Assembly: GCA_965226195.1 (NCBI GenBank)
Contig: OZ245333.1
Span: 2,344,275-2,408,274, forward strand
Direction of reading: 5' to 3'
Length of the DNA stretch: 64,000 nt
Source: Oligoflexales bacterium
Lineage (GTDB): Bacteria > Bdellovibrionota_B > Oligoflexia > Oligoflexales > JAPPIL01
Shown here: positions 1 to 64,000 of the stretch, in pieces
How positions within the stretch are numbered: position 1 is the stretch's first letter
Layout of the letters: the number at the start of each line of letters is the position of its first letter
Notes under the pieces: generated by a model
Told to the model about the DNA's origin: nothing
What the model saw: the letters and a program-made list of their open reading frames with translations, nothing else
The model's database searches: none
Made by a program: the position numbers and the translations under genes

Positions 1-494
1 ATCAGAAGGATACTGCCATTGGTGTGGCTGCGAGGAAAATTGCAGAAATAGACACGATCCTCTCAGAAATGGCAGCCAAGCGTGAAAGTATCGACAAACG
101 CTTGAGCTTCTTGCTTGAGGGTGACAACCTGGAGATGGCACAATCGTTCAGAGACGAGTATAGCAAACAGTTTATGATTTTGAGGGACAAGGAGCGGGAG
201 CTTGGCAGTACGAAGAGGCAGCTTCAACTAATGCACAAGCACTTTTTGGAGGCGCAACCTTCCCGCAAAGGTGGAGGGCTGGAGTTTATCAACGAGGCAA
301 TCAACTACATCAAGAAAGATGATTTGACCTCGCTCAAGTCTGTATACCGAAGGATGTTTCAGAAGGTCGTCATCCGTCCACTTGAGGGGAAGAGAGTTCA
401 GCTGGAGTTCATTTTCAAAGACATGACCACACCACCTAACGGGGGTGTGGTCGCATATTGCACAGCGGTGGGCAAGCCTCCCCTCCCCATATAA
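1..494 (+). CDS. Large serine recombinase-like protein, C-terminal fragment (5' end outside the window)
   Basis: The frame is open from nt 3 to the TAA at 492-494, so the listed GTG at 24 is not the real start. A long helical heptad-like stretch (KIAEIDTILSEMAAKRESIDKRLSFLLEG...RDKERELGSTKRQLQL) is followed by VYRRMFQKVVIRPLEGKRVQLEFIFK. This resembles the coiled-coil and terminal tail of large serine recombinases. The family call is by recall; the catalytic domain is not visible. Confidence 0.5.
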   Translation, partial: QKDTAIGVAARKIAEIDTILSEMAAKRESIDKRLSFLLEGDNLEMAQSFRDEYSKQFMILRDKERELGSTKRQLQLMHKHFLEAQPSRKGGGLEFINEAINYIKKDDLTSLKSVYRRMFQKVVIRPLEGKRVQLEFIFKDMTTPPNGGVVAYCTAVGKPPLPI

Positions 495-530
495 AAACAA
501 AATGCAAAAGCAAATGACAAAAAACCAAAC

Positions 531-1817
531 TTACATGTCGAAAATTTTGCCAGGATTGAGGATACCAACGGGGTCGAGTAGTTTCTTAATGTTTCGCATC
601 AGATCGATTTCGGCTTCAGTGCGAGTCAGATGTAGGAATGGCTTCTTGAGGAGGCCGATGCCGTGTTCGGCGCTGATACTGCCGTTGTATTCGCTGACCA
701 GTTCGTGTTGTTGCCGCTCTAGGTTGAGAATTTTCTCCAGGTCCGACTCTTCGTTACTGATGTAGTCGATGTGGAAGTTGCCGTCTCCGACGTGTCCATA
801 GGAGATGATGCCGATGCTTTGGGGTCTGGTCTCGAAGCGCTGCATCATGTCGCTGAGGAATTCACCCATTTTGGGTATTGGTAGCGATACGTCGGTGCGT
901 TTGGCACACTTGTAAGCACCGACGGCTTCGACGATCATGTCGCGGTAAGTCCAGATGGTTAGGTAATCGTCAAGCGATTGGGCAATGAGGCCATCGTTGG
1001 CTAGCTCCGTGCTAAACATTTCTTCGATAAACGAGTCGATGCGATCTTGGCTACCCTCTAGGACGATTAGCATGTAGCAGTTACCATCTAACAGCGGCTT
1101 GAGGTTTTTGAGTTTCTTGACTGCATCGTAGCTGGTGCGGGAAAAAAACTCTAATGTATTGACTTTCAGTGACTTGAGATGACACAACTCCAGTGTGCGC
1201 AGCACCTTGTCGAAGGTGTCGGTGACGCAGCACATGGTGGTCATTTTTTCAGGACGTGTCATCAGTCTGACAGTTGCTTTGGTGACGATACCGAGTGTGC
1301 CTTCTGCGCCAATGAAGAGTTCTTCCAACGCATAGCCGGTGTTGTCCTTGCGTAGCGAGCCTTTGAGGTTGAAGACCTGCCCGTTAGCGAGTACCACCTC
1401 AAGTCCAAGCACTTGTTGGCGCATGCCGCCGTTGCGGATGAATTTTTTGCCCGCGGCATTGGTGGAGATGTTGCCGCCGATGAGCGAACTGCCTGCAGAG
1501 CCGAGATCGAGTGCGAACATTACGCCGCGCTTTTCGGCTGCTTCTTGCAGCACCTGTGTGTTGACACCCGCTTCGACCACGGCAAACATGCCGATACTGT
1601 CTATTTCGACGATTTTGTTCATGCGTTGCAGCGACAACACGACTTCGCCGTTGACTGCCATTGCTCCGCCGACCAAGCCTGTGCGTCCTCCATTGGGTAC
1701 GACCTTGATGTTGTGCTCGTTGCAGTAGCTGAGTATCTTGCTGACTTCATCGGTGCAGATGGGTAGAAGAATGGCTGCGGGGTTGGGGTTGGGGACGGTG
1801 CTCCAATCCTTGCCCAT
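531..1817 (-). CDS. FAD-linked oxidase, GlcD / D-lactate dehydrogenase family
   Basis: 428-aa ORF. FAD-binding half (VVPNGGRTGLVGGA, GSAGSSLIGGNISTNAAG) and C-terminal ISAEHGIGLLKK...LDPVGILNPGKIF are typical of FAD/FMN-containing dehydrogenases. The ATG at 1817 lacks a well-placed SD. The conserved family N-terminus continues upstream in frame beyond a TAA (see 1824-1907). Confidence 0.85.
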   Translation of the reverse strand: MGKDWSTVPNPNPAAILLPICTDEVSKILSYCNEHNIKVVPNGGRTGLVGGAMAVNGEVVLSLQRMNKIVEIDSIGMFAVVEAGVNTQVLQEAAEKRGVMFALDLGSAGSSLIGGNISTNAAGKKFIRNGGMRQQVLGLEVVLANGQVFNLKGSLRKDNTGYALEELFIGAEGTLGIVTKATVRLMTRPEKMTTMCCVTDTFDKVLRTLELCHLKSLKVNTLEFFSRTSYDAVKKLKNLKPLLDGNCYMLIVLEGSQDRIDSFIEEMFSTELANDGLIAQSLDDYLTIWTYRDMIVEAVGAYKCAKRTDVSLPIPKMGEFLSDMMQRFETRPQSIGIISYGHVGDGNFHIDYISNEESDLEKILNLERQQHELVSEYNGSISAEHGIGLLKKPFLHLTRTEAEIDLMRNIKKLLDPVGILNPGKIFDM

Positions 1818-1823
1818 GTGTTA

Positions 1824-1907
1824 GAGATCGTTCTCCGACTGCCGCACGTTCCTTTCGCCGACAATTTCTTGAAAACGGACGACTGCTTCGGGGCTCAATG
1901 TTTGCAT
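1824..1907 (-). other. Detached 28-codon N-terminal segment of the FAD-oxidase gene (same frame, separated by TAA 1821-1823)
   Basis: ATG 1905-1907 is preceded by GGGAGG with an 8-nt spacer. It encodes MQTLSPEAVVRFQEIVGERNVRQSENDL, the usual beginning of GlcD-type proteins, then TAA-CAC-ATG(1817). Confidence 0.6.
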
Positions 1908-2026
1908 AACTGTGACCTCCCTGTTGACAACTATTCCAGTCTATCTATTAAAACAGATTTTTGCTGGTTATACTTACCATAACCATGTATAAGATCTGTA
2001 AAAAGTAAAGCCCAAAAAAATCTCAC

Positions 2027-2797
2027 TCAAACAATAAGTTTATCGCTAACACCTTCAGAAGAAGGAAGGTGACTTCTTGGTGGAGGACGCACTAAGTTGA
2101 ACCACAAAATCAAGTAAGCGACAGCGATGCCATCTCGCCAGGTTATTTTTTTGCCTTCGTCATAAGTGCGTGGTCGATAGGAAATAGGGAATTCTTTAAT
2201 ACGCACACCTCGCATACGGGCAAGGTTGGCAATAATCTCAACATCAATACTGAAGCGAGATGAAGACAGACGTAAATTTTTCAGCACTGCAGCACGAAAA
2301 AATTTGTAACATGTTGAGGCATCGGTGACGCGCAAATCTGAACAGATGTTGCTCAAAAAAGTTATGGCACTGTTCTTCAAATAATGCCTTGTGCGATATA
2401 CTTGGCACGTTGCCTGATGAAAGCGTGAACCAAATGCAACATCTAACTCTCCCGCTATAACTGGCTTAATTAATTTAGGGATGTCATCAAAATCATATTC
2501 AAAATCACAGTCCTGAATGCCAATAATATCACCACTAGCCATAGCAATGCCTTTACGCACACAACTGCCCTTGCCTTCGTTTCTGTCATTAATAAGAATC
2601 TTATGCTCACTGCGGAAGGGAAAAGATTGCAGAATTTCCAACGAGTTGTCGCTTGACTTGTCATCAATAAAGACCAGTTCCAACTTTACACCATCAAAAC
2701 GCAACTCGTCTATTTTTTGCAAAAATTCCAACAAATGTTGTGATTCACAGTAGATTGGAACTATCAGGCTCAACCGCGCTTGCTTCTCTTGCTTCAT
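2027..2797 (-). CDS. Family-2 glycosyltransferase (polyprenol-phosphate glycosyltransferase-like)
   Basis: 256 aa. LSLIVPIYCESQHLLEFLQKI, LVFIDDKSSDNS and IIGIQDCDFEYD match the GT-A/GT2 N-terminal strand and acidic (DD, DxD-like) motifs. Hydrophobic C-terminal helix (GIAVAYLILWFNLV). Confidence 0.8.
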   Translation of the reverse strand: MKQEKQARLSLIVPIYCESQHLLEFLQKIDELRFDGVKLELVFIDDKSSDNSLEILQSFPFRSEHKILINDRNEGKGSCVRKGIAMASGDIIGIQDCDFEYDFDDIPKLIKPVIAGELDVAFGSRFHQATCQVYRTRHYLKNSAITFLSNICSDLRVTDASTCYKFFRAAVLKNLRLSSSRFSIDVEIIANLARMRGVRIKEFPISYRPRTYDEGKKITWRDGIAVAYLILWFNLVRPPPRSHLPSSEGVSDKLIV

Positions 2798-2800
2798 AAT

Positions 2801-4492
2801 TTACACCCTACGGCGCAGTAGCACTGTTAATAAAGGCAACGCCAATAACACACATAAGAAACCCGTGGCGTTGCTTTGAGAGCCAACAACCGCACAACGA
2901 CTGCGCTCCACTTGCTCTTCATCACTGCCTAAGGGCAATGATTCGGTGAGGCGCGGGTTGGGTTGAAAACTCTCACAATCAAGGTCATGCAACATGCCAC
3001 GTTCATGAAACTCACGGATAATTGCACAGCTGTAATCACCATGTGACAGTGCTACATGCAGCAGCGTCAGCGCAAAGGCACGAAAATCACTATCTACCCC
3101 AAGTGACTCAACAGTATCAAAAACAATACGCAGTACCTTTGTGGCGGGTATATTCCACTGCGCGTGCAAATCCCACAATAGTGCGGAGATAACTTGTCCC
3201 TTAGTATGCTGGCCTTGACCTGTTTCAATCTGTAAATCATTCTCGGCAGTGCGCAAACACTGACCATCAACATAACAGATAGGTGAGCCAAGTGGACATA
3301 TCGATTCCCCTAAACAGCTGTCCCCAGTAGCTGAGTAAGTAAAATAATCAGCAAGACCCTCATGTAATGCAATTGCTTGCTCATGTCGTGCCTTCAAGGT
3401 GCGGTAGACAACATGATGTGAAAATTCGTGCGCAACAACATCAAAATCAAGTGGAAGATTCTGCAGTGTGTGGTTATCACCGTCTGCAATGAGAATACGT
3501 GCTCCCCTAGTCGTATTCGCTGGCTCATAGCTAGCATTGTTACTCAACCGCTTTGTGTTGATGTTCTGTGCATGCACAGATAACTGCACGGGATGACTAT
3601 CCTCCCATCGATAGCCAAGTCCCTGAAAAAATTCTAACATGCGATTCACAAAAGCGTAAGCAGCAAGTTCTGCGTAGCGGCGATCATCAGGTAAAAATCG
3701 CACCGCCTCACTGTCAATCATTAATGGCTCTTTCCCATAAGGCAAGGAATGAAAACAACAATTGCGCAAAAAACCATCTGCATCAGTATCTATCGATACC
3801 ATCTCACCTTCTCCGTTGATGTTAGGATAATACACAAAAGCCTCTTTTGTCGCGTGTAGGGTGTTGTTGATTAGATAGTAAACTCTGTTGGCATCAGCTT
3901 GTGCAAACCACCGCCGCGTGCCACGTTTGAGCTGCACCTCCCATACCAGCTGCGGCTCACCGTCAACTATTTTCCAGCAATCATCAGCACTAATTAGCTC
4001 AGTGCTGGCAAGCTTGTTGGGAAAATACTGTTCAATTCTCGCTAACACAACAGACAAATCAGGTAACTCACCTGCAGCACCAATCCCAAAACGAATTTCA
4101 AGCTGTGGCAAATTGCCATTAACGTAAAAAAACTTTTCGCTCTGCAGCGCATTCACAAAATAATCATGACACAACCGCTTGCCATTAAGACTAAATTGCC
4201 AGCGATAAACATCGAAATTTCGGAGAGATTTTTTTGTAACTTGTAGCGAAAGAAAAGGATGTAATCTTTCACGATAAAGAAAATTTTCTAGTCCAACAAC
4301 ATCTCGCAACCTACTGTATCTAGTTGCCATGTGAACTTCTAGCTGCCTGTATTCATGTGGCACTGTCACCAATAATGGCCACTGCTGATTAAAGTAATTT
4401 GAGGTAAATGCAAAGGCTAATTCAGCTCTAAAAAAAATAAATATGAAAAAAATAAAAAACAGTTTAAGGTTTTTCTGCATGACCTGCCACAA
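2801..4492 (-). CDS. Secreted zinc metalloprotease (gluzincin, HEXXH...E) with C-terminal Cys + TM + RRR tail
   Basis: 563 aa. N-terminal signal-like KNLKLFFIFFIFIFFRAELAFA. VVAHEFSHHVVY followed about 19 residues later by ALHEGLADYFTY, i.e. thermolysin/M4-M36-like spacing. The C-terminus is RSRCAVVGSQSNATGFLCVLLALPLLTVLLRRRV. The start is uncertain (TTG 4492 or ATG 4480). A 3-nt gap to the downstream GT2 gene suggests an operon. Confidence 0.7.
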   Translation of the reverse strand: MWQVMQKNLKLFFIFFIFIFFRAELAFAFTSNYFNQQWPLLVTVPHEYRQLEVHMATRYSRLRDVVGLENFLYRERLHPFLSLQVTKKSLRNFDVYRWQFSLNGKRLCHDYFVNALQSEKFFYVNGNLPQLEIRFGIGAAGELPDLSVVLARIEQYFPNKLASTELISADDCWKIVDGEPQLVWEVQLKRGTRRWFAQADANRVYYLINNTLHATKEAFVYYPNINGEGEMVSIDTDADGFLRNCCFHSLPYGKEPLMIDSEAVRFLPDDRRYAELAAYAFVNRMLEFFQGLGYRWEDSHPVQLSVHAQNINTKRLSNNASYEPANTTRGARILIADGDNHTLQNLPLDFDVVAHEFSHHVVYRTLKARHEQAIALHEGLADYFTYSATGDSCLGESICPLGSPICYVDGQCLRTAENDLQIETGQGQHTKGQVISALLWDLHAQWNIPATKVLRIVFDTVESLGVDSDFRAFALTLLHVALSHGDYSCAIIREFHERGMLHDLDCESFQPNPRLTESLPLGSDEEQVERSRCAVVGSQSNATGFLCVLLALPLLTVLLRRRV

Positions 4493-4601
4493 GCTGTCTC
4501 GCTTAGCTCTCGGCAGGAAGGGGAAATATGATTAAGGTAAAAAAAAGCAACCGATAAGATACATAGAAGATGGTCTTGGTTTTTACATAAGGGGGGCGGA
4601 T

Positions 4602-5018
4602 ATGAAGGCTTTGTGCCTTGTAATAATTTTTGCCTGTGCAGCATGCAAACCTATTACTAGGCAAGAAGAGCCAGTTAGTGATAACAAGAAATTTATTGTC
4701 ATGAAGAATTTGCTGCAGCGTATCTTTTCTCCCATCAGAAAACAGGAGGCTAAAGTGCTTTCGATAGCTAAGCGCATGTCAAAGCAGAAAAACTACGGCA
4801 GTTTAGTGGAGCAATTGGAGAATGTTAGATTTCAAGTACTCGATGTGCGTAGAGATTACGAACTTGTTGCTAGTCAACTACCACCAGCACGAGGCTGGTG
4901 GCTTGCGGCTGTTCAGGCAACAAGCCTGAACGCTGCATGCGGCCGATTGACTGCGGCCTGCCCTTGCCTTAGGTTAGACAGGGATTGGATGTTCAAAGCG
5001 GCATTGATGTCGGCATGA
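4602..5018 (+). CDS. Small putative lipoprotein whose 3' end runs into the IS right end
   Basis: ATG 4602 is preceded by AAGGGGGG. The N-terminus MKALCLVIIFACAAC is signal/lipobox-like. From about 4873 onward the ORF reads through IS-derived sequence, so the native C-terminus is probably replaced. Confidence 0.35.
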   Translation: MKALCLVIIFACAACKPITRQEEPVSDNKKFIVMKNLLQRIFSPIRKQEAKVLSIAKRMSKQKNYGSLVEQLENVRFQVLDVRRDYELVASQLPPARGWWLAAVQATSLNAACGRLTAACPCLRLDRDWMFKAALMSA

Positions 5019-6105
5019 TTGGCATACGCACAACTACCACAACGATAGAAGCTACCCTTACGGTTCGACTTCTTCACTTTACGGCACACAAAACAACGCG
5101 GTGACGTATACCTCGCATCCACCTTCTCAACCGTCTTGCCCTCTTGTTCAGCCTTGTATGACAAAAAATTATAGAACTGTGAAAACGGCCATTGCGACAA
5201 ACGACGATTGAATCTCCGTCCTCGACCTCGCTGGCGAATACCAACCAAGTCCTCAACCACAAAATGTCGCACATTACACTCACCTACTACCACCTTTGTC
5301 ACACAATGCAGAGTGTTCGTCGTAAACCGTCTCTCTCGACCAGCAAGCTCCTTAAGCTTACGCTTCACTGAACGAGTGCACCCTACGCTGATAATTATAC
5401 CGCCGCCTGATCGCATTCAGACGGCTTGCTGCATATATCTTGCCATTAGACAAAGTCGCTATGTTCCTCAAACCCAAATCAACACCGCGGCTCTCCCCCT
5501 CACTTTGTTCAGGCGGGGCTGCGTGCTCAAACACAACGCATGCCCACCACCTACCAGATGCATATTTGACCACCATGCTCTTCACCGGCCCTTGCACCCA
5601 TCGTGCTTGAAAAGGAAACACCGTTATGCTTTCTTCCTTAACACCGTTAGGGGTAGAATACTTGATCGACGTACCCTTGAAACTGAAACAACGCTTGTCA
5701 ACACGCATCGACAGTGTCCTGCGACTGGCGAGTTTCTTGTTGCCTTTGTGCAAGCTGTGGCGTTTGGCAACCTCTACCGCATGGTCGCGGATAGACTGCA
5801 CCTGGGCGGATTTTAAGGTTGGAAACAACTCTCTTGCTTCCCGATAAGTCTCTCGGTGTAGAGCTGACTTGCTGCATGTCTTGAGCTTAATGATGCGCTT
5901 GATATACCAATTGAAAAGCTTCGTCCCATCCTTGATCATGCTGGAGTCGCTGAAGTCTTTGAGTTCAAATTTAACTGACCTAGTCATACATATATTTTAC
6001 CAACAAAATGCAATATACCCAACATCTTACCAATTTTTTGAAAAATTCTCAGCGCAATTCATCCCACGCCACAAGGCCGTGGGTTTTCTTGCAAAAACTT
6101 AATAA
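4873..6105 (-). mobile_element. IS200/IS605-family element, tnpB-only (IS1341-like), no tnpA
   Basis: It contains a TnpB gene. The right-end hairpin is CCACCAGC-acgag-GCTGGTGG (4881-4901). A second hairpin, GTTCAGGC-aacaa-GCCTGAAC (4911-4931), spans the tnpB stop. The left-end imperfect hairpin is CCCACGCC-acaa-GGcCGTGGG (6063-6083). The right boundary comes from where similarity to the second copy at 48900-48999 ends (GTCAAC 4873-4878). The left boundary is approximate. Confidence 0.7.
4913..5987 (-). pseudogene. tnpB: tnpB (RNA-guided RuvC-like nuclease of IS605 family), split by a frameshift near 5377-5392
   Basis: Two overlapping ORFs (5358-5987 and 4913-5416) together give a full TnpB. 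RuvC-I is GVDLGLRNIAT and RuvC-II is FVVEDL. The zinc finger is CFVCRKV...CGSCAYANH and RuvC-III is HADINAALNI. The junction ...RRRYNYQRR(VH) / (GC)TRSVKRKLKELAGRERRF requires a +1 shift. Confidence 0.8.
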
Positions 6106-6374
6106 AAATATCGAGAGAATGGTATCTGATACATCTTCACCCCTTCCCCCCAAGATATTTCACATTTTAAGCACGAGTTACTTAACAACTATAGGAAGTG
6201 GAGTGAAGAGGTATCAGAGGAGTTAAAGCAATCTCTACGCGTAAATAAACTTTTTAGACCTGAAAAACCTGAATTAGAGCTTGGTGCTGAGTTAAAAGTG
6301 CTAACGGCCCAAAGTACCTCAAAACTATTTCCTTACCTATAGTCAGGTTTTAGATTGTGTCACCATGATACTTG

Positions 6375-6383
6375 TGGTATAAT
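6375..6383 (+). promoter_or_regulatory. Extended -10 promoter element (TGgTATAAT) for the downstream membrane-protein gene
   Basis: TGGTATAAT lies 22 nt upstream of the ATG at 6405, whose SD is GGGAGGA. No transcript data. Confidence 0.4.
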
Positions 6384-6404
6384 GGTAGCTTTAGGGAGGA
6401 TTTG

Positions 6405-7223
6405 ATGAAACTACGCCAAGGCATCGCGTTGTTGCTGTTAATGCAAGGTGGGATAGTTTTAGCTGATAGTTCAGCTACGAGTGATGCTGATGGCAGGATT
6501 GGTGTGGAGCGTTATGTTGCTGGTGGTGTAGTTGGCACAACGTTGGGACTGGGTATTGGGCATGCCATACAAGGACGTTATTGGCGTGACTACGGTTGGG
6601 CCTTCACTGCTGGTGAAATTATAACGTTTTTGGGCGCGGCGACGGCAGGAGGAGGGCATCATCATCCCCCCCGGTGCGTCGACCCGCATAGCACGCAGTG
6701 TAAGGAGGATAGTGATAGTAAGGAGGAGGAAAACCTGAGCAACTGGGCTATCAGTTTTTTTCTGGTCAAGGCTGCTGAAACTGTAGCAGTATGGTGGCCA
6801 CGTAATGTGAATTTTAAGACAATTGATGCAAAGAACCACGCGGTGGACAGTAGCCTTATTCCTATTACCCAGCAAAAATTTCTTCTAGGCGGTTTACTAG
6901 GAACTGTTGTTGGTTTTGGCACTGGACATGCCGTGCAAGGTCGTTGGCGACGTGAAGGTTGGAAGGGCACCGCATGGCAGGCAGGGGCAGTTGCTTTCAC
7001 TGTGTATAGTGCCACTGGGGATGAGGAATTTTTAAAGTGGTTTTTTGTTTCTGTAGGAGCATCTCTGTGGGCGGCGTTAAAAATTGTCGAGATCGCCAGC
7101 GTTTGGTGGCCTAGTCCTGATTATTATCGTATCGTCACAACCAAAAACCAACCGCCATCACTGGCTATCGTGCCGCTGCTCAACACTAAACAAGTGGGAG
7201 TGCAGCTGGTGCTGAGGATTTAG
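6405..7223 (+). CDS. Membrane protein with an internal two-fold repeat (glycine-zipper GxGxGHAxQGRW modules), unknown function
   Basis: Start chosen at ATG 6405 (SD GGGAGGA). Signal-like MKLRQGIALLLLMQGGIVLA. The first repeat is GGVVGTTLGLGIGHAIQGRYWRDYGW...VWWPRNVNFK. The second is GGLLGTVVGFGTGHAVQGRWRREGW...VWWPSPDYYR. Confidence 0.6.
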   Translation: MKLRQGIALLLLMQGGIVLADSSATSDADGRIGVERYVAGGVVGTTLGLGIGHAIQGRYWRDYGWAFTAGEIITFLGAATAGGGHHHPPRCVDPHSTQCKEDSDSKEEENLSNWAISFFLVKAAETVAVWWPRNVNFKTIDAKNHAVDSSLIPITQQKFLLGGLLGTVVGFGTGHAVQGRWRREGWKGTAWQAGAVAFTVYSATGDEEFLKWFFVSVGASLWAALKIVEIASVWWPSPDYYRIVTTKNQPPSLAIVPLLNTKQVGVQLVLRI

Positions 7224-7272
7224 TTAGCTTGCGTTTAGAGACGTGGAAGATTGCGCACGTCTGGGTAGCTTC

Positions 7273-8757
7273 TCAGCCCCCCTGTGGATCGGGGATACTG
7301 TCACTGAGAGCTGAATCTTTGCCCTTCTCGGAAGACATCGTATAACCTTCGAGTAGACTGCGTGCAGCCACATATACTTGTTCGCTATCGTTGTGCGAAA
7401 CATAGTAGTGTTCTTCGTTCTGGGGATGAGTGTGGAAAGAAATCTCCAGCTTGCTAGCTGCGCTAGACTCTTTGCCGCTTCCTCGCTCCGCGGGCTGATC
7501 CTTCTCCTTGCTCGCACGCTCTAGCTGTATAGTTATGCGTCGTGCTGGTGGTTGGGTGAGGATTTGTGCTACCTTTTTGCGGTCAGCGAACTCTATTGCC
7601 TCTGCAGTTTCTAAACTGTCAAGCAACAGATCAACCGAATCATTCGGTACTGGCTTGTTCTCCTCAGGCAACTTGCCTTCGGCATCAAGCTCGGCACTGC
7701 GATACCAATCATTAGCTACACGCCGATAACTCTCCCCATCGACATCAATCTCGACAACTTCCGCCGCGGCAAAAGTAAAAATACTGTGATCGCGGAAGTT
7801 CTCACTCAAATCACGCACCTTCTCCTCAAAGCTAGCAGGTAAGCCAAAGACAAGCTTGTCCGCGGCAAAAGCAGCCAGCAACTCACCTCGATCGCGCACA
7901 AAAGTAAGCTCCTTACTCTCGCCAGAGCTGAATTCAAACACGGCACTCATCACAATCTTACTCGCTGTCTTGAATTTTTTGATCAACTCCACATCTGGTG
8001 TGTTGATAAACTTTTCCGCCCGCACTTGATCGAAAGCCTCAACGTACTCGCTAACCTTCTGCTGTGCCGTTTTGAAAGGTTCAGGTCTGACCAACTGAAA
8101 CCTGCCATCCTGCCGTGTTAACTCATACGCTTGCGACTCACGATGCCAAAACGTCACGCCTGCCACTTTCTCTACATCAAGAGCAATCAACTGCTTGTCA
8201 CGAAAATTAAACAAACCCTTCTGCGTTGAATTCAACACATACTGACTGCCAAGATATATCTGTTCCTGACCACCAATTTGAAAATAGGTGCTGTAGCCAA
8301 CTGGTGCATTGTTGCCCAGCCGCAACTCATAACTACCTCCATCCTCTGCCCGCAACGTGATCAAACGCCGCGGTTTTTGCAAGCCAAATTCCTCCAACTT
8401 TACATTTTTGACCTCAGCACTAACAACTATTTCCTCATACTTATACTCCAGCACCGTCCTGATAAAATCACTCACCTCCCGCTGATCAGCAGCAGTCTCA
8501 AGCGGAGCAACAACACGCCACACACCATCAACCTGCTCCAATTCAACTACCTCAGCCTTGTTTTCCTCAGTTTTTGCTGCCTTTGCGCGGTCTACCAACG
8601 TAATCTTGCGCACTTGCTTTGCATCAAGATTGGCAAGCTTGCTTGCCTCCGCCTTCTCCTTTTGCTCTTTATCTGTCTGCCACTCGTCCCATGTTGCCAG
8701 ACCACCGAGCACAAGCAACAGCGCCGCCAGAATAAGCGGCGTGCGGATAAACTTCAC
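7273..8757 (-). CDS. DUF4340-like protein, last gene of the GldG-type ABC operon
   Basis: 494 aa. Single N-terminal TM (LILAALLLVLGGLATW), beta-rich repeats. The start overlaps the upstream GldG-like stop by 4 nt. The position after a GldG-like gene is typical for this family (recall). Confidence 0.6.
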   Translation of the reverse strand: MKFIRTPLILAALLLVLGGLATWDEWQTDKEQKEKAEASKLANLDAKQVRKITLVDRAKAAKTEENKAEVVELEQVDGVWRVVAPLETAADQREVSDFIRTVLEYKYEEIVVSAEVKNVKLEEFGLQKPRRLITLRAEDGGSYELRLGNNAPVGYSTYFQIGGQEQIYLGSQYVLNSTQKGLFNFRDKQLIALDVEKVAGVTFWHRESQAYELTRQDGRFQLVRPEPFKTAQQKVSEYVEAFDQVRAEKFINTPDVELIKKFKTASKIVMSAVFEFSSGESKELTFVRDRGELLAAFAADKLVFGLPASFEEKVRDLSENFRDHSIFTFAAAEVVEIDVDGESYRRVANDWYRSAELDAEGKLPEENKPVPNDSVDLLLDSLETAEAIEFADRKKVAQILTQPPARRITIQLERASKEKDQPAERGSGKESSAASKLEISFHTHPQNEEHYYVSHNDSEQVYVAARSLLEGYTMSSEKGKDSALSDSIPDPQGG

Positions 8758-10394
8758 ATCGCCCTCCGTTTCAACCAGCTAATCACACCACTGCCCATAA
8801 AAAGGAAAGGATAACAAAAACAAATTAACATCAATATCAACTGACTCATGCTTGTAGTCAGAGCAATTGAACTCTTCTGTAAATCTCTTGGGCGCAGTGA
8901 AATAAAATCCTCGTCCTTCAACAGAAAGTTTGTCATGTTAACAAACATATCACGATGTTCGACGGAAGCCTGCACTCCCTGATTGCGAGCAAAATGTGAA
9001 GAACCAGTGACAATCAAACGCACTTGCTTTTCCTCCGCGGTTGGCAAGGCCTTGTTGTCAACGTCCTTTGCCTCTTCTTTGTTATGCTCTGTGCCTGCAT
9101 CAGCCAACTGTGGTGTCTTGGTCTTGCCTGTCGCTACCGCAATCACGGCAAACTTGCCTGCCGTCACCCGATCCTGCGTAATGTCACCGAGATCCGACTT
9201 GTCAGTGACATTATCAACCTTGACGATCGAATCAGAAGTCTTGGCAACCAACTCAACGTTCATGCCCTGCTTATTACCCTCTACCTTAGCCAGCGAACGC
9301 ACATTCGGCATCAACAATGTTGCTGCACTCTGCCGAGCAAAATCCTTTGTCACGCTGTGAAAATCATCAAAATCAGTCACCAACGCATTGTTCTGACCGA
9401 GCAACAACGCCCGCGGATCGTCAGGTGGTAATAACAGCAGGTCGTTGTTAATTTTCACACCAAATTCAGCCGTGAACGCGGCGAGATTGTCCACCCGTGT
9501 CACCGCATCAAACATCACTAACAATGCCCCACCGCCTTGCAAATACGTGCGCAAAAAATCAATTTCCTCCTTGCGCAAATCGTAACGCGGCCCCGCAACA
9601 ACAAGCAAGTCAGCATCAGTAGGCACTTTTCCCGTTTCCAGCAACATCAACGTTTCAGTGCTGTATTTGTTGTTCTCCAACTCCTGCACGACGAAATCAT
9701 AGCCAAGCGGACTCTTCGCCTTCAGCTCGCCCTCACCATGCCCGCGAGTGAAATAAATTTTCTTCGACTTGTCCTTCAATACTTTGACCAATGCATTGGT
9801 GAGCTTCTCCTCCGTAAACGTGGCAATGCGTGCCTCCAACTTGCCACGCCGAAAAATTACCGTGTTGGCAGAGGTCAACTTGTCAGCCATCGCCTGCATG
9901 GGCTTCATGCGGGGGGCAAACCAACTGACGTTCAACTCCGCCCCCTCAACTTCATAAAGGGACAGTAAATTTTTGAAGTTCTCCTTCGCTCCCTGATCCT
10001 GAAACCACGCCGTAACCTTGAGTGGTTCTTCGCTCTCCTTGACCTTCGCAATAATCTTCAGCGATTGATCGGACAAAGTATTGGTCTGCGAACGGGTCAC
10101 ATCAAAGCTCTTGTTGAAGCGTGCTCGCGATGACAGCAACGCCACCGCAACGATGATGGCAATGCCAAGCACAACCGTCAAACTTGAACTTGCACCGAAC
10201 TTTGCCCCCTTGCGGCGCACGAATTTTTTGAAATTCTCGATGTCCAAAGAAATCCAAAAAACCAGCAGTGCACCCGCCAGCACCAAACTAGAACTGCCAA
10301 TCCACACCAAACCAGGATAAGAAGACTTGATAGCCGCACCAATCGCAGCCACCAGTACTGCCAAAAAAGGCAAAATAAAAAGTCCTGACCTCAT
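8754..10394 (-). CDS. GldG-like auxiliary component of an ABC-type transport system
   Basis: 546 aa. N-terminal TM helices, central KKIYFTRGHGEGEL motif and a C-terminal TM helix, as in the GldG / ABC-type uncharacterized transport system family. 6-nt gap after the ABC-2 permease gene. Confidence 0.7.
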   Translation of the reverse strand: MRSGLFILPFLAVLVAAIGAAIKSSYPGLVWIGSSSLVLAGALLVFWISLDIENFKKFVRRKGAKFGASSSLTVVLGIAIIVAVALLSSRARFNKSFDVTRSQTNTLSDQSLKIIAKVKESEEPLKVTAWFQDQGAKENFKNLLSLYEVEGAELNVSWFAPRMKPMQAMADKLTSANTVIFRRGKLEARIATFTEEKLTNALVKVLKDKSKKIYFTRGHGEGELKAKSPLGYDFVVQELENNKYSTETLMLLETGKVPTDADLLVVAGPRYDLRKEEIDFLRTYLQGGGALLVMFDAVTRVDNLAAFTAEFGVKINNDLLLLPPDDPRALLLGQNNALVTDFDDFHSVTKDFARQSAATLLMPNVRSLAKVEGNKQGMNVELVAKTSDSIVKVDNVTDKSDLGDITQDRVTAGKFAVIAVATGKTKTPQLADAGTEHNKEEAKDVDNKALPTAEEKQVRLIVTGSSHFARNQGVQASVEHRDMFVNMTNFLLKDEDFISLRPRDLQKSSIALTTSMSQLILMLICFCYPFLFMGSGVISWLKRRAM

Positions 10395-10400
10395 AAGTTA

Positions 10401-11177
10401 CTATCTCCAGCGTTGCGAATCTAAAACAACATTTGTAAAAAACAAAAATAAAGATGTGAAACATATAAAATAAAAAATGTCCTTGACGGTAATCATGCCC
10501 TTCATCATATTTTCAAGATGTTGCATTGAAGCAAGATACTTGAGCACTTCCTCCGTTAGCCCCCCACCGGGAAGGTTAGGAGCGAGCCAGTTCAGAATCA
10601 ACAACAGAAACAGGCCAAACATCGTGAACAAAAAGGCAAGGAATTGGTTCTTGGTCATCGAAGAAATCCAAATTCCGAGGGCCAGCTGTGAGCTAATCAA
10701 CAGAAACAGACCTAAATAAGCACTCAAAATAATGCCGATATCAGGGTTGCCATACTTGATCGTGAACAGCGGAAAAATTGTCGAAGCTAGCAATACTAGC
10801 GTCATCATCAGCAACGTGGCGAGATACTTGCCCAACACAATGTGCAGCGGTCGAATCGGTGCAGTGTGCAGCAACCGAATTGAGTGGTTCTTGATTTCTT
10901 CCGAGAAAGAAGCCATCGTCACCGCAGGTACGATCAAAATCAAAATGAAATGCAGATTGTGAAACAAGGCCGTCAGCAACTGCTCAAGCGTTGGAGCTTG
11001 TCCGCCCATCGCGGGAGCGCGCTGCTGCATCTCAAAAAAAGTCTGCATGAAACTGTTGAAGAAAACGCCCATGAAAGCAAGAAAGAAAAAGAAAATCGCC
11101 ATGCCCTTCGGCGAAGTGAAGAAAGCCGCTAAATCACGGCGGGCAATTGTCCATGTGATACTAAAGCTGGGTCGCAT
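10401..11177 (-). CDS. ABC-2 type permease (GldF-like)
   Basis: 258 aa, about six hydrophobic helices, located between the ATPase and the GldG-like gene. Confidence 0.7.
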   Translation of the reverse strand: MRPSFSITWTIARRDLAAFFTSPKGMAIFFFFLAFMGVFFNSFMQTFFEMQQRAPAMGGQAPTLEQLLTALFHNLHFILILIVPAVTMASFSEEIKNHSIRLLHTAPIRPLHIVLGKYLATLLMMTLVLLASTIFPLFTIKYGNPDIGIILSAYLGLFLLISSQLALGIWISSMTKNQFLAFLFTMFGLFLLLILNWLAPNLPGGGLTEEVLKYLASMQHLENMMKGMITVKDIFYFICFTSLFLFFTNVVLDSQRWR

Positions 11178-11192
11178 TTTTCCTCCGTAAAA

Positions 11193-12116
11193 TCAGTGTG
11201 TAACCTGAAAGAACACATCTTCCAGACTCTTGGTTTTGACGTTCAGTTCGCGCAAACCATAACCACCCTTGACCACTTGCATCGCAACCTTGTCGATCGT
11301 GTCGTCGGGAGCATCCTTGCGCAAGGCAAATTCAATCACATTAGTAGAGGCGGCATGAGGTGGGGTCAAGGCAGGAAACGTCGCCAACTCGTTGGCAAGG
11401 CGAGCTGCATTCTCTCCCACTCGTAACGTATAGACACGATCGGTGTCGAGGCGTTCGATCAACTCCCCATACGTGCCCTCTTCGACAATCTTGCCCTTGT
11501 CGATGATGATAATTTTCTCACACATTTGCTCCACTTCCGAGAGGATGTGCGAACTCAAAATAATCGTGTGCTGACCTGCCAATGACTTGATCAGCTCACG
11601 AATATGCACGATTTGGTTGGGGTCAAGCCCTTCCGTCGGCTCGTCGAGTACCAGCACCTTCGGATCATGCACGAGCGCCTGTGCCAACGCCACCCGCTGC
11701 CGATAACCCTTCGACAAATTGCCGATAACGCGCCTGCCGACATCGTGTAACTCAAGCTTGGTGAAGACCTCGTTCATCCGCCCCTGAATACGTGTCTTCG
11801 GCACGCCTCGCAGCCGTGCAGTGAAGGCCACATAGTCAGCTACCCGCATCTCGGTATGCAGCGGCGGCACGTCAGGCAAGTAGCCAAGCATGCTCTTCGC
11901 TTCCAGCGGGGCATCGGTAATGTCACACCCGAAAATGCGAGCATTGCCACTGTCAGCTCCGATATAGCCACAGAGGATGTCCATCGTCGTCGTCTTGCCA
12001 GCCCCGTTAGCGCCGAGAAAGCCGACAATCTGCCCCTCATCCACCTTGAAACTAATGTCAGTCAACACTTGCACGTTGCCGTAGGACTTCGACAACCCGT
12101 TGATTTCAATCATCAT
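11193..12116 (-). CDS. ABC transporter ATP-binding protein (GldA-like)
   Basis: Walker A GANGAGKTTTM, signature LSKGYRQRV, Walker B VLVLDEPTEGLD. Start placed at the MMIEINGLSK methionines (12116), not the upstream ATG 12179, because ABC ATPases normally begin just before this strand. Confidence 0.85.
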   Translation of the reverse strand: MMIEINGLSKSYGNVQVLTDISFKVDEGQIVGFLGANGAGKTTTMDILCGYIGADSGNARIFGCDITDAPLEAKSMLGYLPDVPPLHTEMRVADYVAFTARLRGVPKTRIQGRMNEVFTKLELHDVGRRVIGNLSKGYRQRVALAQALVHDPKVLVLDEPTEGLDPNQIVHIRELIKSLAGQHTIILSSHILSEVEQMCEKIIIIDKGKIVEEGTYGELIERLDTDRVYTLRVGENAARLANELATFPALTPPHAASTNVIEFALRKDAPDDTIDKVAMQVVKGGYGLRELNVKTKSLEDVFFQVTH

Positions 12117-12255
12117 TGCTCCAACCTGTTCCTGAAACGTTACCGAATAAGCAACAGCTGATATTTTGACAAAAGCCACTGCCGTTGTCTACACCTTTGT
12201 GTGCCTTGCTTGAGTAAGGGGAGTTGGCGGGGGAGACTCCACACCCATCATGTCG

Positions 12256-13422
12256 CTAATCAATGACGATAGAGTCTCTGGATGGCTTAGGCAAAACACT
12301 CATATATCCAAGTTCGATGAAAGCTTCGATCACTTGTTGTTCGCCTAGCTGTGTAGCAAGAGACATGATATCCTCTCCATCTTCATTGGTGATGGCAAAG
12401 TTTGCCCCCGCCTCAGCTAGAATTTTAATCATCTCACCGTCTCCGTTACGAACTGCATAGAATAATCCCGTTTCTTTGGCAAAAAAATTTTGTGCATCGA
12501 TGTCTGCTCCAGCATTTTGCAAAATTTCTATCACTTGCCTGTAGTTATCGCTGTCAGTGATATGGTCGCCAAAGCCCGTTATATTGCTAAACGACGAATG
12601 ACCATCAACCGCAAGCAGTATCGGTGTAGTACCGAGGACTTCACTTCTTGCATTGACATCCGCCCCTTTCTCAACCATAGCCGATACCATTCTTACTTTT
12701 CCCATTGCAGAAGCCATTATCAACGCTGTATGACCCGCATCATAACCGCCATAGGTAGCATGAACATTTGCCTCAGCTCGCAGTAGTTTCTCACTTATGC
12801 TGTCTTTGCCACTTCGCAAGCTCCACATCAGGGCACTCCAGTCATCGTTGTGAGCATCACTGTTGGCATTGGCATTAACATCGGCACCATTTGCAATCAG
12901 CCAATTAACTGCAACATATTTATTCCTCCGCGATGCCTCAATCAATGGTGTGTAGTTAAACTTGTTTCTAGCGTCGATGTTAGCTTTGTTGTGCAGCAGG
13001 ACTGCCATTGCTGCAACGTGCCCATGCGCTGCGGCAACAATTATTGGTGATGCTTTCCGATACCCGCTTTTTATTTCAACATCAGCATCATTGTCAAGCA
13101 GCCACTGCATTATTTTGACCTTGTTGTGCTTTGCCGCAAGGTGCAGCATGGCATAGCCGTAGTGCTTATCTATCGCTTTGTTGATCCCAAAGCCAGTGTG
13201 CTCCAGCAGAAGAGCAAGCCCGCGTGTATCATCTCTTTGCAAGACACTCATAAACGGTGCGGGAACTTTAGCGAACAACGACGTTGCCATCAGACAGCTG
13301 ACTACAGAGCCACCAAAAGCATACATAACAGCCGCCTCGCAGGCATTTTGAATGCGATACATCTCGTTATCAGTGTGGGCAACCACTCCCACCGCTGCAA
13401 TGATTACTACAAGGCGTAGCAT
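12256..13422 (-). CDS. Secreted/membrane-anchored ankyrin-repeat protein
   Basis: 388 aa. Clear ANK repeats (GYAMLHLAAKHNKVKIMQWLLDNDADVE; SPIIVAAAHGHVAAMAVLLHNKANIDA; YTPLIEASRRNKYVAVNWLIANGADVNA; TALIMASAMGKVRMVSAMVEKGADVNA). Hydrophobic N-terminus MLRLVVIIAAVGVVAHT. Confidence 0.85.
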   Translation of the reverse strand: MLRLVVIIAAVGVVAHTDNEMYRIQNACEAAVMYAFGGSVVSCLMATSLFAKVPAPFMSVLQRDDTRGLALLLEHTGFGINKAIDKHYGYAMLHLAAKHNKVKIMQWLLDNDADVEIKSGYRKASPIIVAAAHGHVAAMAVLLHNKANIDARNKFNYTPLIEASRRNKYVAVNWLIANGADVNANANSDAHNDDWSALMWSLRSGKDSISEKLLRAEANVHATYGGYDAGHTALIMASAMGKVRMVSAMVEKGADVNARSEVLGTTPILLAVDGHSSFSNITGFGDHITDSDNYRQVIEILQNAGADIDAQNFFAKETGLFYAVRNGDGEMIKILAEAGANFAITNEDGEDIMSLATQLGEQQVIEAFIELGYMSVLPKPSRDSIVID

Positions 13423-13680
13423 GTAATGTCAAGATGAAAGTCAAATGCCCGCAGCACAAGGTGGTGGCAACCCAATAAACACGGGGATCAATCCTTCTTG
13501 CCGTTTGTTTTGCCCTTCCGCCATAGCTTCAGCCTTGGTGATGCTTTTTGAACCCACCGCCTATCATCCCCCCCCAACAGTTTTTTGTGGATTATCTAAA
13601 AACACCATCTGAAAATATAGAGATTTTCTTCATCTACTGCAAATTACAATCACAGTAATTGGTAATAGCATCCCCCAACT

Positions 13681-15003
13681 TCAGCGTATTCGTTCCAGTA
13701 TTTGCGCATCGATTAGCTGCTCAAAGTGCTCGATATATTCCTTGTTGCCCAAGTTTTTCAGCCCGGTATAGATCATCTTTAGGTTGTCTGTGCTAGTATT
13801 ACTTCCGCTAATATGAAGCCCCAGAGCATATTCCACCGCAGCATCGATACCACTCTTACCAGTTTTCTTTAGTTTAACAGCCATCAGCTTAGGATTGGCT
13901 ATCACTGGAGTAAACTCGGCAAAGTCCAGCAAAAGCTCATCTAGCTCTTCCCCATCAGCTCCCTCTTTTTTCAGCGTGTTGGCAATTGCTTCTATTTTGG
14001 AAAAGTCTAGTTGTATTAGCAATCCACGTTTAATAGAAACATCAGATACAGTAACAATTTTGTGTTTTTCTTTAAATTTCCAACCTGCAAATTCCTCACC
14101 CGCGTTTCTACTGGCAATAGCTAACAAATTTTGCCACAGTTCTTCAATCTCTTTAGATAATTTCGAAAGTTTTATTTTTCTTTTTGATGGAACATTTCTG
14201 GGTGCTGAAGCAGGTGTAGCTGTAGGTATAACATTACCTATTCGGGCTATTGTTTTGGCTAAGTTCCTGTAGAGTTGGCCTACCTCAATATCTTCTGCTA
14301 GCGAAATTGCTTTACTAATGGTAGGTGCATCATGCATTGGTCTCATTTCTGGAGGTAGATTGGCAAGGTATTCCTTCGTAGTAGCTGAAAGTTGCCACGA
14401 AATTATAGTATCTACTACCGCCAATTCTTTGCTTTTCAAGGCAGTAAGCATTGCTGCGTCTAGTATTTTCTTGGCTAGTAGACGTTTGTCTCTATCTTCA
14501 CCTACCTCTTCAAAATTGCTCAGAAAGTTTTGTATCAAGTCTATATCTCCACTTACTGCTGCAGCTGAGATGGATTTTTCATCAAGAAAGTTTTGTGACA
14601 ATCTAATCTTGATACCTTCGAGAATGGCTGCTATGCTTTTGTTTCCCGATATATTGGCAAAATTGATAAGAGTGTCCTTGTATTTTACCCCACTTGGATG
14701 CCAGTTGACATCTATGAGTTCTGCTCCTTGCTCTGCTAGATAGCGAACGATATTTACTTTTCTATTCATCGCAGCAAAAACCAGCATGCTGGTTTTTTTG
14801 CTGTCGTGTAGTACGATGTCATTCACGCTCAAGTTGCTTTTGTTGAGTAGATTCGCGAGCATTCTCGTGTTATCATAGAGGATTGCCCTCTCGATCTGCC
14901 TACTTATGGCCGGTGATAGTGTGTTTTTAGCCATCCTTGCTGGGGCAGCAGCGGCCAACTGGCTAGATACTAAAACTGATAGTAACATGCTAAAAATACC
15001 CAT
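13681..15003 (-). CDS. Secreted protein with N-terminal ankyrin-like repeat(s), remainder unknown
   Basis: 440 aa. Signal peptide MGIFSMLLSVLVSSQLAAAAPA. TSMLVFAAMNRKVNIVRYLAEQGAELI fits an ANK repeat. The rest is helical with no motif I recognise. Confidence 0.5.
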   Translation of the reverse strand: MGIFSMLLSVLVSSQLAAAAPARMAKNTLSPAISRQIERAILYDNTRMLANLLNKSNLSVNDIVLHDSKKTSMLVFAAMNRKVNIVRYLAEQGAELIDVNWHPSGVKYKDTLINFANISGNKSIAAILEGIKIRLSQNFLDEKSISAAAVSGDIDLIQNFLSNFEEVGEDRDKRLLAKKILDAAMLTALKSKELAVVDTIISWQLSATTKEYLANLPPEMRPMHDAPTISKAISLAEDIEVGQLYRNLAKTIARIGNVIPTATPASAPRNVPSKRKIKLSKLSKEIEELWQNLLAIASRNAGEEFAGWKFKEKHKIVTVSDVSIKRGLLIQLDFSKIEAIANTLKKEGADGEELDELLLDFAEFTPVIANPKLMAVKLKKTGKSGIDAAVEYALGLHISGSNTSTDNLKMIYTGLKNLGNKEYIEHFEQLIDAQILERIR

Positions 15004-15088
15004 TATTCTACCTCCTATACGTTATGTAAGATGTGTGTTTTCTACATCTCGTTGTAGTAGCAAAAATGGCTAACGGCACTACTCCTGG

Positions 15089-18000
15089 CTATCGGACTTC
15101 AACACCGTGCTCTTTAGCGATACTAACTATACTGTTGGCAAGATGGTAGCGTTGGTTTTTTAGTGATCTTTTATATGCATACCTGAAATATTCTGCGGGA
15201 ATCGCAACATCTTGCTCTTTAGCAATCTGGACAATTCGAACCACACTGTTTGCAGCATTGGATAACACTACTGCATCTTGCAGTGCCTGTCCGAAATATT
15301 CTGCTGGAATCTCAGCACCTTGCTCTTTAGCAATTCGAGCCACGTCGTTTGCAACATCGAGTCGATTGCTTTGTAGAGTTGCCTGTAGCAATTCTCCGAA
15401 ATACTTCATGTCTATTTCAACGCCACGCTCTTCAGCAATCCGAATTACATTGGTTGTTGTAGTAGCAGATTTATTGTTTTTTACTAATACTGTTTGCAAC
15501 GCTTTGCTGAAATATTCTGCTGGAATCTCAACACCTTGCTCTTTAGCAATTCGATCCACACTGCTTGCAACAGTGGGTAGGTCGTGTTCTACTGCTGCCA
15601 GTAGTGACTCTCCAAAATGCTTTGCATCTATTTCAGCGAAATATTCTGCTGGAATCTCAACACTTTGCTCTTTAGCAACCCGAATAACCCGAACTACGCT
15701 GCTTGCAATATCGAGTCGATTACTTTTTAGAGTTGCCTGTAGTAACTCTCCAAAATACTTCGTGTCTATTTCAACGCCATGCTCTTTAGCAATCCGAATT
15801 ATATAGGCTATTGTAGTATCAGAAATTTGGTTGTTTTTTTCTAGTTCTAACACTGTTTGCAATGCTTTGCTGAAATATTCTGGATGGATTTCAACATCTT
15901 GCTCTTTAGCAATCTTAACAACCATATCCACATTGTTTGAAATATAGAATTGATTGCTTTTTACTGCTGCCAATAGCGATTCTCCGAAATACCTTGTGTC
16001 GATCTTAATGCTATGTTCATTGGCAAACTTGGCAACTTGGTCTATTGTGTCGGCATCATTAGCTCTCGATGTTTCATACACTAATGCCTTACCAACATGT
16101 TTTGCATCGATCTTAACACCGTGATTATAGGCAAATTTAAGCAGTTGAGCTGTGGTATATTGACTACCCCTCAATGCTTTCTGTAATGCCTTTTCAAAAT
16201 GTTTCATCTCGATATTAGAGCCGTGTTTTTCAGCAAGTTTAACCAGCTGGCTTACTGTGTCGGAATGATCATCAATAGATGCAATTGCAGCTGCAATTGC
16301 ATCTATAAAAAAATTCATATTGATCTTAATTTCACGCTCATCAGCAAGTGCAACCAGTTGTTCTATAGCGTCGGAATAACGACCTTTCGATGCATCTAGT
16401 AATGCCTGTTCAAAGTGTTCTGCATCGATTTTTACTCCATGATTTTCAGCAAGTTTAACTAGTTGTTCTATAGTGTCAGAGTGACCAGCTTTTGATGCAT
16501 CTAACAGTGCCCGTCCGAAATATTCTGCACCGATGCTAACACCATAATTGTCAGCAAGTTTAACTAGTTGTTCTATAGTGTCAGAGTGACCAGCTTTTGA
16601 TGCATCTAACAGTGCCCGTCCGAAATATTCTGCACCGATGCTAACATCATAATTGTCAGCAAGTTTAACTAGTTGTTCTATAGCGTCAGAGTGACCAGCT
16701 TTTGATGCATCTAACAGTGCCCGTCCGAAATATTCTGCATCGATTTTTACTCCATGATTTTCAGCAAGTTTAACTAGTTGTTCTATAGCGTCAGAGTGAC
16801 CAGCTTTTGATGCATCTAATAGTACCCGTCCGAAATATTCTGCATCGATTTTTACTCCATGATTTTCAGCAAGTTTAACTAGTTGTTCTATAGCGTCAGA
16901 GTGACCAGCTTTTGATGCATCTAATAGTACCCGTCCGAAATATTCTGCATCGATGCTAACACCATAATTGTTAGCAAGTTTAGCTATTTCACCTATTTTG
17001 TTGTATTGACCAGCTTTTGATGCATCTAATAGTACCCGTCCGAAATATTCTGCACCGATGCTAACATCATGATTGTCAGCAAGTTTAACCAGCTGGCTTA
17101 CTGTGCTGAAATGCTTGCCTTCCGATGCAGTTTGCAATGCCTGCTCGAAGTGTTTTGCACCGATAGTAACGCCGTGATTGTCAGCAAGTGCAACCAGTTG
17201 TTCTATAGCGTTGGAATAACGACCTTTCGATGCAGCTTGCAGTGCCTGTCCGAAATATTCTGCACCGATGCTAACATCATAATTGTCAGCAAGTTTAACT
17301 AGTTGTTCTATAGTGTCAGAGTGACCAGCTTTTGATGCATCTAACAGTGCCCGTCCGAAGTATTCTGCACCGATTTTTACTCCATGATTTTCAGCAAGTT
17401 TAACCAGTTGTTCTATGGTGTCAGAATGGCCAGCTTTTGATGCAGCTTGCAATGCCCGTCCGAAGTATTCTGCACCGATGATAACACCATAATTGTCAGC
17501 AAGTTTAACCAGTTGTTCTATAGTGTCAGAATGGCCAGCTTTTGATGCAGATACCAATACCCGTCCGAAATATTCTGCATCGATGCTAACACCATAGTTG
17601 TCAGCAAGTTTAGCTATTTCACCTATTTTGTTGTATTGACCAGCTTTTGATGCATCTAACAGTGCCCGTCCGAAATATTCTGCACCGATGCTAACATCAT
17701 GATTTTCAGCAAGTTTAACCAGTTGTCCTATTACATTGGAATGGCCACCTTCTAATGCAGCTTGCAATGCCTGTCTGAAGAAATATTCTGCACCGATGAT
17801 AACACCATAATTGTCAGCAAGTTCAACCAGTTGTTCTATAGTGTCAGAATGGCCAGCTTTTGATGCATCTAACAGTGCCTGTCTGAAATATTGTGCACCG
17901 ATGCTAACATCATGATTTTCAGCAAGTTTAACCAGTTGTTCCACTGTGCTGAAATTCTTGTCTTCCGATGCAGCTACCAATGCCCGTCCGAAGTATTCTG

Positions 18001-19210
18001 CACCGATTTTAACTCCATGATTTTCAGCAAGTTTAACCAGTTGTTCTATGGTGTCAGAATGGCCAGCTTTTGATGCAGCTTGCAATGCCCGTCCGAAGTA
18101 TTCTGCACCGATGATAACACCATAATTGTCAGCAAGTTTAACCAGTTGTTCTATAGTGTCAGAATGGCCAGCTTTTGATGCATCTAACAGTGCCTGTCTG
18201 AAATATTGGTCACCGATTCTAACATCATGATTTTCAGCAAGTTTAAGCAGTTGCTTTGCTGTGTTGATATGACCATGGGTTAATGTTACCTGCAGTGTCT
18301 GTCCTAAATACCCTGTACCGATCATAATGTTGTTTTTCTCAGCAAGCTTAACCAACTGTTCTATTATCTCTGGATGATTGCTTTCCGGCACAGTTTTCAA
18401 TGCTCTACCTAAATATTCTGCACCAATGTCAATACCGTAGTTGTCAGCAAGCTTAGCTAGTTGTTTTATTTTGTCGGGGTCGTCATTGTCTGATGCAAGT
18501 TGCAATGACTCGCCTAGATATTCTGCACTGGCCCTGAGCTTAAATTGTCTATAGTTAGCTCTGTGTTCATCATTATCGATCCTAATCAGTTGCTCCACTG
18601 TGCTAAAATGACTGCCCTCCGATGCTCTATGCAATGCCAGCACAAGATTAGTGTTGCTGATCTTAATGTTACGCTTATCAGCAAGTTCAACCAGTTTTTC
18701 TGCTGTGTCGGTGTGACCATAGGCTGATGCTTCCTGTAGTGACATACCGAAATGTTTTGGAATGATCGTAACACCGTAATTGTCAGCAAGTTCAACCAGT
18801 TTTTCTGCTGTGTCGGTGTGACCATAGGTTGATGCTTCCTGCAGTGACATAGCGAAATATGGAACGATCGTACCACCGTGAATGATCGTAACACCTTGAA
18901 TGTAGGCAAGTTCAAGCAGCTTTTCTATTATGTCGGGGTGACCATTTTTCGACGCGTCTTGCAATGCTTCACCGAAAGTAACTGCATCGATCTTGATATT
19001 CTCGTCTCGCAATGCTTCACCGAAAGTAATTGCATCGATCTTGACATCGTACTGAGCAGCAAGTTTAGCTATTTCACCTATTCTGTTGTAGTGGCCAGCT
19101 TTTGATGCAGATATCAGTATATTAGCAATGTTAGAACGCATTGCATTGTGTTTAACACCATAGCATGGGGCAGACACTAATGTAATGAGAGAGATTATGA
19201 TGATTTTCAT
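15089..19210 (-). CDS. Giant secreted tandem-repeat protein (about 39 copies of a 35-residue helical-hairpin repeat, ankyrin-/Sel1-like)
   Basis: 1373-aa uninterrupted ORF. Signal peptide MKIIIISLITLVSAPCYG. Repeat consensus: GAEYFGRALLDASKAGHSDTIEQLVKLA(D/E)N(Y/H)GV(S/K)I. The AxxxGHxxxIxxLVxLA core resembles the ankyrin helix pair. The GVxID...A...AS..G spacing also resembles Sel1-like repeats. Confidence 0.85.
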   Translation of the reverse strand: MKIIIISLITLVSAPCYGVKHNAMRSNIANILISASKAGHYNRIGEIAKLAAQYDVKIDAITFGEALRDENIKIDAVTFGEALQDASKNGHPDIIEKLLELAYIQGVTIIHGGTIVPYFAMSLQEASTYGHTDTAEKLVELADNYGVTIIPKHFGMSLQEASAYGHTDTAEKLVELADKRNIKISNTNLVLALHRASEGSHFSTVEQLIRIDNDEHRANYRQFKLRASAEYLGESLQLASDNDDPDKIKQLAKLADNYGIDIGAEYLGRALKTVPESNHPEIIEQLVKLAEKNNIMIGTGYLGQTLQVTLTHGHINTAKQLLKLAENHDVRIGDQYFRQALLDASKAGHSDTIEQLVKLADNYGVIIGAEYFGRALQAASKAGHSDTIEQLVKLAENHGVKIGAEYFGRALVAASEDKNFSTVEQLVKLAENHDVSIGAQYFRQALLDASKAGHSDTIEQLVELADNYGVIIGAEYFFRQALQAALEGGHSNVIGQLVKLAENHDVSIGAEYFGRALLDASKAGQYNKIGEIAKLADNYGVSIDAEYFGRVLVSASKAGHSDTIEQLVKLADNYGVIIGAEYFGRALQAASKAGHSDTIEQLVKLAENHGVKIGAEYFGRALLDASKAGHSDTIEQLVKLADNYDVSIGAEYFGQALQAASKGRYSNAIEQLVALADNHGVTIGAKHFEQALQTASEGKHFSTVSQLVKLADNHDVSIGAEYFGRVLLDASKAGQYNKIGEIAKLANNYGVSIDAEYFGRVLLDASKAGHSDAIEQLVKLAENHGVKIDAEYFGRVLLDASKAGHSDAIEQLVKLAENHGVKIDAEYFGRALLDASKAGHSDAIEQLVKLADNYDVSIGAEYFGRALLDASKAGHSDTIEQLVKLADNYGVSIGAEYFGRALLDASKAGHSDTIEQLVKLAENHGVKIDAEHFEQALLDASKGRYSDAIEQLVALADEREIKINMNFFIDAIAAAIASIDDHSDTVSQLVKLAEKHGSNIEMKHFEKALQKALRGSQYTTAQLLKFAYNHGVKIDAKHVGKALVYETSRANDADTIDQVAKFANEHSIKIDTRYFGESLLAAVKSNQFYISNNVDMVVKIAKEQDVEIHPEYFSKALQTVLELEKNNQISDTTIAYIIRIAKEHGVEIDTKYFGELLQATLKSNRLDIASSVVRVIRVAKEQSVEIPAEYFAEIDAKHFGESLLAAVEHDLPTVASSVDRIAKEQGVEIPAEYFSKALQTVLVKNNKSATTTTNVIRIAEERGVEIDMKYFGELLQATLQSNRLDVANDVARIAKEQGAEIPAEYFGQALQDAVVLSNAANSVVRIVQIAKEQDVAIPAEYFRYAYKRSLKNQRYHLANSIVSIAKEHGVEVR
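15150..19100 (-). repeat. 105-bp coding tandem repeat array (central block about 16400-18230 nearly identical at DNA level)
   Basis: The period was measured directly. TTTGATGCAT at 16491 recurs at 16596, which gives 105 bp = 35 codons. Outer copies are progressively more diverged. Confidence 0.9.
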
Positions 19211-19488
19211 GGCAATCTCCTAATAAAAGGCAATAATTTGGTATAACAAAATATGTTAATGTGTCAAGGTTTAAATTTTTAGGTGATGCAGTTCGCCATA
19301 GCCCATAAATTTGTAACATCCAAATATCAAAGCTTTATTTGTGTAATAATTAGCTGAGCAAAAAAGATAGTACCTGGTGGTAGTCACTCACCTAGTATTT
19401 AAACTCACGGTGTTAGCGATTAAACGGTGTAAGTAGTGTATATGTATGGTTTTTGTCTGTTCGCAGGTATTACAGAGCTAGTGCACCC

Positions 19489-19805
19489 GGCTTTGTTGCA
19501 TAAGTTCCGTTGATTATAACATGCTGTTATCATAGCACTTTTATGTGGGGAGCGTTCCCCTCCCCTGCGTGTTCGCAGACTTCTCGTTTGGGTCAGGCGC
19601 AATCATCCTGCTGCACCATGTCTCATGCTAAAGCATTCGCGTGAAATGGTTTGCAGGTCTGCTTGCACCTGACCATTGTCAACTTCTGTGGACACTATGG
19701 GCTTGTGCGTGGTGCAGGCATTACCTTTGCAACACCTATAAAATTCTTACTGCTATAAGGGTTATAGGATATAAACATGCCTGCCCTGAGTTATGCAACA
19801 AAGTC
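19489..19805. mobile_element. MITE-like non-autonomous element, copy A (317 bp) with about 15-bp terminal inverted repeats and a 9-bp target-site duplication
   Basis: Ends are GGCTTTGTTGCATAAG... and ...AGTTATGCAACAAAGTC. It is flanked on both sides by AGTGCACCC (19480-19488 and 19806-19814). The interior is rich in nested inverted repeats. An inverted second copy lies at 57681-58029. Confidence 0.75.
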
Positions 19806-19951
19806 AGTGCACCCTGAACGAAATATAAAATTACAAAATATCAAATAGTTAAAATCAAACTCTAGGCACAGAGAATGGGAAAAACGGGTGGGGTTTGGTA
19901 TGATTAATGATGGCATCAGGAAGGTACAAAATTAATCGGTGGAGATGGGCT

Positions 19952-21766
19952 ATGATAACGAGGTGTTGGTCTTTTTTTGCATTATTTATCATTTTGTTGA
20001 TGTCTGGAGGGTGTAGCAAACACGAAGCAGAGCCGGTTGTTATTGATAGCATCACCACTGGTGGTGGGGTGTGTTCATTACTTTGCGACCCCGTGGAGGT
20101 GTCGCAAGCCTTTGTTTCAGAGTGGAAGGTTGATGCTGGCGATACTATTTTTCTACCCTTGCTGGAAAAAACAGCCGACATGGAAGATAGAGATAAACCT
20201 TATCCTCACACAATAACTCTCCCCGCGGGTGTAAAGAGAGTTAATTACAAATATGATTTTACCGTTGACTGGGGCGACGGTTCAACATCGAAAATCACTG
20301 CTTTTGATGACCCTGATAACAAGCATACCTACCAAAAGGCTGGTACCTATACCGTCCAGATCACAGGTGTGATGGAAGCTATGCGTGGCCACTTACACGA
20401 TGATGAGATAGATATCTCCAATAAAATGATCGCTGTTTCCGATCTCGGTGATGTTGGTTGGAAAGCTTTGTTCTATACCTTCTCCGAATCCTTCAACCTC
20501 AATGCTGTTGCTGGCGGTGATACCTCAGAGGTCGAGGTTATGGCTGGGGTGTTCTATGAAGCTACCCTTCTCAAGCCTGATATTAGCAGTTGGGACACCT
20601 CAAAGGTGGTCAGCATGACGGAGCTTTTTTCTAGGGCTTACTCGGCCAACCCTGATGTCAGCAAGTGGGATACCTCTAATGTCACCGACATGGCTGGTAT
20701 GTTCAGGAACGCAATCTCAGCCGACCCCGATGTTAGCAGGTGGAACACCACCAGTGTTACCGATATGAGCAGCATGTTTGCAACTGCAATATCGGCCAAT
20801 CCCGATGTCAGTAAGTGGGATACTGCTAATGTCACTGATATGAGTGGTATGTTCATGTTGTCCGAGTCGGCCAATCCCGATGTCAGTAAGTGGGATACCG
20901 CCAACGTTACACACATGAGTGGTATGTTCATGTACGCAAGTTCTGCTAACCCTGATGTTAGCAAGTGGAATACTGCCAATGTCACCGACATGTGGGGCAT
21001 GTTCGGGTATGCAATTTCAGCCGATCCCGACGTTAGCAAGTGGAACACCTCCAAAATCAACTATATGTCTAGGATGTTTGAGGGAGCGGTTTCTGCCAAT
21101 CCCGATGTCAGTAAATGGGATATCGCTAACGTTACACACATGAGCGGTATGTTCAAGCAGGCAAAGAAAGCTCAGCCGGATATGTCCAACTGGAGTTTTG
21201 CAAAAGTTGAAAGCATGGATGAGATGTTTGCAGGTCATACGCTAAATCCTGCCAACTATGCAAATTTTCTGCAACGCCTCAGAGCTACGGCAACTACTAC
21301 TGAGAAGATAACCCTCGATGCCGGAAAGTCAGATACAGACAACAGCGATGCTATCGCTGCCAAGGCCTATCTCACAGGTGCAGCACCGCAAGGGAAAGGC
21401 TGGGTTATACATGATAACGATAACCTTGCTCCTTCTATCTGGGAAATAAAAATGGATGTGCTAATACGAGAATCTTCAGAGGGGGTGTTTGGTGTCACTG
21501 TGAAAGTAGAGGATGCTTGGGGTAATACGCCAGTCGGAAATGTAAAGGTAGCAGTTGCTCTTGATGGTGGTGATTTTTTGCAAGGCACTACGAGTATTGA
21601 TACCAATAGTGGTATCGCAGTGTTTAGTAATTTAAGACCAAAGTTGCCAGCTAGTATTTCCTTATCTGCGCCTGTAAAAATACCATGGAAGCTAGAGGTA
21701 TCAGCAACTCTTCCTGATGATAGTCGAATAAACTCCACTGCTGCAGTCTTGTTAACGTTTAAGTGA
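19952..21766 (+). CDS. BspA/DUF285-type repeat surface lipoprotein with C-terminal Ig-like region
   Basis: Start placed at MITRCWSFFALFIILLMSGGC (lipobox). Nine repeats of about 25 residues of the type NPDVSKWDTSNVTDMSGMF(x)A(x)SA. The C-terminal beta-rich segment (VFGVTVKVEDAWGNTPVGNVKVAVALDGG) is Big-like. Confidence 0.8.
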   Translation: MITRCWSFFALFIILLMSGGCSKHEAEPVVIDSITTGGGVCSLLCDPVEVSQAFVSEWKVDAGDTIFLPLLEKTADMEDRDKPYPHTITLPAGVKRVNYKYDFTVDWGDGSTSKITAFDDPDNKHTYQKAGTYTVQITGVMEAMRGHLHDDEIDISNKMIAVSDLGDVGWKALFYTFSESFNLNAVAGGDTSEVEVMAGVFYEATLLKPDISSWDTSKVVSMTELFSRAYSANPDVSKWDTSNVTDMAGMFRNAISADPDVSRWNTTSVTDMSSMFATAISANPDVSKWDTANVTDMSGMFMLSESANPDVSKWDTANVTHMSGMFMYASSANPDVSKWNTANVTDMWGMFGYAISADPDVSKWNTSKINYMSRMFEGAVSANPDVSKWDIANVTHMSGMFKQAKKAQPDMSNWSFAKVESMDEMFAGHTLNPANYANFLQRLRATATTTEKITLDAGKSDTDNSDAIAAKAYLTGAAPQGKGWVIHDNDNLAPSIWEIKMDVLIRESSEGVFGVTVKVEDAWGNTPVGNVKVAVALDGGDFLQGTTSIDTNSGIAVFSNLRPKLPASISLSAPVKIPWKLEVSATLPDDSRINSTAAVLLTFK

Positions 21767-21775
21767 TCCTATCAC

Positions 21776-23983
21776 CTACCCCCGTCTGAACTTGTGCCAG
21801 CGCTCAAGATAAGCAAGTGCATGTTCGGGAGCATGGGCTTTCTTCCAGTTGCCAGCAAGATACTTGTTGGCTTCAGCAAAGGTAGGGTAGATGTGAATCG
21901 TGCCGAGAATTTTGTTCAAGCCAATGCCGTGCTTCATGGCACTGACAAACTCAGTAATCAACTCGCCTGCCCGTGCGCCAACAATAGTCGCACCGAGCAC
22001 CTTGTCCTTCTTGGGCACAGTTAGCACCTTGACAAAGCCACGATCATCGCTGTCGGCAATAGCACGATCAAGATCATCAATCCCATACGTTGTCACCTCA
22101 TGCGCAATGCCAAGTCGCTCCGCCTCAGCAACACTAAGGCCAACATGTGCTACCTCTGGATCGGTAAAAGTACACCAAGGTACCACACGGTAATCAACCT
22201 TAAAGCTCACGGGCGCAAACAACGCATTGACCGCACAATACCACGCCTGATGCGCAGCCATGTGTGTAAACTGATACGGCCCCACAACATCACCACAAGC
22301 ATAGATGTTGGGATAATTAGTCTGCAAAAACTCATTGACATGCAACGTGCCACGCCCAGTCAACTCAAACTGCATCTTCTCACCGCAAAAGCCAGTCACT
22401 GTTGCCCTACGCCCCAACGCCAGCAATACCACGTCAAATTTTATTTTTTTCTCATGCTCGCCTGACTCTTTGCCGCTTTCTTGCTTCCCGTGCTGGCAGA
22501 GCACAAAACTCTCGCTGCCATCCTTACCAAAACTTAAGGCTCGATGCTCCGTCAACACCTCAATGCCCTCATCACGGAACACCTGCATCATAAAGTCAGA
22601 TACATCCACGTCCTCACGCGGCAACAGCCGTGCCCCCTGCTCCAACTGCACCACCTGCACACCAAGCCGAGCAAAAGACTGCGCCAACTCACAACCAATC
22701 GGCCCACCCCCCAACACCAACAGGCGCTGTGGCCTCTCCCGCAACTGCCAAATTGTCTCAGCCGTGTAGTAAGTCACCTGCTCAAGTCCCGGCAACTTAG
22801 GCACAAACGGAGTCGCCCCACTAGCTATAATAATATTACGCGTTGTGACCGTCCGCCCACTCGCTTCACTCGTGGGGTCTATTTGCCGCTTTCTCGCTCC
22901 CCTAACCTGCACCGCATACGGCGAGATAATCGTTGCCTCACCCTGCTCACAATCAACGCCAAGACCACGGTACCTCTCAACCGAATCATGCGGCTCAACC
23001 TTAGCAATCACCTGCTGCACCCGCTCCATCACCTCACTAAAGCGATACGACAACTCGATCTTATCAAAACCATATTGCCGTGCCTTGCGTTCTAAAGCAG
23101 CAATCTGTGCCGACTTAAGCAATGCCTTGCTCGGCACACAACCTGTGTTGAGGCAATCACCACCCATCTTATGTTTCTCAATCAACAGTGTCTTTGCCTT
23201 CACCGTTGACCCAATGTAAGAGCTGACCAATCCCGCGGCACCCGCACCAATAACAACAAGGTTGTAATCATACTGTCGCGGCCGCGTAAAATTACGATAA
23301 ACACGCCGCGCCTTGAACATATCTATTACCCTCTTCGCCAACAAAGGAAAAATACCAAGCAAAGCAAACGACAACAACAACCTCCACGACAAAATATCCG
23401 CAGGCGATTGCAATTGGCTCAACTGTGCTCCCGCATTTACATAAAGTACCGTGCCGAGTAGCATTGCCACCTGACTAACGAGAAAGAAGTGCCATGTCTT
23501 GATCTTGGTCAAGCCCATCACCATGTTAATCATGAAAAACGGGAAGATAGGCACTAGCCTCAACGTGAATAAATAAAACACGCCGTTTTTTTCCATGCCC
23601 GCGTTGATCGTCTGCAACTTCGCGGCAAATTTATTTTGCACAAAATCTTGCAAAATGAAACGCGCGGCCAAAAAAGCCAACGTTGCCCCAATCGTCGAGG
23701 CAAACGAAACAATTATTGTGCCATATACCGCCCCGAAAATCGCCCCGCCTGCGATTGTCATCACCAACGCACCGGGCAACGACAACGCAGTAACTAACAC
23801 ATAGATGAAGAAATAAACCAACGCCGTCAACAACGTATGCTGTGCGTAATACTCCCTAAATTCAAGATGCCGTGCCTTCAGATAAGCAAAATTTAAAAAC
23901 TGCTGCAAATCAAAAACAAAAAAAGCAACGATTGCTGCGCCAAGCACAAACAATAACAGCCATTTAAGATAAGTTTTGTTCAC
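21776..23983 (-). CDS. Fusion protein: DedA/TVP38-type membrane domain + pyridine nucleotide-disulfide oxidoreductase (mercuric reductase / dihydrolipoamide dehydrogenase-like)
   Basis: 735 aa. N-terminal polytopic region of about 220 aa. Then VVIGAGAAGL (FAD), the redox-active GGDCLNTGCVPSK, GGGPIGCELA (NAD) and the C-terminal dimerisation motif TIHIYPTFAE. Confidence 0.85.
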   Translation of the reverse strand: MNKTYLKWLLLFVLGAAIVAFFVFDLQQFLNFAYLKARHLEFREYYAQHTLLTALVYFFIYVLVTALSLPGALVMTIAGGAIFGAVYGTIIVSFASTIGATLAFLAARFILQDFVQNKFAAKLQTINAGMEKNGVFYLFTLRLVPIFPFFMINMVMGLTKIKTWHFFLVSQVAMLLGTVLYVNAGAQLSQLQSPADILSWRLLLSFALLGIFPLLAKRVIDMFKARRVYRNFTRPRQYDYNLVVIGAGAAGLVSSYIGSTVKAKTLLIEKHKMGGDCLNTGCVPSKALLKSAQIAALERKARQYGFDKIELSYRFSEVMERVQQVIAKVEPHDSVERYRGLGVDCEQGEATIISPYAVQVRGARKRQIDPTSEASGRTVTTRNIIIASGATPFVPKLPGLEQVTYYTAETIWQLRERPQRLLVLGGGPIGCELAQSFARLGVQVVQLEQGARLLPREDVDVSDFMMQVFRDEGIEVLTEHRALSFGKDGSESFVLCQHGKQESGKESGEHEKKIKFDVVLLALGRRATVTGFCGEKMQFELTGRGTLHVNEFLQTNYPNIYACGDVVGPYQFTHMAAHQAWYCAVNALFAPVSFKVDYRVVPWCTFTDPEVAHVGLSVAEAERLGIAHEVTTYGIDDLDRAIADSDDRGFVKVLTVPKKDKVLGATIVGARAGELITEFVSAMKHGIGLNKILGTIHIYPTFAEANKYLAGNWKKAHAPEHALAYLERWHKFRRG

Positions 23984-24000
23984 AAAAAATTACTCTTATC

Positions 24001-25179
24001 TCAAGTCAGCAAGTATTTTTTTATATCTGGATTGCTGAATCGCCAAACTACATTGTCGATAAAATAGTGATGGATGTTGATAAAAATGTGAGAGGCGGCT
24101 GTAAAATACCAAACGTTCATTATACCAATAGTGTTAAGACTGAGATCAAGACGTTCTGGCACGAAATTAAAGCTTAGCCAGCCAGTAATGATCAACAGAA
24201 TAATAATGGCAGCACTGCGGAGATTGCGCTTCACCTGGCCGTAGTGCGCTGGCGTTTGCCGCGTTTCAAAACGATAGACAAATGGCAAATACTGCAATGA
24301 GTGGAAAAACGGCACCGCGGTCATATAAAAAAAGGGTTGATTGAACGGCGGCAACCACCAGATGACCAACGACACGTAGGGAATAAGAAAGTTGGCTGAA
24401 GGCAGTCTCCCGTGTGCGCGGTAGTTCTTAAAAATAATGAAATAAAATAGCGCGACAAGGGTCACCGCAAACGAACCATAGCCAAAGTACGTGCCATAAG
24501 AGGTGAAATCTAGCGGGTACTGACTGATGCCATAGAAATTACTCGAAGTGTAACCGCGGTGATAAGCAAAATAATTGGCAAACCAGACACTGAACAAACT
24601 CCACTTAACGAAGCGGCGTTGCCAGAGGTCAAGACGATAGCCATCATAATAGCTGTATACCATCATACAGCCGTAGGCTTGCTTGCTGTAGTGCCAACCA
24701 ACGGTGAGATACAGCAATACCAACAGCACTGACATGCTCTCTGTGCCGTGCCTGTTGGATAAGGCTTGAAACGATGTATCGATGCCGACGATACTCAGCG
24801 ACTCATTGAGCAACTGTGTCCAAAATGCAGGCAGGTCCGCGTAGAAAAAAGCATGCACGATCAACCCAATTAACAACAACGGCACGAGCAGAAGCTGAAA
24901 CCAATTGCGGAAAATAAAGCGCAATCCCATGCCGTAAGCGAGCTTATAGGAGGCCATAAAGTGTGGATAATTGACTAGCAAGAAGCAAGTGACAAAGAAG
25001 CCAGCAGCGTTGTCGAGGTAAGTGTTTACCGTTGAGGATGACTCACGAAAAGGAGTCAATAACATTAGCAGTGTCCAGAGAACGAGGCTTGCACCGCCTA
25101 GAAGCCAGAAATCAATGTAACGGCTGGTAATTGCTTGCGGCCGTGCTGCTTGTTGTGTATCACTTGCCGCTGTTGTCAT
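24001..25179 (-). CDS. Polytopic integral membrane protein, unknown function
   Basis: 392 aa, about 10 hydrophobic helices. Conserved-looking His motifs (NYPHFMASYKLAY, FHSLQYLPF, NIHHYFIDNVVWRF). No family recognised. Confidence 0.55.
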   Translation of the reverse strand: MTTAASDTQQAARPQAITSRYIDFWLLGGASLVLWTLLMLLTPFRESSSTVNTYLDNAAGFFVTCFLLVNYPHFMASYKLAYGMGLRFIFRNWFQLLLVPLLLIGLIVHAFFYADLPAFWTQLLNESLSIVGIDTSFQALSNRHGTESMSVLLVLLYLTVGWHYSKQAYGCMMVYSYYDGYRLDLWQRRFVKWSLFSVWFANYFAYHRGYTSSNFYGISQYPLDFTSYGTYFGYGSFAVTLVALFYFIIFKNYRAHGRLPSANFLIPYVSLVIWWLPPFNQPFFYMTAVPFFHSLQYLPFVYRFETRQTPAHYGQVKRNLRSAAIIILLIITGWLSFNFVPERLDLSLNTIGIMNVWYFTAASHIFINIHHYFIDNVVWRFSNPDIKKYLLT

Positions 25180-25243
25180 TAGTTGTCAACTCGTGACAAT
25201 TTACTGTTCAGTTTAGGGTCGATATCTGTTACCATAGTATATC

Positions 25244-26764
25244 ATGACAAGTGGCCTGACAATCCCATTAATTTTATTTTTTTGCCTCGTTTGTGGCTGC
25301 ACTATTTTTGCGCAAGGCGTTCCCACACCAGAAGCATCTCTCAAGGAAGGCTTACAGCTCACCTTGCCGCTGATTTTGAAGGGAGTGCTCAATACTGCAC
25401 AATTTAAAAAATTGCAGCTCGAACTGCTGGTCAAGGACAATGCCCGGGAACGTGTCGCGGCACAGCTTGATGCACAAGTCGGAACGAATGTCTCGTTGTT
25501 GAGCAGTCACGCTCAGACTGCGGCGGGGCCGTTTGGTATTGACAACTCGCAGCGTTATCAGCTCAAGCTTTTTCATAACAAGTTGCTCAAGACAGGCACG
25601 TCACTGAGCAGCGAGTGGCTGCTAGAACATCAAGCAACTAAGTTTAGTAGTGAACAGTTACCTGATAGCAACAACTACCAGTCGCAACTTGCTTTCACCG
25701 TCAAGCAGAGTTTGGGACGCAACCGTTTTGGCAAGGCTTTTGCCGCACAGCTGGAAGCAGCACGCACACAGGCACAGGCGACCGAGCATCAGGTAGAGGC
25801 AAAGATGGAGGAGATGCTGTTTGGCATTGTACAGGTTTACTACAGAGCCTGGTTGTTGCGGGAGCAGCTCAGTGCCGCACAACGTTATCTTGCCATGCAG
25901 TGGCGTTTGCACAAGGTCACAATGGCAAAGCACGAGCTAGGCACGGCCGAGACCACCGACCTGCTGCAGAGCAAGAATGCACTGGCCGCGGCACGGCAAC
26001 GCGTGCGTGATACCGAAAAGATGCTGAAGGACATCTGGTATCAGCTTGTCATTCCGCTGCATTTGCCTAGTGCCTATCTCAACATCGAGATGGCGAAGCT
26101 AACGCTTGCTCTTGAGCGTGATATTGACTTTACTACCGCTGCTTGCAAGGATTGGCAGGTGCGCAGCTACAAAAACTTGAGTTCAGCGCAGTTGGATTTT
26201 TTACATGCCACACAAGATGCCATGCGTCAGTATTTGGCAGTGCAGAAGGATAAATTGCAACCAGATATTTTCGTGTCGTTGCGTTTGGCCAACAACGGGC
26301 TGGATGAGTCTTTTGTCAAAAGTTTCAACAACAGTTTTATTTCTGCCAACCTAGCACTCTCGCTCAACGCGGGCATTGCTATGACACTTGGCAATCATGC
26401 AGCACTAGCTGACCTTAAGGACACTTTGCAGCAGCAGCACATGACTGAGTTGAGCATTGAGCAGGCGAAAGACAGCTTGCGTCTTACGGCTCTGACTGTA
26501 TGTGAGCGGGTACAACGCTTATTTACGAAGGAGAAGATCATGCGGCGTGTGTTGTATAACAACAAGGAACGTGTTGCCTTGCTGGAGGAACGTTTTAATC
26601 TTGGACAGGTTGATGTCCTGAGTGTCATTCAGGCGGGAGGGAGTGTGGTTGACACTGAAATGCAACTGCAAGAGATGGTGCAAGATATGGTCATTAGTGA
26701 GTGGAAAATTCGCAGAAGTGCGGGTAATTTTATGGATTATTTGAAAAATATGATTAAAAAATGA
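25244..26764 (+). CDS. TolC-family outer-membrane efflux protein
   Basis: 506 aa. Signal peptide MTSGLTIPLILFFCLVCGCTIFAQG. Long heptad-rich helical halves typical of outer-membrane factor proteins. The stop overlaps the RND start (ATGA). Confidence 0.65.
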   Translation: MTSGLTIPLILFFCLVCGCTIFAQGVPTPEASLKEGLQLTLPLILKGVLNTAQFKKLQLELLVKDNARERVAAQLDAQVGTNVSLLSSHAQTAAGPFGIDNSQRYQLKLFHNKLLKTGTSLSSEWLLEHQATKFSSEQLPDSNNYQSQLAFTVKQSLGRNRFGKAFAAQLEAARTQAQATEHQVEAKMEEMLFGIVQVYYRAWLLREQLSAAQRYLAMQWRLHKVTMAKHELGTAETTDLLQSKNALAAARQRVRDTEKMLKDIWYQLVIPLHLPSAYLNIEMAKLTLALERDIDFTTAACKDWQVRSYKNLSSAQLDFLHATQDAMRQYLAVQKDKLQPDIFVSLRLANNGLDESFVKSFNNSFISANLALSLNAGIAMTLGNHAALADLKDTLQQQHMTELSIEQAKDSLRLTALTVCERVQRLFTKEKIMRRVLYNNKERVALLEERFNLGQVDVLSVIQAGGSVVDTEMQLQEMVQDMVISEWKIRRSAGNFMDYLKNMIKK

Positions 26765-29700
26765 ACAAACTAATAGAATATTTTGTTAATCAGGGTGCGT
26801 TCGTCAACATTGTCACGGTGATGGTTTTTTTGGCGGGGGTGTGGTCACTATTCAACATCAATCGCGAAGTTTTTCCCAACATTCAGTTTGATGTTATCAC
26901 AGTAACAACTGCTTATCCCGGTGGTGCGGCGGAGTCTCTTGAGCGCTTGGTGACTAATCCGCTGGAGCAGGCTTTGCGTGAGGTCGATGGTATCAAGAAA
27001 ATGACCTCGTATTCGGTCGAGGGGCAGAGTGTCATCGCCTTGCAGCTTGACTCTGACCAGACGACAGCCAACAAAGCAAAGGTAGACATCGACGATGTGA
27101 TCAGCAATGTAACTACATTGCCTGAGGGAGCGAAAGACCCGAAGGTGACGATTATGGAAAGCAAACGCCGTCCTGTTATCGATGTCTCGTTAAGTGGTGA
27201 TGTTGACGAAGCCAAGCTACGCAAGACGGCAAAATTTTTGGAGCGAGAGTTTGAAAAAATCAGCGAGGTAGCACAGGTTGATTTCAGTGGCATGCGTGAC
27301 CTTGAGATAAGGATTGAGGCACATGTTGACAAACTGAAAAAATTCCGCATTTCTTTGCCAGAGCTTATTAATGCCATACAGAAGAACAACATTAACATTC
27401 CCGGTGGTGTGTCAGCTGCTAATGCGGAGCGCAGCAAAGAAATAATTATTCGCACCATCGGTGAATATCAAGGTGTTGAAGATGTTGAAAACACAGTTAT
27501 CCGCGCTAATTCGTTGGGGCGCAGTATTAGGGTAAAGGATATCTGCACAGTAACGATGACTTTTGCCAAAGAAAAGTATCGGTATAGAACCAACGGCTCG
27601 CGTTCGTTGAATCTCAAGGTGTTGCGCAAGGTGAACAGTGATGCGATCAACTTGGTCAATAAGGTGCGGCAGACTATTGACGAGCAGCAGAGTAGACTTG
27701 ATCCTGCTATCAAGGTAAGTTTTATCAATGATGTTTCTTATTATGTCAAGCGGCGCTTGCATGTCTTAACCAACAATATGCTCATCGGTCTTGTGTTGGT
27801 ATTAATAATTCTTGCTTTCATTTTACCATTGCCGATCGCATTGGTGACGGTGTTTGGTATTCCATTTGCTTTTTTGGCGGTGGTGGCTATTTTTCATTTT
27901 GGCAACATTAGTTTAAACCTCGTCTCGATGATGGGCTTGATTATAGTTGTCGGAATGTTGGTCGATGATGCCATTGTCATTACCGAGAATGCGCAGCGTT
28001 TTATTGAAGACGGTCTCGATCCACATGAGGCAGCGATTAAGGGCACGCAGCGAATTTGGGCACCGGTGACGGCTTCGGTGATGACGACGGTCATTGTTTT
28101 TGCCCCGATGATGTTTATGACGGGAATTTTTGGCAAGTTCATCTACTTTATTCCGTTGGCAGTAGTTATCTCGCTGTTGGTGAGTTTGTGGGAATGTTTT
28201 TTTATTCTTCCACATCACATCGCCAGTTGGGTAAAAACTAACAAACTACGCAACGGCAAGTCATTTTTTAACGAAAAAATTTGGCAACCGCTGGTGGCTC
28301 GCCCCTACATGTATGTGCTTAACGGGATTTTGAAACTGCGCTATCTGGTAATTTTATTAGCACTGGGTTTATTTGGTGGCATGGTTTATCTGGCGAAGGA
28401 GCATGTTGGTTTTGTGTTGTTTCCGCCGGGCAGTGTCTACATGTTTTCGATTAGTTTACAGGCAGAGACGGGTGTTTCTTTAGATGAGACAGCGCGGTTG
28501 TTGCGTCCTTATGAGGAGTACCTTGCCTCTTTGCCTGACACTGAAGTGGAAGATTTTATCAGCATTATTGGCAAGCAGGGATTGGGAAACCCGCGTAGTA
28601 TGAAGCGTGGGGCTGAGTACGCACAGATCATGGTTTATTTGACTGATGCTTTGACGCGTGAGCGTGACACGCTGAATATTATTGAGGATATGCGCAGCAG
28701 CGTTAAGCAGCCGGAGGGGTTAGAGGTCGTTAGTTTCAAGCAGATTTCTGGGGGGCCACCCGTTGGCAAGGCGGTCAGTATAAGTGTGCGGGGTGATGAG
28801 TATGTGAAGATTTTGCCTGCAGTGCAGCAATTAGAGGATGAGCTGCGAGCAGTTAAGGGCGTGACTGATGTGGAGAACAGTCATGTGACGGGCAAGGAGG
28901 AGATTCAGGTACGGGTCAAGCAAGAGGCTGCGGCAGCAGCATTGTTATCGTTGCAGGACATTGGCATTGCCGTGCGAGCGGCGTTTGAGGGTATCGTGGC
29001 GACGGCAATCAGGAATCTTGATGAGGAGATTGATTTGCGGGTCACGTTACATCGAGAGCAGCAGCATGGGGTGCAGGCGTTAGCAGATATTGAAATACCT
29101 AATCGTCGCGGGCAGCTTATCCCATTACCAAAGACGGCAGAATGGACAACCACGAGTGGCATATCGGTATATGAGCATGAGGATAATCAGCGTCAGGTGA
29201 CGGTGATGGCTGAGATTGACAGCAGGGTGACTGATTCGCTCAAAGTCAACAAGTTGATGCGGAAGAAGACCAAAGCGATAGCTGATCAACATCCAGAATT
29301 GTCTTTTCACTTTGGTGGTGAGGATCGCGACACGAAGGAGAGCATGGAATCGCTCAAGACGACTTTTATTTTTGCGTTGTTGGGCATTATTTTTCTGCTT
29401 ACGTTACTGTTCAAAAACTTATATCAGCCCTTCATTATTGCCACGACTATTCCGCTGGGAATTTTGGCAACGATTTTTACTTTCTATGTGCATGGCATGA
29501 CGCTAAGTTTTCTGGCAATGATTGGTATCATTGCTTTAGCAGGTGTGGTAGTTAACAATGCCATTGTGTTTGTCGATTTCATCAACGGAGCACGGCAACG
29601 TGGTTTAGAGAAGGTGGAGTCAATCAAAGATGCAGCGCAGCGGCGGTTGCGTCCGATTTTTTTGACAACGATCACAACATCGGCGGGAATTTTGCCAACG

Positions 29701-29886
29701 GCATATGGTTTTGGCGGTCTTGATCCATTTGTTGTGCCTATTGCGTTAGCATTGGGTTGGGGTATTCTTGGCGGTGCGTTATTGACGGTGTTGGTGTTGC
29801 CCGCGGTGGTGAGAGTTAGTGATGATGTCGCCAGTATTTTCTGGAAAATTTTTAGACGAAGAGGAGTTAGTAATGCGAGTGTCTAA
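26761..29886 (+). CDS. RND efflux transporter, AcrB/CzcA family
   Basis: 1041 aa. 12-TM / two-large-loop layout. TM4 motif GLIIVVGMLVDDAIVITEN and the pseudo-repeat GIIALAGVVVNNAIVFVD. Confidence 0.9.
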   Translation: MNKLIEYFVNQGAFVNIVTVMVFLAGVWSLFNINREVFPNIQFDVITVTTAYPGGAAESLERLVTNPLEQALREVDGIKKMTSYSVEGQSVIALQLDSDQTTANKAKVDIDDVISNVTTLPEGAKDPKVTIMESKRRPVIDVSLSGDVDEAKLRKTAKFLEREFEKISEVAQVDFSGMRDLEIRIEAHVDKLKKFRISLPELINAIQKNNINIPGGVSAANAERSKEIIIRTIGEYQGVEDVENTVIRANSLGRSIRVKDICTVTMTFAKEKYRYRTNGSRSLNLKVLRKVNSDAINLVNKVRQTIDEQQSRLDPAIKVSFINDVSYYVKRRLHVLTNNMLIGLVLVLIILAFILPLPIALVTVFGIPFAFLAVVAIFHFGNISLNLVSMMGLIIVVGMLVDDAIVITENAQRFIEDGLDPHEAAIKGTQRIWAPVTASVMTTVIVFAPMMFMTGIFGKFIYFIPLAVVISLLVSLWECFFILPHHIASWVKTNKLRNGKSFFNEKIWQPLVARPYMYVLNGILKLRYLVILLALGLFGGMVYLAKEHVGFVLFPPGSVYMFSISLQAETGVSLDETARLLRPYEEYLASLPDTEVEDFISIIGKQGLGNPRSMKRGAEYAQIMVYLTDALTRERDTLNIIEDMRSSVKQPEGLEVVSFKQISGGPPVGKAVSISVRGDEYVKILPAVQQLEDELRAVKGVTDVENSHVTGKEEIQVRVKQEAAAAALLSLQDIGIAVRAAFEGIVATAIRNLDEEIDLRVTLHREQQHGVQALADIEIPNRRGQLIPLPKTAEWTTTSGISVYEHEDNQRQVTVMAEIDSRVTDSLKVNKLMRKKTKAIADQHPELSFHFGGEDRDTKESMESLKTTFIFALLGIIFLLTLLFKNLYQPFIIATTIPLGILATIFTFYVHGMTLSFLAMIGIIALAGVVVNNAIVFVDFINGARQRGLEKVESIKDAAQRRLRPIFLTTITTSAGILPTAYGFGGLDPFVVPIALALGWGILGGALLTVLVLPAVVRVSDDVASIFWKIFRRRGVSNASV

Positions 29887-30568
29887 CAAAAAGTCTTTCG
29901 AACGTAGCGAGCTAGAAAGGGGCATAAAGTCATATGCACGCGACGAGCTAGAAAAATACTGCGAAGCACACAGCACGTCACCTTCGGCGTTATGTGTGGA
30001 AATTGATAATTATACACAGCAGAATTTTGAATTAGCGCGCATGATTATTGGCTCGTGGCAGGCGAGTTTTTTGCAGTTTTTGGTCATGACGACAAAAGCC
30101 AAGCGAGTGTTGGAGATTGGCACGTTCACTGGTTATTCGGCTTTAGCTATGGCAGAGGCTCTGCCTGCGGATGGGGAGTTGATTACTGTTGATGTCAATG
30201 TCGAGACAACGCAACTAGCGCGTTCTTTTTGGGACAAGAGCGCAGCTGGCAAGAAGATTAAGACAGTGACCAAGCCTGCACTTGAAGCGTTGGAGGAGTT
30301 GGCGGGTGAATTTGATCTTGTCTTCATCGATGCTGATAAGGAAAACGTCAAAAACTACTGCGAGCGTGCACTTGCGTTGCTAAGTCGGCATGGTATTGTT
30401 GCCGTTGACAATGCCTTCATGGACGGCGAGGTGCTTAACAGCAGCAATGCATCGAGCGATAGCGTGCGGGCGATGTCTGCATTCAACGATTACATTGCCA
30501 CACGCAAGGATTTACACAAGGTACTCGTCAATATTCGTGATGGGGTTTATCTTATTACTAAAGTTTAG
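29873..30568 (+). CDS. Class I SAM-dependent O-methyltransferase (caffeoyl-CoA OMT-like, family 3)
   Basis: Start at ATG 29873 (SD GAGGAG, 6-nt spacer), overlapping the RND stop by 14 nt. VLEIGTFTGYSALAMAEAL is SAM motif I. Also FDLVFIDADKENV and AVDNAFMDGEV. Confidence 0.8.
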   Translation: MRVSNKKSFERSELERGIKSYARDELEKYCEAHSTSPSALCVEIDNYTQQNFELARMIIGSWQASFLQFLVMTTKAKRVLEIGTFTGYSALAMAEALPADGELITVDVNVETTQLARSFWDKSAAGKKIKTVTKPALEALEELAGEFDLVFIDADKENVKNYCERALALLSRHGIVAVDNAFMDGEVLNSSNASSDSVRAMSAFNDYIATRKDLHKVLVNIRDGVYLITKV

Positions 30569-30577
30569 ATTTATTGT

Positions 30578-30625
30578 GCGGCGGGCAGGCGTATTGCTCA
30601 TTAGCCCGCCGCTGTCTTTCTTTCT
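30578..30625 (+). terminator. Rho-independent terminator between convergent genes
   Basis: GCGGCGGGC (30578-30586) pairs with GCCCGCCGC (30604-30612), followed by TGTCTTTCTTTCT. Confidence 0.55.
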
Positions 30626-31604
30626 ACTTGTTGTAAGTGTCTCGCAGTGCTCCCCTTTTCAACGCTCCCCAAGTTGTGACTAGCTTGTCTCTTGCTTCGA
30701 CTAGGGTTGCATTGCCGCCAATAGTGTTGGCAAAATCAACTGCTGATTGTGGAATACCAGCTGCAAGCCATGTTCGCTGGTCTCGCCTGCCTGTTGGTCG
30801 GCTCTGCACGGCGACTGCGACATCGTTGTGAAAAATAATAGAGCCGAGCGCAACGTGGCCAACGGGGTTACCGCAGGTGGTGAAGCCTACGTTTACCACG
30901 GCAGCTTTTGCATTTGGTTCATGGTTACAAGCCTGCCAGCGCAAGGTGAAGTTATCCGCGGCGATTTCTCCCTCGTTCAAAAGCGAGAGGTAGACAAGGC
31001 GGTAGGTCAATAGCTCCAAATCTACCGCACTGTCGTAAGGATATGCACCGTCCACAGCTATCGAAGGATAAGTGTCGGTCAAGTCCAAGCCTTCAACAGT
31101 TAGGGCAACGACGTTGAAGATACCATCGGTGCTGTCTTCAAAAACCTCTGTAACATTAACGGTGAGATTGTCGGCAATCATGCCATCCCAGCCATAAAGC
31201 GAGACATTATTACCTTCGCCCAGAAATGTTGCCACGAGGGTATTGAGTGCTAACTCACGTCCAATCAAAACGGCATTATTATCTGCATCGCTGCCAACAT
31301 GAATAAAGTGAAAAGCAACATCAGTGCCTGTTTCAGGATTACTTGAGTGCAACAGAACCACACCATGTCGATAGGCTGGGTCTTCCGCGGTAACTTGGCT
31401 GAAGTGTTCCTCACCCCCGACTGCTACTTGTGGTGTGGTCAATGCCAGTCCTGCACCTATAAGCACGCCCATGCCGAAGCGTTGCAGTTTGCTGACGAAT
31501 TCCTTGTTGACCAAACTACGCACACCGTTTTTAACATTGAGGGGGGCTTGTGCGGCCAACTGCACACTGCCCAACAACAACGCTGCTATCATTAATTTAC
31601 GCAT
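30624..31604 (-). CDS. Secreted protein of unknown function, paralogue A (tandem-signal leader, C-terminal TTWGALK motif)
   Basis: 326 aa. SD AGGAGC 7 nt before the ATG. The leader is MRKLMIAALLLGSVQLAAQA, then a linker containing SKLQRF, then MGVLIGAGLALTTPQVAVGG. Alignable with the next gene. Confidence 0.7.
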   Translation of the reverse strand: MRKLMIAALLLGSVQLAAQAPLNVKNGVRSLVNKEFVSKLQRFGMGVLIGAGLALTTPQVAVGGEEHFSQVTAEDPAYRHGVVLLHSSNPETGTDVAFHFIHVGSDADNNAVLIGRELALNTLVATFLGEGNNVSLYGWDGMIADNLTVNVTEVFEDSTDGIFNVVALTVEGLDLTDTYPSIAVDGAYPYDSAVDLELLTYRLVYLSLLNEGEIAADNFTLRWQACNHEPNAKAAVVNVGFTTCGNPVGHVALGSIIFHNDVAVAVQSRPTGRRDQRTWLAAGIPQSAVDFANTIGGNATLVEARDKLVTTWGALKRGALRDTYNK

Positions 31605-31635
31605 AACTAATGCTCCTATGATACAAAATTAAAAA

Positions 31636-32583
31636 CTAATGCCCTGCTTTGATTGTTCCCCAAGTTGTGGACAACTTGCCTCTGCTACTCACAGCAGTTG
31701 CCCCAGTCTGTTGTCCGCTGCTGTATTCTGTGAATGCCTCATGCTGTAACGCAACGTAGCCAGCACGTGCTGCTTCACCATAGAAAGCAACCATCTTGCC
31801 AGTTTCAGGATTAAAGATCGGTGCACCGTGAATAGAATGTATAACATCTGCAGGTGGAGCACAGGTGCTCATGCCTATACCCACATTCCCCCAGCCTTTG
31901 GGGTCGGTAACCTTGCATGTGCGTTGTCGTCGCACCAAGCTGAATAAACTTTCTGGATGTGCTTCGTTTACACCATAAGCCACCATGTTCAGCTCTTTGC
32001 CGAATTCATCGATGGGGTATGGCACTACCATGATCGGTGTGTATCCCTCTCCTAATTCAAGCCCCTCGATAGTGAAGAGGTTGACGACAGTAAAATCATT
32101 GAATGGATCTGGAAAAACCTCGATGTCTGTTCTTTCCACACCATCTGCGAACAGCTGACCGTTGCTACCATATAAGCGCAAATCACCCTGCCATGCGTCG
32201 AGAAAATACATGTAAAGCCCAGCGAAAATGTGCTCGCCCTCAGGGGTATCCCCGATATACAACACGTGCCTTAGTGTAGTGCTGTCCTCCTGATTAGGAG
32301 TCATGTAGAAGACCGAGTTGTAAGACTCCTGCGTCATCTCCTCAGTCCATACCTGCGGTGCGTCAGCTTCGCCCTGTGCCTGCGCGGGCAACTGCTGTGC
32401 TCCTAGCAGCACACTACCAGCGAGCAGCAAGACAGACGCATGTTTCTGCAGCACCGTTCCGATTCCCGCTATACGCACATCAGTGGTCAAAAAACCCGTC
32501 AGCTGCGCCTTAGCCGACACCGCTGTCCCGCCGCCCAACAATGCAGCCAGCACAGCAACTTGCAACACCAGAAACCTGCTCAT
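31636..32583 (-). CDS. Secreted protein of unknown function, paralogue B (tandem-signal leader, C-terminal TTWGTIK motif)
   Basis: Start placed at ATG 32583 (SD GGAGGT, 4-nt spacer), giving MSRFLVLQVAVLAALLGGGTAVSA. Shares LYG..G...A......(V/I)EVF.D....F.VV.L...EGL.L with paralogue A. Confidence 0.7.
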   Translation of the reverse strand: MSRFLVLQVAVLAALLGGGTAVSAKAQLTGFLTTDVRIAGIGTVLQKHASVLLLAGSVLLGAQQLPAQAQGEADAPQVWTEEMTQESYNSVFYMTPNQEDSTTLRHVLYIGDTPEGEHIFAGLYMYFLDAWQGDLRLYGSNGQLFADGVERTDIEVFPDPFNDFTVVNLFTIEGLELGEGYTPIMVVPYPIDEFGKELNMVAYGVNEAHPESLFSLVRRQRTCKVTDPKGWGNVGIGMSTCAPPADVIHSIHGAPIFNPETGKMVAFYGEAARAGYVALQHEAFTEYSSGQQTGATAVSSRGKLSTTWGTIKAGH

Positions 32584-32865
32584 CGATACCTCCGTAGGAG
32601 AAATTAAACCCGACAGACCTGTGTGTTTACATAAACAACACGTGTATGGCAACAGCTAACTTAGGGCGAAAATTAAATTTTATACGGAACAGCACTCATA
32701 ACAAGTGGGAGGAAATTTTTGCCGAGCAAGGCTCGTAGTTAGAGGGTGGGGCAACACAGTAAAAGTGCTGCTATTATCTGTATACGCTAAAGAAATGTGT
32801 GTATTTTATCGATAATATAAGTGTTGTTCGTAAATTTTAGAGGAGGCCACGATAGATAATCTAGC

Positions 32866-33573
32866 GTGGAAGTAAAGTTGATAAAGATACCCGCATGGCT
32901 GAATGAAATTATTATCACTATTACGAGTACTCTCGGTATCGAGCCAAGCCGACTGGTGAAGTTCATAATTACTTCAGTGTTACTAGTAGCAGCTATTGCA
33001 GCTGTTGTTGTGATAATATCTGTGCTGCGATCCTTGCTAAACCGCGACAAGCAGCCTAGCGATTACAACGCCGAAGCAAAGGCACGTGCTCTTAGTGAAG
33101 CCATTAAACCTACCAGTTCTGAATATGAACGCATGATCAACGATGCCATCGAGAATGCTTTGTTCCCTGTATTTAGACATATTAAACGTTTAGAAAATAA
33201 GGTTTTTCCCAAGTCCGAAGATACACAGCAAACAGGGATAGCACAGCATCACGAAGCTGTTTCACCATCAGTAAATACCGCGGCAGCATCGCAACTCTAT
33301 GACGATGTTCAGGATGTTGTATTGCCACAGAAAGAAGCTGTTGTTGAGGAAAGCCAAGCTCAAGACACTGGCTTACATGTAGTGCCACCACCAGAAGAAG
33401 AGGTGGAGCACACAACTATAGCTCCAATTCAAGACAGCGAGCAACAAGAAGCATCACCATCAGAGGGAGATGCTGATACAATCGAAGACCAAGACACTAG
33501 TCAGCATTCTATGTCTTCACCAGAAGAAGATGAGGAACACACAACTATAACTCGCATTCAAGATGCAGGCTAA
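32866..33573 (+). CDS. Membrane-anchored acidic protein with C-terminal direct repeats, unknown function
   Basis: 235 aa from a GTG start. TM helix FIITSVLLVAAIAAVVVIISVL. Acidic tail with repeats EEEVEHTTIAPIQD / EEDEEHTTITRIQD. No good SD seen. Confidence 0.4.
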   Translation: MEVKLIKIPAWLNEIIITITSTLGIEPSRLVKFIITSVLLVAAIAAVVVIISVLRSLLNRDKQPSDYNAEAKARALSEAIKPTSSEYERMINDAIENALFPVFRHIKRLENKVFPKSEDTQQTGIAQHHEAVSPSVNTAAASQLYDDVQDVVLPQKEAVVEESQAQDTGLHVVPPPEEEVEHTTIAPIQDSEQQEASPSEGDADTIEDQDTSQHSMSSPEEDEEHTTITRIQDAG

Positions 33574-33590
33574 CATGCAGTGCCGCTCAG

Positions 33591-33891
33591 TCATATCTTT
33601 AGCCAATAGGTGGCTGGTTGGTGCAGAAACGTCTCAAGCTCAATACCATCACCACCAACTAATAGTGTGCGGGTAGGCTTGAATGTGTCGGTGAAGGCTG
33701 CCATGCCTGCCAACTTACCTTGACGTAATTGGTGACAGATCAGACCGCAACGCTGCATGCGCTGCCAGCGTAGTTTTGCCTACCTGCCGTGCCCCCGCTA
33801 CGACTTGAAGGAAACGACGCGGCTCATTGAGGCGACGCACTAACTCATGCATTTGAGGGCGAGCGTAAGGCATTTCTTGTAATTTACTCAT
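33591..33891 (-). pseudogene. Internally deleted remnant of an AAA+ ATPase gene (DUF4143/AAA_14-type)
   Basis: ATG 33891 opens MSKLQEMPYARPQMHELVRRLNEPRRFLQVVAGARQVGKTTLAAH (Walker A) and stops after 58 codons. In another frame immediately after, KLAGMAAFTDTFKPTRTLLVGGDGIELETFLHQPATYWLKI* matches the usual C-terminus of this family. The middle roughly 300 codons are missing. Confidence 0.6.
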
Positions 33892-33985
33892 CATATTGAG
33901 TAAATTACCTCAATACTTTGAGTAGTGCAAGGAAGCATGCAGCTTCTGCTAAAAATTACAATTGCAGTGTCTACTGCACGTAAGA

Positions 33986-34849
33986 TTAGAGGCGATGTTT
34001 TTCTATCTGGTAGCCATTTTGCCGCAAAATTGTGGCAAAACTGTCGGGATAGTCAAAGAGATGTGCCGCTCCAACGTATATCAAGCACGTTTGGCCATGC
34101 TTACATTTGTTTTGCACAATTCCACTATCGAACCAAGCTTGATCGCGAATAAATTTTTTCATACGACCACCTTCAGTGACAATTTTATCCAGTTGGTCAA
34201 GATCACCCTGTAACCAAGCTGTGCGCATATCTGCTATCTTAGTTTGCAGGCAAGGGACACCACCACAGAGAATGGCTTTTTTTAGATCGTTTATATCTCC
34301 GATTAAAGCTAGTATCGCCTCCCTTAGGAGTCTTGGTGGTATATGCTCGTCAAGCCCGATCATCCTTTTGCCACTATACTCTCCAAAAAGATTGATCTGA
34401 AGGTCTAGTGCTAGCTTTTCCTCCTCTGTGTTAGTAGCGACCAGCTCCAGCATTTTTGTGCTGACATCTTCGACTGTCATGCGATCGAGTTTTTCCTCAC
34501 TGACAGCGGGCAATTGTTGACGTAGTGCCAACCAGTACTGCTCTCCCAACTTGCTGGCCAAGCTGTGACCTGTTGGAGCATTGCTTTTTTCCTCCTCTTG
34601 CAGCTTACGCATCATTGCTTCCGTCGTCATTTCCCCCACATAGATATCTGCTGCTGCAAAGGCGGTGATGACTTCCTGACTAAGATCAGCAAGACCAACT
34701 CCAATATGCATTGTCCCTAACATATAGTGCTTACTGCCATCAGGAGCGGTAACATCGTAAAACGGCGGGCTGCTAACTTCATCGTGATTAGCACCACACT
34801 GCAGCAAAACAGAAGCAATTACCAAAATAAAAAACATTGACCTAATCAT
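33986..34849 (-). CDS. TraB/GumN family protein (lipoprotein-type signal)
   Basis: 287 aa. MIRSMFFILVIASVLLQCG signal/lipobox. HYMLGTMHIGV near the N-terminus and LIYVGAAHLFD near the C-terminus are the family hallmarks (recall). Confidence 0.7.
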   Translation of the reverse strand: MIRSMFFILVIASVLLQCGANHDEVSSPPFYDVTAPDGSKHYMLGTMHIGVGLADLSQEVITAFAAADIYVGEMTTEAMMRKLQEEEKSNAPTGHSLASKLGEQYWLALRQQLPAVSEEKLDRMTVEDVSTKMLELVATNTEEEKLALDLQINLFGEYSGKRMIGLDEHIPPRLLREAILALIGDINDLKKAILCGGVPCLQTKIADMRTAWLQGDLDQLDKIVTEGGRMKKFIRDQAWFDSGIVQNKCKHGQTCLIYVGAAHLFDYPDSFATILRQNGYQIEKHRL

Positions 34850-35654
34850 CTTAAAACCTCACAAACAAAATACATTTTTGATATTATATAAAAAATAAAA
34901 TATTAGTCAACACTTAATTTTGTTTGTATATTGTAATAAGTTATTAACATATTGATTTTAAAGTGTTTTATGCGCAAGAGGCCAAATTAGCACTTCACCT
35001 TAGGTAACTTAGGATAGCGAAATACTCCCAAAAATCGTGAGTAGGATCATATTCCCTGTTGATCTATACTACCATCTGGCTTGGTGGATGTGATGAGCAA
35101 ACATGTTACGAACAGTTTGCCTGTATCGTCATCTTCACCCTTGCAAGCGATTTCCTGAACGTCATCAGGTCAACGATACGTATGTTTTTTCGTAATCACC
35201 GAACGCGGCATAGACATATGCACGGTCAGCAGTTGTGGGGTTGTGTCCCCTGTCAACATGTGCATAAAACGAGCACTAGGCAAATACAGGTGCTCAAGCG
35301 TTCATAAAACCCCTCTAAAACACACTAAAGCTTACTCTACCAACGACCACAGCAGTTTTATGCCGTCGTTCATTTAACTAATGTTTTATGAACGCTGTTC
35401 CGCTTCTAATGCCGTCTACAGAGGCTATACAGGTTACCTCTGGTATTTCTTAATAACACAACAACAGCAAAAAGAGTGCTGTTGTTTCTTAAATAATAAC
35501 ACAACAGTAAAATTGTTGCTGTTGCTTGATTAAAATTTGTGCAATTAGCCTTGATGCAGTGAATTACGCGGTATGATGTAGCACATGGTGGAGTCCCCGT
35601 GTGTCTTTGTGTTATCTTGTTGTTTTACCTGCTTGACTTTAATGGGATAGTTAT

Positions 35655-36629
35655 ATGGCTAGGAAGAAAGGGGCGATGCAGCGCAGGCGTGTGAGTGGGC
35701 ATCCGCATGATGATATTTTTCAAAAAATCTACAAAAATAAGGAATTTGTCAGGGAAATTGTTGCAATAGCTTTTGATGCTGAGGATCTGAAGAAGCTTGA
35801 CTTGTCCAGTGTGAGAATCAAGGAAAGTGCGGCGAGGAACATTGCTGGCAAAAGTCGCAGGCCTGACCTCGTTATTTCTGTTGAACTAAAAGGAAAAGCA
35901 GATGAACCACCTGTTACCATCTGTATAGTTTTTGAGTTCAAGGCGCATAGAGCACATGACGTTATCTTACAGATCAAGGAATATCACACTGAGCTGTGTC
36001 GTCGCACGGGTGGCATCGTCATTCCTATCGTTTTGCTGTGTTGCGAGGACGAGAGTTTCGACCCACCAAGTGACTACAACAGCTGGGTATTCAGAAACAG
36101 AGGGATACCTGCAGCAGTGCAGTCGCTCTCACATCTCAATCCTAATTTTTTCTGTAAAATCATAAACTTACACAAATTACCCGAAAGTGTTCTGCGGAGA
36201 GCCAAGTCTACCGCTGTTGTTATCGAGGCTATCCGCCGTTTTTGGCGGGCAACCGAGGACGATGTAGTATTATTGTTGGAAAAAGCAAGGCAAATTCCAG
36301 CTGTACATAAAGGTATTGTGATGATTCCATTAATAGATTATTATGAACATACCGATAAGGGATTTGGAAGGAAGGCGTTTGACCGAATTGAGCGAGAACA
36401 CTGGCCAAACCTACACGAAAAGGAGAGGCTTATGCCAACAATAGAGTTTAGCCTCGACAAGGCGGAGAAGCGTGGCATCGAACAGGGGCTTACTGAAGGC
36501 ATCGAGCAGAAGCAGCGGGATGCTGCCGAGCGAATGTTGGCACGGGGCATGCCTGATGACCAGATTTGTGATGTTCTACAGCTCAGTGCAAAAGAGCTAG
36601 CCGATATCAAGCGTGAGTTGAAGCGCTGA
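35655..36629 (+). CDS. Rpn-family recombination-promoting nuclease / putative transposase (YhgA-like, PD-(D/E)xK)
   Basis: 324 aa. N-terminal HPHDDIFQKIYKNKEFVREIV. The nuclease core is RRPDLVISV...ICIVFEFKAH (D...ExK). The C-terminal helical module is EQGLTEGIEQKQRDAAERMLARGMPDDQICDVLQLS. Confidence 0.75.
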   Translation: MARKKGAMQRRRVSGHPHDDIFQKIYKNKEFVREIVAIAFDAEDLKKLDLSSVRIKESAARNIAGKSRRPDLVISVELKGKADEPPVTICIVFEFKAHRAHDVILQIKEYHTELCRRTGGIVIPIVLLCCEDESFDPPSDYNSWVFRNRGIPAAVQSLSHLNPNFFCKIINLHKLPESVLRRAKSTAVVIEAIRRFWRATEDDVVLLLEKARQIPAVHKGIVMIPLIDYYEHTDKGFGRKAFDRIEREHWPNLHEKERLMPTIEFSLDKAEKRGIEQGLTEGIEQKQRDAAERMLARGMPDDQICDVLQLSAKELADIKRELKR

Positions 36630-36900
36630 CTTTGCCGCCAGCAAGAGATTTTAGCTCTACAGCGCTACTACGAGTTGCAAACCTGCCAGCTTGTCATTCA
36701 GTAAAGGCATGACAGAGAACGGCAGCTTAGTTTGTTTGGCAGTGATTCCAGTGATACGGTAGTGAGCAGAGCTTGGAGTCACTATTTCTGCAAAAGATGT
36801 GGCATTTGCCATGACTAAAACAATAGACCCTTATAGGAGTGTGTGACCAGCCATCACGTGCCTCCGGCAAAGCAAAGTAAGCCTGTGATTAAATCTTTCA

Positions 36901-37200
36901 CTATATATCTCCTTCTCCTTCTTTTAGGCACAGATAGATGACTGCCCTAATTTGTTGTTGATTGAGGTAAACGTGAATTGTATGCGTTGATAGATTCTCA
37001 ACGTAGATATTCACTTTTCCATTGTCCACTACCCGTCTTAACCGCTCGCATACCTCCCTATTGCTGTTGGCGAACAGGTATTGTGGGTGGCGGGGGAAGA
37101 CAGAGCCAGCTACCCAGTCATGGATCTGCCGTGGCCCCGGCATGGCGAAGTAGGCGATCCAGATGAAGCTAAACATCACGATTACACGCTTGGTACGCAT
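36901..37200 (-). CDS. Small secreted partner protein of pilin cassette A
   Basis: 99 aa. Its ATG shares one nucleotide with the pilin TGA (TGATG), implying translational coupling. Signal anchor VIVMFSFIWIAYFAMPGP. Homologous to 38517-38819 (YFA.PGP, LFANS, two conserved Cys). Confidence 0.65.
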   Translation of the reverse strand: MRTKRVIVMFSFIWIAYFAMPGPRQIHDWVAGSVFPRHPQYLFANSNREVCERLRRVVDNGKVNIYVENLSTHTIHVYLNQQQIRAVIYLCLKEGEGDI

Positions 37201-37853
37201 CAGTTATCGCAACCCTCGACGATATCCCAGTAGTTGTCGAGATTTCTTCCATGATCCATGCACCAAGCGTCTCCTTCGCCCCCGGCGGGTTTTGTTACGT
37301 CGGTAGCACCGGCTACACCAGCTGGATCTACGCAAGGGTTAACTGCGGAGGTAGCTACGCCATCCGCTGGTTGTCGAGCATCTCTGCTAACAAGTGTGCC
37401 ATTGCAGCCGGGAAAGATGCGTTTGCCCGCTGTTATGTCGGAAGGAGCATAAGAAATTGCTAGAAAATCATTTTCCCGCCCGCCAGCCATCCAATAGCTG
37501 TAGCGTGCTTTGCCGCAGTTAGCTAAGCGAAAACCAAGCTTGTTTACCCCGCAACTGCCAGCTCCAACGCCCTTGTGATAACCATCCGACGATGACAAGT
37601 CCTTCATGTCAGAGCCGCCCCACTTAACTTTATCTCCGTCATAATAGCTTTCATATTCAATAGAAAAAGATTCTTGCAAAGTAAAGATAACCCCCAGATT
37701 AGTCTTCGCCTCCGCCTGTCTTGCGCGCGCCCGGAAGATGTTAAAGCGAGGCACTGCGACAGTTGCCAAAATGCCGAGGATGGCCACCACGACCATCAGT
37801 TCTAGCAGCGAGAAGCCAAGCGGCTTTCTCATCCAATTTTTATAAGCACTCAT
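37200..37853 (-). CDS. Type IV pilin-like protein, cassette A
   Basis: Start placed at ATG 37853, because GGTGGAGGA lies inside the longer listed ORF. Class III signal MSAYKNWMRKPLG/FSLLELMVVVAILGILA (G-1, F+1, E+5). Six Cys in the C-terminal domain. Confidence 0.85.
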   Translation of the reverse strand: MSAYKNWMRKPLGFSLLELMVVVAILGILATVAVPRFNIFRARARQAEAKTNLGVIFTLQESFSIEYESYYDGDKVKWGGSDMKDLSSSDGYHKGVGAGSCGVNKLGFRLANCGKARYSYWMAGGRENDFLAISYAPSDITAGKRIFPGCNGTLVSRDARQPADGVATSAVNPCVDPAGVAGATDVTKPAGGEGDAWCMDHGRNLDNYWDIVEGCDN

Positions 37854-38030
37854 TTTATCCTCCACCATTTATGAAGATTTACATAAGTCACTAACTTTAG
37901 TTCTCTATAAAACAGTTCGGCGTTTTTTTTTTGCCATTAGCTTTTTTTTAAGTACTAAAAATCTCAACAGGTTATGGCTTGTTTTTATCTGATCCTATAG
38001 CGGCATAAGGGTAGGCAACTGGTGTGGTTT

Positions 38031-38065
38031 CTTCCCCGTACTGTTGATAGGAACACACGGGGAAG
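38031..38065. repeat. Conserved hairpin element upstream of pilin cassette A (CTTCCCCGT-15 nt-ACGGGGAAG)
   Basis: 9-bp stem, 15-17 nt loop. The same element with a 10-bp stem lies at 39637-39671. A half copy with an inverted loop lies at 58176-58197. Confidence 0.7.
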
Positions 38066-38146
38066 GCAGGTGTGTAGTGCTGACTACTGGAAAAGGTGGA
38101 GATTTATGGCATGAAGGCAGGCAGGAGCACCTATACTACCAGCTAT

Positions 38147-38255
38147 CTACCACCTAACAATGCCACCGGGAAAGCTTTCAAGCTCAAGTGCTTCCAGCAG
38201 CTCTGCGTGCAAATTTGGTTTGATAAGGTCTTGACACTCGTGCCACAAGAGGCGG
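38147..38255 (-). pseudogene. 3'-terminal remnant of a paralogue of the 257-aa gene (40204-40977)
   Basis: The reverse strand reads ...ECQDLIKPNLHAELLEALELESFPGGIVRW*. The intact gene reads ...HEYQDLIKPSLQTELLEALELDSLPGGILGN. No upstream coding continuation. Confidence 0.65.
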
Positions 38256-38516
38256 TCATCCTTAGTCCATCAGGACTTTTTTTAGTGGATAACCGTTTCG
38301 GGACGCAGAAAAACACGTCATAATTGACGTGATCAACAACTGCAAATCCCACGGAGGTTTATTTTATTCACATTTTGTTTACAATATGTAAGCTTTTTGT
38401 GCCCTAATTAAACTAGGGAGTGGAAGGTTGAATCGTGGCTGGAAAAATTTCAACAAAAAAAGACCGAGCAACTAAGATTAATGCTTTCATGACTTCTCCT
38501 TGTTTAATGTTTTTAT

Positions 38517-38819
38517 TTATTTTGGTTTTAATCCGTCTGCTGTTAACGATCTACAGACGCGAATCAAGTTGTCTGTTTGATGTGGTGTGAAACTAATCTG
38601 CAATTCATACTGATCTGAATTATCGATAAATATACGATTACCGATATTGTCATCGACATAGCGCAACAGTATGCGACGACAAGCCTGCCATTCAGAATTT
38701 GCGAACAGGCTGTGCGCAGGTGACGCGCCGTTGAACAACAACTCCGGGCCAGGACAGGCAAAGTAGGTAAGCCATGCAAGGCCTACCCACAGAGACTTGC
38801 GTTGCAGCGCATCATTCAC
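38517..38819 (-). CDS. Small secreted partner protein of pilin cassette B
   Basis: Start placed at GTG 38819, overlapping the pilin stop (GTGAATGA), which gives about 100 aa. LWVGLAWLTYFACPGPE...SLFANSEWQACRRIL is homologous to 36901-37200. The listed 133-aa ORF start lies inside the pilin gene. Confidence 0.6.
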   Translation of the reverse strand: MNDALQRKSLWVGLAWLTYFACPGPELLFNGASPAHSLFANSEWQACRRILLRYVDDNIGNRIFIDNSDQYELQISFTPHQTDNLIRVCRSLTADGLKPK

Positions 38820-39459
38820 AGAATTCCGTAATGTCCCGGTAGTTGAACAGATTGCGAGCTTCCTCCATACACCACGCGTCGCCATCAGGAAAAGAATCAG
38901 CCCCGGAAGTATAACCATTTTGTGTTAGATCGCACTTGCCTTGAATACTGGTTGCGCCAGGTGTATCTGGGGCTTTCGGGTCTGGGGGAGTGTTTCCATT
39001 GCAGCCGGGAAAAACCCTCTTGTCACCCACCACATCAGAAGGGCCATAAGCAATAGAGAGAAACCCGTTCTCAGTTGCGCTAGATATGTAGTAACCATAG
39101 CGTGCTTTTACGCAGTTAGCGAGTCGAAATCCGAGTTTATTGTTGGCATCAGCGGGGAGACATTTGCTAGAACCACCACTGAAATAACCGTCCCTTTCAG
39201 CGGCAGAGTTCATATCTGTGCCGCCCCACTTTGTCCCGTCGCCATCGTAATAGTTTTCGTGCTCGATCGAGAAGCTTTCCTGCAATGTAAAAATCATGCC
39301 AAGATTAGTCTTCGCCTCCGCCTGTCTTGCGCGCGCCCGGAAGATGTTAAAGCGAGGCACTGCCACAGTTGCAAGTACGCCAAGGATGGCGACCACGACC
39401 ATCAGTTCTAGCAGCGAGAAGCCAAGCGGCTTTCTCATCCAATTTTTATGAGCACTCAT
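38812..39459 (-). CDS. Type IV pilin-like protein, cassette B
   Basis: MSAHKNWMRKPLG/FSLLELMVVVAILGVLA. The first 80 or so residues are almost identical to cassette A. The C-terminal domain is divergent but keeps the six Cys. Confidence 0.85.
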   Translation of the reverse strand: MSAHKNWMRKPLGFSLLELMVVVAILGVLATVAVPRFNIFRARARQAEAKTNLGMIFTLQESFSIEHENYYDGDGTKWGGTDMNSAAERDGYFSGGSSKCLPADANNKLGFRLANCVKARYGYYISSATENGFLSIAYGPSDVVGDKRVFPGCNGNTPPDPKAPDTPGATSIQGKCDLTQNGYTSGADSFPDGDAWCMEEARNLFNYRDITEFCE

Positions 39460-39636
39460 TTTATCCTCCACCATTTATGAAGATTTACATAAGTCACTAA
39501 CTTTAGTTCTCTATAAAACAGTTCGGCGTTTTTTTTTTGCCATTAGCTTTTTTTTAAGTACTAAAAATCTCAACAGGTTATGGCTTGCTTTTATCTGATC
39601 CTATAGCGGCATAAGGGTAGGCAACTGGTGTGGTTT

Positions 39637-39671
39637 CTTCCCCGTGCTGTTGATAGGAACACACGGGGAAG
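39637..39671. repeat. Conserved hairpin element upstream of pilin cassette B (CTTCCCCGTG-15 nt-CACGGGGAAG)
   Basis: Perfect 10-bp stem inside the near-identical ~235-bp leader shared with cassette A. Confidence 0.7.
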
Positions 39672-39735
39672 GCAGGTGTGTAGTGCTGACTACTTGACGG
39701 CAGGAAGGCAGGCAGGAGCACCTATTACCCGCTAT

Positions 39736-39853
39736 CTATCGCCTAACAATGCCACCGGGAAAGCTTTCGAGCTCAAGTGCTTCCAGCAGCTCTGCTCGCA
39801 AATTTTGCTTGATAAGGTCTTGATACTCGTGCCACAAGAGGCATCCCCTTGCT
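39736..39853 (-). pseudogene. Second 3'-terminal remnant of a paralogue of the 257-aa gene
   Basis: The reverse strand reads ARGCLLWHEYQDLIKQNLRAELLEALELESFPGGIVRR*. About 35 codons are alignable with the C-terminus of 40204-40977. Confidence 0.65.
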
Positions 39854-39902
39854 TTGTGCCACCTTCTGTGGTAAGGTGACGGTGGTCGACAACGAGGACA
39901 TA

Positions 39903-40187
39903 ATGAAAAAGATACTTCTGCTTACCATCATCCTTCTCTTCTGCAGTGCCTCCAAATTTCCGTCGTCACACTCCATCGCCGAGCGAATAGCTAGAAAGGT
40001 AATATTGGGTCTCGATCCTAAAAGGATTCTCCGTTATAAAATGGAAGTGATATTTGACCTTTACCCCCTAAACAGACCGACGAATGCACTGGAATCAGAT
40101 GATATCCCTGCAAACGTGCGGAAGATATGGCGGAAGGCAAAAGTTGACTACCTGAAGGAGATGGTAGAAGATTTGCCGTTAGATTAG
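39903..40187 (+). CDS. Small secreted protein, unknown function
   Basis: Start at ATG 39903 (SD GAGGA, 4-nt spacer). Signal peptide MKKILLLTIILLFCSAS. 94 aa. Confidence 0.5.
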   Translation: MKKILLLTIILLFCSASKFPSSHSIAERIARKVILGLDPKRILRYKMEVIFDLYPLNRPTNALESDDIPANVRKIWRKAKVDYLKEMVEDLPLD

Positions 40188-40203
40188 GGCTGCCTCGCCT
40201 CAC

Positions 40204-40977
40204 TCATTCGTTGCTCCCAATGCTCTGCGCAGTAATCCCGCTATTTATATTACCCAAAATTCCGCCGGGGAGGCTATCAAGCTCAAGTGCTTCCAGCAGC
40301 TCTGTTTGCAAACTAGGCTTGATAAGGTCTTGATACTCGTGCAGCAAAAGGCGAGTGGCTTCAATAAGATCGTGTTCAGAAATATCTTCAGCTGAGTACT
40401 GGGCGAACAACATTCCTTGTTTTGTTGCCATTGCCGTTGCGTGCACAAACTTTTCTGCCTGTTCAAAGTCAATTTCCAGTATAAACTGTGTCTTTAGTAT
40501 AGTATCTACATAGAGCTCGTCAAAATGCTCCTCGTCGTTGCGCAAAGAACTAACAATATCTGCATGTATATCAAATACAGCATAGATCTTGGCATTAAGT
40601 AAATTATTATTCAGGTCGGCAAAAATTTCCTCATACTCTTCGTTTTGTTCAGCTTCCATTAGCGCAGAGGCAGTCATAGCTTTATATGCAAAAACACCAT
40701 TATCTTGGCTTTCTAGTTCCGCATCTATACCATCACTTGCTTCTGGATCAGCTAAAGACATGATATTAGCAGCACCGAATATCTTCTCAAGAGCACCTGC
40801 ATCAAGGCCAGCCTTCTCCCCCGCAACCTTGAAGTGCTGATAAAGCACAGGAGCAAGGCTATTATACAGATAGAGCTGCAACGACAACTTACCCTCTCTC
40901 AATAACTTAAGTTGCATTTGTGCAGCAAACACGGGCGCAGACGCTGACATTGCCAACAAAAAAACTAACAATTTCAT
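40204..40977 (-). CDS. Secreted acidic helical protein, unknown function (parent of the two 3' remnants)
   Basis: 257 aa. Signal peptide MKLLVFLLAMSASAPVFAA. Its own TTGACA-17-TAAAAC promoter lies upstream. Confidence 0.6.
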   Translation of the reverse strand: MKLLVFLLAMSASAPVFAAQMQLKLLREGKLSLQLYLYNSLAPVLYQHFKVAGEKAGLDAGALEKIFGAANIMSLADPEASDGIDAELESQDNGVFAYKAMTASALMEAEQNEEYEEIFADLNNNLLNAKIYAVFDIHADIVSSLRNDEEHFDELYVDTILKTQFILEIDFEQAEKFVHATAMATKQGMLFAQYSAEDISEHDLIEATRLLLHEYQDLIKPSLQTELLEALELDSLPGGILGNINSGITAQSIGSNE

Positions 40978-41009
40978 TTAATTACCTCATAAAAGCAAAC
41001 AAAGTATAG

Positions 41010-41038
41010 TTTTATTACATTTATTTACAATTGTCAAG
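41010..41038 (-). promoter_or_regulatory. Sigma70-like promoter of the 257-aa gene
   Basis: On the minus strand: TTGACA (41033-41038), a 17-nt spacer, then TAAAAC (41010-41015). Two TATAGTTTTAT direct repeats are nearby. Confidence 0.35.
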
Positions 41039-41101
41039 CTATAGTTTTATAACTATGTAGACTTACAATAGAATTAGGGACAAACCACCCTTGCCATGAC
41101 T

Positions 41102-41887
41102 TTAGCCAAACCGCCCGGTAACATAGTCTTCCGTAGCACGAATGCGGGGTGCGGTAAACATGATGTCGGTCTTATTGTATTCAACCAGCTTGCCTTCGTA
41201 GAAGAAAGCGGCGCAATCAGAAATGCGTGCTGCCTGTTGCATGTTGTGGGTGACGATGACAATCGTATACTGTTCACGCAGAGTGGTGATTAGTTCCTCA
41301 ATTTTTTTAGTCGAGCGGGGGTCAAGGGCTGAACAAGGCTCGTCCATCAAAATAATTTCCGGCTCCATAGCGATTGCCCTTGCAATGCAGAGACGCTGAT
41401 GTTGTCCGCCCGACAAGGCAAGGGCTGATTGTTGCAGTTTGTCCTTGACCTCATCCCATAATGCCGCTTTGCGCAGCGAAGTCTCCACCGCCGCGTCGAT
41501 TTCGCTGCGCCGCCGCACACCTAGAATACGCAAGCCATAGGCAACATTTTCGTAGATCGATTTGGGGAACGGCGTTGGTTTTTGAAACACCATGCCCACC
41601 CGGCGGCGTAGCGAGATAACATCAAGTGTTTCTTGATTAATTTCAAGTTCATTAAGCTTAATACTGCCCGTCACCCGTGCCTGTGGCACGTTGTCGTTCA
41701 TGCGATTGAGACAGCGCAAAAACGTTGATTTGCCACATCCCGACGGCCCGATTAAGGCAGTTACCTGATGGCGCGGCATGGCAAAAGAAATAGCGAACAA
41801 GACCTGATTTTGACTGTAAAAAAAGTCTAAATCTTTGACATGCAAAATCCAATCGTCAAGTTCCATAACGTAAGCGTCTTTTTTCAT
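41102..41887 (-). CDS. pstB: Phosphate ABC transporter ATP-binding protein
   Basis: [40 protein letters not shown]-terminal [10 protein letters not shown]. Start placed at [12 protein letters not shown] (41887), 1 nt after the pstA stop. Confidence 0.9.
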
Positions 41888-41888
41888 G

Positions 41889-43436
41889 CTAAAACCCACT
41901 GCTGACACTGTATTTTTTGCGCAAATAACTTCGCAACCACACCGAACTGCCAGTCATCAATAAGACAATTACTACTAACAGAAGGGTAGAAGCATACACC
42001 AACGGCTTGGCAGCCTCAATGTTTGGTGATTGACAAGAAATATCGTAAATATGAAAGCCAAGATGCATAAACTTACGATCGAGATGCAAAAGAGGAAACG
42101 TGCCATCGATCGGCAAACTCGGTGCAAGCTTCACTACACCTGTAATCATCAGCGGCGCAACCTCACCCGCAGCACGTGCCATCGCTAAAATAAAGCCCGT
42201 TAAAATACCCGGTGATGCCGCCGGCAACAACACCCGCCACAGTGTCTGCAAGCGTGTTGCCCCAAGTGCCAGCGACGAGTCACGAAATGCACTCGGAATA
42301 GCACGCAGTGCCTCTTCCACCGCCACAATCACCACTGGCATAGTGAGCAGACCGAGACTGAGGCTTGCCCATAGCAGACCTCCCGTGCCAAAGGTTGGCT
42401 CTGGCAACGTCTTGGCAAAAAACAATTCATCAATGCCACTACCCAAACCATAAATAAAAAAGCCCAATCCAAAAATACCAAACACAATCGATGGTATGCC
42501 GGCAAGATTATTCACAGCAACCCGCACCAATTGCAAAAAAAATCCGTGTCCAGCATAAACACCGAGATATATTCCCGCCAGCACCCCAAAGGGAAAAGAC
42601 GTAATGCTCATAATAAAAACTAACAATACCGTGCCAAAAGCTGCAGGGAACACACCCCCTTCCATGTTTGCCTCACGTGGCTCGTCGAACAACAACTCAC
42701 CAACTTTTTTCGCATAATGCACAGTTTTAGCAAAAATACTCATACTGCTAGGCTGATAGAAGCGAATTATGTCAGAAAGACGAATGCTTTTTTCCTTACC
42801 ATCTGTGGTAATAAACAAAGCACGATAAGTGTCGAGTTCCTGCTCCAATGTCGCCACCTGCTTGTTTTGTGCCTCAATCAGATATTGGTAACGACTAATG
42901 CTCTCCTGATTGACAGGCGTATTTTTTTCTTCAGCCCACAGTTGATCGTTATACGTACCCACCAACGTGTGTATTTGATCAATACGCTCAGACAATTCTT
43001 CTATTTCGGGATGCAGCTCTTCGGTAACAAAATAGTTCTTGATGTGAGATGGGTTATTTTCAGCAAGATACCCGATAAAATTACCGTATTCAACTCGCTC
43101 AATGACATAGATGTCAGGTGGATAAGAAGTTTCATCCACTGTGTCGGCAGTTATCCACTTGAAATCATGACCGCTGACATCGCGATTCGCAGTCTTGAGT
43201 TGCAAGCGATACAACTTGTCGTTACGCCATTCTTTTTTGATAATCTCGCCAGCAATAACATCACCGCTAGTAGTCACAATACGAACAACATCACTTGGCC
43301 ACAAAGCACTCAAGCCATTGATAACAATGATGGCGAAGAAGCCCACTGTCATCAGCATTACCAACGTCATACCTGCAGCAGTTACCCATACCCAAGGTTC
43401 GCCGGCACCCCAGAATTTTTTTTTACAAATTGCCAT
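41889..43436 (-). CDS. pstA: Phosphate ABC transporter permease, long form
   Basis: 515 aa. N-terminal TM, then a large extracytoplasmic insert, then the PstA core ([40 protein letters not shown]). Confidence 0.85.
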
Positions 43437-45615
43437 AGCGCTTTCTCAAACCAGTGCGCACCAATTCCGCCACGGTGTTGAACATAAAAGTTAACACGAA
43501 CAACACCACCGCACACAAGAACAGCGTGCGATACAGCGTGCTGTTGACAGGTGCTTCGGGCACTTCTACGGCAATGTTTGCTGCTAGTGTGCGCATGCCG
43601 TTGAACGGACTAAAGTCAATGATGGGTGTGTTGCCTGTCGCCATCAGCACAATCATCGTTTCGCCCACTGCACGTCCAAAACCAATGATTGCCGCGGCAG
43701 CAATGCCCGGACTTGCCGACGGCAACACCACACGCCAAATTGTCTGCCAGCGGCTTGCACCAAGTGCCAACGATGATAACGGCAAGGCTTTGGGAATGTT
43801 GTCGAGACTGTCTTCTGAAATAGAAAAGATTATCGGAATTACGGCAAAGCCAAGCCCAAAAGCTATGATAATACTGTTGCGTTGATCGTATTGCATTCCT
43901 ACTACATCGTAAAGCCACGTGCTGAAATCGCCACGAAAAAAATAATTTTCCACTGGAGGAGTCAAGTAATAAGCACACAGTGCCGCTACTGCGACGACTG
44001 GCACAAGAATCATAAACTCACGCTGTCGTTCAAAACGTTCTACAAAAGTAAAATTACGCAGCTGTGCCCACAAAAATAAAAACAGCAAAAAAACTAGCGG
44101 TAAGGTTATGATACTCAATAAAAAAGTGACGAGAAAATTTTGCAAAAAAGGCGCAAGCCATAACACAGCAAGAAATCCAATTACCACAGAAGGCAACGAA
44201 GCGAGCACCTCTATAGCAGGCTTGATGAAGGCTTTGAAGGCTTTGGAAGCAAACTGACTGGTGTAAACCGCGGCAGCAATCGACAGTGGCAACACTAGCA
44301 GCAGGGCATACAGAGTGCCCTTGAATGTGCCAAAAATCAGAGGCACAAGGCTTAGCTTAGGCTCGAAATCATCTGTGCCACTCGAAGACTGCCACACGTA
44401 AGCAGGCTGAACGTAGCCCTCATACCAGACGCGCTGCATCAAGGTGGCAAAGCTGATTTCTGCGTGCGGTGCGTCTATACCCCACAGAGCAGCGGTTTTG
44501 AAGGCATTAACTGTTACCAACGCATTGTCACGCGGAGACAAGGCAAGCGTGTGCCGCAGTCCTTCTGTTGCAGGAATATAACGCACCGTTGCCGCATTGG
44601 TGAGAACGTGCAGTGCCAGCCCGCCACGAGCATCGAGGGCGGCAAAAAATTTGCTGCGTCCTGCTTTGCTGAATGCTTGCACCGCTGCTGGTAGCGAGGC
44701 GAAAGTTTTGAACCGCACCAGCTTATTGCCCTTTGCCGCTTGCCATGCAGACAGCTGTCCTTCTGTGTCACCGACAATGAAGGAGTTGTCGCCATAGACG
44801 AACTTAAGTGCCGTCACCGCGGTAGCACTAACTTTATTACTAGTCATGGTGCTGCCGCCGTCTGTGTTTATCTTGATGAAGGTGACTTCACCCTGGGCGT
44901 TGCCTGCTACTACTTTTGTAGCATCAGCACTAACATCGAGTGCCGTCACCGCGGCGAGACGGAAAGATAGGTCGAGTTGCTGCTGCTGCTGTTCGTCGTC
45001 GCTGACACTGAAAATATCGTCGGCTTCCTCCTCTTGCACATCTTCTGCAGGAGGAGGGGAGGTGATGGTAAGTCGATCGTTATCAACTGCGAACAGAATG
45101 TTTTTCTTTCTAATGGCTGCAAATTGTGGTGAGCGGAGAAGCTGCCGTTGATACAAGAGCACAGGCGTGGCATTAACATCAATTGAACTGATCACACCGT
45201 CGCTCCACACTAGAGTGTGTTGTGCCGCGCGCTCGCTTTCCACTGCCGTGATGGTGGCATTGCTGGCAGGACGCAAGCGATAAGTGCTCTGCACGCTGTG
45301 CCCGTCGATGTTATGCACCGTGACACGACCATGTGTTTCGATGCTGTATATCGTCTGGAGGTGCTCGTCACTACCAGCGGCAAGCACTGCAGACGAGGTG
45401 GAGAGGCGCTGTTCAGCTAACTGCTGCACACCCGCGGAATAGAACAGCGGCAATGCCACTGTGGTTATCAGCAACAAAATGCCAACGGTAGCGGCAATCA
45501 CCAATAAACCACCGCCCTTGATGACCCACGTGGCACACGCGTCGGCAAGGTGCGCAATACGTGTGCGGCGACCAGTATAGTTAGCAACTGTTCCCATACC
45601 GCAAGTATCTTTCAA
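43423..45615 (-). CDS. pstC: Phosphate ABC transporter permease, long form with ~400-aa N-terminal extracytoplasmic domain
   Basis: 730 aa. C-terminal PstC core (SLDNIPKALPLSSLALGASRWQTIWRVVLPSASPGIAAA). The N-terminal domain has repeated strand motifs (VVAGNAQGEVTFIKI, FIVGDTEGQLSAWQ, AALDARGGLALHVL) suggesting a beta-propeller. Overlaps pstA by 14 nt. Confidence 0.85.
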   Translation of the reverse strand: MKDTCGMGTVANYTGRRTRIAHLADACATWVIKGGGLLVIAATVGILLLITTVALPLFYSAGVQQLAEQRLSTSSAVLAAGSDEHLQTIYSIETHGRVTVHNIDGHSVQSTYRLRPASNATITAVESERAAQHTLVWSDGVISSIDVNATPVLLYQRQLLRSPQFAAIRKKNILFAVDNDRLTITSPPPAEDVQEEEADDIFSVSDDEQQQQQLDLSFRLAAVTALDVSADATKVVAGNAQGEVTFIKINTDGGSTMTSNKVSATAVTALKFVYGDNSFIVGDTEGQLSAWQAAKGNKLVRFKTFASLPAAVQAFSKAGRSKFFAALDARGGLALHVLTNAATVRYIPATEGLRHTLALSPRDNALVTVNAFKTAALWGIDAPHAEISFATLMQRVWYEGYVQPAYVWQSSSGTDDFEPKLSLVPLIFGTFKGTLYALLLVLPLSIAAAVYTSQFASKAFKAFIKPAIEVLASLPSVVIGFLAVLWLAPFLQNFLVTFLLSIITLPLVFLLFLFLWAQLRNFTFVERFERQREFMILVPVVAVAALCAYYLTPPVENYFFRGDFSTWLYDVVGMQYDQRNSIIIAFGLGFAVIPIIFSISEDSLDNIPKALPLSSLALGASRWQTIWRVVLPSASPGIAAAAIIGFGRAVGETMIVLMATGNTPIIDFSPFNGMRTLAANIAVEVPEAPVNSTLYRTLFLCAVVLFVLTFMFNTVAELVRTGLRKRYGNL

Positions 45616-45764
45616 TAACGATTACATGCTGATCGGGCGGATTCTAGCGCAATGCTCGTATGGCGTCAATTTGTTTTTCCAAATTTCTAGGTGATTGCGT
45701 ATACCATACCTAAAGTTTATTTGGTAAATACCGATAGTATGGGTAGCAGAAAGTGGTGGTGACA

Positions 45765-45956
45765 ATGGACAACGCTGAAGAAATCGGTAGGAGCATACAG
45801 CTGCTAGTAGAATGGGTACATCACTACGGCGGTACTATTGGGCTGGCGGTATTGTTAGCCACGATAGCATTACTTCACGCGTTGGCCGTTTTCGGTATAT
45901 TTTATGCGATATTTAGGCTAGTCCTCTCTGCAAGGAGCACAAAAAAACGGGTGTAG
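45765..45956 (+). CDS. Possible small membrane protein
   Basis: MDNAEEIGRSIQLLVEWVHHYGGTIGLAVLLATIALLHALAVFGIFYAIF. One or two TM helices, no clear SD. Confidence 0.25.
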   Translation: MDNAEEIGRSIQLLVEWVHHYGGTIGLAVLLATIALLHALAVFGIFYAIFRLVLSARSTKKRV

Positions 45957-46102
45957 TCTACGCTGCTGTGTCGCTGCTGACCAAATCAAGTGCTGAGGAG
46001 ATGGCAGATTGGAAACTAGGTTATGGCACTGACAAGGATGGAGTTAGTCGCAACAGATACAGAGCTGTCTATGTGCGGTACTAAAGAAGAAAATAGGTCA
46101 GC

Positions 46103-47533
46103 CTAACTAGCCTCTGGTTCTGGAATTTTGTTGATTGTCGTGGGCACGCTCTCGATCGCCGGCGTTGCTGGCTGTTCTTTAGTCACAGGCACTTCGAGTT
46201 CTTTGAAAGCCAGTACTTTAGGCATGACGCGGCTGTCCCATGAACTGTTGGCTCTGTTATAGCGCTCGACGGTCTGATGCAATGATTTGCCTATCGATAC
46301 GTAGTGCTCGGCAAAAACAGCAAGACGATCGTGCAACTCCTTGCCAAGTTCGCTGATTTCACGTGCCTTCTCGACTACTCGCACCTGCTTCCACATCAAC
46401 GCAATCGCTTTCAGCAATGCTAACAAAGTCGGTGGAGTGACAATTACCACCTTCTTGTTAAGTGCCCACTCGATCAAATCAGTGTCGCGTTCCAGCGCCG
46501 GCAAAAAAGCAAACTCTGGCAATACCATTACTACAAGATCGGTGGTGTTCAGTAATTGCCAGTATTCCTTGCTTGACAGGTCTTTGACATGTCCTTTGAC
46601 CTGTTCGACGTGACGGATGAGTGCTTGCTCCTTTTGCTCCTCGTTGTCCGTATCGAAGGCCTCCATCAGCGCGGTAAGCGATACTTTGGAGTCAAGAATG
46701 ACACGGCGATCTTCGGGCATATTGACGATGACATCGGTGCGCAAACGCTGACCTTCAACATCGAAGCTGTCCTGCACACTGTAGTCAATGTCTTTGCGCA
46801 ACCCTGATAGCTCCAGCACACGTTCCAGCTGTATCTCTCCCCAACGACCTCGCACGCTTGGTTTGCGCAGAGCAGATGCTAGCGCCTGTGCTTCCTTGCC
46901 CAAGTAGCGGCTTTCCTCAATCATCTTCGCCATCTGTTCCTTGAACATCGAGGCATTGGCAATACTGTCACGGTCAAGGTGTTCGATTTTTTCCTTCAGC
47001 GGGCGCACAATCTTGTCAATTTCTTCTTGTCCCAGCTTGAATAGCTTGTCAGCATTGCTTTGAAAATTATCACCCTGTGTCTTCAGTGTGTCGGCTGAGA
47101 GGGAACGGAAAGCATCCTTGAAGCGCTGCTCTAGAGTGTCACGCTCATTAAGCTGCTGCTGTGCGGTGTCAAGCTTGGTTAGCAGCTCGCTCTTCTCCGC
47201 CATCAACCCCTGTATCTTCTGCTGGAGCTCGTCGCTACGCTCCTTCCACGTTGTCTTCTCTCGCTCGATGCGCAAGTTCAAGTCACGTGCCGCGGCGAGG
47301 CTTTCCTTGAGACCTGCGCATTCATCACGCACACGGCCAAGTGGTTCAAGCTGATCCTGCAGGCGTGCTAGATTGCGTTGGTTATGGTCGAGATTGCTCT
47401 GCAGCGTGGCATTAACTGCCGTCAGTTTCGCCAACCGTGCTGGGCTGTCCGACTTACGCCACAACGCCAGTGCTGCCACCAATATCAGCATCATCGCAAT
47501 GACTATAAGCAACAATGCCGTCATCATCTCCAC
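46103..47533 (-). CDS. rmuC: DNA recombination protein RmuC
   Basis: 476 aa. N-terminal TM, long coiled coil, and a C-terminal nuclease-like domain (RTDVIVNMPEDRRVILDSKVSLTA...VVMVLPEFAFLPALE) typical of RmuC. Confidence 0.85.
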   Translation of the reverse strand: MEMMTALLLIVIAMMLILVAALALWRKSDSPARLAKLTAVNATLQSNLDHNQRNLARLQDQLEPLGRVRDECAGLKESLAAARDLNLRIEREKTTWKERSDELQQKIQGLMAEKSELLTKLDTAQQQLNERDTLEQRFKDAFRSLSADTLKTQGDNFQSNADKLFKLGQEEIDKIVRPLKEKIEHLDRDSIANASMFKEQMAKMIEESRYLGKEAQALASALRKPSVRGRWGEIQLERVLELSGLRKDIDYSVQDSFDVEGQRLRTDVIVNMPEDRRVILDSKVSLTALMEAFDTDNEEQKEQALIRHVEQVKGHVKDLSSKEYWQLLNTTDLVVMVLPEFAFLPALERDTDLIEWALNKKVVIVTPPTLLALLKAIALMWKQVRVVEKAREISELGKELHDRLAVFAEHYVSIGKSLHQTVERYNRANSSWDSRVMPKVLAFKELEVPVTKEQPATPAIESVPTTINKIPEPEAS

Positions 47534-47683
47534 ATCTCTCTCCTCTTGCAGCTACCTACTCATTATCGCACAGGTTGAAGCTTTTAGTAATCCGAAAATG
47601 GTTGCATCGCTGCTCATGGAGGTATAGAAAGCACGATGTGTTTGGTTTTTTTGTTTAATTTCATTGATAAGGAGTCTAAGGTA

Positions 47684-48529
47684 ATGAAATTTTTGATTTT
47701 GCTAATGTTGATGTTTTCCTTCCAGCGTGTTGAGGCAGGGGGGATTGAGAAGGTTGCTGTGTCAAAGACACGCTGGCTGCAACGTTTTGCCTCATCAAAC
47801 AGCGTGGTGCAGAAAGCACTAGAGGGTGGCTCGATGCTCACACTGTGCCTTAGCTTGGTCTTGTCATCATGCTCATTACCCGACTACTACAATCCCAATC
47901 GCAACCCTGAGGCAGCAGAAAGTCAGTCCCTCAACAGCAAGCCAGTCGAAGTTGCCCCGCCTATCGAGCTTGCTCCCCCCGAAGCTTTTCAGCCTGCAGA
48001 AAGGGAGAATCCATATAGAATAGATGTTCACTACCTGAAAGGCTTTGGTGGTATCAGCCAAAGTGACATAGATGACTACATGTTGGCAAAGGACAGCTTG
48101 CCTGCTAGCTTTTACAAGGATGTGTTGATTCACTACCGAAGTGGGGATAACAATTTCGTTGGTGTCGCCCAGCTCAACAGCCACGCTGACAATACGGTGC
48201 GTGTTATCGACCTCGGTACTGGCAAGGTGCGGGACACCATCAGCACTGAACGCATCGAGGGCATCTACGTCTTTATGCACGAAAACTACGGCGACCACTT
48301 CATTAAATTTTCCGCCATGCACCTGCAAGAACTGGAGGGTGACAGCTTTGGAGAGCTAGGTTGGGCAACCATCTACGCCAAGACCCGCATTATCTTCAGC
48401 AGTGACTATCAAGCAGTGCGGGTCTATGGGGTGCAAAAATCTCCCGGCAAAATTTTCAAGCTGTCTGATGCACAAAGATTCCGGGGATTTGTGCATAGCG
48501 ACCATATCATCAATCTAGATGGTAACTGA
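47684..48529 (+). CDS. Tandem-signal secreted beta-rich protein, family member P1
   Basis: Start at ATG 47684 (SD AAGGAG). The leader is MKFLILLMLMFSFQRVEAGG, then TRWLQRF, then MLTLCLSLVLSSC. The C-terminal region is homologous to P2-P5. Confidence 0.7.
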   Translation: MKFLILLMLMFSFQRVEAGGIEKVAVSKTRWLQRFASSNSVVQKALEGGSMLTLCLSLVLSSCSLPDYYNPNRNPEAAESQSLNSKPVEVAPPIELAPPEAFQPAERENPYRIDVHYLKGFGGISQSDIDDYMLAKDSLPASFYKDVLIHYRSGDNNFVGVAQLNSHADNTVRVIDLGTGKVRDTISTERIEGIYVFMHENYGDHFIKFSAMHLQELEGDSFGELGWATIYAKTRIIFSSDYQAVRVYGVQKSPGKIFKLSDAQRFRGFVHSDHIINLDGN

Positions 48530-48626
48530 GATAAGAGCTTATCTGGAGCATCTCGTGACCAGCTGTACCTGTCACGAGTGCGTTTGAAACTGAAATATGT
48601 AGATGCGGTATTCCTACTGCCATCTA

Positions 48627-48809
48627 TTAATTGGGAGGAGACGGTGACCGCTGAGGAGACGTGAGCTGCTCAACGTAATTTTTTAGTGTTACGGCAGATT
48701 CTTGTATCGAGATCAGCTCTTTCTCCACCGATTGCCTTAGGGATTTTTCTAATGCCGCAAACTTGTCTTCCAACATTTTAACGAGGACGGCAAATTGCTC
48801 ATCACTCAT
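48627..48809 (-). CDS. Small coiled-coil protein, unknown function
   Basis: Start at ATG 48809 (SD GGAGGA, 5-nt spacer). 60 aa: MSDEQFAVLVKMLEDKFAALEKSLRQSVEKELISIQ... Confidence 0.45.
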   Translation of the reverse strand: MSDEQFAVLVKMLEDKFAALEKSLRQSVEKELISIQESAVTLKNYVEQLTSPQRSPSPPN

Positions 48810-48899
48810 AACTGTCCTCCGTCTATGGTCACAAACCATGCAATCTGAACCTTACCATCAGGCTACCTCAATGCACATAAAGCGAACGTTGAGGAAATC

Positions 48900-48999
48900 G
48901 AACCGCAAGGGCAGGCTGTAGTCAATCGACCGCATACAGCGTTCAGACTTATTACCTGAACAGCCGCAAGCCACCATGCTTGTCATGGTGGCAGTTGAC
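48900..48999 (+). mobile_element. Orphan IS200/IS605 right end (tnpB 3' tail + RE hairpin), potential stand-alone omega-RNA scaffold remnant
   Basis: About 95 nt align with the reverse complement of 4873-4975. It still encodes QGQAVVNRPHTAFRLIT*, against QGQAAVNRPHAAFRLVA* in the full copy. The hairpin is GCCACCATG-cttgt-CATGGTGGC. It ends in AGTTGAC exactly as the full copy does. Confidence 0.7.
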
Positions 49000-49029
49000 A
49001 GTTTGGTACCTCACCTAGACAAGATTATG

Positions 49030-49057
49030 TTGACAGCACGCACCACCTTGAGATAAA
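49030..49057 (+). promoter_or_regulatory. Sigma70-like promoter of P2
   Basis: TTGACA (49030-49035), a 16-nt spacer, then GATAAA (49052-49057). The SD AAGGGAGGGGG lies before ATG 49100. Confidence 0.35.
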
Positions 49058-49099
49058 AGCCCCGCAACGTTATCTGCGTTTAAATTAAGGGAGGGGGTT

Positions 49100-49768
49100 A
49101 TGTTGACACGTGGTGTGGTGCTTGTTGCCGTTGCTGCCTTTATGTTTACGTTACCTGCTCGTGAGTTAAGTGCCACTTCGCATCCATCGCGATGGGGGCA
49201 AAGGCTCAAGAGTGTTTTTGACCTGCGGGACGCGAGTCCGCTGGACAAGTTGAGAAAATTGAGCATTGGCACGGCACTTGTTGCTATGCTAGGGTGCTCG
49301 GCGCTTGTGATTCATGATTTCGTTAGTGATAATCGTGTAGTGCAGTCAGATGTCATGCTCGACACAATTATCAGGTTTGATGATGATATTCTCGGACGCA
49401 CCTTCCACTACAGCGTCGGTGATAGTCATTACTATGGTGAAGCACTGGAGTGGAATTATCCGTATAATAAAATGCTGCTGTCTTACTTCTACGAGAATAG
49501 GAAGGTACTCGTTCCAGTGGAGTATCTGCAAGGTAAAGCCATCATGTGGCACGATCATAGCCACGCAAGGGTAGCTTTCATCGACCCTGACCCTAACAAC
49601 TATCTTATGCATGGCAAGGTGATGAAGGTTTTCGACAGTGACTACTACTATGTCATTGCTGATGCACAAGAGGATCGTGATGGGGTTGTATCATCTCTTG
49701 ACGAGCGCCGCATGGTCTTCGTGCCGAAGAAACTCATTACCGCTATTGAGCCACCGCCGATGTATTGA
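49100..49768 (+). CDS. Tandem-signal secreted beta-rich protein, family member P2
   Basis: 222 aa. The leader is MLTRGVVLVAVAAFMFTLPARELSA, then SRWGQRL, then KLRKLSIGTALVAMLGC. Family C-terminal region (GRTFHYSVGDSHYYGEA...HGKVMKVFDSDYYYVI). Confidence 0.7.
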   Translation: MLTRGVVLVAVAAFMFTLPARELSATSHPSRWGQRLKSVFDLRDASPLDKLRKLSIGTALVAMLGCSALVIHDFVSDNRVVQSDVMLDTIIRFDDDILGRTFHYSVGDSHYYGEALEWNYPYNKMLLSYFYENRKVLVPVEYLQGKAIMWHDHSHARVAFIDPDPNNYLMHGKVMKVFDSDYYYVIADAQEDRDGVVSSLDERRMVFVPKKLITAIEPPPMY

Positions 49769-49810
49769 AGTGGCGGGTGCATAGATGAGTATTATTGTGT
49801 TGGATTGGTA

Positions 49811-50566
49811 TCAGTAATAAACCATTTCCAAAGCCTCGCTTGAGTATTGAGCGATGAAGCGGTCGAGGGTTGTGGCTTGTTGGTTGGATAGCGAGGTAAA
49901 TTTTACCCCGATGCCCTTATCTCTTTGTGTTGCTACGCGGACGAATTCACCTTCAATCACTAGTGGCTGGTGTGCTTTATCGAGAAAAATGTTCATGCTG
50001 ACGATTGTGCCTTTCTCGAAGTTAATTCTTGTTGCCAGTAAAACTCCGCTGCGAGAGATGTTGGCAATGCCACACTGGTAGCGCGTATTTTCCCAGACAA
50101 ATTCAACCCGACCAGCAATTTTTACCCGCTCATCCACACGTGACTGCTGTTTGAGCAACGTCCTGATTTTTTTGATGAAAATTTTGCGTGGCAGCGGCTG
50201 AAGCACGAACAAGTCAGCACCAGCTTCCAGCACACGCTTCTCTGGCACACCTTCCACCTGCACGCTGGTTGCGACCAGCAAGATGTCTGCAGTCGAAGAA
50301 CGGCGACGAAACTGATGGATGAGATGGAGGGCATCGACAACGTTTGTGTCAAGGTTGATGATGATGAGGCTGATGTTCTCTTTGATCGCTAAAGCTGCAA
50401 TAATTTCAACAGCTTCTTGCTTATCGGCAGCATGCAGCAATGCCTGTGCCGATGCATAGCTGTGCAGTGCTTCGGCTCGAAAGCCCATCTCGCGAAAGCC
50501 TTTTAAATCAAGGTGTTGTGCAACATCACGCCCGTCGATATTCAAGATTCCGATCTGCTTACTCAT
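49811..50566 (-). CDS. Receiver-like domain + PilZ domain protein (c-di-GMP binding predicted)
   Basis: 251 aa. SD GGGAGGGG. The N-terminal CheY-like fold has LIIINLD but lacks the usual conserved Lys (LQP instead of KP). PilZ motifs are RVDER (RxxxR) and NISRSG (D/NxSxxG). Confidence 0.7.
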   Translation of the reverse strand: MSKQIGILNIDGRDVAQHLDLKGFREMGFRAEALHSYASAQALLHAADKQEAVEIIAALAIKENISLIIINLDTNVVDALHLIHQFRRRSSTADILLVATSVQVEGVPEKRVLEAGADLFVLQPLPRKIFIKKIRTLLKQQSRVDERVKIAGRVEFVWENTRYQCGIANISRSGVLLATRINFEKGTIVSMNIFLDKAHQPLVIEGEFVRVATQRDKGIGVKFTSLSNQQATTLDRFIAQYSSEALEMVYY

Positions 50567-50631
50567 AGCTAGCCCCTCCCAGTCAACATTCGGCAGTTGA
50601 CGGAATTGCTTTAGTTTGCCAAAAAACTATC

Positions 50632-51369
50632 ATGGGTACGGAACGAGTAAGAATTGACCAGTTGCTGTTAGAACAAGGCATGATTGCCTCGTTATCGCTG
50701 GCACACGCCAAAATTATGGCGGGGCAGGTCTTCGTCGAAGAGGTCAAGGTTACCAGTCCTGCGCTACGAGTCTCACGTTCAGCCACACTGCGTGTCAAGG
50801 CAAGCAAGCGATACGTCAGTCGTGGCGGCAAAAAACTTGAACTCGCCCTCAAAGACTTGCGGGTGCAAATAAAGAACAAGCAGGTGCTCGACATCGGCTC
50901 TTCGACAGGAGGCTTCACCGACTGCTGTTTGCAACATGGCGCAGCAACAGTGATCGCAGTCGATGTCGGTACAAATCAACTGGCGTGGAACTTGCGCATT
51001 GACCCGCGGGTGCAAGTTTTTGAAAAAACCGACATCCGCACTTTTGCGGGGCAAAATTACCAACATAGCGACCTCGTGGTCGCTGATGTCAGTTTCATTT
51101 CGCTGACTTCAATCTTGCCATCAGTATTTGCCAACCTGCCGCACGCGGAATTTTTAGTGCTCGTCAAGCCGCAGTTTGAGTTGCCACGCCACCTAGTGCC
51201 ACGTGGCGGTGTTGTGCGTGATAATAAGCTTCGCAATTATACACTGTTGAGAATTAAAAATTTTTTCAAACAACACGGCTATGGAAATTTTGTTTCTATT
51301 GATTGCAGTATCTGTGGTACTAAGGGCAATCGGGAAATTTTTTGTCACGCTAAAATGGTTGCAAAATGA
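50632..51369 (+). CDS. tlyA: 16S/23S rRNA (cytidine-2'-O)-methyltransferase TlyA
   Basis: 245 aa. S4-like N-terminus (RIDQLLLEQGMIASLSLAHAKIMAGQVFV), YVSRGGKKLELAL, and the SAM motif VLDIGSSTGGFTDCCLQHGA. Confidence 0.85.
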   Translation: MGTERVRIDQLLLEQGMIASLSLAHAKIMAGQVFVEEVKVTSPALRVSRSATLRVKASKRYVSRGGKKLELALKDLRVQIKNKQVLDIGSSTGGFTDCCLQHGAATVIAVDVGTNQLAWNLRIDPRVQVFEKTDIRTFAGQNYQHSDLVVADVSFISLTSILPSVFANLPHAEFLVLVKPQFELPRHLVPRGGVVRDNKLRNYTLLRIKNFFKQHGYGNFVSIDCSICGTKGNREIFCHAKMVAK

Positions 51370-52388
51370 CAATGTTCTCTCAAAACAAGCCGAAGGTTAT
51401 TGTTATTCACACGGGTGGCACGATTGGCATGGTGCAGGGCAAGGATGGCGTGTTGCGCCCTCTGCAAGACCCACAGACGCTGTTGCGCTCTCTGCCTGAA
51501 CTTGCTGACATCGCCGAGCTTGAGCTGCGTGTGCCGTTCAACCTTGACAGCAGCAACATTCAACCGTCGCATTGGCTACAGCTGGCACAAATTGTGCGTG
51601 CAGAGCAAAATAACTGCGTTGGTTTTGTGATTTTGCATGGCACTGACACGATTGCCTATACTGCTGCGGCACTCTCATTCTTGCTTGCCGACGTGACGCG
51701 GCCTATTATTATCACTGGTGCACAGCGACCGCTACGCATGTTACGCACCGATGCCCGTACTAACATCATTGATGCGGTGGAACTGGCAACCAGAGATATT
51801 CCTGAAACTGTGGTGCTGTTCAACAACAAGCTATTGCGCGGCAATCGTGCTCAAAAAATTAGCAATGATCGCTACAGTGCTTTCCACTCGCCTAACTATC
51901 CGCCACTCGGACAGCTTGGCTTGCACGTGTCACTCAATCACGAACATATGCAACGAGAACGCAAAATTTTTTTCCCCACACCGCATTTTGAAACAAAGGT
52001 GTTATGCCTAAAACTGCATCCTGGCTTTGATGAGACACTCTTTGATATTCTGCCACCTGCAAACTTCAAAGCTATGATCCTGCAAGGCTTTGGTGCGGGC
52101 AATATCCCTCTCTGTCCCCGCATGTTGAAATGGCTTGAAGCACATAGCAAAAGCGGTCTCGTTATTGCCATTGCCAGTCAGTCACCCCGCGGTTGTGTTG
52201 ACCTATCTCTCTACGAAGGCGGACGTGAAGCACAGGCACGTGGGGCTATTTCCTGCCGCGACATGACTATCGAGACCAGCCTCATTAAAATGATGCTGCT
52301 ACAGGGCACACGTTCCGATCGCACAGAAATTGAAAAATTGTTTACGACATCGCTGGCAGGTGAACTCAATGAACAACGAGCGCACTGA
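51366..52388 (+). CDS. ansA: Type I L-asparaginase
   Basis: 340 aa. VIVIHTGGTIGM with the catalytic Thr motif, VILHGTDTIAYTAAALSF. The ATGA overlaps the tlyA stop. Confidence 0.85.
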   Translation: MTMFSQNKPKVIVIHTGGTIGMVQGKDGVLRPLQDPQTLLRSLPELADIAELELRVPFNLDSSNIQPSHWLQLAQIVRAEQNNCVGFVILHGTDTIAYTAAALSFLLADVTRPIIITGAQRPLRMLRTDARTNIIDAVELATRDIPETVVLFNNKLLRGNRAQKISNDRYSAFHSPNYPPLGQLGLHVSLNHEHMQRERKIFFPTPHFETKVLCLKLHPGFDETLFDILPPANFKAMILQGFGAGNIPLCPRMLKWLEAHSKSGLVIAIASQSPRGCVDLSLYEGGREAQARGAISCRDMTIETSLIKMMLLQGTRSDRTEIEKLFTTSLAGELNEQRAH

Positions 52389-52706
52389 AAATTCTTCCGA
52401 TGACTGCCCTCTTCTGTATTTTCTTCAGTTTTGTTTTAGAATATTGTGCAAAACTGAAGAAAATGGCAGTGATGTTGATACTTTTAAAGTAAAAAAACCT
52501 TTGCTGGTTATGGTAAGTATGTGGCTCGAAGACCCATCCCTTGCGTATTTTAGTTCTTCGTCTTCAGTTCACAAGAATTCATATGGTTATGGTAAGTATA
52601 AGGAAACACTCGACGCTACTCTAAAAAATCGTTGACAAGCTATGCAGACTGAATTAGATCACTCCTACTGTCTATTAGGCTAACCACTTTTGTGTGAGGG
52701 TATCCT

Positions 52707-53381
52707 GTGATGCGAAATCTGTTTCTGGCTGTGTTTCTAGCACATGTTCTGTCGCTGGCAAGTGCCAGCGCTACACCAACCAAACTGCCAATTTTGCGCA
52801 CAACTGCCAAAAACCTGTCATCGTCAACTAATAATGTCGGGGCCTGGCTACAGAAACTACCCCAGAAAGCACTGAAGGGTAGCACCGCAACAGCTGCTGC
52901 TACCCTCATCGCTTGCAGCAGCTTGATGATGATTGGCTGTGATCAAGGCACGCGATTGCTTGAGGTTACCGATACAGAATACGTCGATCCCATAGATGAA
53001 AACGCGGGGCAATATGTCACCTTCTATATCGATGACATTCTCTACGAAGGCTACTGGGAGCTTACCCCCGACGGTCAGCTACTAATTGAAATCGATGATG
53101 GCTACGACAAACTTGTGCTGCTTGAACATATGACCGGCCAAGTGATTAACAATCACCACGACATTGGTGCTGAAGTGCGCGTGTATGGCTTAAGAAATGG
53201 ACACGAAGTCGACAAATATGGAGAAGTAGTCGAGGTCTACGACAACGGATTCTACATTATCGAGATCGATAAGATAGTATATGTCCATAACAATCAAACC
53301 GTCTATACTACTGAAATCTTGCTCGTTAACAAAGCTGTTTTGCTAGAGGACGGTGGGTTTGAGTTTACTGACGATATCTAA
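52707..53381 (+). CDS. Tandem-signal secreted beta-rich protein, family member P3
   Basis: GTG 52707 / ATG 52710 after SD GAGGGT. The leader is MRNLFLAVFLAHVLSLASASA, then GAWLQKL, then ATLIACSSLMMIGC. Family region: GQYVTFYIDDILYEGYWE...HHDIGAEVRVYG...GEVVEVYDNGFYIIEI. Confidence 0.7.
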   Translation: MMRNLFLAVFLAHVLSLASASATPTKLPILRTTAKNLSSSTNNVGAWLQKLPQKALKGSTATAAATLIACSSLMMIGCDQGTRLLEVTDTEYVDPIDENAGQYVTFYIDDILYEGYWELTPDGQLLIEIDDGYDKLVLLEHMTGQVINNHHDIGAEVRVYGLRNGHEVDKYGEVVEVYDNGFYIIEIDKIVYVHNNQTVYTTEILLVNKAVLLEDGGFEFTDDI

Positions 53382-53398
53382 TGGTAGCCTAGACTAAC

Positions 53399-54334
53399 TT
53401 GAAACCACCAGCACTTAAGGTTGAAAACCTTACTAAGGTTTACGCATCCAAAACTGTAGCCTTGCAAAACATAAGTTTTGAGATTGCCGAGGGGAGTTTC
53501 TTTGCTCTCCTCGGCCCCAACGGTGCGGGCAAATCAACCACCATCGGTATCATCACCAGTCTCGTCACCCGCACTGCGGGACAAGTGAGCGTGTTCGGCT
53601 ACGACCTCGACCATGACCGCACAAAAGTGAAAGAAATGATCGGTGTCGTGCCACAGGAGTTTAATTTTAACATTTTTGAAAAAGCTGAAGATGTCGTAAG
53701 AAATCAAGCCGGCTACTTTGGTCTGTCCCGCAACGAAGCTAGTGAACGCAGTGCCGAACTGCTGAAAAAACTCAAACTATGGTACAAGCGCCATGCCACC
53801 TCACGCAGTCTTTCAGGCGGCATGAAGCGCCGCCTGATGCTCGCCCGCGCCCTTGTCAACCGCCCCCGCTTGCTAATTCTCGACGAACCAACCGCTGGTA
53901 CAGACATCGAAATACGCTACCAAATGTGGGACTTTCTCAAAGAGCTGAACGACAGTGGCACAACCATTATCCTCACCACCCACTACCTCGAAGAAGTTGA
54001 AAAACTATGCGATCACGTCGCCATCATCGACAAAGGACATATCATCGAAAACGCCAGCCTTAACAACCTGCTCGCAAAACTACGCAGCCAATCGTTCCTC
54101 GTTACCGTTGAAAATGGCTTCACAGAAAAAAACACACGACCACTGCCCAATGGCACAGAGGCATATAAAATAACCAAAATTGACGATCATACACTGGAAA
54201 TAAACATTACCGCCGTTGATATGCTCGGTGATGCCCTTAATAAGCTGAGTGCAGCTGGCATCAAAATTAAAAATATCACCAACAAAACTAACCGCGTCGA
54301 ACAATTATTCCTCAACATAACCAGGGGGCAATAA
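53399..54334 (+). CDS. ABC transporter ATP-binding protein (ABC-2 exporter type)
   Basis: GPNGAGKSTTIG, LSGGMKRRLMLARAL, LLILDEPTAGTD. TTG start 17 nt after the P3 stop. Confidence 0.85.
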   Translation: MKPPALKVENLTKVYASKTVALQNISFEIAEGSFFALLGPNGAGKSTTIGIITSLVTRTAGQVSVFGYDLDHDRTKVKEMIGVVPQEFNFNIFEKAEDVVRNQAGYFGLSRNEASERSAELLKKLKLWYKRHATSRSLSGGMKRRLMLARALVNRPRLLILDEPTAGTDIEIRYQMWDFLKELNDSGTTIILTTHYLEEVEKLCDHVAIIDKGHIIENASLNNLLAKLRSQSFLVTVENGFTEKNTRPLPNGTEAYKITKIDDHTLEINITAVDMLGDALNKLSAAGIKIKNITNKTNRVEQLFLNITRGQ

Positions 54335-54339
54335 CGACG

Positions 54340-55113
54340 ATGGGATTCAAGCGCCAATGCTTCGCCCTCTACACCTTGATGCGCAAGGAATGCGTGCGTA
54401 TCATCAGAATCTGGAGTCAATCGATCATTCCACCTGCCATCACTATGACGCTGTATTTTATCGTCTTCGGCAAGCTTATCGGCAACAAAATCAGCATGGC
54501 AGAAGGCTTCTCCTATATGCAGTTTATTACGCCGGGACTGATTATGATGAGCATTATCTCCAACTCCTACATGAACGTCTGCTCCTCCTTCTTCAGCCTC
54601 AAATTCCAAAAAAGCGTCGAAGAATTGCTGGTCGCCCCCATCAACAACTTCTGTATCGTGCTCGGTTTCGCAGGCGGTGGGGTTTTTCGCGGCCTGCTAA
54701 CGGGCACAACCGTCTGCATCATCTCTCTGCTGTTCACCAAAATACAAATCCATAGCTGGCTCATCATCATCACCTTCTCCGTCCTCGCAGCCCTGACCTT
54801 CTCACTCGGCGGCTTCCTCAACGCCCTGTTCGCCAAAAAATTCGACGATATCAGCATCATACCAACCTTCATCCTCATCCCCCTGACCTACCTCGGCGGC
54901 GTGTTCTACAGTATCAACTCCCTGCCCGAAATATGGCAAAAAGTTTCCCTTGCTAACCCCATTCTCTACATGATAAGTGGTTTTCGTTACGGCTTTCTCG
55001 GTGTCAGTGACATGAGTGTCTACACCGGCTTCGCTATTCTTGCTTCCTTTGCCGTTGCGCTGTTCCTCCTCGATGTTTTTCTGCTACACAGAGGCACCGG
55101 CACCAGAACTTAA
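54340..55113 (+). CDS. ABC-2 type transporter permease
   Basis: 257 aa, six hydrophobic helices, directly after the ATPase (5-nt gap). Confidence 0.8.
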   Translation: MGFKRQCFALYTLMRKECVRIIRIWSQSIIPPAITMTLYFIVFGKLIGNKISMAEGFSYMQFITPGLIMMSIISNSYMNVCSSFFSLKFQKSVEELLVAPINNFCIVLGFAGGGVFRGLLTGTTVCIISLLFTKIQIHSWLIIITFSVLAALTFSLGGFLNALFAKKFDDISIIPTFILIPLTYLGGVFYSINSLPEIWQKVSLANPILYMISGFRYGFLGVSDMSVYTGFAILASFAVALFLLDVFLLHRGTGTRT

Positions 55114-55132
55114 CTACATAGAGGACACCACC

Positions 55133-55819
55133 ATGAGAAATTTTATCCTCACGCTACTGCTCTGCATCACCCTTGCCTTCAACAGCACCAATGCCTTGCA
55201 CGCACAGGGCAACAAGGGCAATCGCATTGCCAAAGTTTTGGGGATCAAAGAGAGTAGCTACACCTTGTTCCAACAACTACTGCTGACAACAGTGTTTGCC
55301 TGCACTACATTTTCCTGTGGCACAGTGAAGCCACATCTCTATACAATCGGCATTCTCAACCCCAGCAGTGCCATGCAAGCTGAGACCGTCGCTGACGAAA
55401 TGCTTGCCATCCAGCGTGATTTTGATTCAGAAGTAGAAGACGACCAGCAAGTCATTCGTAACCACGTCTATGTCGTCAAGCCAATCGAGCATAAGATTAT
55501 CCTCGCTGAAGTCGTCAAAGAAGCGGATAGAACTATTAACATACAAGGCTACGCCGATAAATACGAACTGACCATCGACCCTGAGGCAATCGAAGGCTAT
55601 CTCATCGATGACCACCCCAACGTCGGTCGCGTCGTGAAACTAACGAGTAACGCGGTCGGCATCTCTCATCTCAACGGGATCGTCTTCGCCGTCTACAACA
55701 ATGGTATCCATGCCATCAAAATTACCGGCAAAACTGACCTTGACGGCAAGCAAGAAAAACTACACGAAAAAGACGATGCTCCGCACGTTCGCTATGCCTA
55801 CGAATATCAGCTGCAATAA
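55133..55819 (+). CDS. Tandem-signal secreted beta-rich protein, family member P4
   Basis: Start at ATG 55133 (SD AGAGGA), 19 nt after the permease stop. The leader is MRNFILTLLLCITLAFNSTNALHA, a basic linker, then LLLTTVFAC. Family region: NHVYVVKPIEHKIILAEV...DHPNVGRVVKLT...NGIVFAVYNNGIHAIKI. Confidence 0.7.
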   Translation: MRNFILTLLLCITLAFNSTNALHAQGNKGNRIAKVLGIKESSYTLFQQLLLTTVFACTTFSCGTVKPHLYTIGILNPSSAMQAETVADEMLAIQRDFDSEVEDDQQVIRNHVYVVKPIEHKIILAEVVKEADRTINIQGYADKYELTIDPEAIEGYLIDDHPNVGRVVKLTSNAVGISHLNGIVFAVYNNGIHAIKITGKTDLDGKQEKLHEKDDAPHVRYAYEYQLQ

Positions 55820-55822
55820 AAC

Positions 55823-55851
55823 TTGACACTGCTTGCTCGATGTTTTAAACC
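55823..55851 (+). promoter_or_regulatory. Sigma70-like promoter of P5-surE
   Basis: TTGACA (55823-55828), a 17-nt spacer, then TAAACC (55846-55851). Confidence 0.35.
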
Positions 55852-55897
55852 CACCCCATCGAGATTTCATCTATAAACTAGGGTAGGAGCTATGCAG

Positions 55898-56560
55898 ATG
55901 AGAAGCAGTGTTTTGGTGCTCGCATTAGTGGCGTTGTTCGGCCTAACTACGGTAGGTCACGGCAAAAATGTGCGTCTGCTCGACGCAGCTCAAAAGCGAA
56001 TAGCAAGCCTGTCGCACGGGGCAAAGCGGCTATTTGTCAATGGAGATGGTGATTACGCCTTGTTGAAAAAACTCTACGTAGGTGCAAGTCTTGCGATAAT
56101 CGCTTGTACCCAAATGTCCTGCGGTGGTGGTGCTGCCTTGCAAGGAGTCACACAACAACAGCAATATGTCCGCAGCCCTGAAGAAATTCTCGGTCGCCAT
56201 GTACATTTTGTCGCTGATGGACGTGACTATGTTGGTCAAGTGGCAGAGTCCACCAACACCAATACAGTCGAGATCGACCTCTACGACGGCAGCATCATGG
56301 AGATAAAGACGAGCGAAGTGCGGGGCCTGCATATCGAGGAACATCACGATGAGGGGAGGCAGGTAAAACTTAACAGTGCCGAAGAAGGTCAAACATTTCT
56401 GCATGCTTATGTAGTTAAAGTCTACGACAGTAATTATTATGAACTTTTCGTCGGTGCATATTATGATAATGCTGGCGAACTGCAGTTCACGGAATTTCCC
56501 TATGTAATTGTCACACATTTTGACAATATTGTTGAGGTCTTTGGAGAACCATTCGATTGA
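55898..56560 (+). CDS. Tandem-signal secreted beta-rich protein, family member P5
   Basis: ATG 55898 has better spacing from AGGAGC than ATG 55892. The leader is MRSSVLVLALVALFGLTTVGHG, a basic linker, then LLKKLYVGASLAIIAC. Family region: GRHVHFVADGRDYVGQVAE...HHDEGRQVKLNS...AYVVKVYDSNYYELFV. Confidence 0.7.
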   Translation: MRSSVLVLALVALFGLTTVGHGKNVRLLDAAQKRIASLSHGAKRLFVNGDGDYALLKKLYVGASLAIIACTQMSCGGGAALQGVTQQQQYVRSPEEILGRHVHFVADGRDYVGQVAESTNTNTVEIDLYDGSIMEIKTSEVRGLHIEEHHDEGRQVKLNSAEEGQTFLHAYVVKVYDSNYYELFVGAYYDNAGELQFTEFPYVIVTHFDNIVEVFGEPFD

Positions 56561-57312
56561 AAATTTTACTGACCAACGACGATGGTATCAATGCTGAAGG
56601 TCTGGCCACCGCAATTGCGGTGGCCGAAGCGCGTGGTAAATTTCTTGCCGTCGCCCCATTCACAGAGCAATCTGGCAAGAGCCACTCGATTACCAAAGAC
56701 GAACCACTGCGCTTGCGCAAGATACGAGAACATGTCTACGCTCTTGGCGGCACACCCGCTGATTGCGTCAAGTTTGCCCTGCACGAACTGCTAGCAGGCA
56801 CAAGCCCTGACCTTGTCATTAGCGGGATCAATCACGGTGCAAATCTCGGTCAAGACACCATTTATTCAGGCACAGTCGCCGCAGCAATCGAGGCTGCCAT
56901 GAACAATCTGCCTGCCATAGCGCTGTCACTCTGTGGTCTACCACCCTATCACTTCGACACTGCAGAGGCGGTGCTACGTCGTATTATTGAGAAGTTTGCC
57001 ACCAGCGTGCCTGAAGGACGTGTCCTCAACGTCAACATTCCCAACATTCCCGTCGATGCTATTAAAGGCATGCGCTTCGCCACGCTCGGCACGCGCCACT
57101 ACGAGAAAAAATTCTACCAAGCACCCAACCCGCGCAACATTCCCTACTACTGGATGGGCTGGACTTTCGGTGGCTTTGACGCAAAAACCCACGGCAGTGA
57201 CTGCGTCATCGTCGATGGCGGCTACGTCAGCCTCTCAATTCTCAAGCCATCAATGCTCGATCGCACTATGAACGAAAAATTTACCAACAAGCATAGCTTG
57301 ATCGATTTTTGA
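56557..57312 (+). CDS. surE: 5'/3'-nucleotidase SurE
   Basis: MKILLTNDDGINAEGL...VISGINHGANLGQDTIYSGTVAAA is the SurE signature. The TTG start overlaps the P5 stop (TTGA). Confidence 0.9.
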   Translation: MKILLTNDDGINAEGLATAIAVAEARGKFLAVAPFTEQSGKSHSITKDEPLRLRKIREHVYALGGTPADCVKFALHELLAGTSPDLVISGINHGANLGQDTIYSGTVAAAIEAAMNNLPAIALSLCGLPPYHFDTAEAVLRRIIEKFATSVPEGRVLNVNIPNIPVDAIKGMRFATLGTRHYEKKFYQAPNPRNIPYYWMGWTFGGFDAKTHGSDCVIVDGGYVSLSILKPSMLDRTMNEKFTNKHSLIDF

Positions 57313-57680
57313 CAGCACTAAGCTACACACGATGCCAAAAAAAGAAATCCCGTATTAAGGCTAGCGTTTGTTTGTATACGTGGAGGTCGTTCCCAGCGTT
57401 GTTGCAAATAATTTCTGGCGTTGAGTGAGAGAGATGCTAGATATTGCTGTTGACCATTTCTCAACATCCCAGTGGGGAATTATTTTTCGGAAACTCTTAC
57501 TAGATTTGGTTCGGATTACCTTTTTTTCTAAACGACGCTGTGTTTGAAAGAAGATGCTGCTGTTTTTCAATCTCAGGCAGCAACCGACCTCCGAGTGGGT
57601 GATTGTTGTGACCCCCTTATTCACTTGCACGAACTATATTCAAGGACGGGGTTAGCACCGTGTGCATGGGGGCACGAAGC

Positions 57681-58029
57681 GGCTTTGTTGCATAACTCAG
57701 GGCAGGCATGTTTATATCCTATAACCCTTTAGCAGTAAGAATTTTATAGGTGTTACAAAGGTAATGCCTGCACCACGCACAAGCCCATAGTGTCCACAGA
57801 AGTTGACAATGGTCAGGTGCAAGCAGACCTGCAAACCATTTCACGCCAATGCTTCAGCTGGAGCTAGGAAGCGACAAAGAGCATGCACACATGTGTGCAT
57901 GGTGCAGCAGGATGATTGCACCTGACCCAAACGAGAAGTCTGCGAACATGCAGGGGAGGTGAACGCTCCCCACATAAAAGTGCTATGATAACAGCATGTT
58001 ATAATCAACGGAACTTATGCAACAAAGCC
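57681..58029. mobile_element. MITE-like element, copy B (349 bp), inverted relative to copy A
   Basis: It is the reverse complement of 19489-19805 almost throughout. It has perfect ends GGCTTTGTTGCATAA...TTATGCAACAAAGCC and an extra internal segment of about 32 bp containing the palindrome TGCACACATGTGTGCA. No flanking direct repeat is visible. Confidence 0.75.
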
Positions 58030-58141
58030 GGTTTCACCCCCAACACCCCCACCAACTTTTTATAAAAAGTTGGATCAAAATTTTTTAGTTATTTATTAGG
58101 ATAACAAGATATAATCATTGATAAAATAATGACAAAAGCAG

Positions 58142-58156
58142 TTATGCAACAAAGCC
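58142..58156. repeat. Solo terminal-repeat copy of the MITE-like element (TTATGCAACAAAGCC)
   Basis: Exact 15-nt match to the element end, 112 bp beyond copy B. It is directly followed by AGGCAACTTGGTGTGGTTTCTTCCCCGTG, which matches the pilin-leader hairpin flank. Confidence 0.6.
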
Positions 58157-58202
58157 AGGCAACTTGGTGTGGTTTCTTCCCCGTGTGTTCCTATCAAAAG
58201 CT

Positions 58203-58238
58203 AACAAAAAGCAGGACAGCTGCTACAAGCAGCTGTCC
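58203..58238 (-). terminator. Rho-independent terminator-like hairpin (minus strand)
   Basis: GGACAGCTGC-tacaa-GCAGCTGTCC (58214-58238). On the minus strand it is followed by TGCTTTTTG. Confidence 0.5.
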
Positions 58239-58337
58239 AAAAATACACTCCCGGAAGGGAGTGACGGTGAAAGACAAGTTTTATAGGGAGGGGCAAATAG
58301 ACTTGAAGATCACCGTCACTTCCACCGGAAGCGACAC

Positions 58338-58368
58338 AGAAAGAAGGGTCGCAAAAGCGACCTTCTTT
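58338..58368 (-). terminator. Terminator-like hairpin immediately downstream of the lipoprotein gene
   Basis: GAAGGGTCGC-aaaa-GCGACCTTC with T-rich flanks on both strands, about 20 nt after the stop at 58386. Confidence 0.5.
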
Positions 58369-58385
58369 CTGAAGCCTTTAATAAA

Positions 58386-59177
58386 TCAATATAATGATGT
58401 TGTTCGGTAATTGTTTGGGCAGTAAACAAAATACCTGTATTTGCTGGGTTGGTAGTAGGTGTTGTTGAAGCGATAGTTACCCCACCACAGGTTGGGAGAG
58501 TGAGCGGAACGATAATACGGCCGATAGTAGCTGCGCCAATAGGTAACCGGAGAGGAGGAGCTATAGTTGTTATAGCCGTAAAGGAGCGGGCGATTGTTGT
58601 TATAGCGATATCCACCACGATTGTTGTTATAGCGATATCCACCACGATAGTGCCTATAATGGCGGCGATGATGCTTGCCATAACGGTAGCCATACTTGTT
58701 ATTACCATGACGGTAGCCATGATAACGCTCACGTTTTCCATAGCCACCATAACTATAACCATCTAGGTCATGCTGGGTTGAACGACGACGACCATACTTA
58801 TGGTCTCTCGCAATGTGACGCAGATTGTGCGCTAAACGAGCACGATCAGAGCGTCTGCCCTCGCCCCACACGGAAGCCATCCGCTCACCACTGAGCTGCT
58901 CTTGAGCAAGATCTTGGTCAAAGTGCCTGACTTCCGCCTTAGCACCCGCACGTAGCTCACCCTTTTTATCGACTGGCACGCGCACCACCATGCTGCTAGG
59001 GAGGCTTTCATGCTCTGCCTTAAGTTGCCGTCTGTCATCGCTGGGAAAACGATCAACATCGTTGAGATCATCAAGGAAAACCGGATGATCACGCCGTTCA
59101 TCGGAACAACCGACCATTACCAACATCGCCAGTGCAACAGCACTGGTAAGATTCCTTACAGAAAAAATAACACACAT
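58386..59177 (-). CDS. Lipoprotein with Tyr/Arg/Gly/Asn-rich low-complexity C-terminal half
   Basis: Start at ATG 59177 (SD AAGGAGGA, 7-nt spacer). MCVIFSVRNLTSAVALAMLVMVGC lipobox. The tail reads GYSYGGYGKRERYHGYRHGNNKYGYRYGKHHRRHYRHYRGGYRYNNNRGGYRYNNNRPLLYGYNNY... Confidence 0.7.
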   Translation of the reverse strand: MCVIFSVRNLTSAVALAMLVMVGCSDERRDHPVFLDDLNDVDRFPSDDRRQLKAEHESLPSSMVVRVPVDKKGELRAGAKAEVRHFDQDLAQEQLSGERMASVWGEGRRSDRARLAHNLRHIARDHKYGRRRSTQHDLDGYSYGGYGKRERYHGYRHGNNKYGYRYGKHHRRHYRHYRGGYRYNNNRGGYRYNNNRPLLYGYNNYSSSSPVTYWRSYYRPYYRSAHSPNLWWGNYRFNNTYYQPSKYRYFVYCPNNYRTTSLY

Positions 59178-59294
59178 AACCAAATCCTCCTTCGTTAATA
59201 GGTAACAATACCACAAGTTGAGTAAATAACAGAATCAAACAAGGTTTTTCAAGTAAAAAATTAAATTATTTTTTAACTATTTATTAATATTGAA

Positions 59295-60482
59295 CTATTT
59301 TTTCTGATTATTAATGTTGACCAGATAGCCAACCATGTCACTGTAATCAATAGCATTGTAGGAGTCGATACTCGCAGCAAGAGAGGGTATGTCGTTGTTT
59401 GTGCTACCGTTTATCCGTATTTGGGCAGCGATGATACGCAGCCTGTTCCAGCGGTACTTCTCTTGTGAATAGGCAAGGAGTGGGGTGCGGCGGGCGGTTT
59501 TGAGGATACGACGGCAGGCATCGAGGGTTTTCAGGTCAGTGCTCTGCTCCATGCAGTTCCAGACGAGCAGCGGACTGGCAGAAGAAGGATATATCGTGCG
59601 GTGGTTGTCGGTGGTAGAAGCCAGTGCCCGTGCCTGCCACATGATACGCTCACGAATGACAGTCGCAAGAGGGTTGTCCGGCAAAGACAGGCCAATGAAG
59701 GCATTGTAGGCCGACAGAAAGCAGCCGTGCTCGTAGCTGTTAGGGTAGTGCCAATGAGGGACAGTTCTCTCTCGCAACCAAAGGGTATCCCATGATAGCA
59801 AGAGACTCCAGTGGGCACTAACAAGTTTCTGTTGGGTAAGTAACTCCTCCCAGCTAGACATACTGGCACGCCAAATCTTGCGCCAGCTAGCTTGGCTGCA
59901 GTTGGCAGGAGTCTTAACAGCAGACTGTTCCCTAATCGCAGCCATTAAGGATGGCTTGAGCTTGGTGTCGTCCCAAAAAGCGAAGGTTCTTAACACTGGC
60001 AACCACTTTTTGGAGGAGGCAAGTGAAACACTCATCTTGTCTACCAACGCTGCATCAGCACGCATAATTTCCATCGCGCGAGAGTAGTCCTGATTACGAT
60101 GATATTTCATAACACTTCGCAAAGCGTCGCTTTGATGACGGTGATATAGATAGTAGCCCGCGGCTGCCACACCAAGAAAAACAACCGCGAAGAGCATAAA
60201 GGTCAGTGGCGAAGAACTCTTGCGTGGCTTGGATTCATACTTTTCGTAAGCACTAATGAGGTTTTCCTTCGCTACTGTGCTGTGAAAGATGCCGACCATC
60301 TCTGGATAGTGTTTCTTAAGCTCGTCACGGCGGCGCAAGTAAACCCAAGGCCCTGTATTGCCGCTGATTTCGTCGTTGGTGCTGCATTTCTTGTTCTGAT
60401 ATAAACTGACGATCTCAGCTAAGTTGTGCGGGCCGAGAAGTGTCTCTTGGTTACGACGCAGCAGATAATACTTGTTGCTCAT
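59295..60482 (-). CDS. GYF-like (DUF4339-type) N-terminal domain + single-TM protein, unknown function
   Basis: Start at ATG 60482, 2 nt after the PP2C stop. KYYLLRRNQETLLGPHNLAEIVSLYQNKKCSTNDEISGNTGPWVYL resembles the GYF_2 domain. TM helix LTFMLFAVVFLGVAAAGYYLY. Confidence 0.5.
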   Translation of the reverse strand: MSNKYYLLRRNQETLLGPHNLAEIVSLYQNKKCSTNDEISGNTGPWVYLRRRDELKKHYPEMVGIFHSTVAKENLISAYEKYESKPRKSSSPLTFMLFAVVFLGVAAAGYYLYHRHQSDALRSVMKYHRNQDYSRAMEIMRADAALVDKMSVSLASSKKWLPVLRTFAFWDDTKLKPSLMAAIREQSAVKTPANCSQASWRKIWRASMSSWEELLTQQKLVSAHWSLLLSWDTLWLRERTVPHWHYPNSYEHGCFLSAYNAFIGLSLPDNPLATVIRERIMWQARALASTTDNHRTIYPSSASPLLVWNCMEQSTDLKTLDACRRILKTARRTPLLAYSQEKYRWNRLRIIAAQIRINGSTNNDIPSLAASIDSYNAIDYSDMVGYLVNINNQKK

Positions 60483-60484
60483 AC

Positions 60485-61216
60485 CTAAGCTACCTCGCAA
60501 ATAAGAACCGTGACGTTGTCACGCCCTCCACGGGCGCAAGCCTCTTCGATAAGGAGAGAGGGGAGATGATGCACAGTGCGTTTGTTGTCACGCAAAATTT
60601 TCAAAATCTTGTGATCATCGACCATGTCCGATAAGCCATCGCTGCAGAGCAAGAAAATCTGCCGTGCTGCGACGGGAAGACGATAAATATCAATCTCAAT
60701 GGTGCGTGCTAACCCAACTCCTCTGGTTAACACGCTCTTCTTAGTATTCTGAGGTACAGCAGATGGATCAAGCCAACCGTGATGAATAGAACTGGACACG
60801 TTGTGATCGATAGTCAGCTGAAACAGGTGGTCATGAGTGAATAGGTAAGCCCTGCTATCACCACAGTGAGGAATAAATACTTGTTGCCCAACAAATTGAA
60901 TCGCAGTCGTAGTTGTACCCAAGCCACTTATCTCGCGGTAGCGTTCGCCAAAGGAAAAAATCTTGGTGTTGATGTCCTCCAACAAAGTGGCATATAGATC
61001 AGGCACTAGCGCCGCCTTCATGCGTGCTTTGCGTCCTTGAATAAAACGAGCAAATTCCTGAATGACAATACCAGAAGCAACATCACCACCCTTACGCCCT
61101 CCGATACCGTCAGCAACAACCCCTGCCTGTGCCCGCTCGTCGTAAAAAATACTATCCTGATTGTTCTTCCGCACCAAACCAACTGAGGTCTCTCCGAACA
61201 TTGTGACGGTAGTCAT
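60485..61216 (-). CDS. PP2C-family Ser/Thr protein phosphatase
   Basis: 243 aa. GLVRKNNQDS, VVADGIGGRKGGDVAS, LLCSDGLSDMV and ARGGRDNVTVLI are PP2C/Stp-type motifs. Confidence 0.85.
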   Translation of the reverse strand: MTTVTMFGETSVGLVRKNNQDSIFYDERAQAGVVADGIGGRKGGDVASGIVIQEFARFIQGRKARMKAALVPDLYATLLEDINTKIFSFGERYREISGLGTTTTAIQFVGQQVFIPHCGDSRAYLFTHDHLFQLTIDHNVSSSIHHGWLDPSAVPQNTKKSVLTRGVGLARTIEIDIYRLPVAARQIFLLCSDGLSDMVDDHKILKILRDNKRTVHHLPSLLIEEACARGGRDNVTVLICEVA

Positions 61217-61320
61217 AAGTAGATGTCCTGAAAATTGGCTTTCGTGCAGAAATTGTTTCCAATTGGGAACATTTTTGCGTACACTCTAACTGTATCCTCA
61301 AGTTACGCAGGTCGCTCAGT

Positions 61321-63186
61321 ATGGCAGCAACACAAGCTAAGGCAGCGGAGACAGCCACGTGCGCGCAATGCACCATGATGTCTGCTCTTGCCGACCATGT
61401 ACATACTATAGTCCATCGGAAAACTCTGGCGATAATCGGCATTGTCTTGATTACACTTTCTCCTTTATATGGTACGGCAATTGCCCAAGAGAGTATACAC
61501 AAAAAGGCATTAAAATACTCGAAAAGCCTCAAAGCAGGCAAAAAAGCCTTTCAGAACAAGGATTATGTCCGAGCACAGAAACACTTTCGTCACCATCTAC
61601 GCCGCTACAAGAAAGACTACGACTCGTGGAACTACTTGGCTGCATCCTACTATCATCTTGGCTTACCAAAAAAAGCATTGAGATATTTAAAATATATTTA
61701 TAAGAAGACAAAATTAAAATCTTTCAATCTTCTTTACCGCGGTTTGGCTTTGAAGACCTTGAAAAAAAACCCTCTAGCCATCAAAACGCTGAAGCGAGCG
61801 ATTGATTTTCATGACAGCTACAGCGAGCTTGCTACTTTTGAGCTAGCACTGCTACACTACCATGCTGGCAATATCAGTGAAGCTCGTAAGTGGGGTAAGA
61901 TATACCGCAAGCGTCATAGCAAGGGCATGTATGCTGCCAAAGCCAAACAAATGCTAGACAGCATCGATTTGGGTCAGCAGCTGAAGGATTTGGAGGGTGT
62001 TGAGAAACCCAACTTGACGGAGTCAAAGTTCAAATACCACCATCTATCGCTGTTTAATTTTCCGCATTTTTGGATGCTACAGGTCGGTAACGAGGCTTTT
62101 GATTTCACAGGTAAGCGTCCTGATTCGGGGCGCAAATTAACTGACCATCGCAATCAAGTGTTTGGCCTTTTATCTAACTTTGGTCTGGGTCTAGGGCCAT
62201 TTCGTTCTAATCTTCTCTCGTTCTGGACTGCTTACACTTACATGCAAAAATGGCTGACCAATACTGGACGGGTGCGGCTCTTTCTCGACAAGCCTTCGGA
62301 CATCAAGTATTTTCCTTTTCGTTTTGATTTGCTGGAACGCACACATAGGTTATCGAGTGCGCTAACCTTTAAACCACACGCACAGGCAAATCTCGGTCTT
62401 TATGGGGAGATGTCTTATCGGGTAATGGGCAGCAATCAGTTCTCTGACCCTGACGGATTTGAGGCGTTAAAGGGCACGATCCCGCTCTCTTACTCGATTC
62501 TGATGATCCCGTGGATCGGTGTTTCATACCTCACATACTTCAGAAGCTTCGTCTACGCCTACATAGAAAAGACCGTTGACATGTCTGACTCCGATTTCAG
62601 CAACGTAACTTTCGGTCGCTCTGGGTCAAGCTTGCTCGATTATTTTTACCTTAGCTGGGGGGGACGACAGATTTTTACACTAAAAAAATACGACCTTTCA
62701 CTAGAGCTGGATGTGTTCATGACACAGTATCTGTTCAACGACTACTGGCTTGACTTTACCCGCTTAGGAGGCGCAGCGAAACTCAAAATGGGCATCCTAT
62801 CAAAAATCTATTTAGCAGGAAGATTTGGCTACATGAAGGATACATACGCAACTGATATTATTAAACTTGGTGAATGTGGCCATGTAACCGGTGAAGATCG
62901 TATCCTTAACAAAAAGAGTCCAATGACATGCGATAGAATTGACACTGCCATAATGTTTGAGTTCAGCGGTAGTTTTGACCTTTCTCCCACCAAACGAATC
63001 GAACTGCAAGTTGTGCGAGTAGAAAACGTGAACTACATACTGCAAGAATATCAAAGACGAGAGACAAAATTCAAACTACATCTTACTTTTGCTTTTCCTT
63101 CAGCACAAAAGACACTTAGTTACGTGGATAAATTTTCCGATGCAGTTTATTTAATTGGAAAGGAAGACTATGGCTATATCAGGTAA
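61321..63186 (+). CDS. TPR-repeat N-terminal domain + beta-rich C-terminal domain (possible outer-membrane protein)
   Basis: 621-aa ORF. The start is possibly ATG 61375 (MMSALADH...TLAIIGIVLITLSPLYGTAIAQE). TPR-like helices (KKAFQNKDYVRAQKHFRHHL...WNYLAASYYHLGLPKKALRYL). The C-terminal half has alternating-pattern strands. Confidence 0.5.
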   Translation: MAATQAKAAETATCAQCTMMSALADHVHTIVHRKTLAIIGIVLITLSPLYGTAIAQESIHKKALKYSKSLKAGKKAFQNKDYVRAQKHFRHHLRRYKKDYDSWNYLAASYYHLGLPKKALRYLKYIYKKTKLKSFNLLYRGLALKTLKKNPLAIKTLKRAIDFHDSYSELATFELALLHYHAGNISEARKWGKIYRKRHSKGMYAAKAKQMLDSIDLGQQLKDLEGVEKPNLTESKFKYHHLSLFNFPHFWMLQVGNEAFDFTGKRPDSGRKLTDHRNQVFGLLSNFGLGLGPFRSNLLSFWTAYTYMQKWLTNTGRVRLFLDKPSDIKYFPFRFDLLERTHRLSSALTFKPHAQANLGLYGEMSYRVMGSNQFSDPDGFEALKGTIPLSYSILMIPWIGVSYLTYFRSFVYAYIEKTVDMSDSDFSNVTFGRSGSSLLDYFYLSWGGRQIFTLKKYDLSLELDVFMTQYLFNDYWLDFTRLGGAAKLKMGILSKIYLAGRFGYMKDTYATDIIKLGECGHVTGEDRILNKKSPMTCDRIDTAIMFEFSGSFDLSPTKRIELQVVRVENVNYILQEYQRRETKFKLHLTFAFPSAQKTLSYVDKFSDAVYLIGKEDYGYIR

Positions 63187-63766
63187 GCACCAAAAAGTTA
63201 TCCGCGATGCTTGGCAAGATGAGCGTTATGTCTATCTAACGGGCGACGGTCTCGATATTCGTTTTCAAACCAGAATCGTCGATGTTCAAGACGAGCGTCT
63301 TGTTCTCAACAACAATGTAACACCTGAACACCTCAAACAATTTCTCAAATCGCGCAACTTCTATGTGCAAATTTTTTTGGTAAACTTCAGAGCTGACTCT
63401 ATCGATACAGACGGCAAAAACATTTTGATTCCACTCAAAGAATCTCTCAACATTAAGGAAACAAGACAGAGTGTGCGTAACGAATTCTTCCCCCATCGCA
63501 AAGAATTCTGCAAGTTTATCAATCCATTCGACAATAAAACACCGCTGCGTAAGCGACTAATGGATCTCTCCGAAGATGGCTTCTCGCTTGTAAGCTTTGT
63601 CGAGACCAACCTGTTTAGTCTCGGCTTAGTAATAAAAGATATTGCTTTTTTTAGCGAAAAAAAAGACACAAAGATGACACGCAATGCCGAAGTCAAATAT
63701 ATCAAGACTCTGGTGGACATCAACGGCAAGCGTCACGTGCAAGTCGGTTTTGAATTTCTGAAATAA
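63170..63766 (+). CDS. PilZ domain protein (YcgR-like two-domain layout)
   Basis: Start at ATG 63170 (SD AAGGAAGA). PilZ motifs RQSVR (RxxxR) and DLSEDG (DxSxxG). Confidence 0.6.
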   Translation: MAISGKHQKVIRDAWQDERYVYLTGDGLDIRFQTRIVDVQDERLVLNNNVTPEHLKQFLKSRNFYVQIFLVNFRADSIDTDGKNILIPLKESLNIKETRQSVRNEFFPHRKEFCKFINPFDNKTPLRKRLMDLSEDGFSLVSFVETNLFSLGLVIKDIAFFSEKKDTKMTRNAEVKYIKTLVDINGKRHVQVGFEFLK

Positions 63767-63787
63767 ATTTTGTTTTTAAGAGTAAAA

Positions 63788-64000
63788 TCAAGGTGATGAT
63801 TGGCGATAGAAACGCTCGACATCTATGAGCAGATGGATTTTTTCGTTTTCACGAGCATAGAGCTGTAGCAGTGCTTCCAGTGATTCTATTTCTTTGAGCG
63901 AAGGAATTTGTAACTCTGTGTCAGTTACCGCACTGATCTTCCACGGTTCACGATATTCGTCGAGATTAAGATCGGCAAACGCTTCAAAAAAACTCTTATC
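63788..64000 (-). CDS. Hypothetical protein, C-terminal 70 codons (5' end outside the window)
   Basis: The minus-strand frame is open from the window edge to TGA (63788-63790): ...DLNLDEYREPWKISAVTDTELQIPSLKEIESLEALLQLYARENEKIHLLIDVERFYRQSSP*. No family recognised. Confidence 0.35.
   Translation of the reverse strand, partial: DKSFFEAFADLNLDEYREPWKISAVTDTELQIPSLKEIESLEALLQLYARENEKIHLLIDVERFYRQSSP

Follow-up and report, generated by a model that had tools for sequence, protein, structure and literature searches.

Five genes (P1 to P5) in the 64,000-nucleotide stretch of DNA that was analysed here (the window) encode small proteins, probably of the cell envelope, that belong to a single fast-evolving family, unannotated and not described before, and spacing and gene order place three of them, P3, P4 and P5, in one operon with an ABC-2 exporter of the YadG/YadH type. 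The explanation that we put forward, tentatively, is that P1 to P5 represent a lineage-restricted family of lipid-anchored periplasmic binding modules and that P3, P4 and P5 are partners of YadGH. The initial annotation of the region, which had pointed to small secreted proteins with a link to the exporter or the envelope, is upheld in part.

The family and its locus

The initial annotation listed five open reading frames on the plus strand (47684-48529, 49100-49768, 52707-53381, 55133-55819 and 55898-56560), and all are present. The start of P3 is more likely to be the ATG at 52710, which has GAGGG upstream, than position 52707, and for P5 both 55892 and 55898 are possible starts. The features of the locus are as follows.

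47684..48529, plus strand: P1, a divergent member of 281 aa, in which a bipartite leader with Cys63 is followed by a Pro-rich tether, an additional hairpin and helix, and two barrels
49100..49768, plus strand: P2, a family member of 222 aa in convergent orientation to the PilZ gene
52710..53381, plus strand: P3, a member of 223 aa from the ATG at 52710, the first gene of the cluster, with the lipobox MIGC followed by D
53399..54334, plus strand: ABC ATP-binding protein, YadG-type (NCBIfam drrA subfamily, 2.1e-74; blastn)
54340..55113, plus strand: ABC-2 permease, YadH-type (NCBIfam NF011648; blastn to E. coli yadH)
55133..55819, plus strand: P4, a family member of 228 aa
55898..56560, plus strand: P5, a family member of 220 aa and the hub of the family
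56557..57312, plus strand: surE (5'/3'-nucleotidase; NCBIfam SurE equivalog, 5.9e-72), outside the family and apparently closing the transcription unit
57288..57310, plus strand: terminator-like hairpin and T run at the end of surE (consensus scan, a pattern match only)

Direct reading of the sequence reproduced exactly the close spacing that had been described for this cluster: 17 nt lie between the P3 stop (53381) and the TTG start of the ATPase gene (53399), 5 nt between the ATPase and permease genes, and 19 nt, with an AGAGGA ribosome-binding site, between the permease stop (55113) and the ATG of P4 (55133). The overlap of P5 with surE is likewise as described, the P5 stop (TGA, 56558-56560) and the surE start (TTG, 56557) sharing 4 nt in the sequence TTGA. 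A consensus scan detected no terminator-like site on the plus strand between 52700 and 57288, the hairpin at the end of surE being the sole one after 52700. P1 and P2 are indeed flanked by rmuC (46103-47533, minus strand) and a REC-like/PilZ gene (49811-50566, minus strand).

The similarity among P2 to P5 exceeds chance. Leave-one-out HMMs recovered all four with zero false hits (E values of 3.6e-10 for P2, 1.4e-8 for P3, 8.3e-8 for P4 and 2.1e-14 for P5), and an all-against-all BLASTP comparison placed P5 at the hub (3e-9 to P2, 8e-9 to P3 and 7e-6 to P4). P1 was missed by the leave-one-out HMM of the family; when a profile of P1 and three homologues was compared with the family profile by hhalign, the two aligned over 111 columns that included both modules (92% probability, E value 5.7e-7). 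This alignment, a common leader architecture and a common predicted fold provide weaker support, but support nonetheless, for P1 as a divergent member. The alignment by eye from which the family was originally proposed holds up under these tests.

The earlier description of a five-copy family is correct for the window, in whose other 55 kb no further copies were found, but five is only a lower bound: the source genome has at least six copies, as P0022, a paralog of P1 (44% identical), lies on the same 2.95-Mb contig. A search of 1.84 billion representative proteins returned about 100 family clusters, none of them named, and the labelled genomes with family members were Oligoflexales MAGs only. 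So far, then, the family is lineage-restricted, having been found only in Oligoflexales-type bacteria. No match to the family proteins was obtained in Pfam, NCBIfam, PADLOC or PDB sequences, in agreement with the earlier failure to assign a family name.

A bipartite leader and two barrels

The family proteins do have a leader, as had been noted, but it contains two hydrophobic segments, the second of which ends in a lipobox-like cysteine. It opens with a signal of the signal-peptidase-I type, continues through 30-40 residues of basic linker and closes with the short second hydrophobic segment and its terminal cysteine. The parts of P5 are the following.

55898..55963, plus strand: leader part 1, residues 1-22, signal-peptidase-I-type (M-R, then a hydrophobic core, ending in ...GHG), as read from the sequence
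55964..56068, plus strand: leader part 2, residues 23-57, basic linker
56069..56122, plus strand: leader part 3, residues 58-75, second hydrophobic segment with conserved C70 and C75
56183..56335, plus strand: barrel 1, residues 96-146, five strands (AlphaFold2 pLDDT about 90 or higher, strands 101-145)
56336..56542, plus strand: barrel 2, residues 147-215, with H-x-D-x-G at its start and V-Y-D-x-G inside (AlphaFold2 strands 155-215)

The signal pattern of part 1 is common to most of the 104 family members. The linker has a net positive charge in every dual-leader member (69/69, mean +4.7), and among the orthologues of P5 (n=18, 44-98% identity) it is as conserved as the barrels. The two cysteine columns are filled in 83/104 and 82/104 members; S, G or A precedes the last cysteine in 64/69, and the 20 residues that follow that cysteine are net negative on average. 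Some relatives have the second leader part only, which in them is a canonical lipoprotein signal, as in P0075 (MKKRMLFHVIVLLALAWGGFSGC-SGDD), a textbook case. It is with these signals that the second hydrophobic segment aligns, their cysteine matching the conserved cysteine column. The family proteins are therefore more likely to be anchored in the envelope by a lipid than to be secreted freely.

The topology of the leader is puzzling. The cysteine is found at residues 57-78, beyond the position expected by standard lipoprotein rules, and the first segment looks cleavable, which would put the linker outside; if the first segment is cleaved, then the second is the wrong way round for lipoprotein processing. 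Could the barrels instead face the cytoplasm and have nucleic acid or protein as their ligands there, with a membrane hairpin, or a cleaved signal and a stop-transfer anchor, holding them? Nearly all members have an A-x-A-like signal-peptidase-I end on the first segment, whose cleavage would leave the second as an out-to-in anchor, basic residues directly precede the barrels in a multi-span subgroup (P0047, P0073), and the usual ligands of Tudor, KOW and Sm-like barrels are intracellular nucleic acids or proteins. We nevertheless consider this arrangement highly improbable, as the invariably positive linker and the acidic stretch after the cysteine are the reverse of the positive-inside prediction and the single-leader relatives are canonical lipoprotein precursors. 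Most likely, the barrels lie outside the cytoplasm and would be tethered to a membrane via the conserved cysteine.

The leader can be compared with the extended signal peptide region (ESPR) of autotransporters and two-partner secretion proteins, a charged and hydrophobic N-terminal extension before a normal signal peptide (n1-h1-n2-h2-c). The family leader also adds a charged and hydrophobic extension ahead of the signal, but this extension, 45-60 residues long, looks in itself like an entire cleavable signal, what follows it is of the lipoprotein type, there is no match to the ESPR model of Pfam, and the cargo is a small lipoprotein rather than a type V protein.

A short acidic or Gly/Ser-rich tether leads from the leader to the barrels. 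AlphaFold2 models of P5 and P1 have pLDDT values above 90 over the C-terminal 125-165 residues (about 112-278 in P1), with the same strand order in both. For each model the top ranks in Foldseek were the tandem barrels of 53BP1, FXR2/FMRP, Agenet, Sgf29 and Spt5-KOW, the best PDB match of P1 being the FMRP tandem Tudor domain. The matches are weak (best E value 4e-3, none at E <= 1e-3, TM 0.3-0.45) and apply at the level of fold only; at that level, two independent models return the tandem SH3/Tudor-like barrels that the initial annotation had suspected. Like the tandem Tudor/Agenet domains of the 'Royal' superfamily, to which 53BP1, FMRP/FXR2, the Agenet proteins of plants and Sgf29 belong, and the tandem KOW domains of Spt5, the family has two consecutive five-stranded SH3-like barrels and strand-turn motifs of the types h-x-h-x-[FY]-x-D-G and Y-x-G-x-V. 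Unlike them, it is bacterial, has an export leader with a lipobox and its own H-x-D-x-G junction motif, differs in the relative orientation of its barrels and shows no detectable sequence relationship. Bacterial SH3b-type envelope domains are also small SH3-like binding barrels outside the cytoplasm, often for peptidoglycan, a location that the family probably shares; it has, however, no match to any SH3 model of Pfam.

Most of the conserved positions are glycines or hydrophobic core residues (in barrel 1, by P5 numbering, G99, V102, F104, G108, Y111, G113, V115 and G143). A conserved G-x5-H-x-D-x-G segment joins the two barrels, and its H149, kept in 90% of members, is the sole strongly conserved polar residue. 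P0041, P0044, P0047 and P0060 carry two or three repeats of the barrel-2 module. That eukaryotic methyl-lysine readers (53BP1, FMRP/FXR2, Agenet and Sgf29) head the fold matches might suggest host-delivered, eukaryote-like Tudor readers of methylated lysine or arginine, the more so as P0110 joins the family leader and modules to ankyrin repeats and related genomes contain an ankyrin protein and a CesT-type chaperone. Such a role is scarcely credible given that the family lacks sequence similarity to the Tudor, Agenet and chromo models of Pfam, that glycines and core hydrophobics dominate the conserved positions and no conserved aromatic cage is shown in the column statistics, that a membrane tether speaks against delivery, and that the locus has no secretion-system gene.

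The YadGH exporter and its flanking genes

As judged by sequence, the exporter pair is yadGH: the permease scores 374 bits against NF011648 (cut-off 225), and the best E. coli match by blastn is yadG-yadH, in 5419/5426 genomes. E. coli YadG and YadH are the counterparts of the two middle genes of the cluster, but there the pair stands alone between can and yadI, with no family-type flanking genes, whereas here three of them bracket it. E. coli YadGH has no known periplasmic adaptor (PMC13585988) and is reported to export antimicrobials (PMC13462070; PMC13585988).

The order P3-like gene, ATPase, permease, P4-like gene and P5-like gene was found in loci L001, L002 and L003 and, without P4, in L004. 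Orthologues of P3 lie upstream of the ATPase gene in L001-L004 and L007/L008, and a P4-like gene lies 3' of the permease gene in L001-L003, L007/L008 and L013. In L007/L008 (ATPase 70% and permease 73% identical) the pair has two family genes before it, the overlap into the ATPase gene being 4 nt, and a P4-like gene after it; in L013 (permease 71%) the P4-like gene is 30 nt past the permease gene. The link to surE is not conserved in these lineages: surE adjoins the cluster in L001-L004 but not in L007/L008 or L013. The adjacency of a P2-like gene and the PilZ gene is retained in L003 and L014.

The suggested link to the exporter gains support for P3 and P4, whose relatives flank it even in more distant lineages (permease 71-73% identical), but not for P1, P2 and most other members, which are not beside any transporter. 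Gene order within one clade suggests a functional link; since all of the bracket loci belong to that clade, with permease identity of at least 71%, part of this conservation comes from common inheritance of the gene order.

An account without any functional link to the exporter is unlikely in our estimate, if still to be reckoned with. It envisages a fast-evolving envelope or surface family with its own role, for example in interaction with a host, with prey or with the surroundings, whose copies arrived at the edges of operons through local duplication (P4/P5, P1/P2 and the tandem pair of L016) and are co-transcribed with their neighbours. Consistent with this, most copies are scattered as singletons or tandem pairs in unrelated contexts (beside queA, an ankyrin protein and ffh), the bracket loci come from one clade, and E. 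coli YadGH works without such partners (PMC13585988). In the same loci, moreover, family orthologues share 44-64% identity, where the ATPase, permease, SurE, AnsA and TlyA share 74-90%, a divergence of the family about three times faster than that of its neighbours. What argues for a link is that the P3- and P4-like positions were kept around yadGH, with overlaps or gaps of no more than 30 nt, while surE and asparaginase changed, and that the P3 and P4 types form separate subfamilies and did not arise as recent local copies.

Lipoproteins act with ABC-2 exporters in LanI/LanFEG, NosL/NosDFY and LppX/DrrABC. The resemblance is that of a tethered periplasmic binding protein encoded beside an ABC-2 pump; no similarity of sequence or fold to LanI, NosL or LppX was found, and it is gene order that points to a partnership here. 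A specific version of the partner model, in which the lipoproteins bind a membrane-active peptide or drug and the pump expels it, as in a LanI and LanFEG-like immunity pair, is improbable. The ATPase does score on models for lantibiotic protection (galliderm_ABC, 6.7e-40) and drug resistance (drrA, 2.1e-74), the antimicrobial export reported for E. coli YadGH (PMC13462070; PMC13585988) would be in keeping with it, and fast evolution of the binding proteins fits an arms race. These ATPase matches are, however, generic for ABC proteins, no LanI/SpaI-type similarity of sequence or fold appeared among the PDB matches, and no toxin or bacteriocin gene is nearby.

We therefore return to the broader proposal that P3, P4 and P5 may be lineage-specific periplasmic partners of YadGH, which would receive, hold or present its cargo or tie the pump to the envelope. 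P1, P2 and the scattered copies would be like binding modules elsewhere in the envelope, and the fast evolution of the family is more in keeping with exposed binding surfaces than with a core enzyme.

An unannotated protein family and its gene neighborhood

The initial annotation described a five-copy family of small, secreted, beta-rich proteins, with two copies bracketing an ABC-2 exporter. All five of the plus-strand open reading frames that it named (P1 to P5) were found in the window, and its reading has mostly stood, the exceptions being the word "secreted," the place of surE, and the copy number. The family genes and their neighbors are as follows.

Family genes and neighboring genes in the window
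46103-47533, minus strand, rmuC
47684-48529, plus strand, P1
49100-49768, plus strand, P2
49811-50566, minus strand, REC-like/PilZ protein
50632-51369, plus strand, TlyA/FtsJ-type methyltransferase
51366-52388, plus strand, asparaginase
52710-53381, plus strand, P3
53399-54334, plus strand, ABC ATPase (yadG type)
54340-55113, plus strand, ABC-2 permease (yadH type)
55133-55819, plus strand, P4
55898-56560, plus strand, P5
56557-57312, plus strand, surE

In an all-against-all BLASTP comparison P5 was the hub, matching P2 at 3e-9, P3 at 8e-9, and P4 at 7e-6, and P2 to P5 clearly form one family. P1 was not recovered by the leave-one-out HMM that links the other four. When P1 and three homologs were compared as a profile with the family profile, hhalign returned a match with a probability of 92% (E 5.7e-7) over 111 columns that covered both modules. 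The leader of P1 has the architecture of the leaders of P2 to P5, the order of strands in its structure model matches that of the family, and the best PDB fold match to that model is of the same class as the match to the P5 model. It is on these four points (profile alignment, common leader, strand order, and class of fold match) that we assign P1 to the family.

None of the five proteins could be assigned to a family by Pfam, NCBIfam, or PADLOC; weak matches to XOL-1_N, RNase P p29, and HmuY fell far under the cut-offs of those models and were rejected. Pfam gave no meaningful match across 104 family members, and a search of PDB sequences with the family profile came back empty at E values up to 10. 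One profile match, the 859-residue repeat protein P0080, was treated as spurious and excluded. The family is real and is not annotated in databases. It is the family itself that is new; its fold is known, its type of gene neighborhood is familiar, and its leader falls outside the standard rules.

Among 5.8 billion clustered proteins, P5 had 18 relatives and P1 had four, none of them named in any source searched. When 1.84 billion representatives were searched exhaustively with a profile, 100 clusters were recovered at E values up to 1e-3 and 46 at up to 1e-10. Members are mostly 200-250 residues long, and a word-indexed homolog search with the whole-family alignment added, among the matches listed, a subfamily of 160 residues. 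The taxonomically labeled genomes were only two, both Oligoflexales metagenome-assembled genomes (2.84 and 2.18 Mb), and scans of JGI metagenome contigs and of IMG/VR turned up no relatives. The description "five-copy" is correct for the window, the rest of which holds no further copy, and too low for the genome: P0022, a protein of 277 residues, shares 44% identity with P1 and comes from the 2,951,284-bp contig that also encodes P1 to P5, so that the source genome has at least six copies.

Single-linkage clustering placed the P5, P3, and P2 types together in one large group and gave P4 and P1 groups of their own, besides smaller groups and one whose members span the membrane several times and contain the second barrel in two or three copies. 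A tandem pair from this multi-span group, one member of which carries the second barrel twice, adjoins ffh in the related locus L016 (7001-8191 and 8423-9346). A further relative, P0110 (468 residues), has a bipartite leader clearly homologous to that of P5, barrel modules, and, as judged by eye, apparent ankyrin repeats at its C-terminus. Elsewhere in the related loci we noted a CesT/Tir-type chaperone gene adjoining pspA (L006, 1757-2179), an ankyrin-repeat protein (L011, 9432-10580), and an IS605/TnpB element with AbiEi/AbiEii (L004, 1-2240), which hint at a host-associated lifestyle and at mobile elements.

P1 and P2 are placed by rmuC and the PilZ gene. The product of the latter is a response-regulator-like domain fused to PilZ; the gene is convergent with P2, and the adjacency is kept in two related loci (L003, 1431-2186, and L014, 1712-2467). 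The gap between P1 and P2 (48530-49099) is 570 bp long, and the matching contig, L014, has a called gene of 60 residues on the other strand (528-710). Farther out, a minus-strand gene at 43423-45615 encodes a 730-residue ABC importer permease with BPD_transp_1 at residues 443-721 and a long N-terminal part that weakly matches beta-propeller/WD40-type Pfam models (residues ~208-370), an additional domain that is unusual in a permease of the PstC/PstA type. On the other side, a 276-residue open reading frame (58386-59216, minus strand) has an ordinary lipoprotein signal (LVMVGC-SDE) and no Pfam match; its C-terminal half consists of Tyr/Arg/Asn/Gly-rich repeats, with YRYNNNRGG occurring twice.

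Tandem SH3-like barrels

AlphaFold2 modeled residues 90-215 of P5 and about 112-278 of P1 with pLDDT values above 90, and both leaders with low confidence. In both models the domain region is predicted to be composed of five strands followed by five more, and in Foldseek searches of the PDB tandem barrels ranked first for each. The top match to the P5 model was the tandem Tudor domain of 53BP1 (E 4.4e-3, probability 1.0, TM 0.44 on the target), followed by FXR2, Agenet, Sgf29, and Spt5 KOW2-3; the top match to the P1 model was the tandem Tudor domain of FMRP (E 7.2e-3, probability 0.93), with 53BP1 and FXR2 lower down. Neither model had a Foldseek match at E 1e-3 or better, and the Tudor, Agenet, and chromo models of Pfam matched none of P1 to P5 at E values up to 1 and none of the 104 members at up to 0.01. 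The models thus show a tandem SH3-like fold, and, given that no match reached 1e-3 and that no relationship is seen at the sequence level, the earlier phrase "tandem SH3/Tudor-like barrels" is apt as a description of fold and not as a statement of superfamily membership. Like the "Royal" (Tudor/Agenet/chromo-barrel) superfamily, the family is predicted to have five-stranded SH3-like barrels in tandem, a likeness at the level of fold only; unlike it, the family does not match the curated sequence models.

Conserved positions among the 104 members are mainly glycines and core hydrophobic residues. An exception to this pattern is the junction motif G143-x5-H149-x-D-x-G (P5 numbering), whose histidine is present in 90% of members; a V-[YF]-D-x-G hairpin is also conserved. 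The second barrel, which always opens with H-x-D-x-G, is the unit that is repeated in longer members. An origin of the two barrels by internal duplication was considered and rejected, as they are not detectably alike (hhalign probability 13%, E 2e-3). Three columns are largely aromatic (F104, 83%; Y111, 63%; Y176, 94%), as judged from column statistics on sequence; an aromatic cage is what binds methylated lysine or arginine in the Royal superfamily. That the proteins might be host-directed Tudor readers is possible, at a lower probability than the readings of the pump locus set out below; the tandem Tudor domains at the head of the fold matches stand on one side of it, and the silence of the Tudor sequence models on the other.

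A bipartite leader

The most unusual feature of the family is its leader. In most members its first part is a complete-looking Sec signal, which opens with M-R/K, continues into a hydrophobic core, and finishes in small residues at a polar end (VEA, LSA, ASA, LHA, and GHG in the five window proteins). There follows a linker with a median length of 34 residues, net positive in all 69 of 69 members (mean +4.7), and then a second, shorter hydrophobic segment rich in Ala, Gly, and Thr. Two conserved Cys columns lie in this segment (83 and 82 of 104 members), and S, G, or A precedes the last Cys in 64 of 69; the window proteins read LSSC, MLGC, MIGC, TFSC, and QMSC. The stretch after the second segment is acidic on average.

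Under the PROSITE lipoprotein rule, the Cys falls at about residue 35 or earlier. Like bacterial lipoproteins (Lgt/LspA substrates), family members have a lipobox after a hydrophobic segment and positive charges before it, but in the window proteins the Cys lies at residues 62-77, behind an extra signal-like segment, rather than near the N-terminus. Some relatives have the second segment only, at the N-terminus, where it makes a canonical lipoprotein signal, as in P0075 (MKKRMLFHVIVLLALAWGGFSGC-SGDD), and the Cys of this type of signal aligns with the family Cys column. These single-leader relatives fit the N-terminal position (Cys23 in P0075, Cys31 in P0053). Together with the distribution of charge, they suggest that the second segment acts in the usual in-to-out direction, in which case the barrels would be extracytoplasmic and the Cys would be a putative site of lipid attachment. 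What had been called a small secreted protein with a leader does, then, have a leader, but one that is bipartite with a lipobox-like Cys, and the protein is probably lipid anchored. The opposite, cytoplasmic orientation is possible at a lower probability: the linker is on the wrong side if the first segment is cleaved like the signal that it resembles, whereas the single-leader relatives and the charges point outward.

Two simpler accounts of the leader were rejected. Translation from an internal start before the second segment would give an ordinary lipoprotein, but no start codon is conserved there: the codon for Leu55 of P5 is TTG in the window and in the related locus L004, TTA in L001 and L003, and absent in L002, and P3 has no candidate internal start near the second segment. 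Nor does the leader serve the lineage as a general export signal, as the pattern is family specific in 227.5 kb of related DNA, where it occurred in 21 family members and in only four short, probably non-coding open reading frames. Among P5 orthologs the leader is about as conserved as the barrels (pairwise identity 0.50-0.60 versus 0.55-0.63), and it is therefore translated and under constraint. The nearest parallel may be the extended signal peptide region (ESPR) of autotransporters, and no Pfam match of that kind was found at family N-termini. Our literature search returned nothing relevant on a Tudor-like periplasmic lipoprotein or on a double signal with a lipobox.

Association with a YadGH-type exporter

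The two genes between P3 and P4 are an adjacent pair of the YadGH-type ABC-2 class: the permease reached 374 bits with NF011648, a YadH-type model whose cut-off is 225, the ATPase matched drrA at 2.1e-74, and by blastn the pair matched E. coli yadG-yadH in 5,419 of 5,426 genomes. The E. coli genes, unlike the window pair, have no family-type neighbors. The E. coli yadGH operon is reported to lack a gene for a periplasmic adaptor (PMC13585988), and YadGH is reported to be an antimicrobial efflux pump (PMC13585988; PMC13462070).

Spacing around the pair is operon-like. Reading of the junctions bore out gaps of 17 nt between P3 and the ATPase gene (53381 to a TTG at 53399), 5 nt between the ATPase and permease genes, and 19 nt between the permease gene and P4 (55113 to an ATG at 55133, preceded by the ribosome-binding site AGAGGA), as well as the overlap of the P5 stop codon (TGA, 56558-56560) with the TTG at 56557 that starts surE. 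For P3 the start was corrected, ATG 52710 being more likely, and P5 starts at 55892 or 55898. A consensus scan of the plus strand found no terminator-like site in 52700-57288; a single one lies just where surE ends. Given the tight spacing and the terminator-like site only at the end of surE, the genes from P3 through yadG, yadH, P4, and P5 to surE look like a single transcription unit, a view that comes from spacing alone, and P3 to P5 are probably co-transcribed with yadGH.

The order P3-like, ATPase, permease, P4-like, P5-like, surE recurs in three related loci (L001 to L003) and, minus P4, in a fourth (L004). Because these are close relatives (permease 79-90% and SurE 82-89% identical to the window), their gene order alone is weak evidence. 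More weight attaches to three other loci. In L007 and L008 (ATPase 70% and permease 73% identical) two family genes precede the pair, one of them sharing 4 nt with the start of the ATPase gene, and a P4-like gene follows it, with surE absent; in L013 (permease 71%) a P4-like gene lies 30 nt past the permease gene and is followed by an unrelated convergent gene. The yadGH bracket is conserved within the clade. Since surE is not adjacent in these three loci, a functional link to surE was rejected, and the family is associated with the pump rather than with surE.

Our tentative reading, to which we give something less than an even chance, is that P3 to P5 are lipid-anchored extracytoplasmic partners of the pump, co-transcribed with it, and would act as periplasmic binding modules for a YadGH-type exporter. 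The main rival, which we consider only somewhat less likely, holds that they act independently, as envelope or surface proteins that evolve fast and share a transcript with the pump by accident of position. The family diverges fast relative to its neighbors: at the same loci its proteins share 44-64% identity with their window counterparts, as against 74-90% for neighboring proteins. Other subfamilies are scattered (P0068, P0152, P0067, P0034, and a tandem pair around P0047) and count against a general link between family and exporter, whereas the arrangements in L007, L008, and L013 tie the family to the pump. An immunity-type variant of the partner model is possible at a lower probability; neither the 50 best Foldseek matches nor the profile hits included a chain of the LanI/SpaI type of immunity lipoprotein.

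A bolder proposal, which we regard as quite improbable, is that the leader is a new two-step export and anchoring signal and that the pump, together with the three genes around it, makes up a self-contained maturation system for unusual lipoproteins. All three parts of the leader, from the first segment through the basic linker to the lipoprotein-type segment, would make one hairpin of ~75 residues, signal peptidase II would cut it off, and the YadGH-type pump would handle, or be regulated by, the released conserved membrane peptide or the uncut precursor.

The analysis defines a protein family without a database name, comprising about 100 clusters, all from poorly known bacteria of the Oligoflexales type, in which tandem barrels of predicted Tudor-like fold would be put to use in the bacterial envelope. 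YadGH is an almost universal and poorly understood ABC-2 pump that is not known to have a periplasmic partner, and P3 to P5 are the first candidates for that role. A Sec-type signal followed by a lipoprotein-type signal breaks the standard rules of export and lipidation, and lipoprotein predictors would miss the family; if processed as written, the leader would be of interest to the field of protein export. The importance of the family would rise sharply were its leader to turn out to be a new route of processing, or its members to be partners of YadGH.
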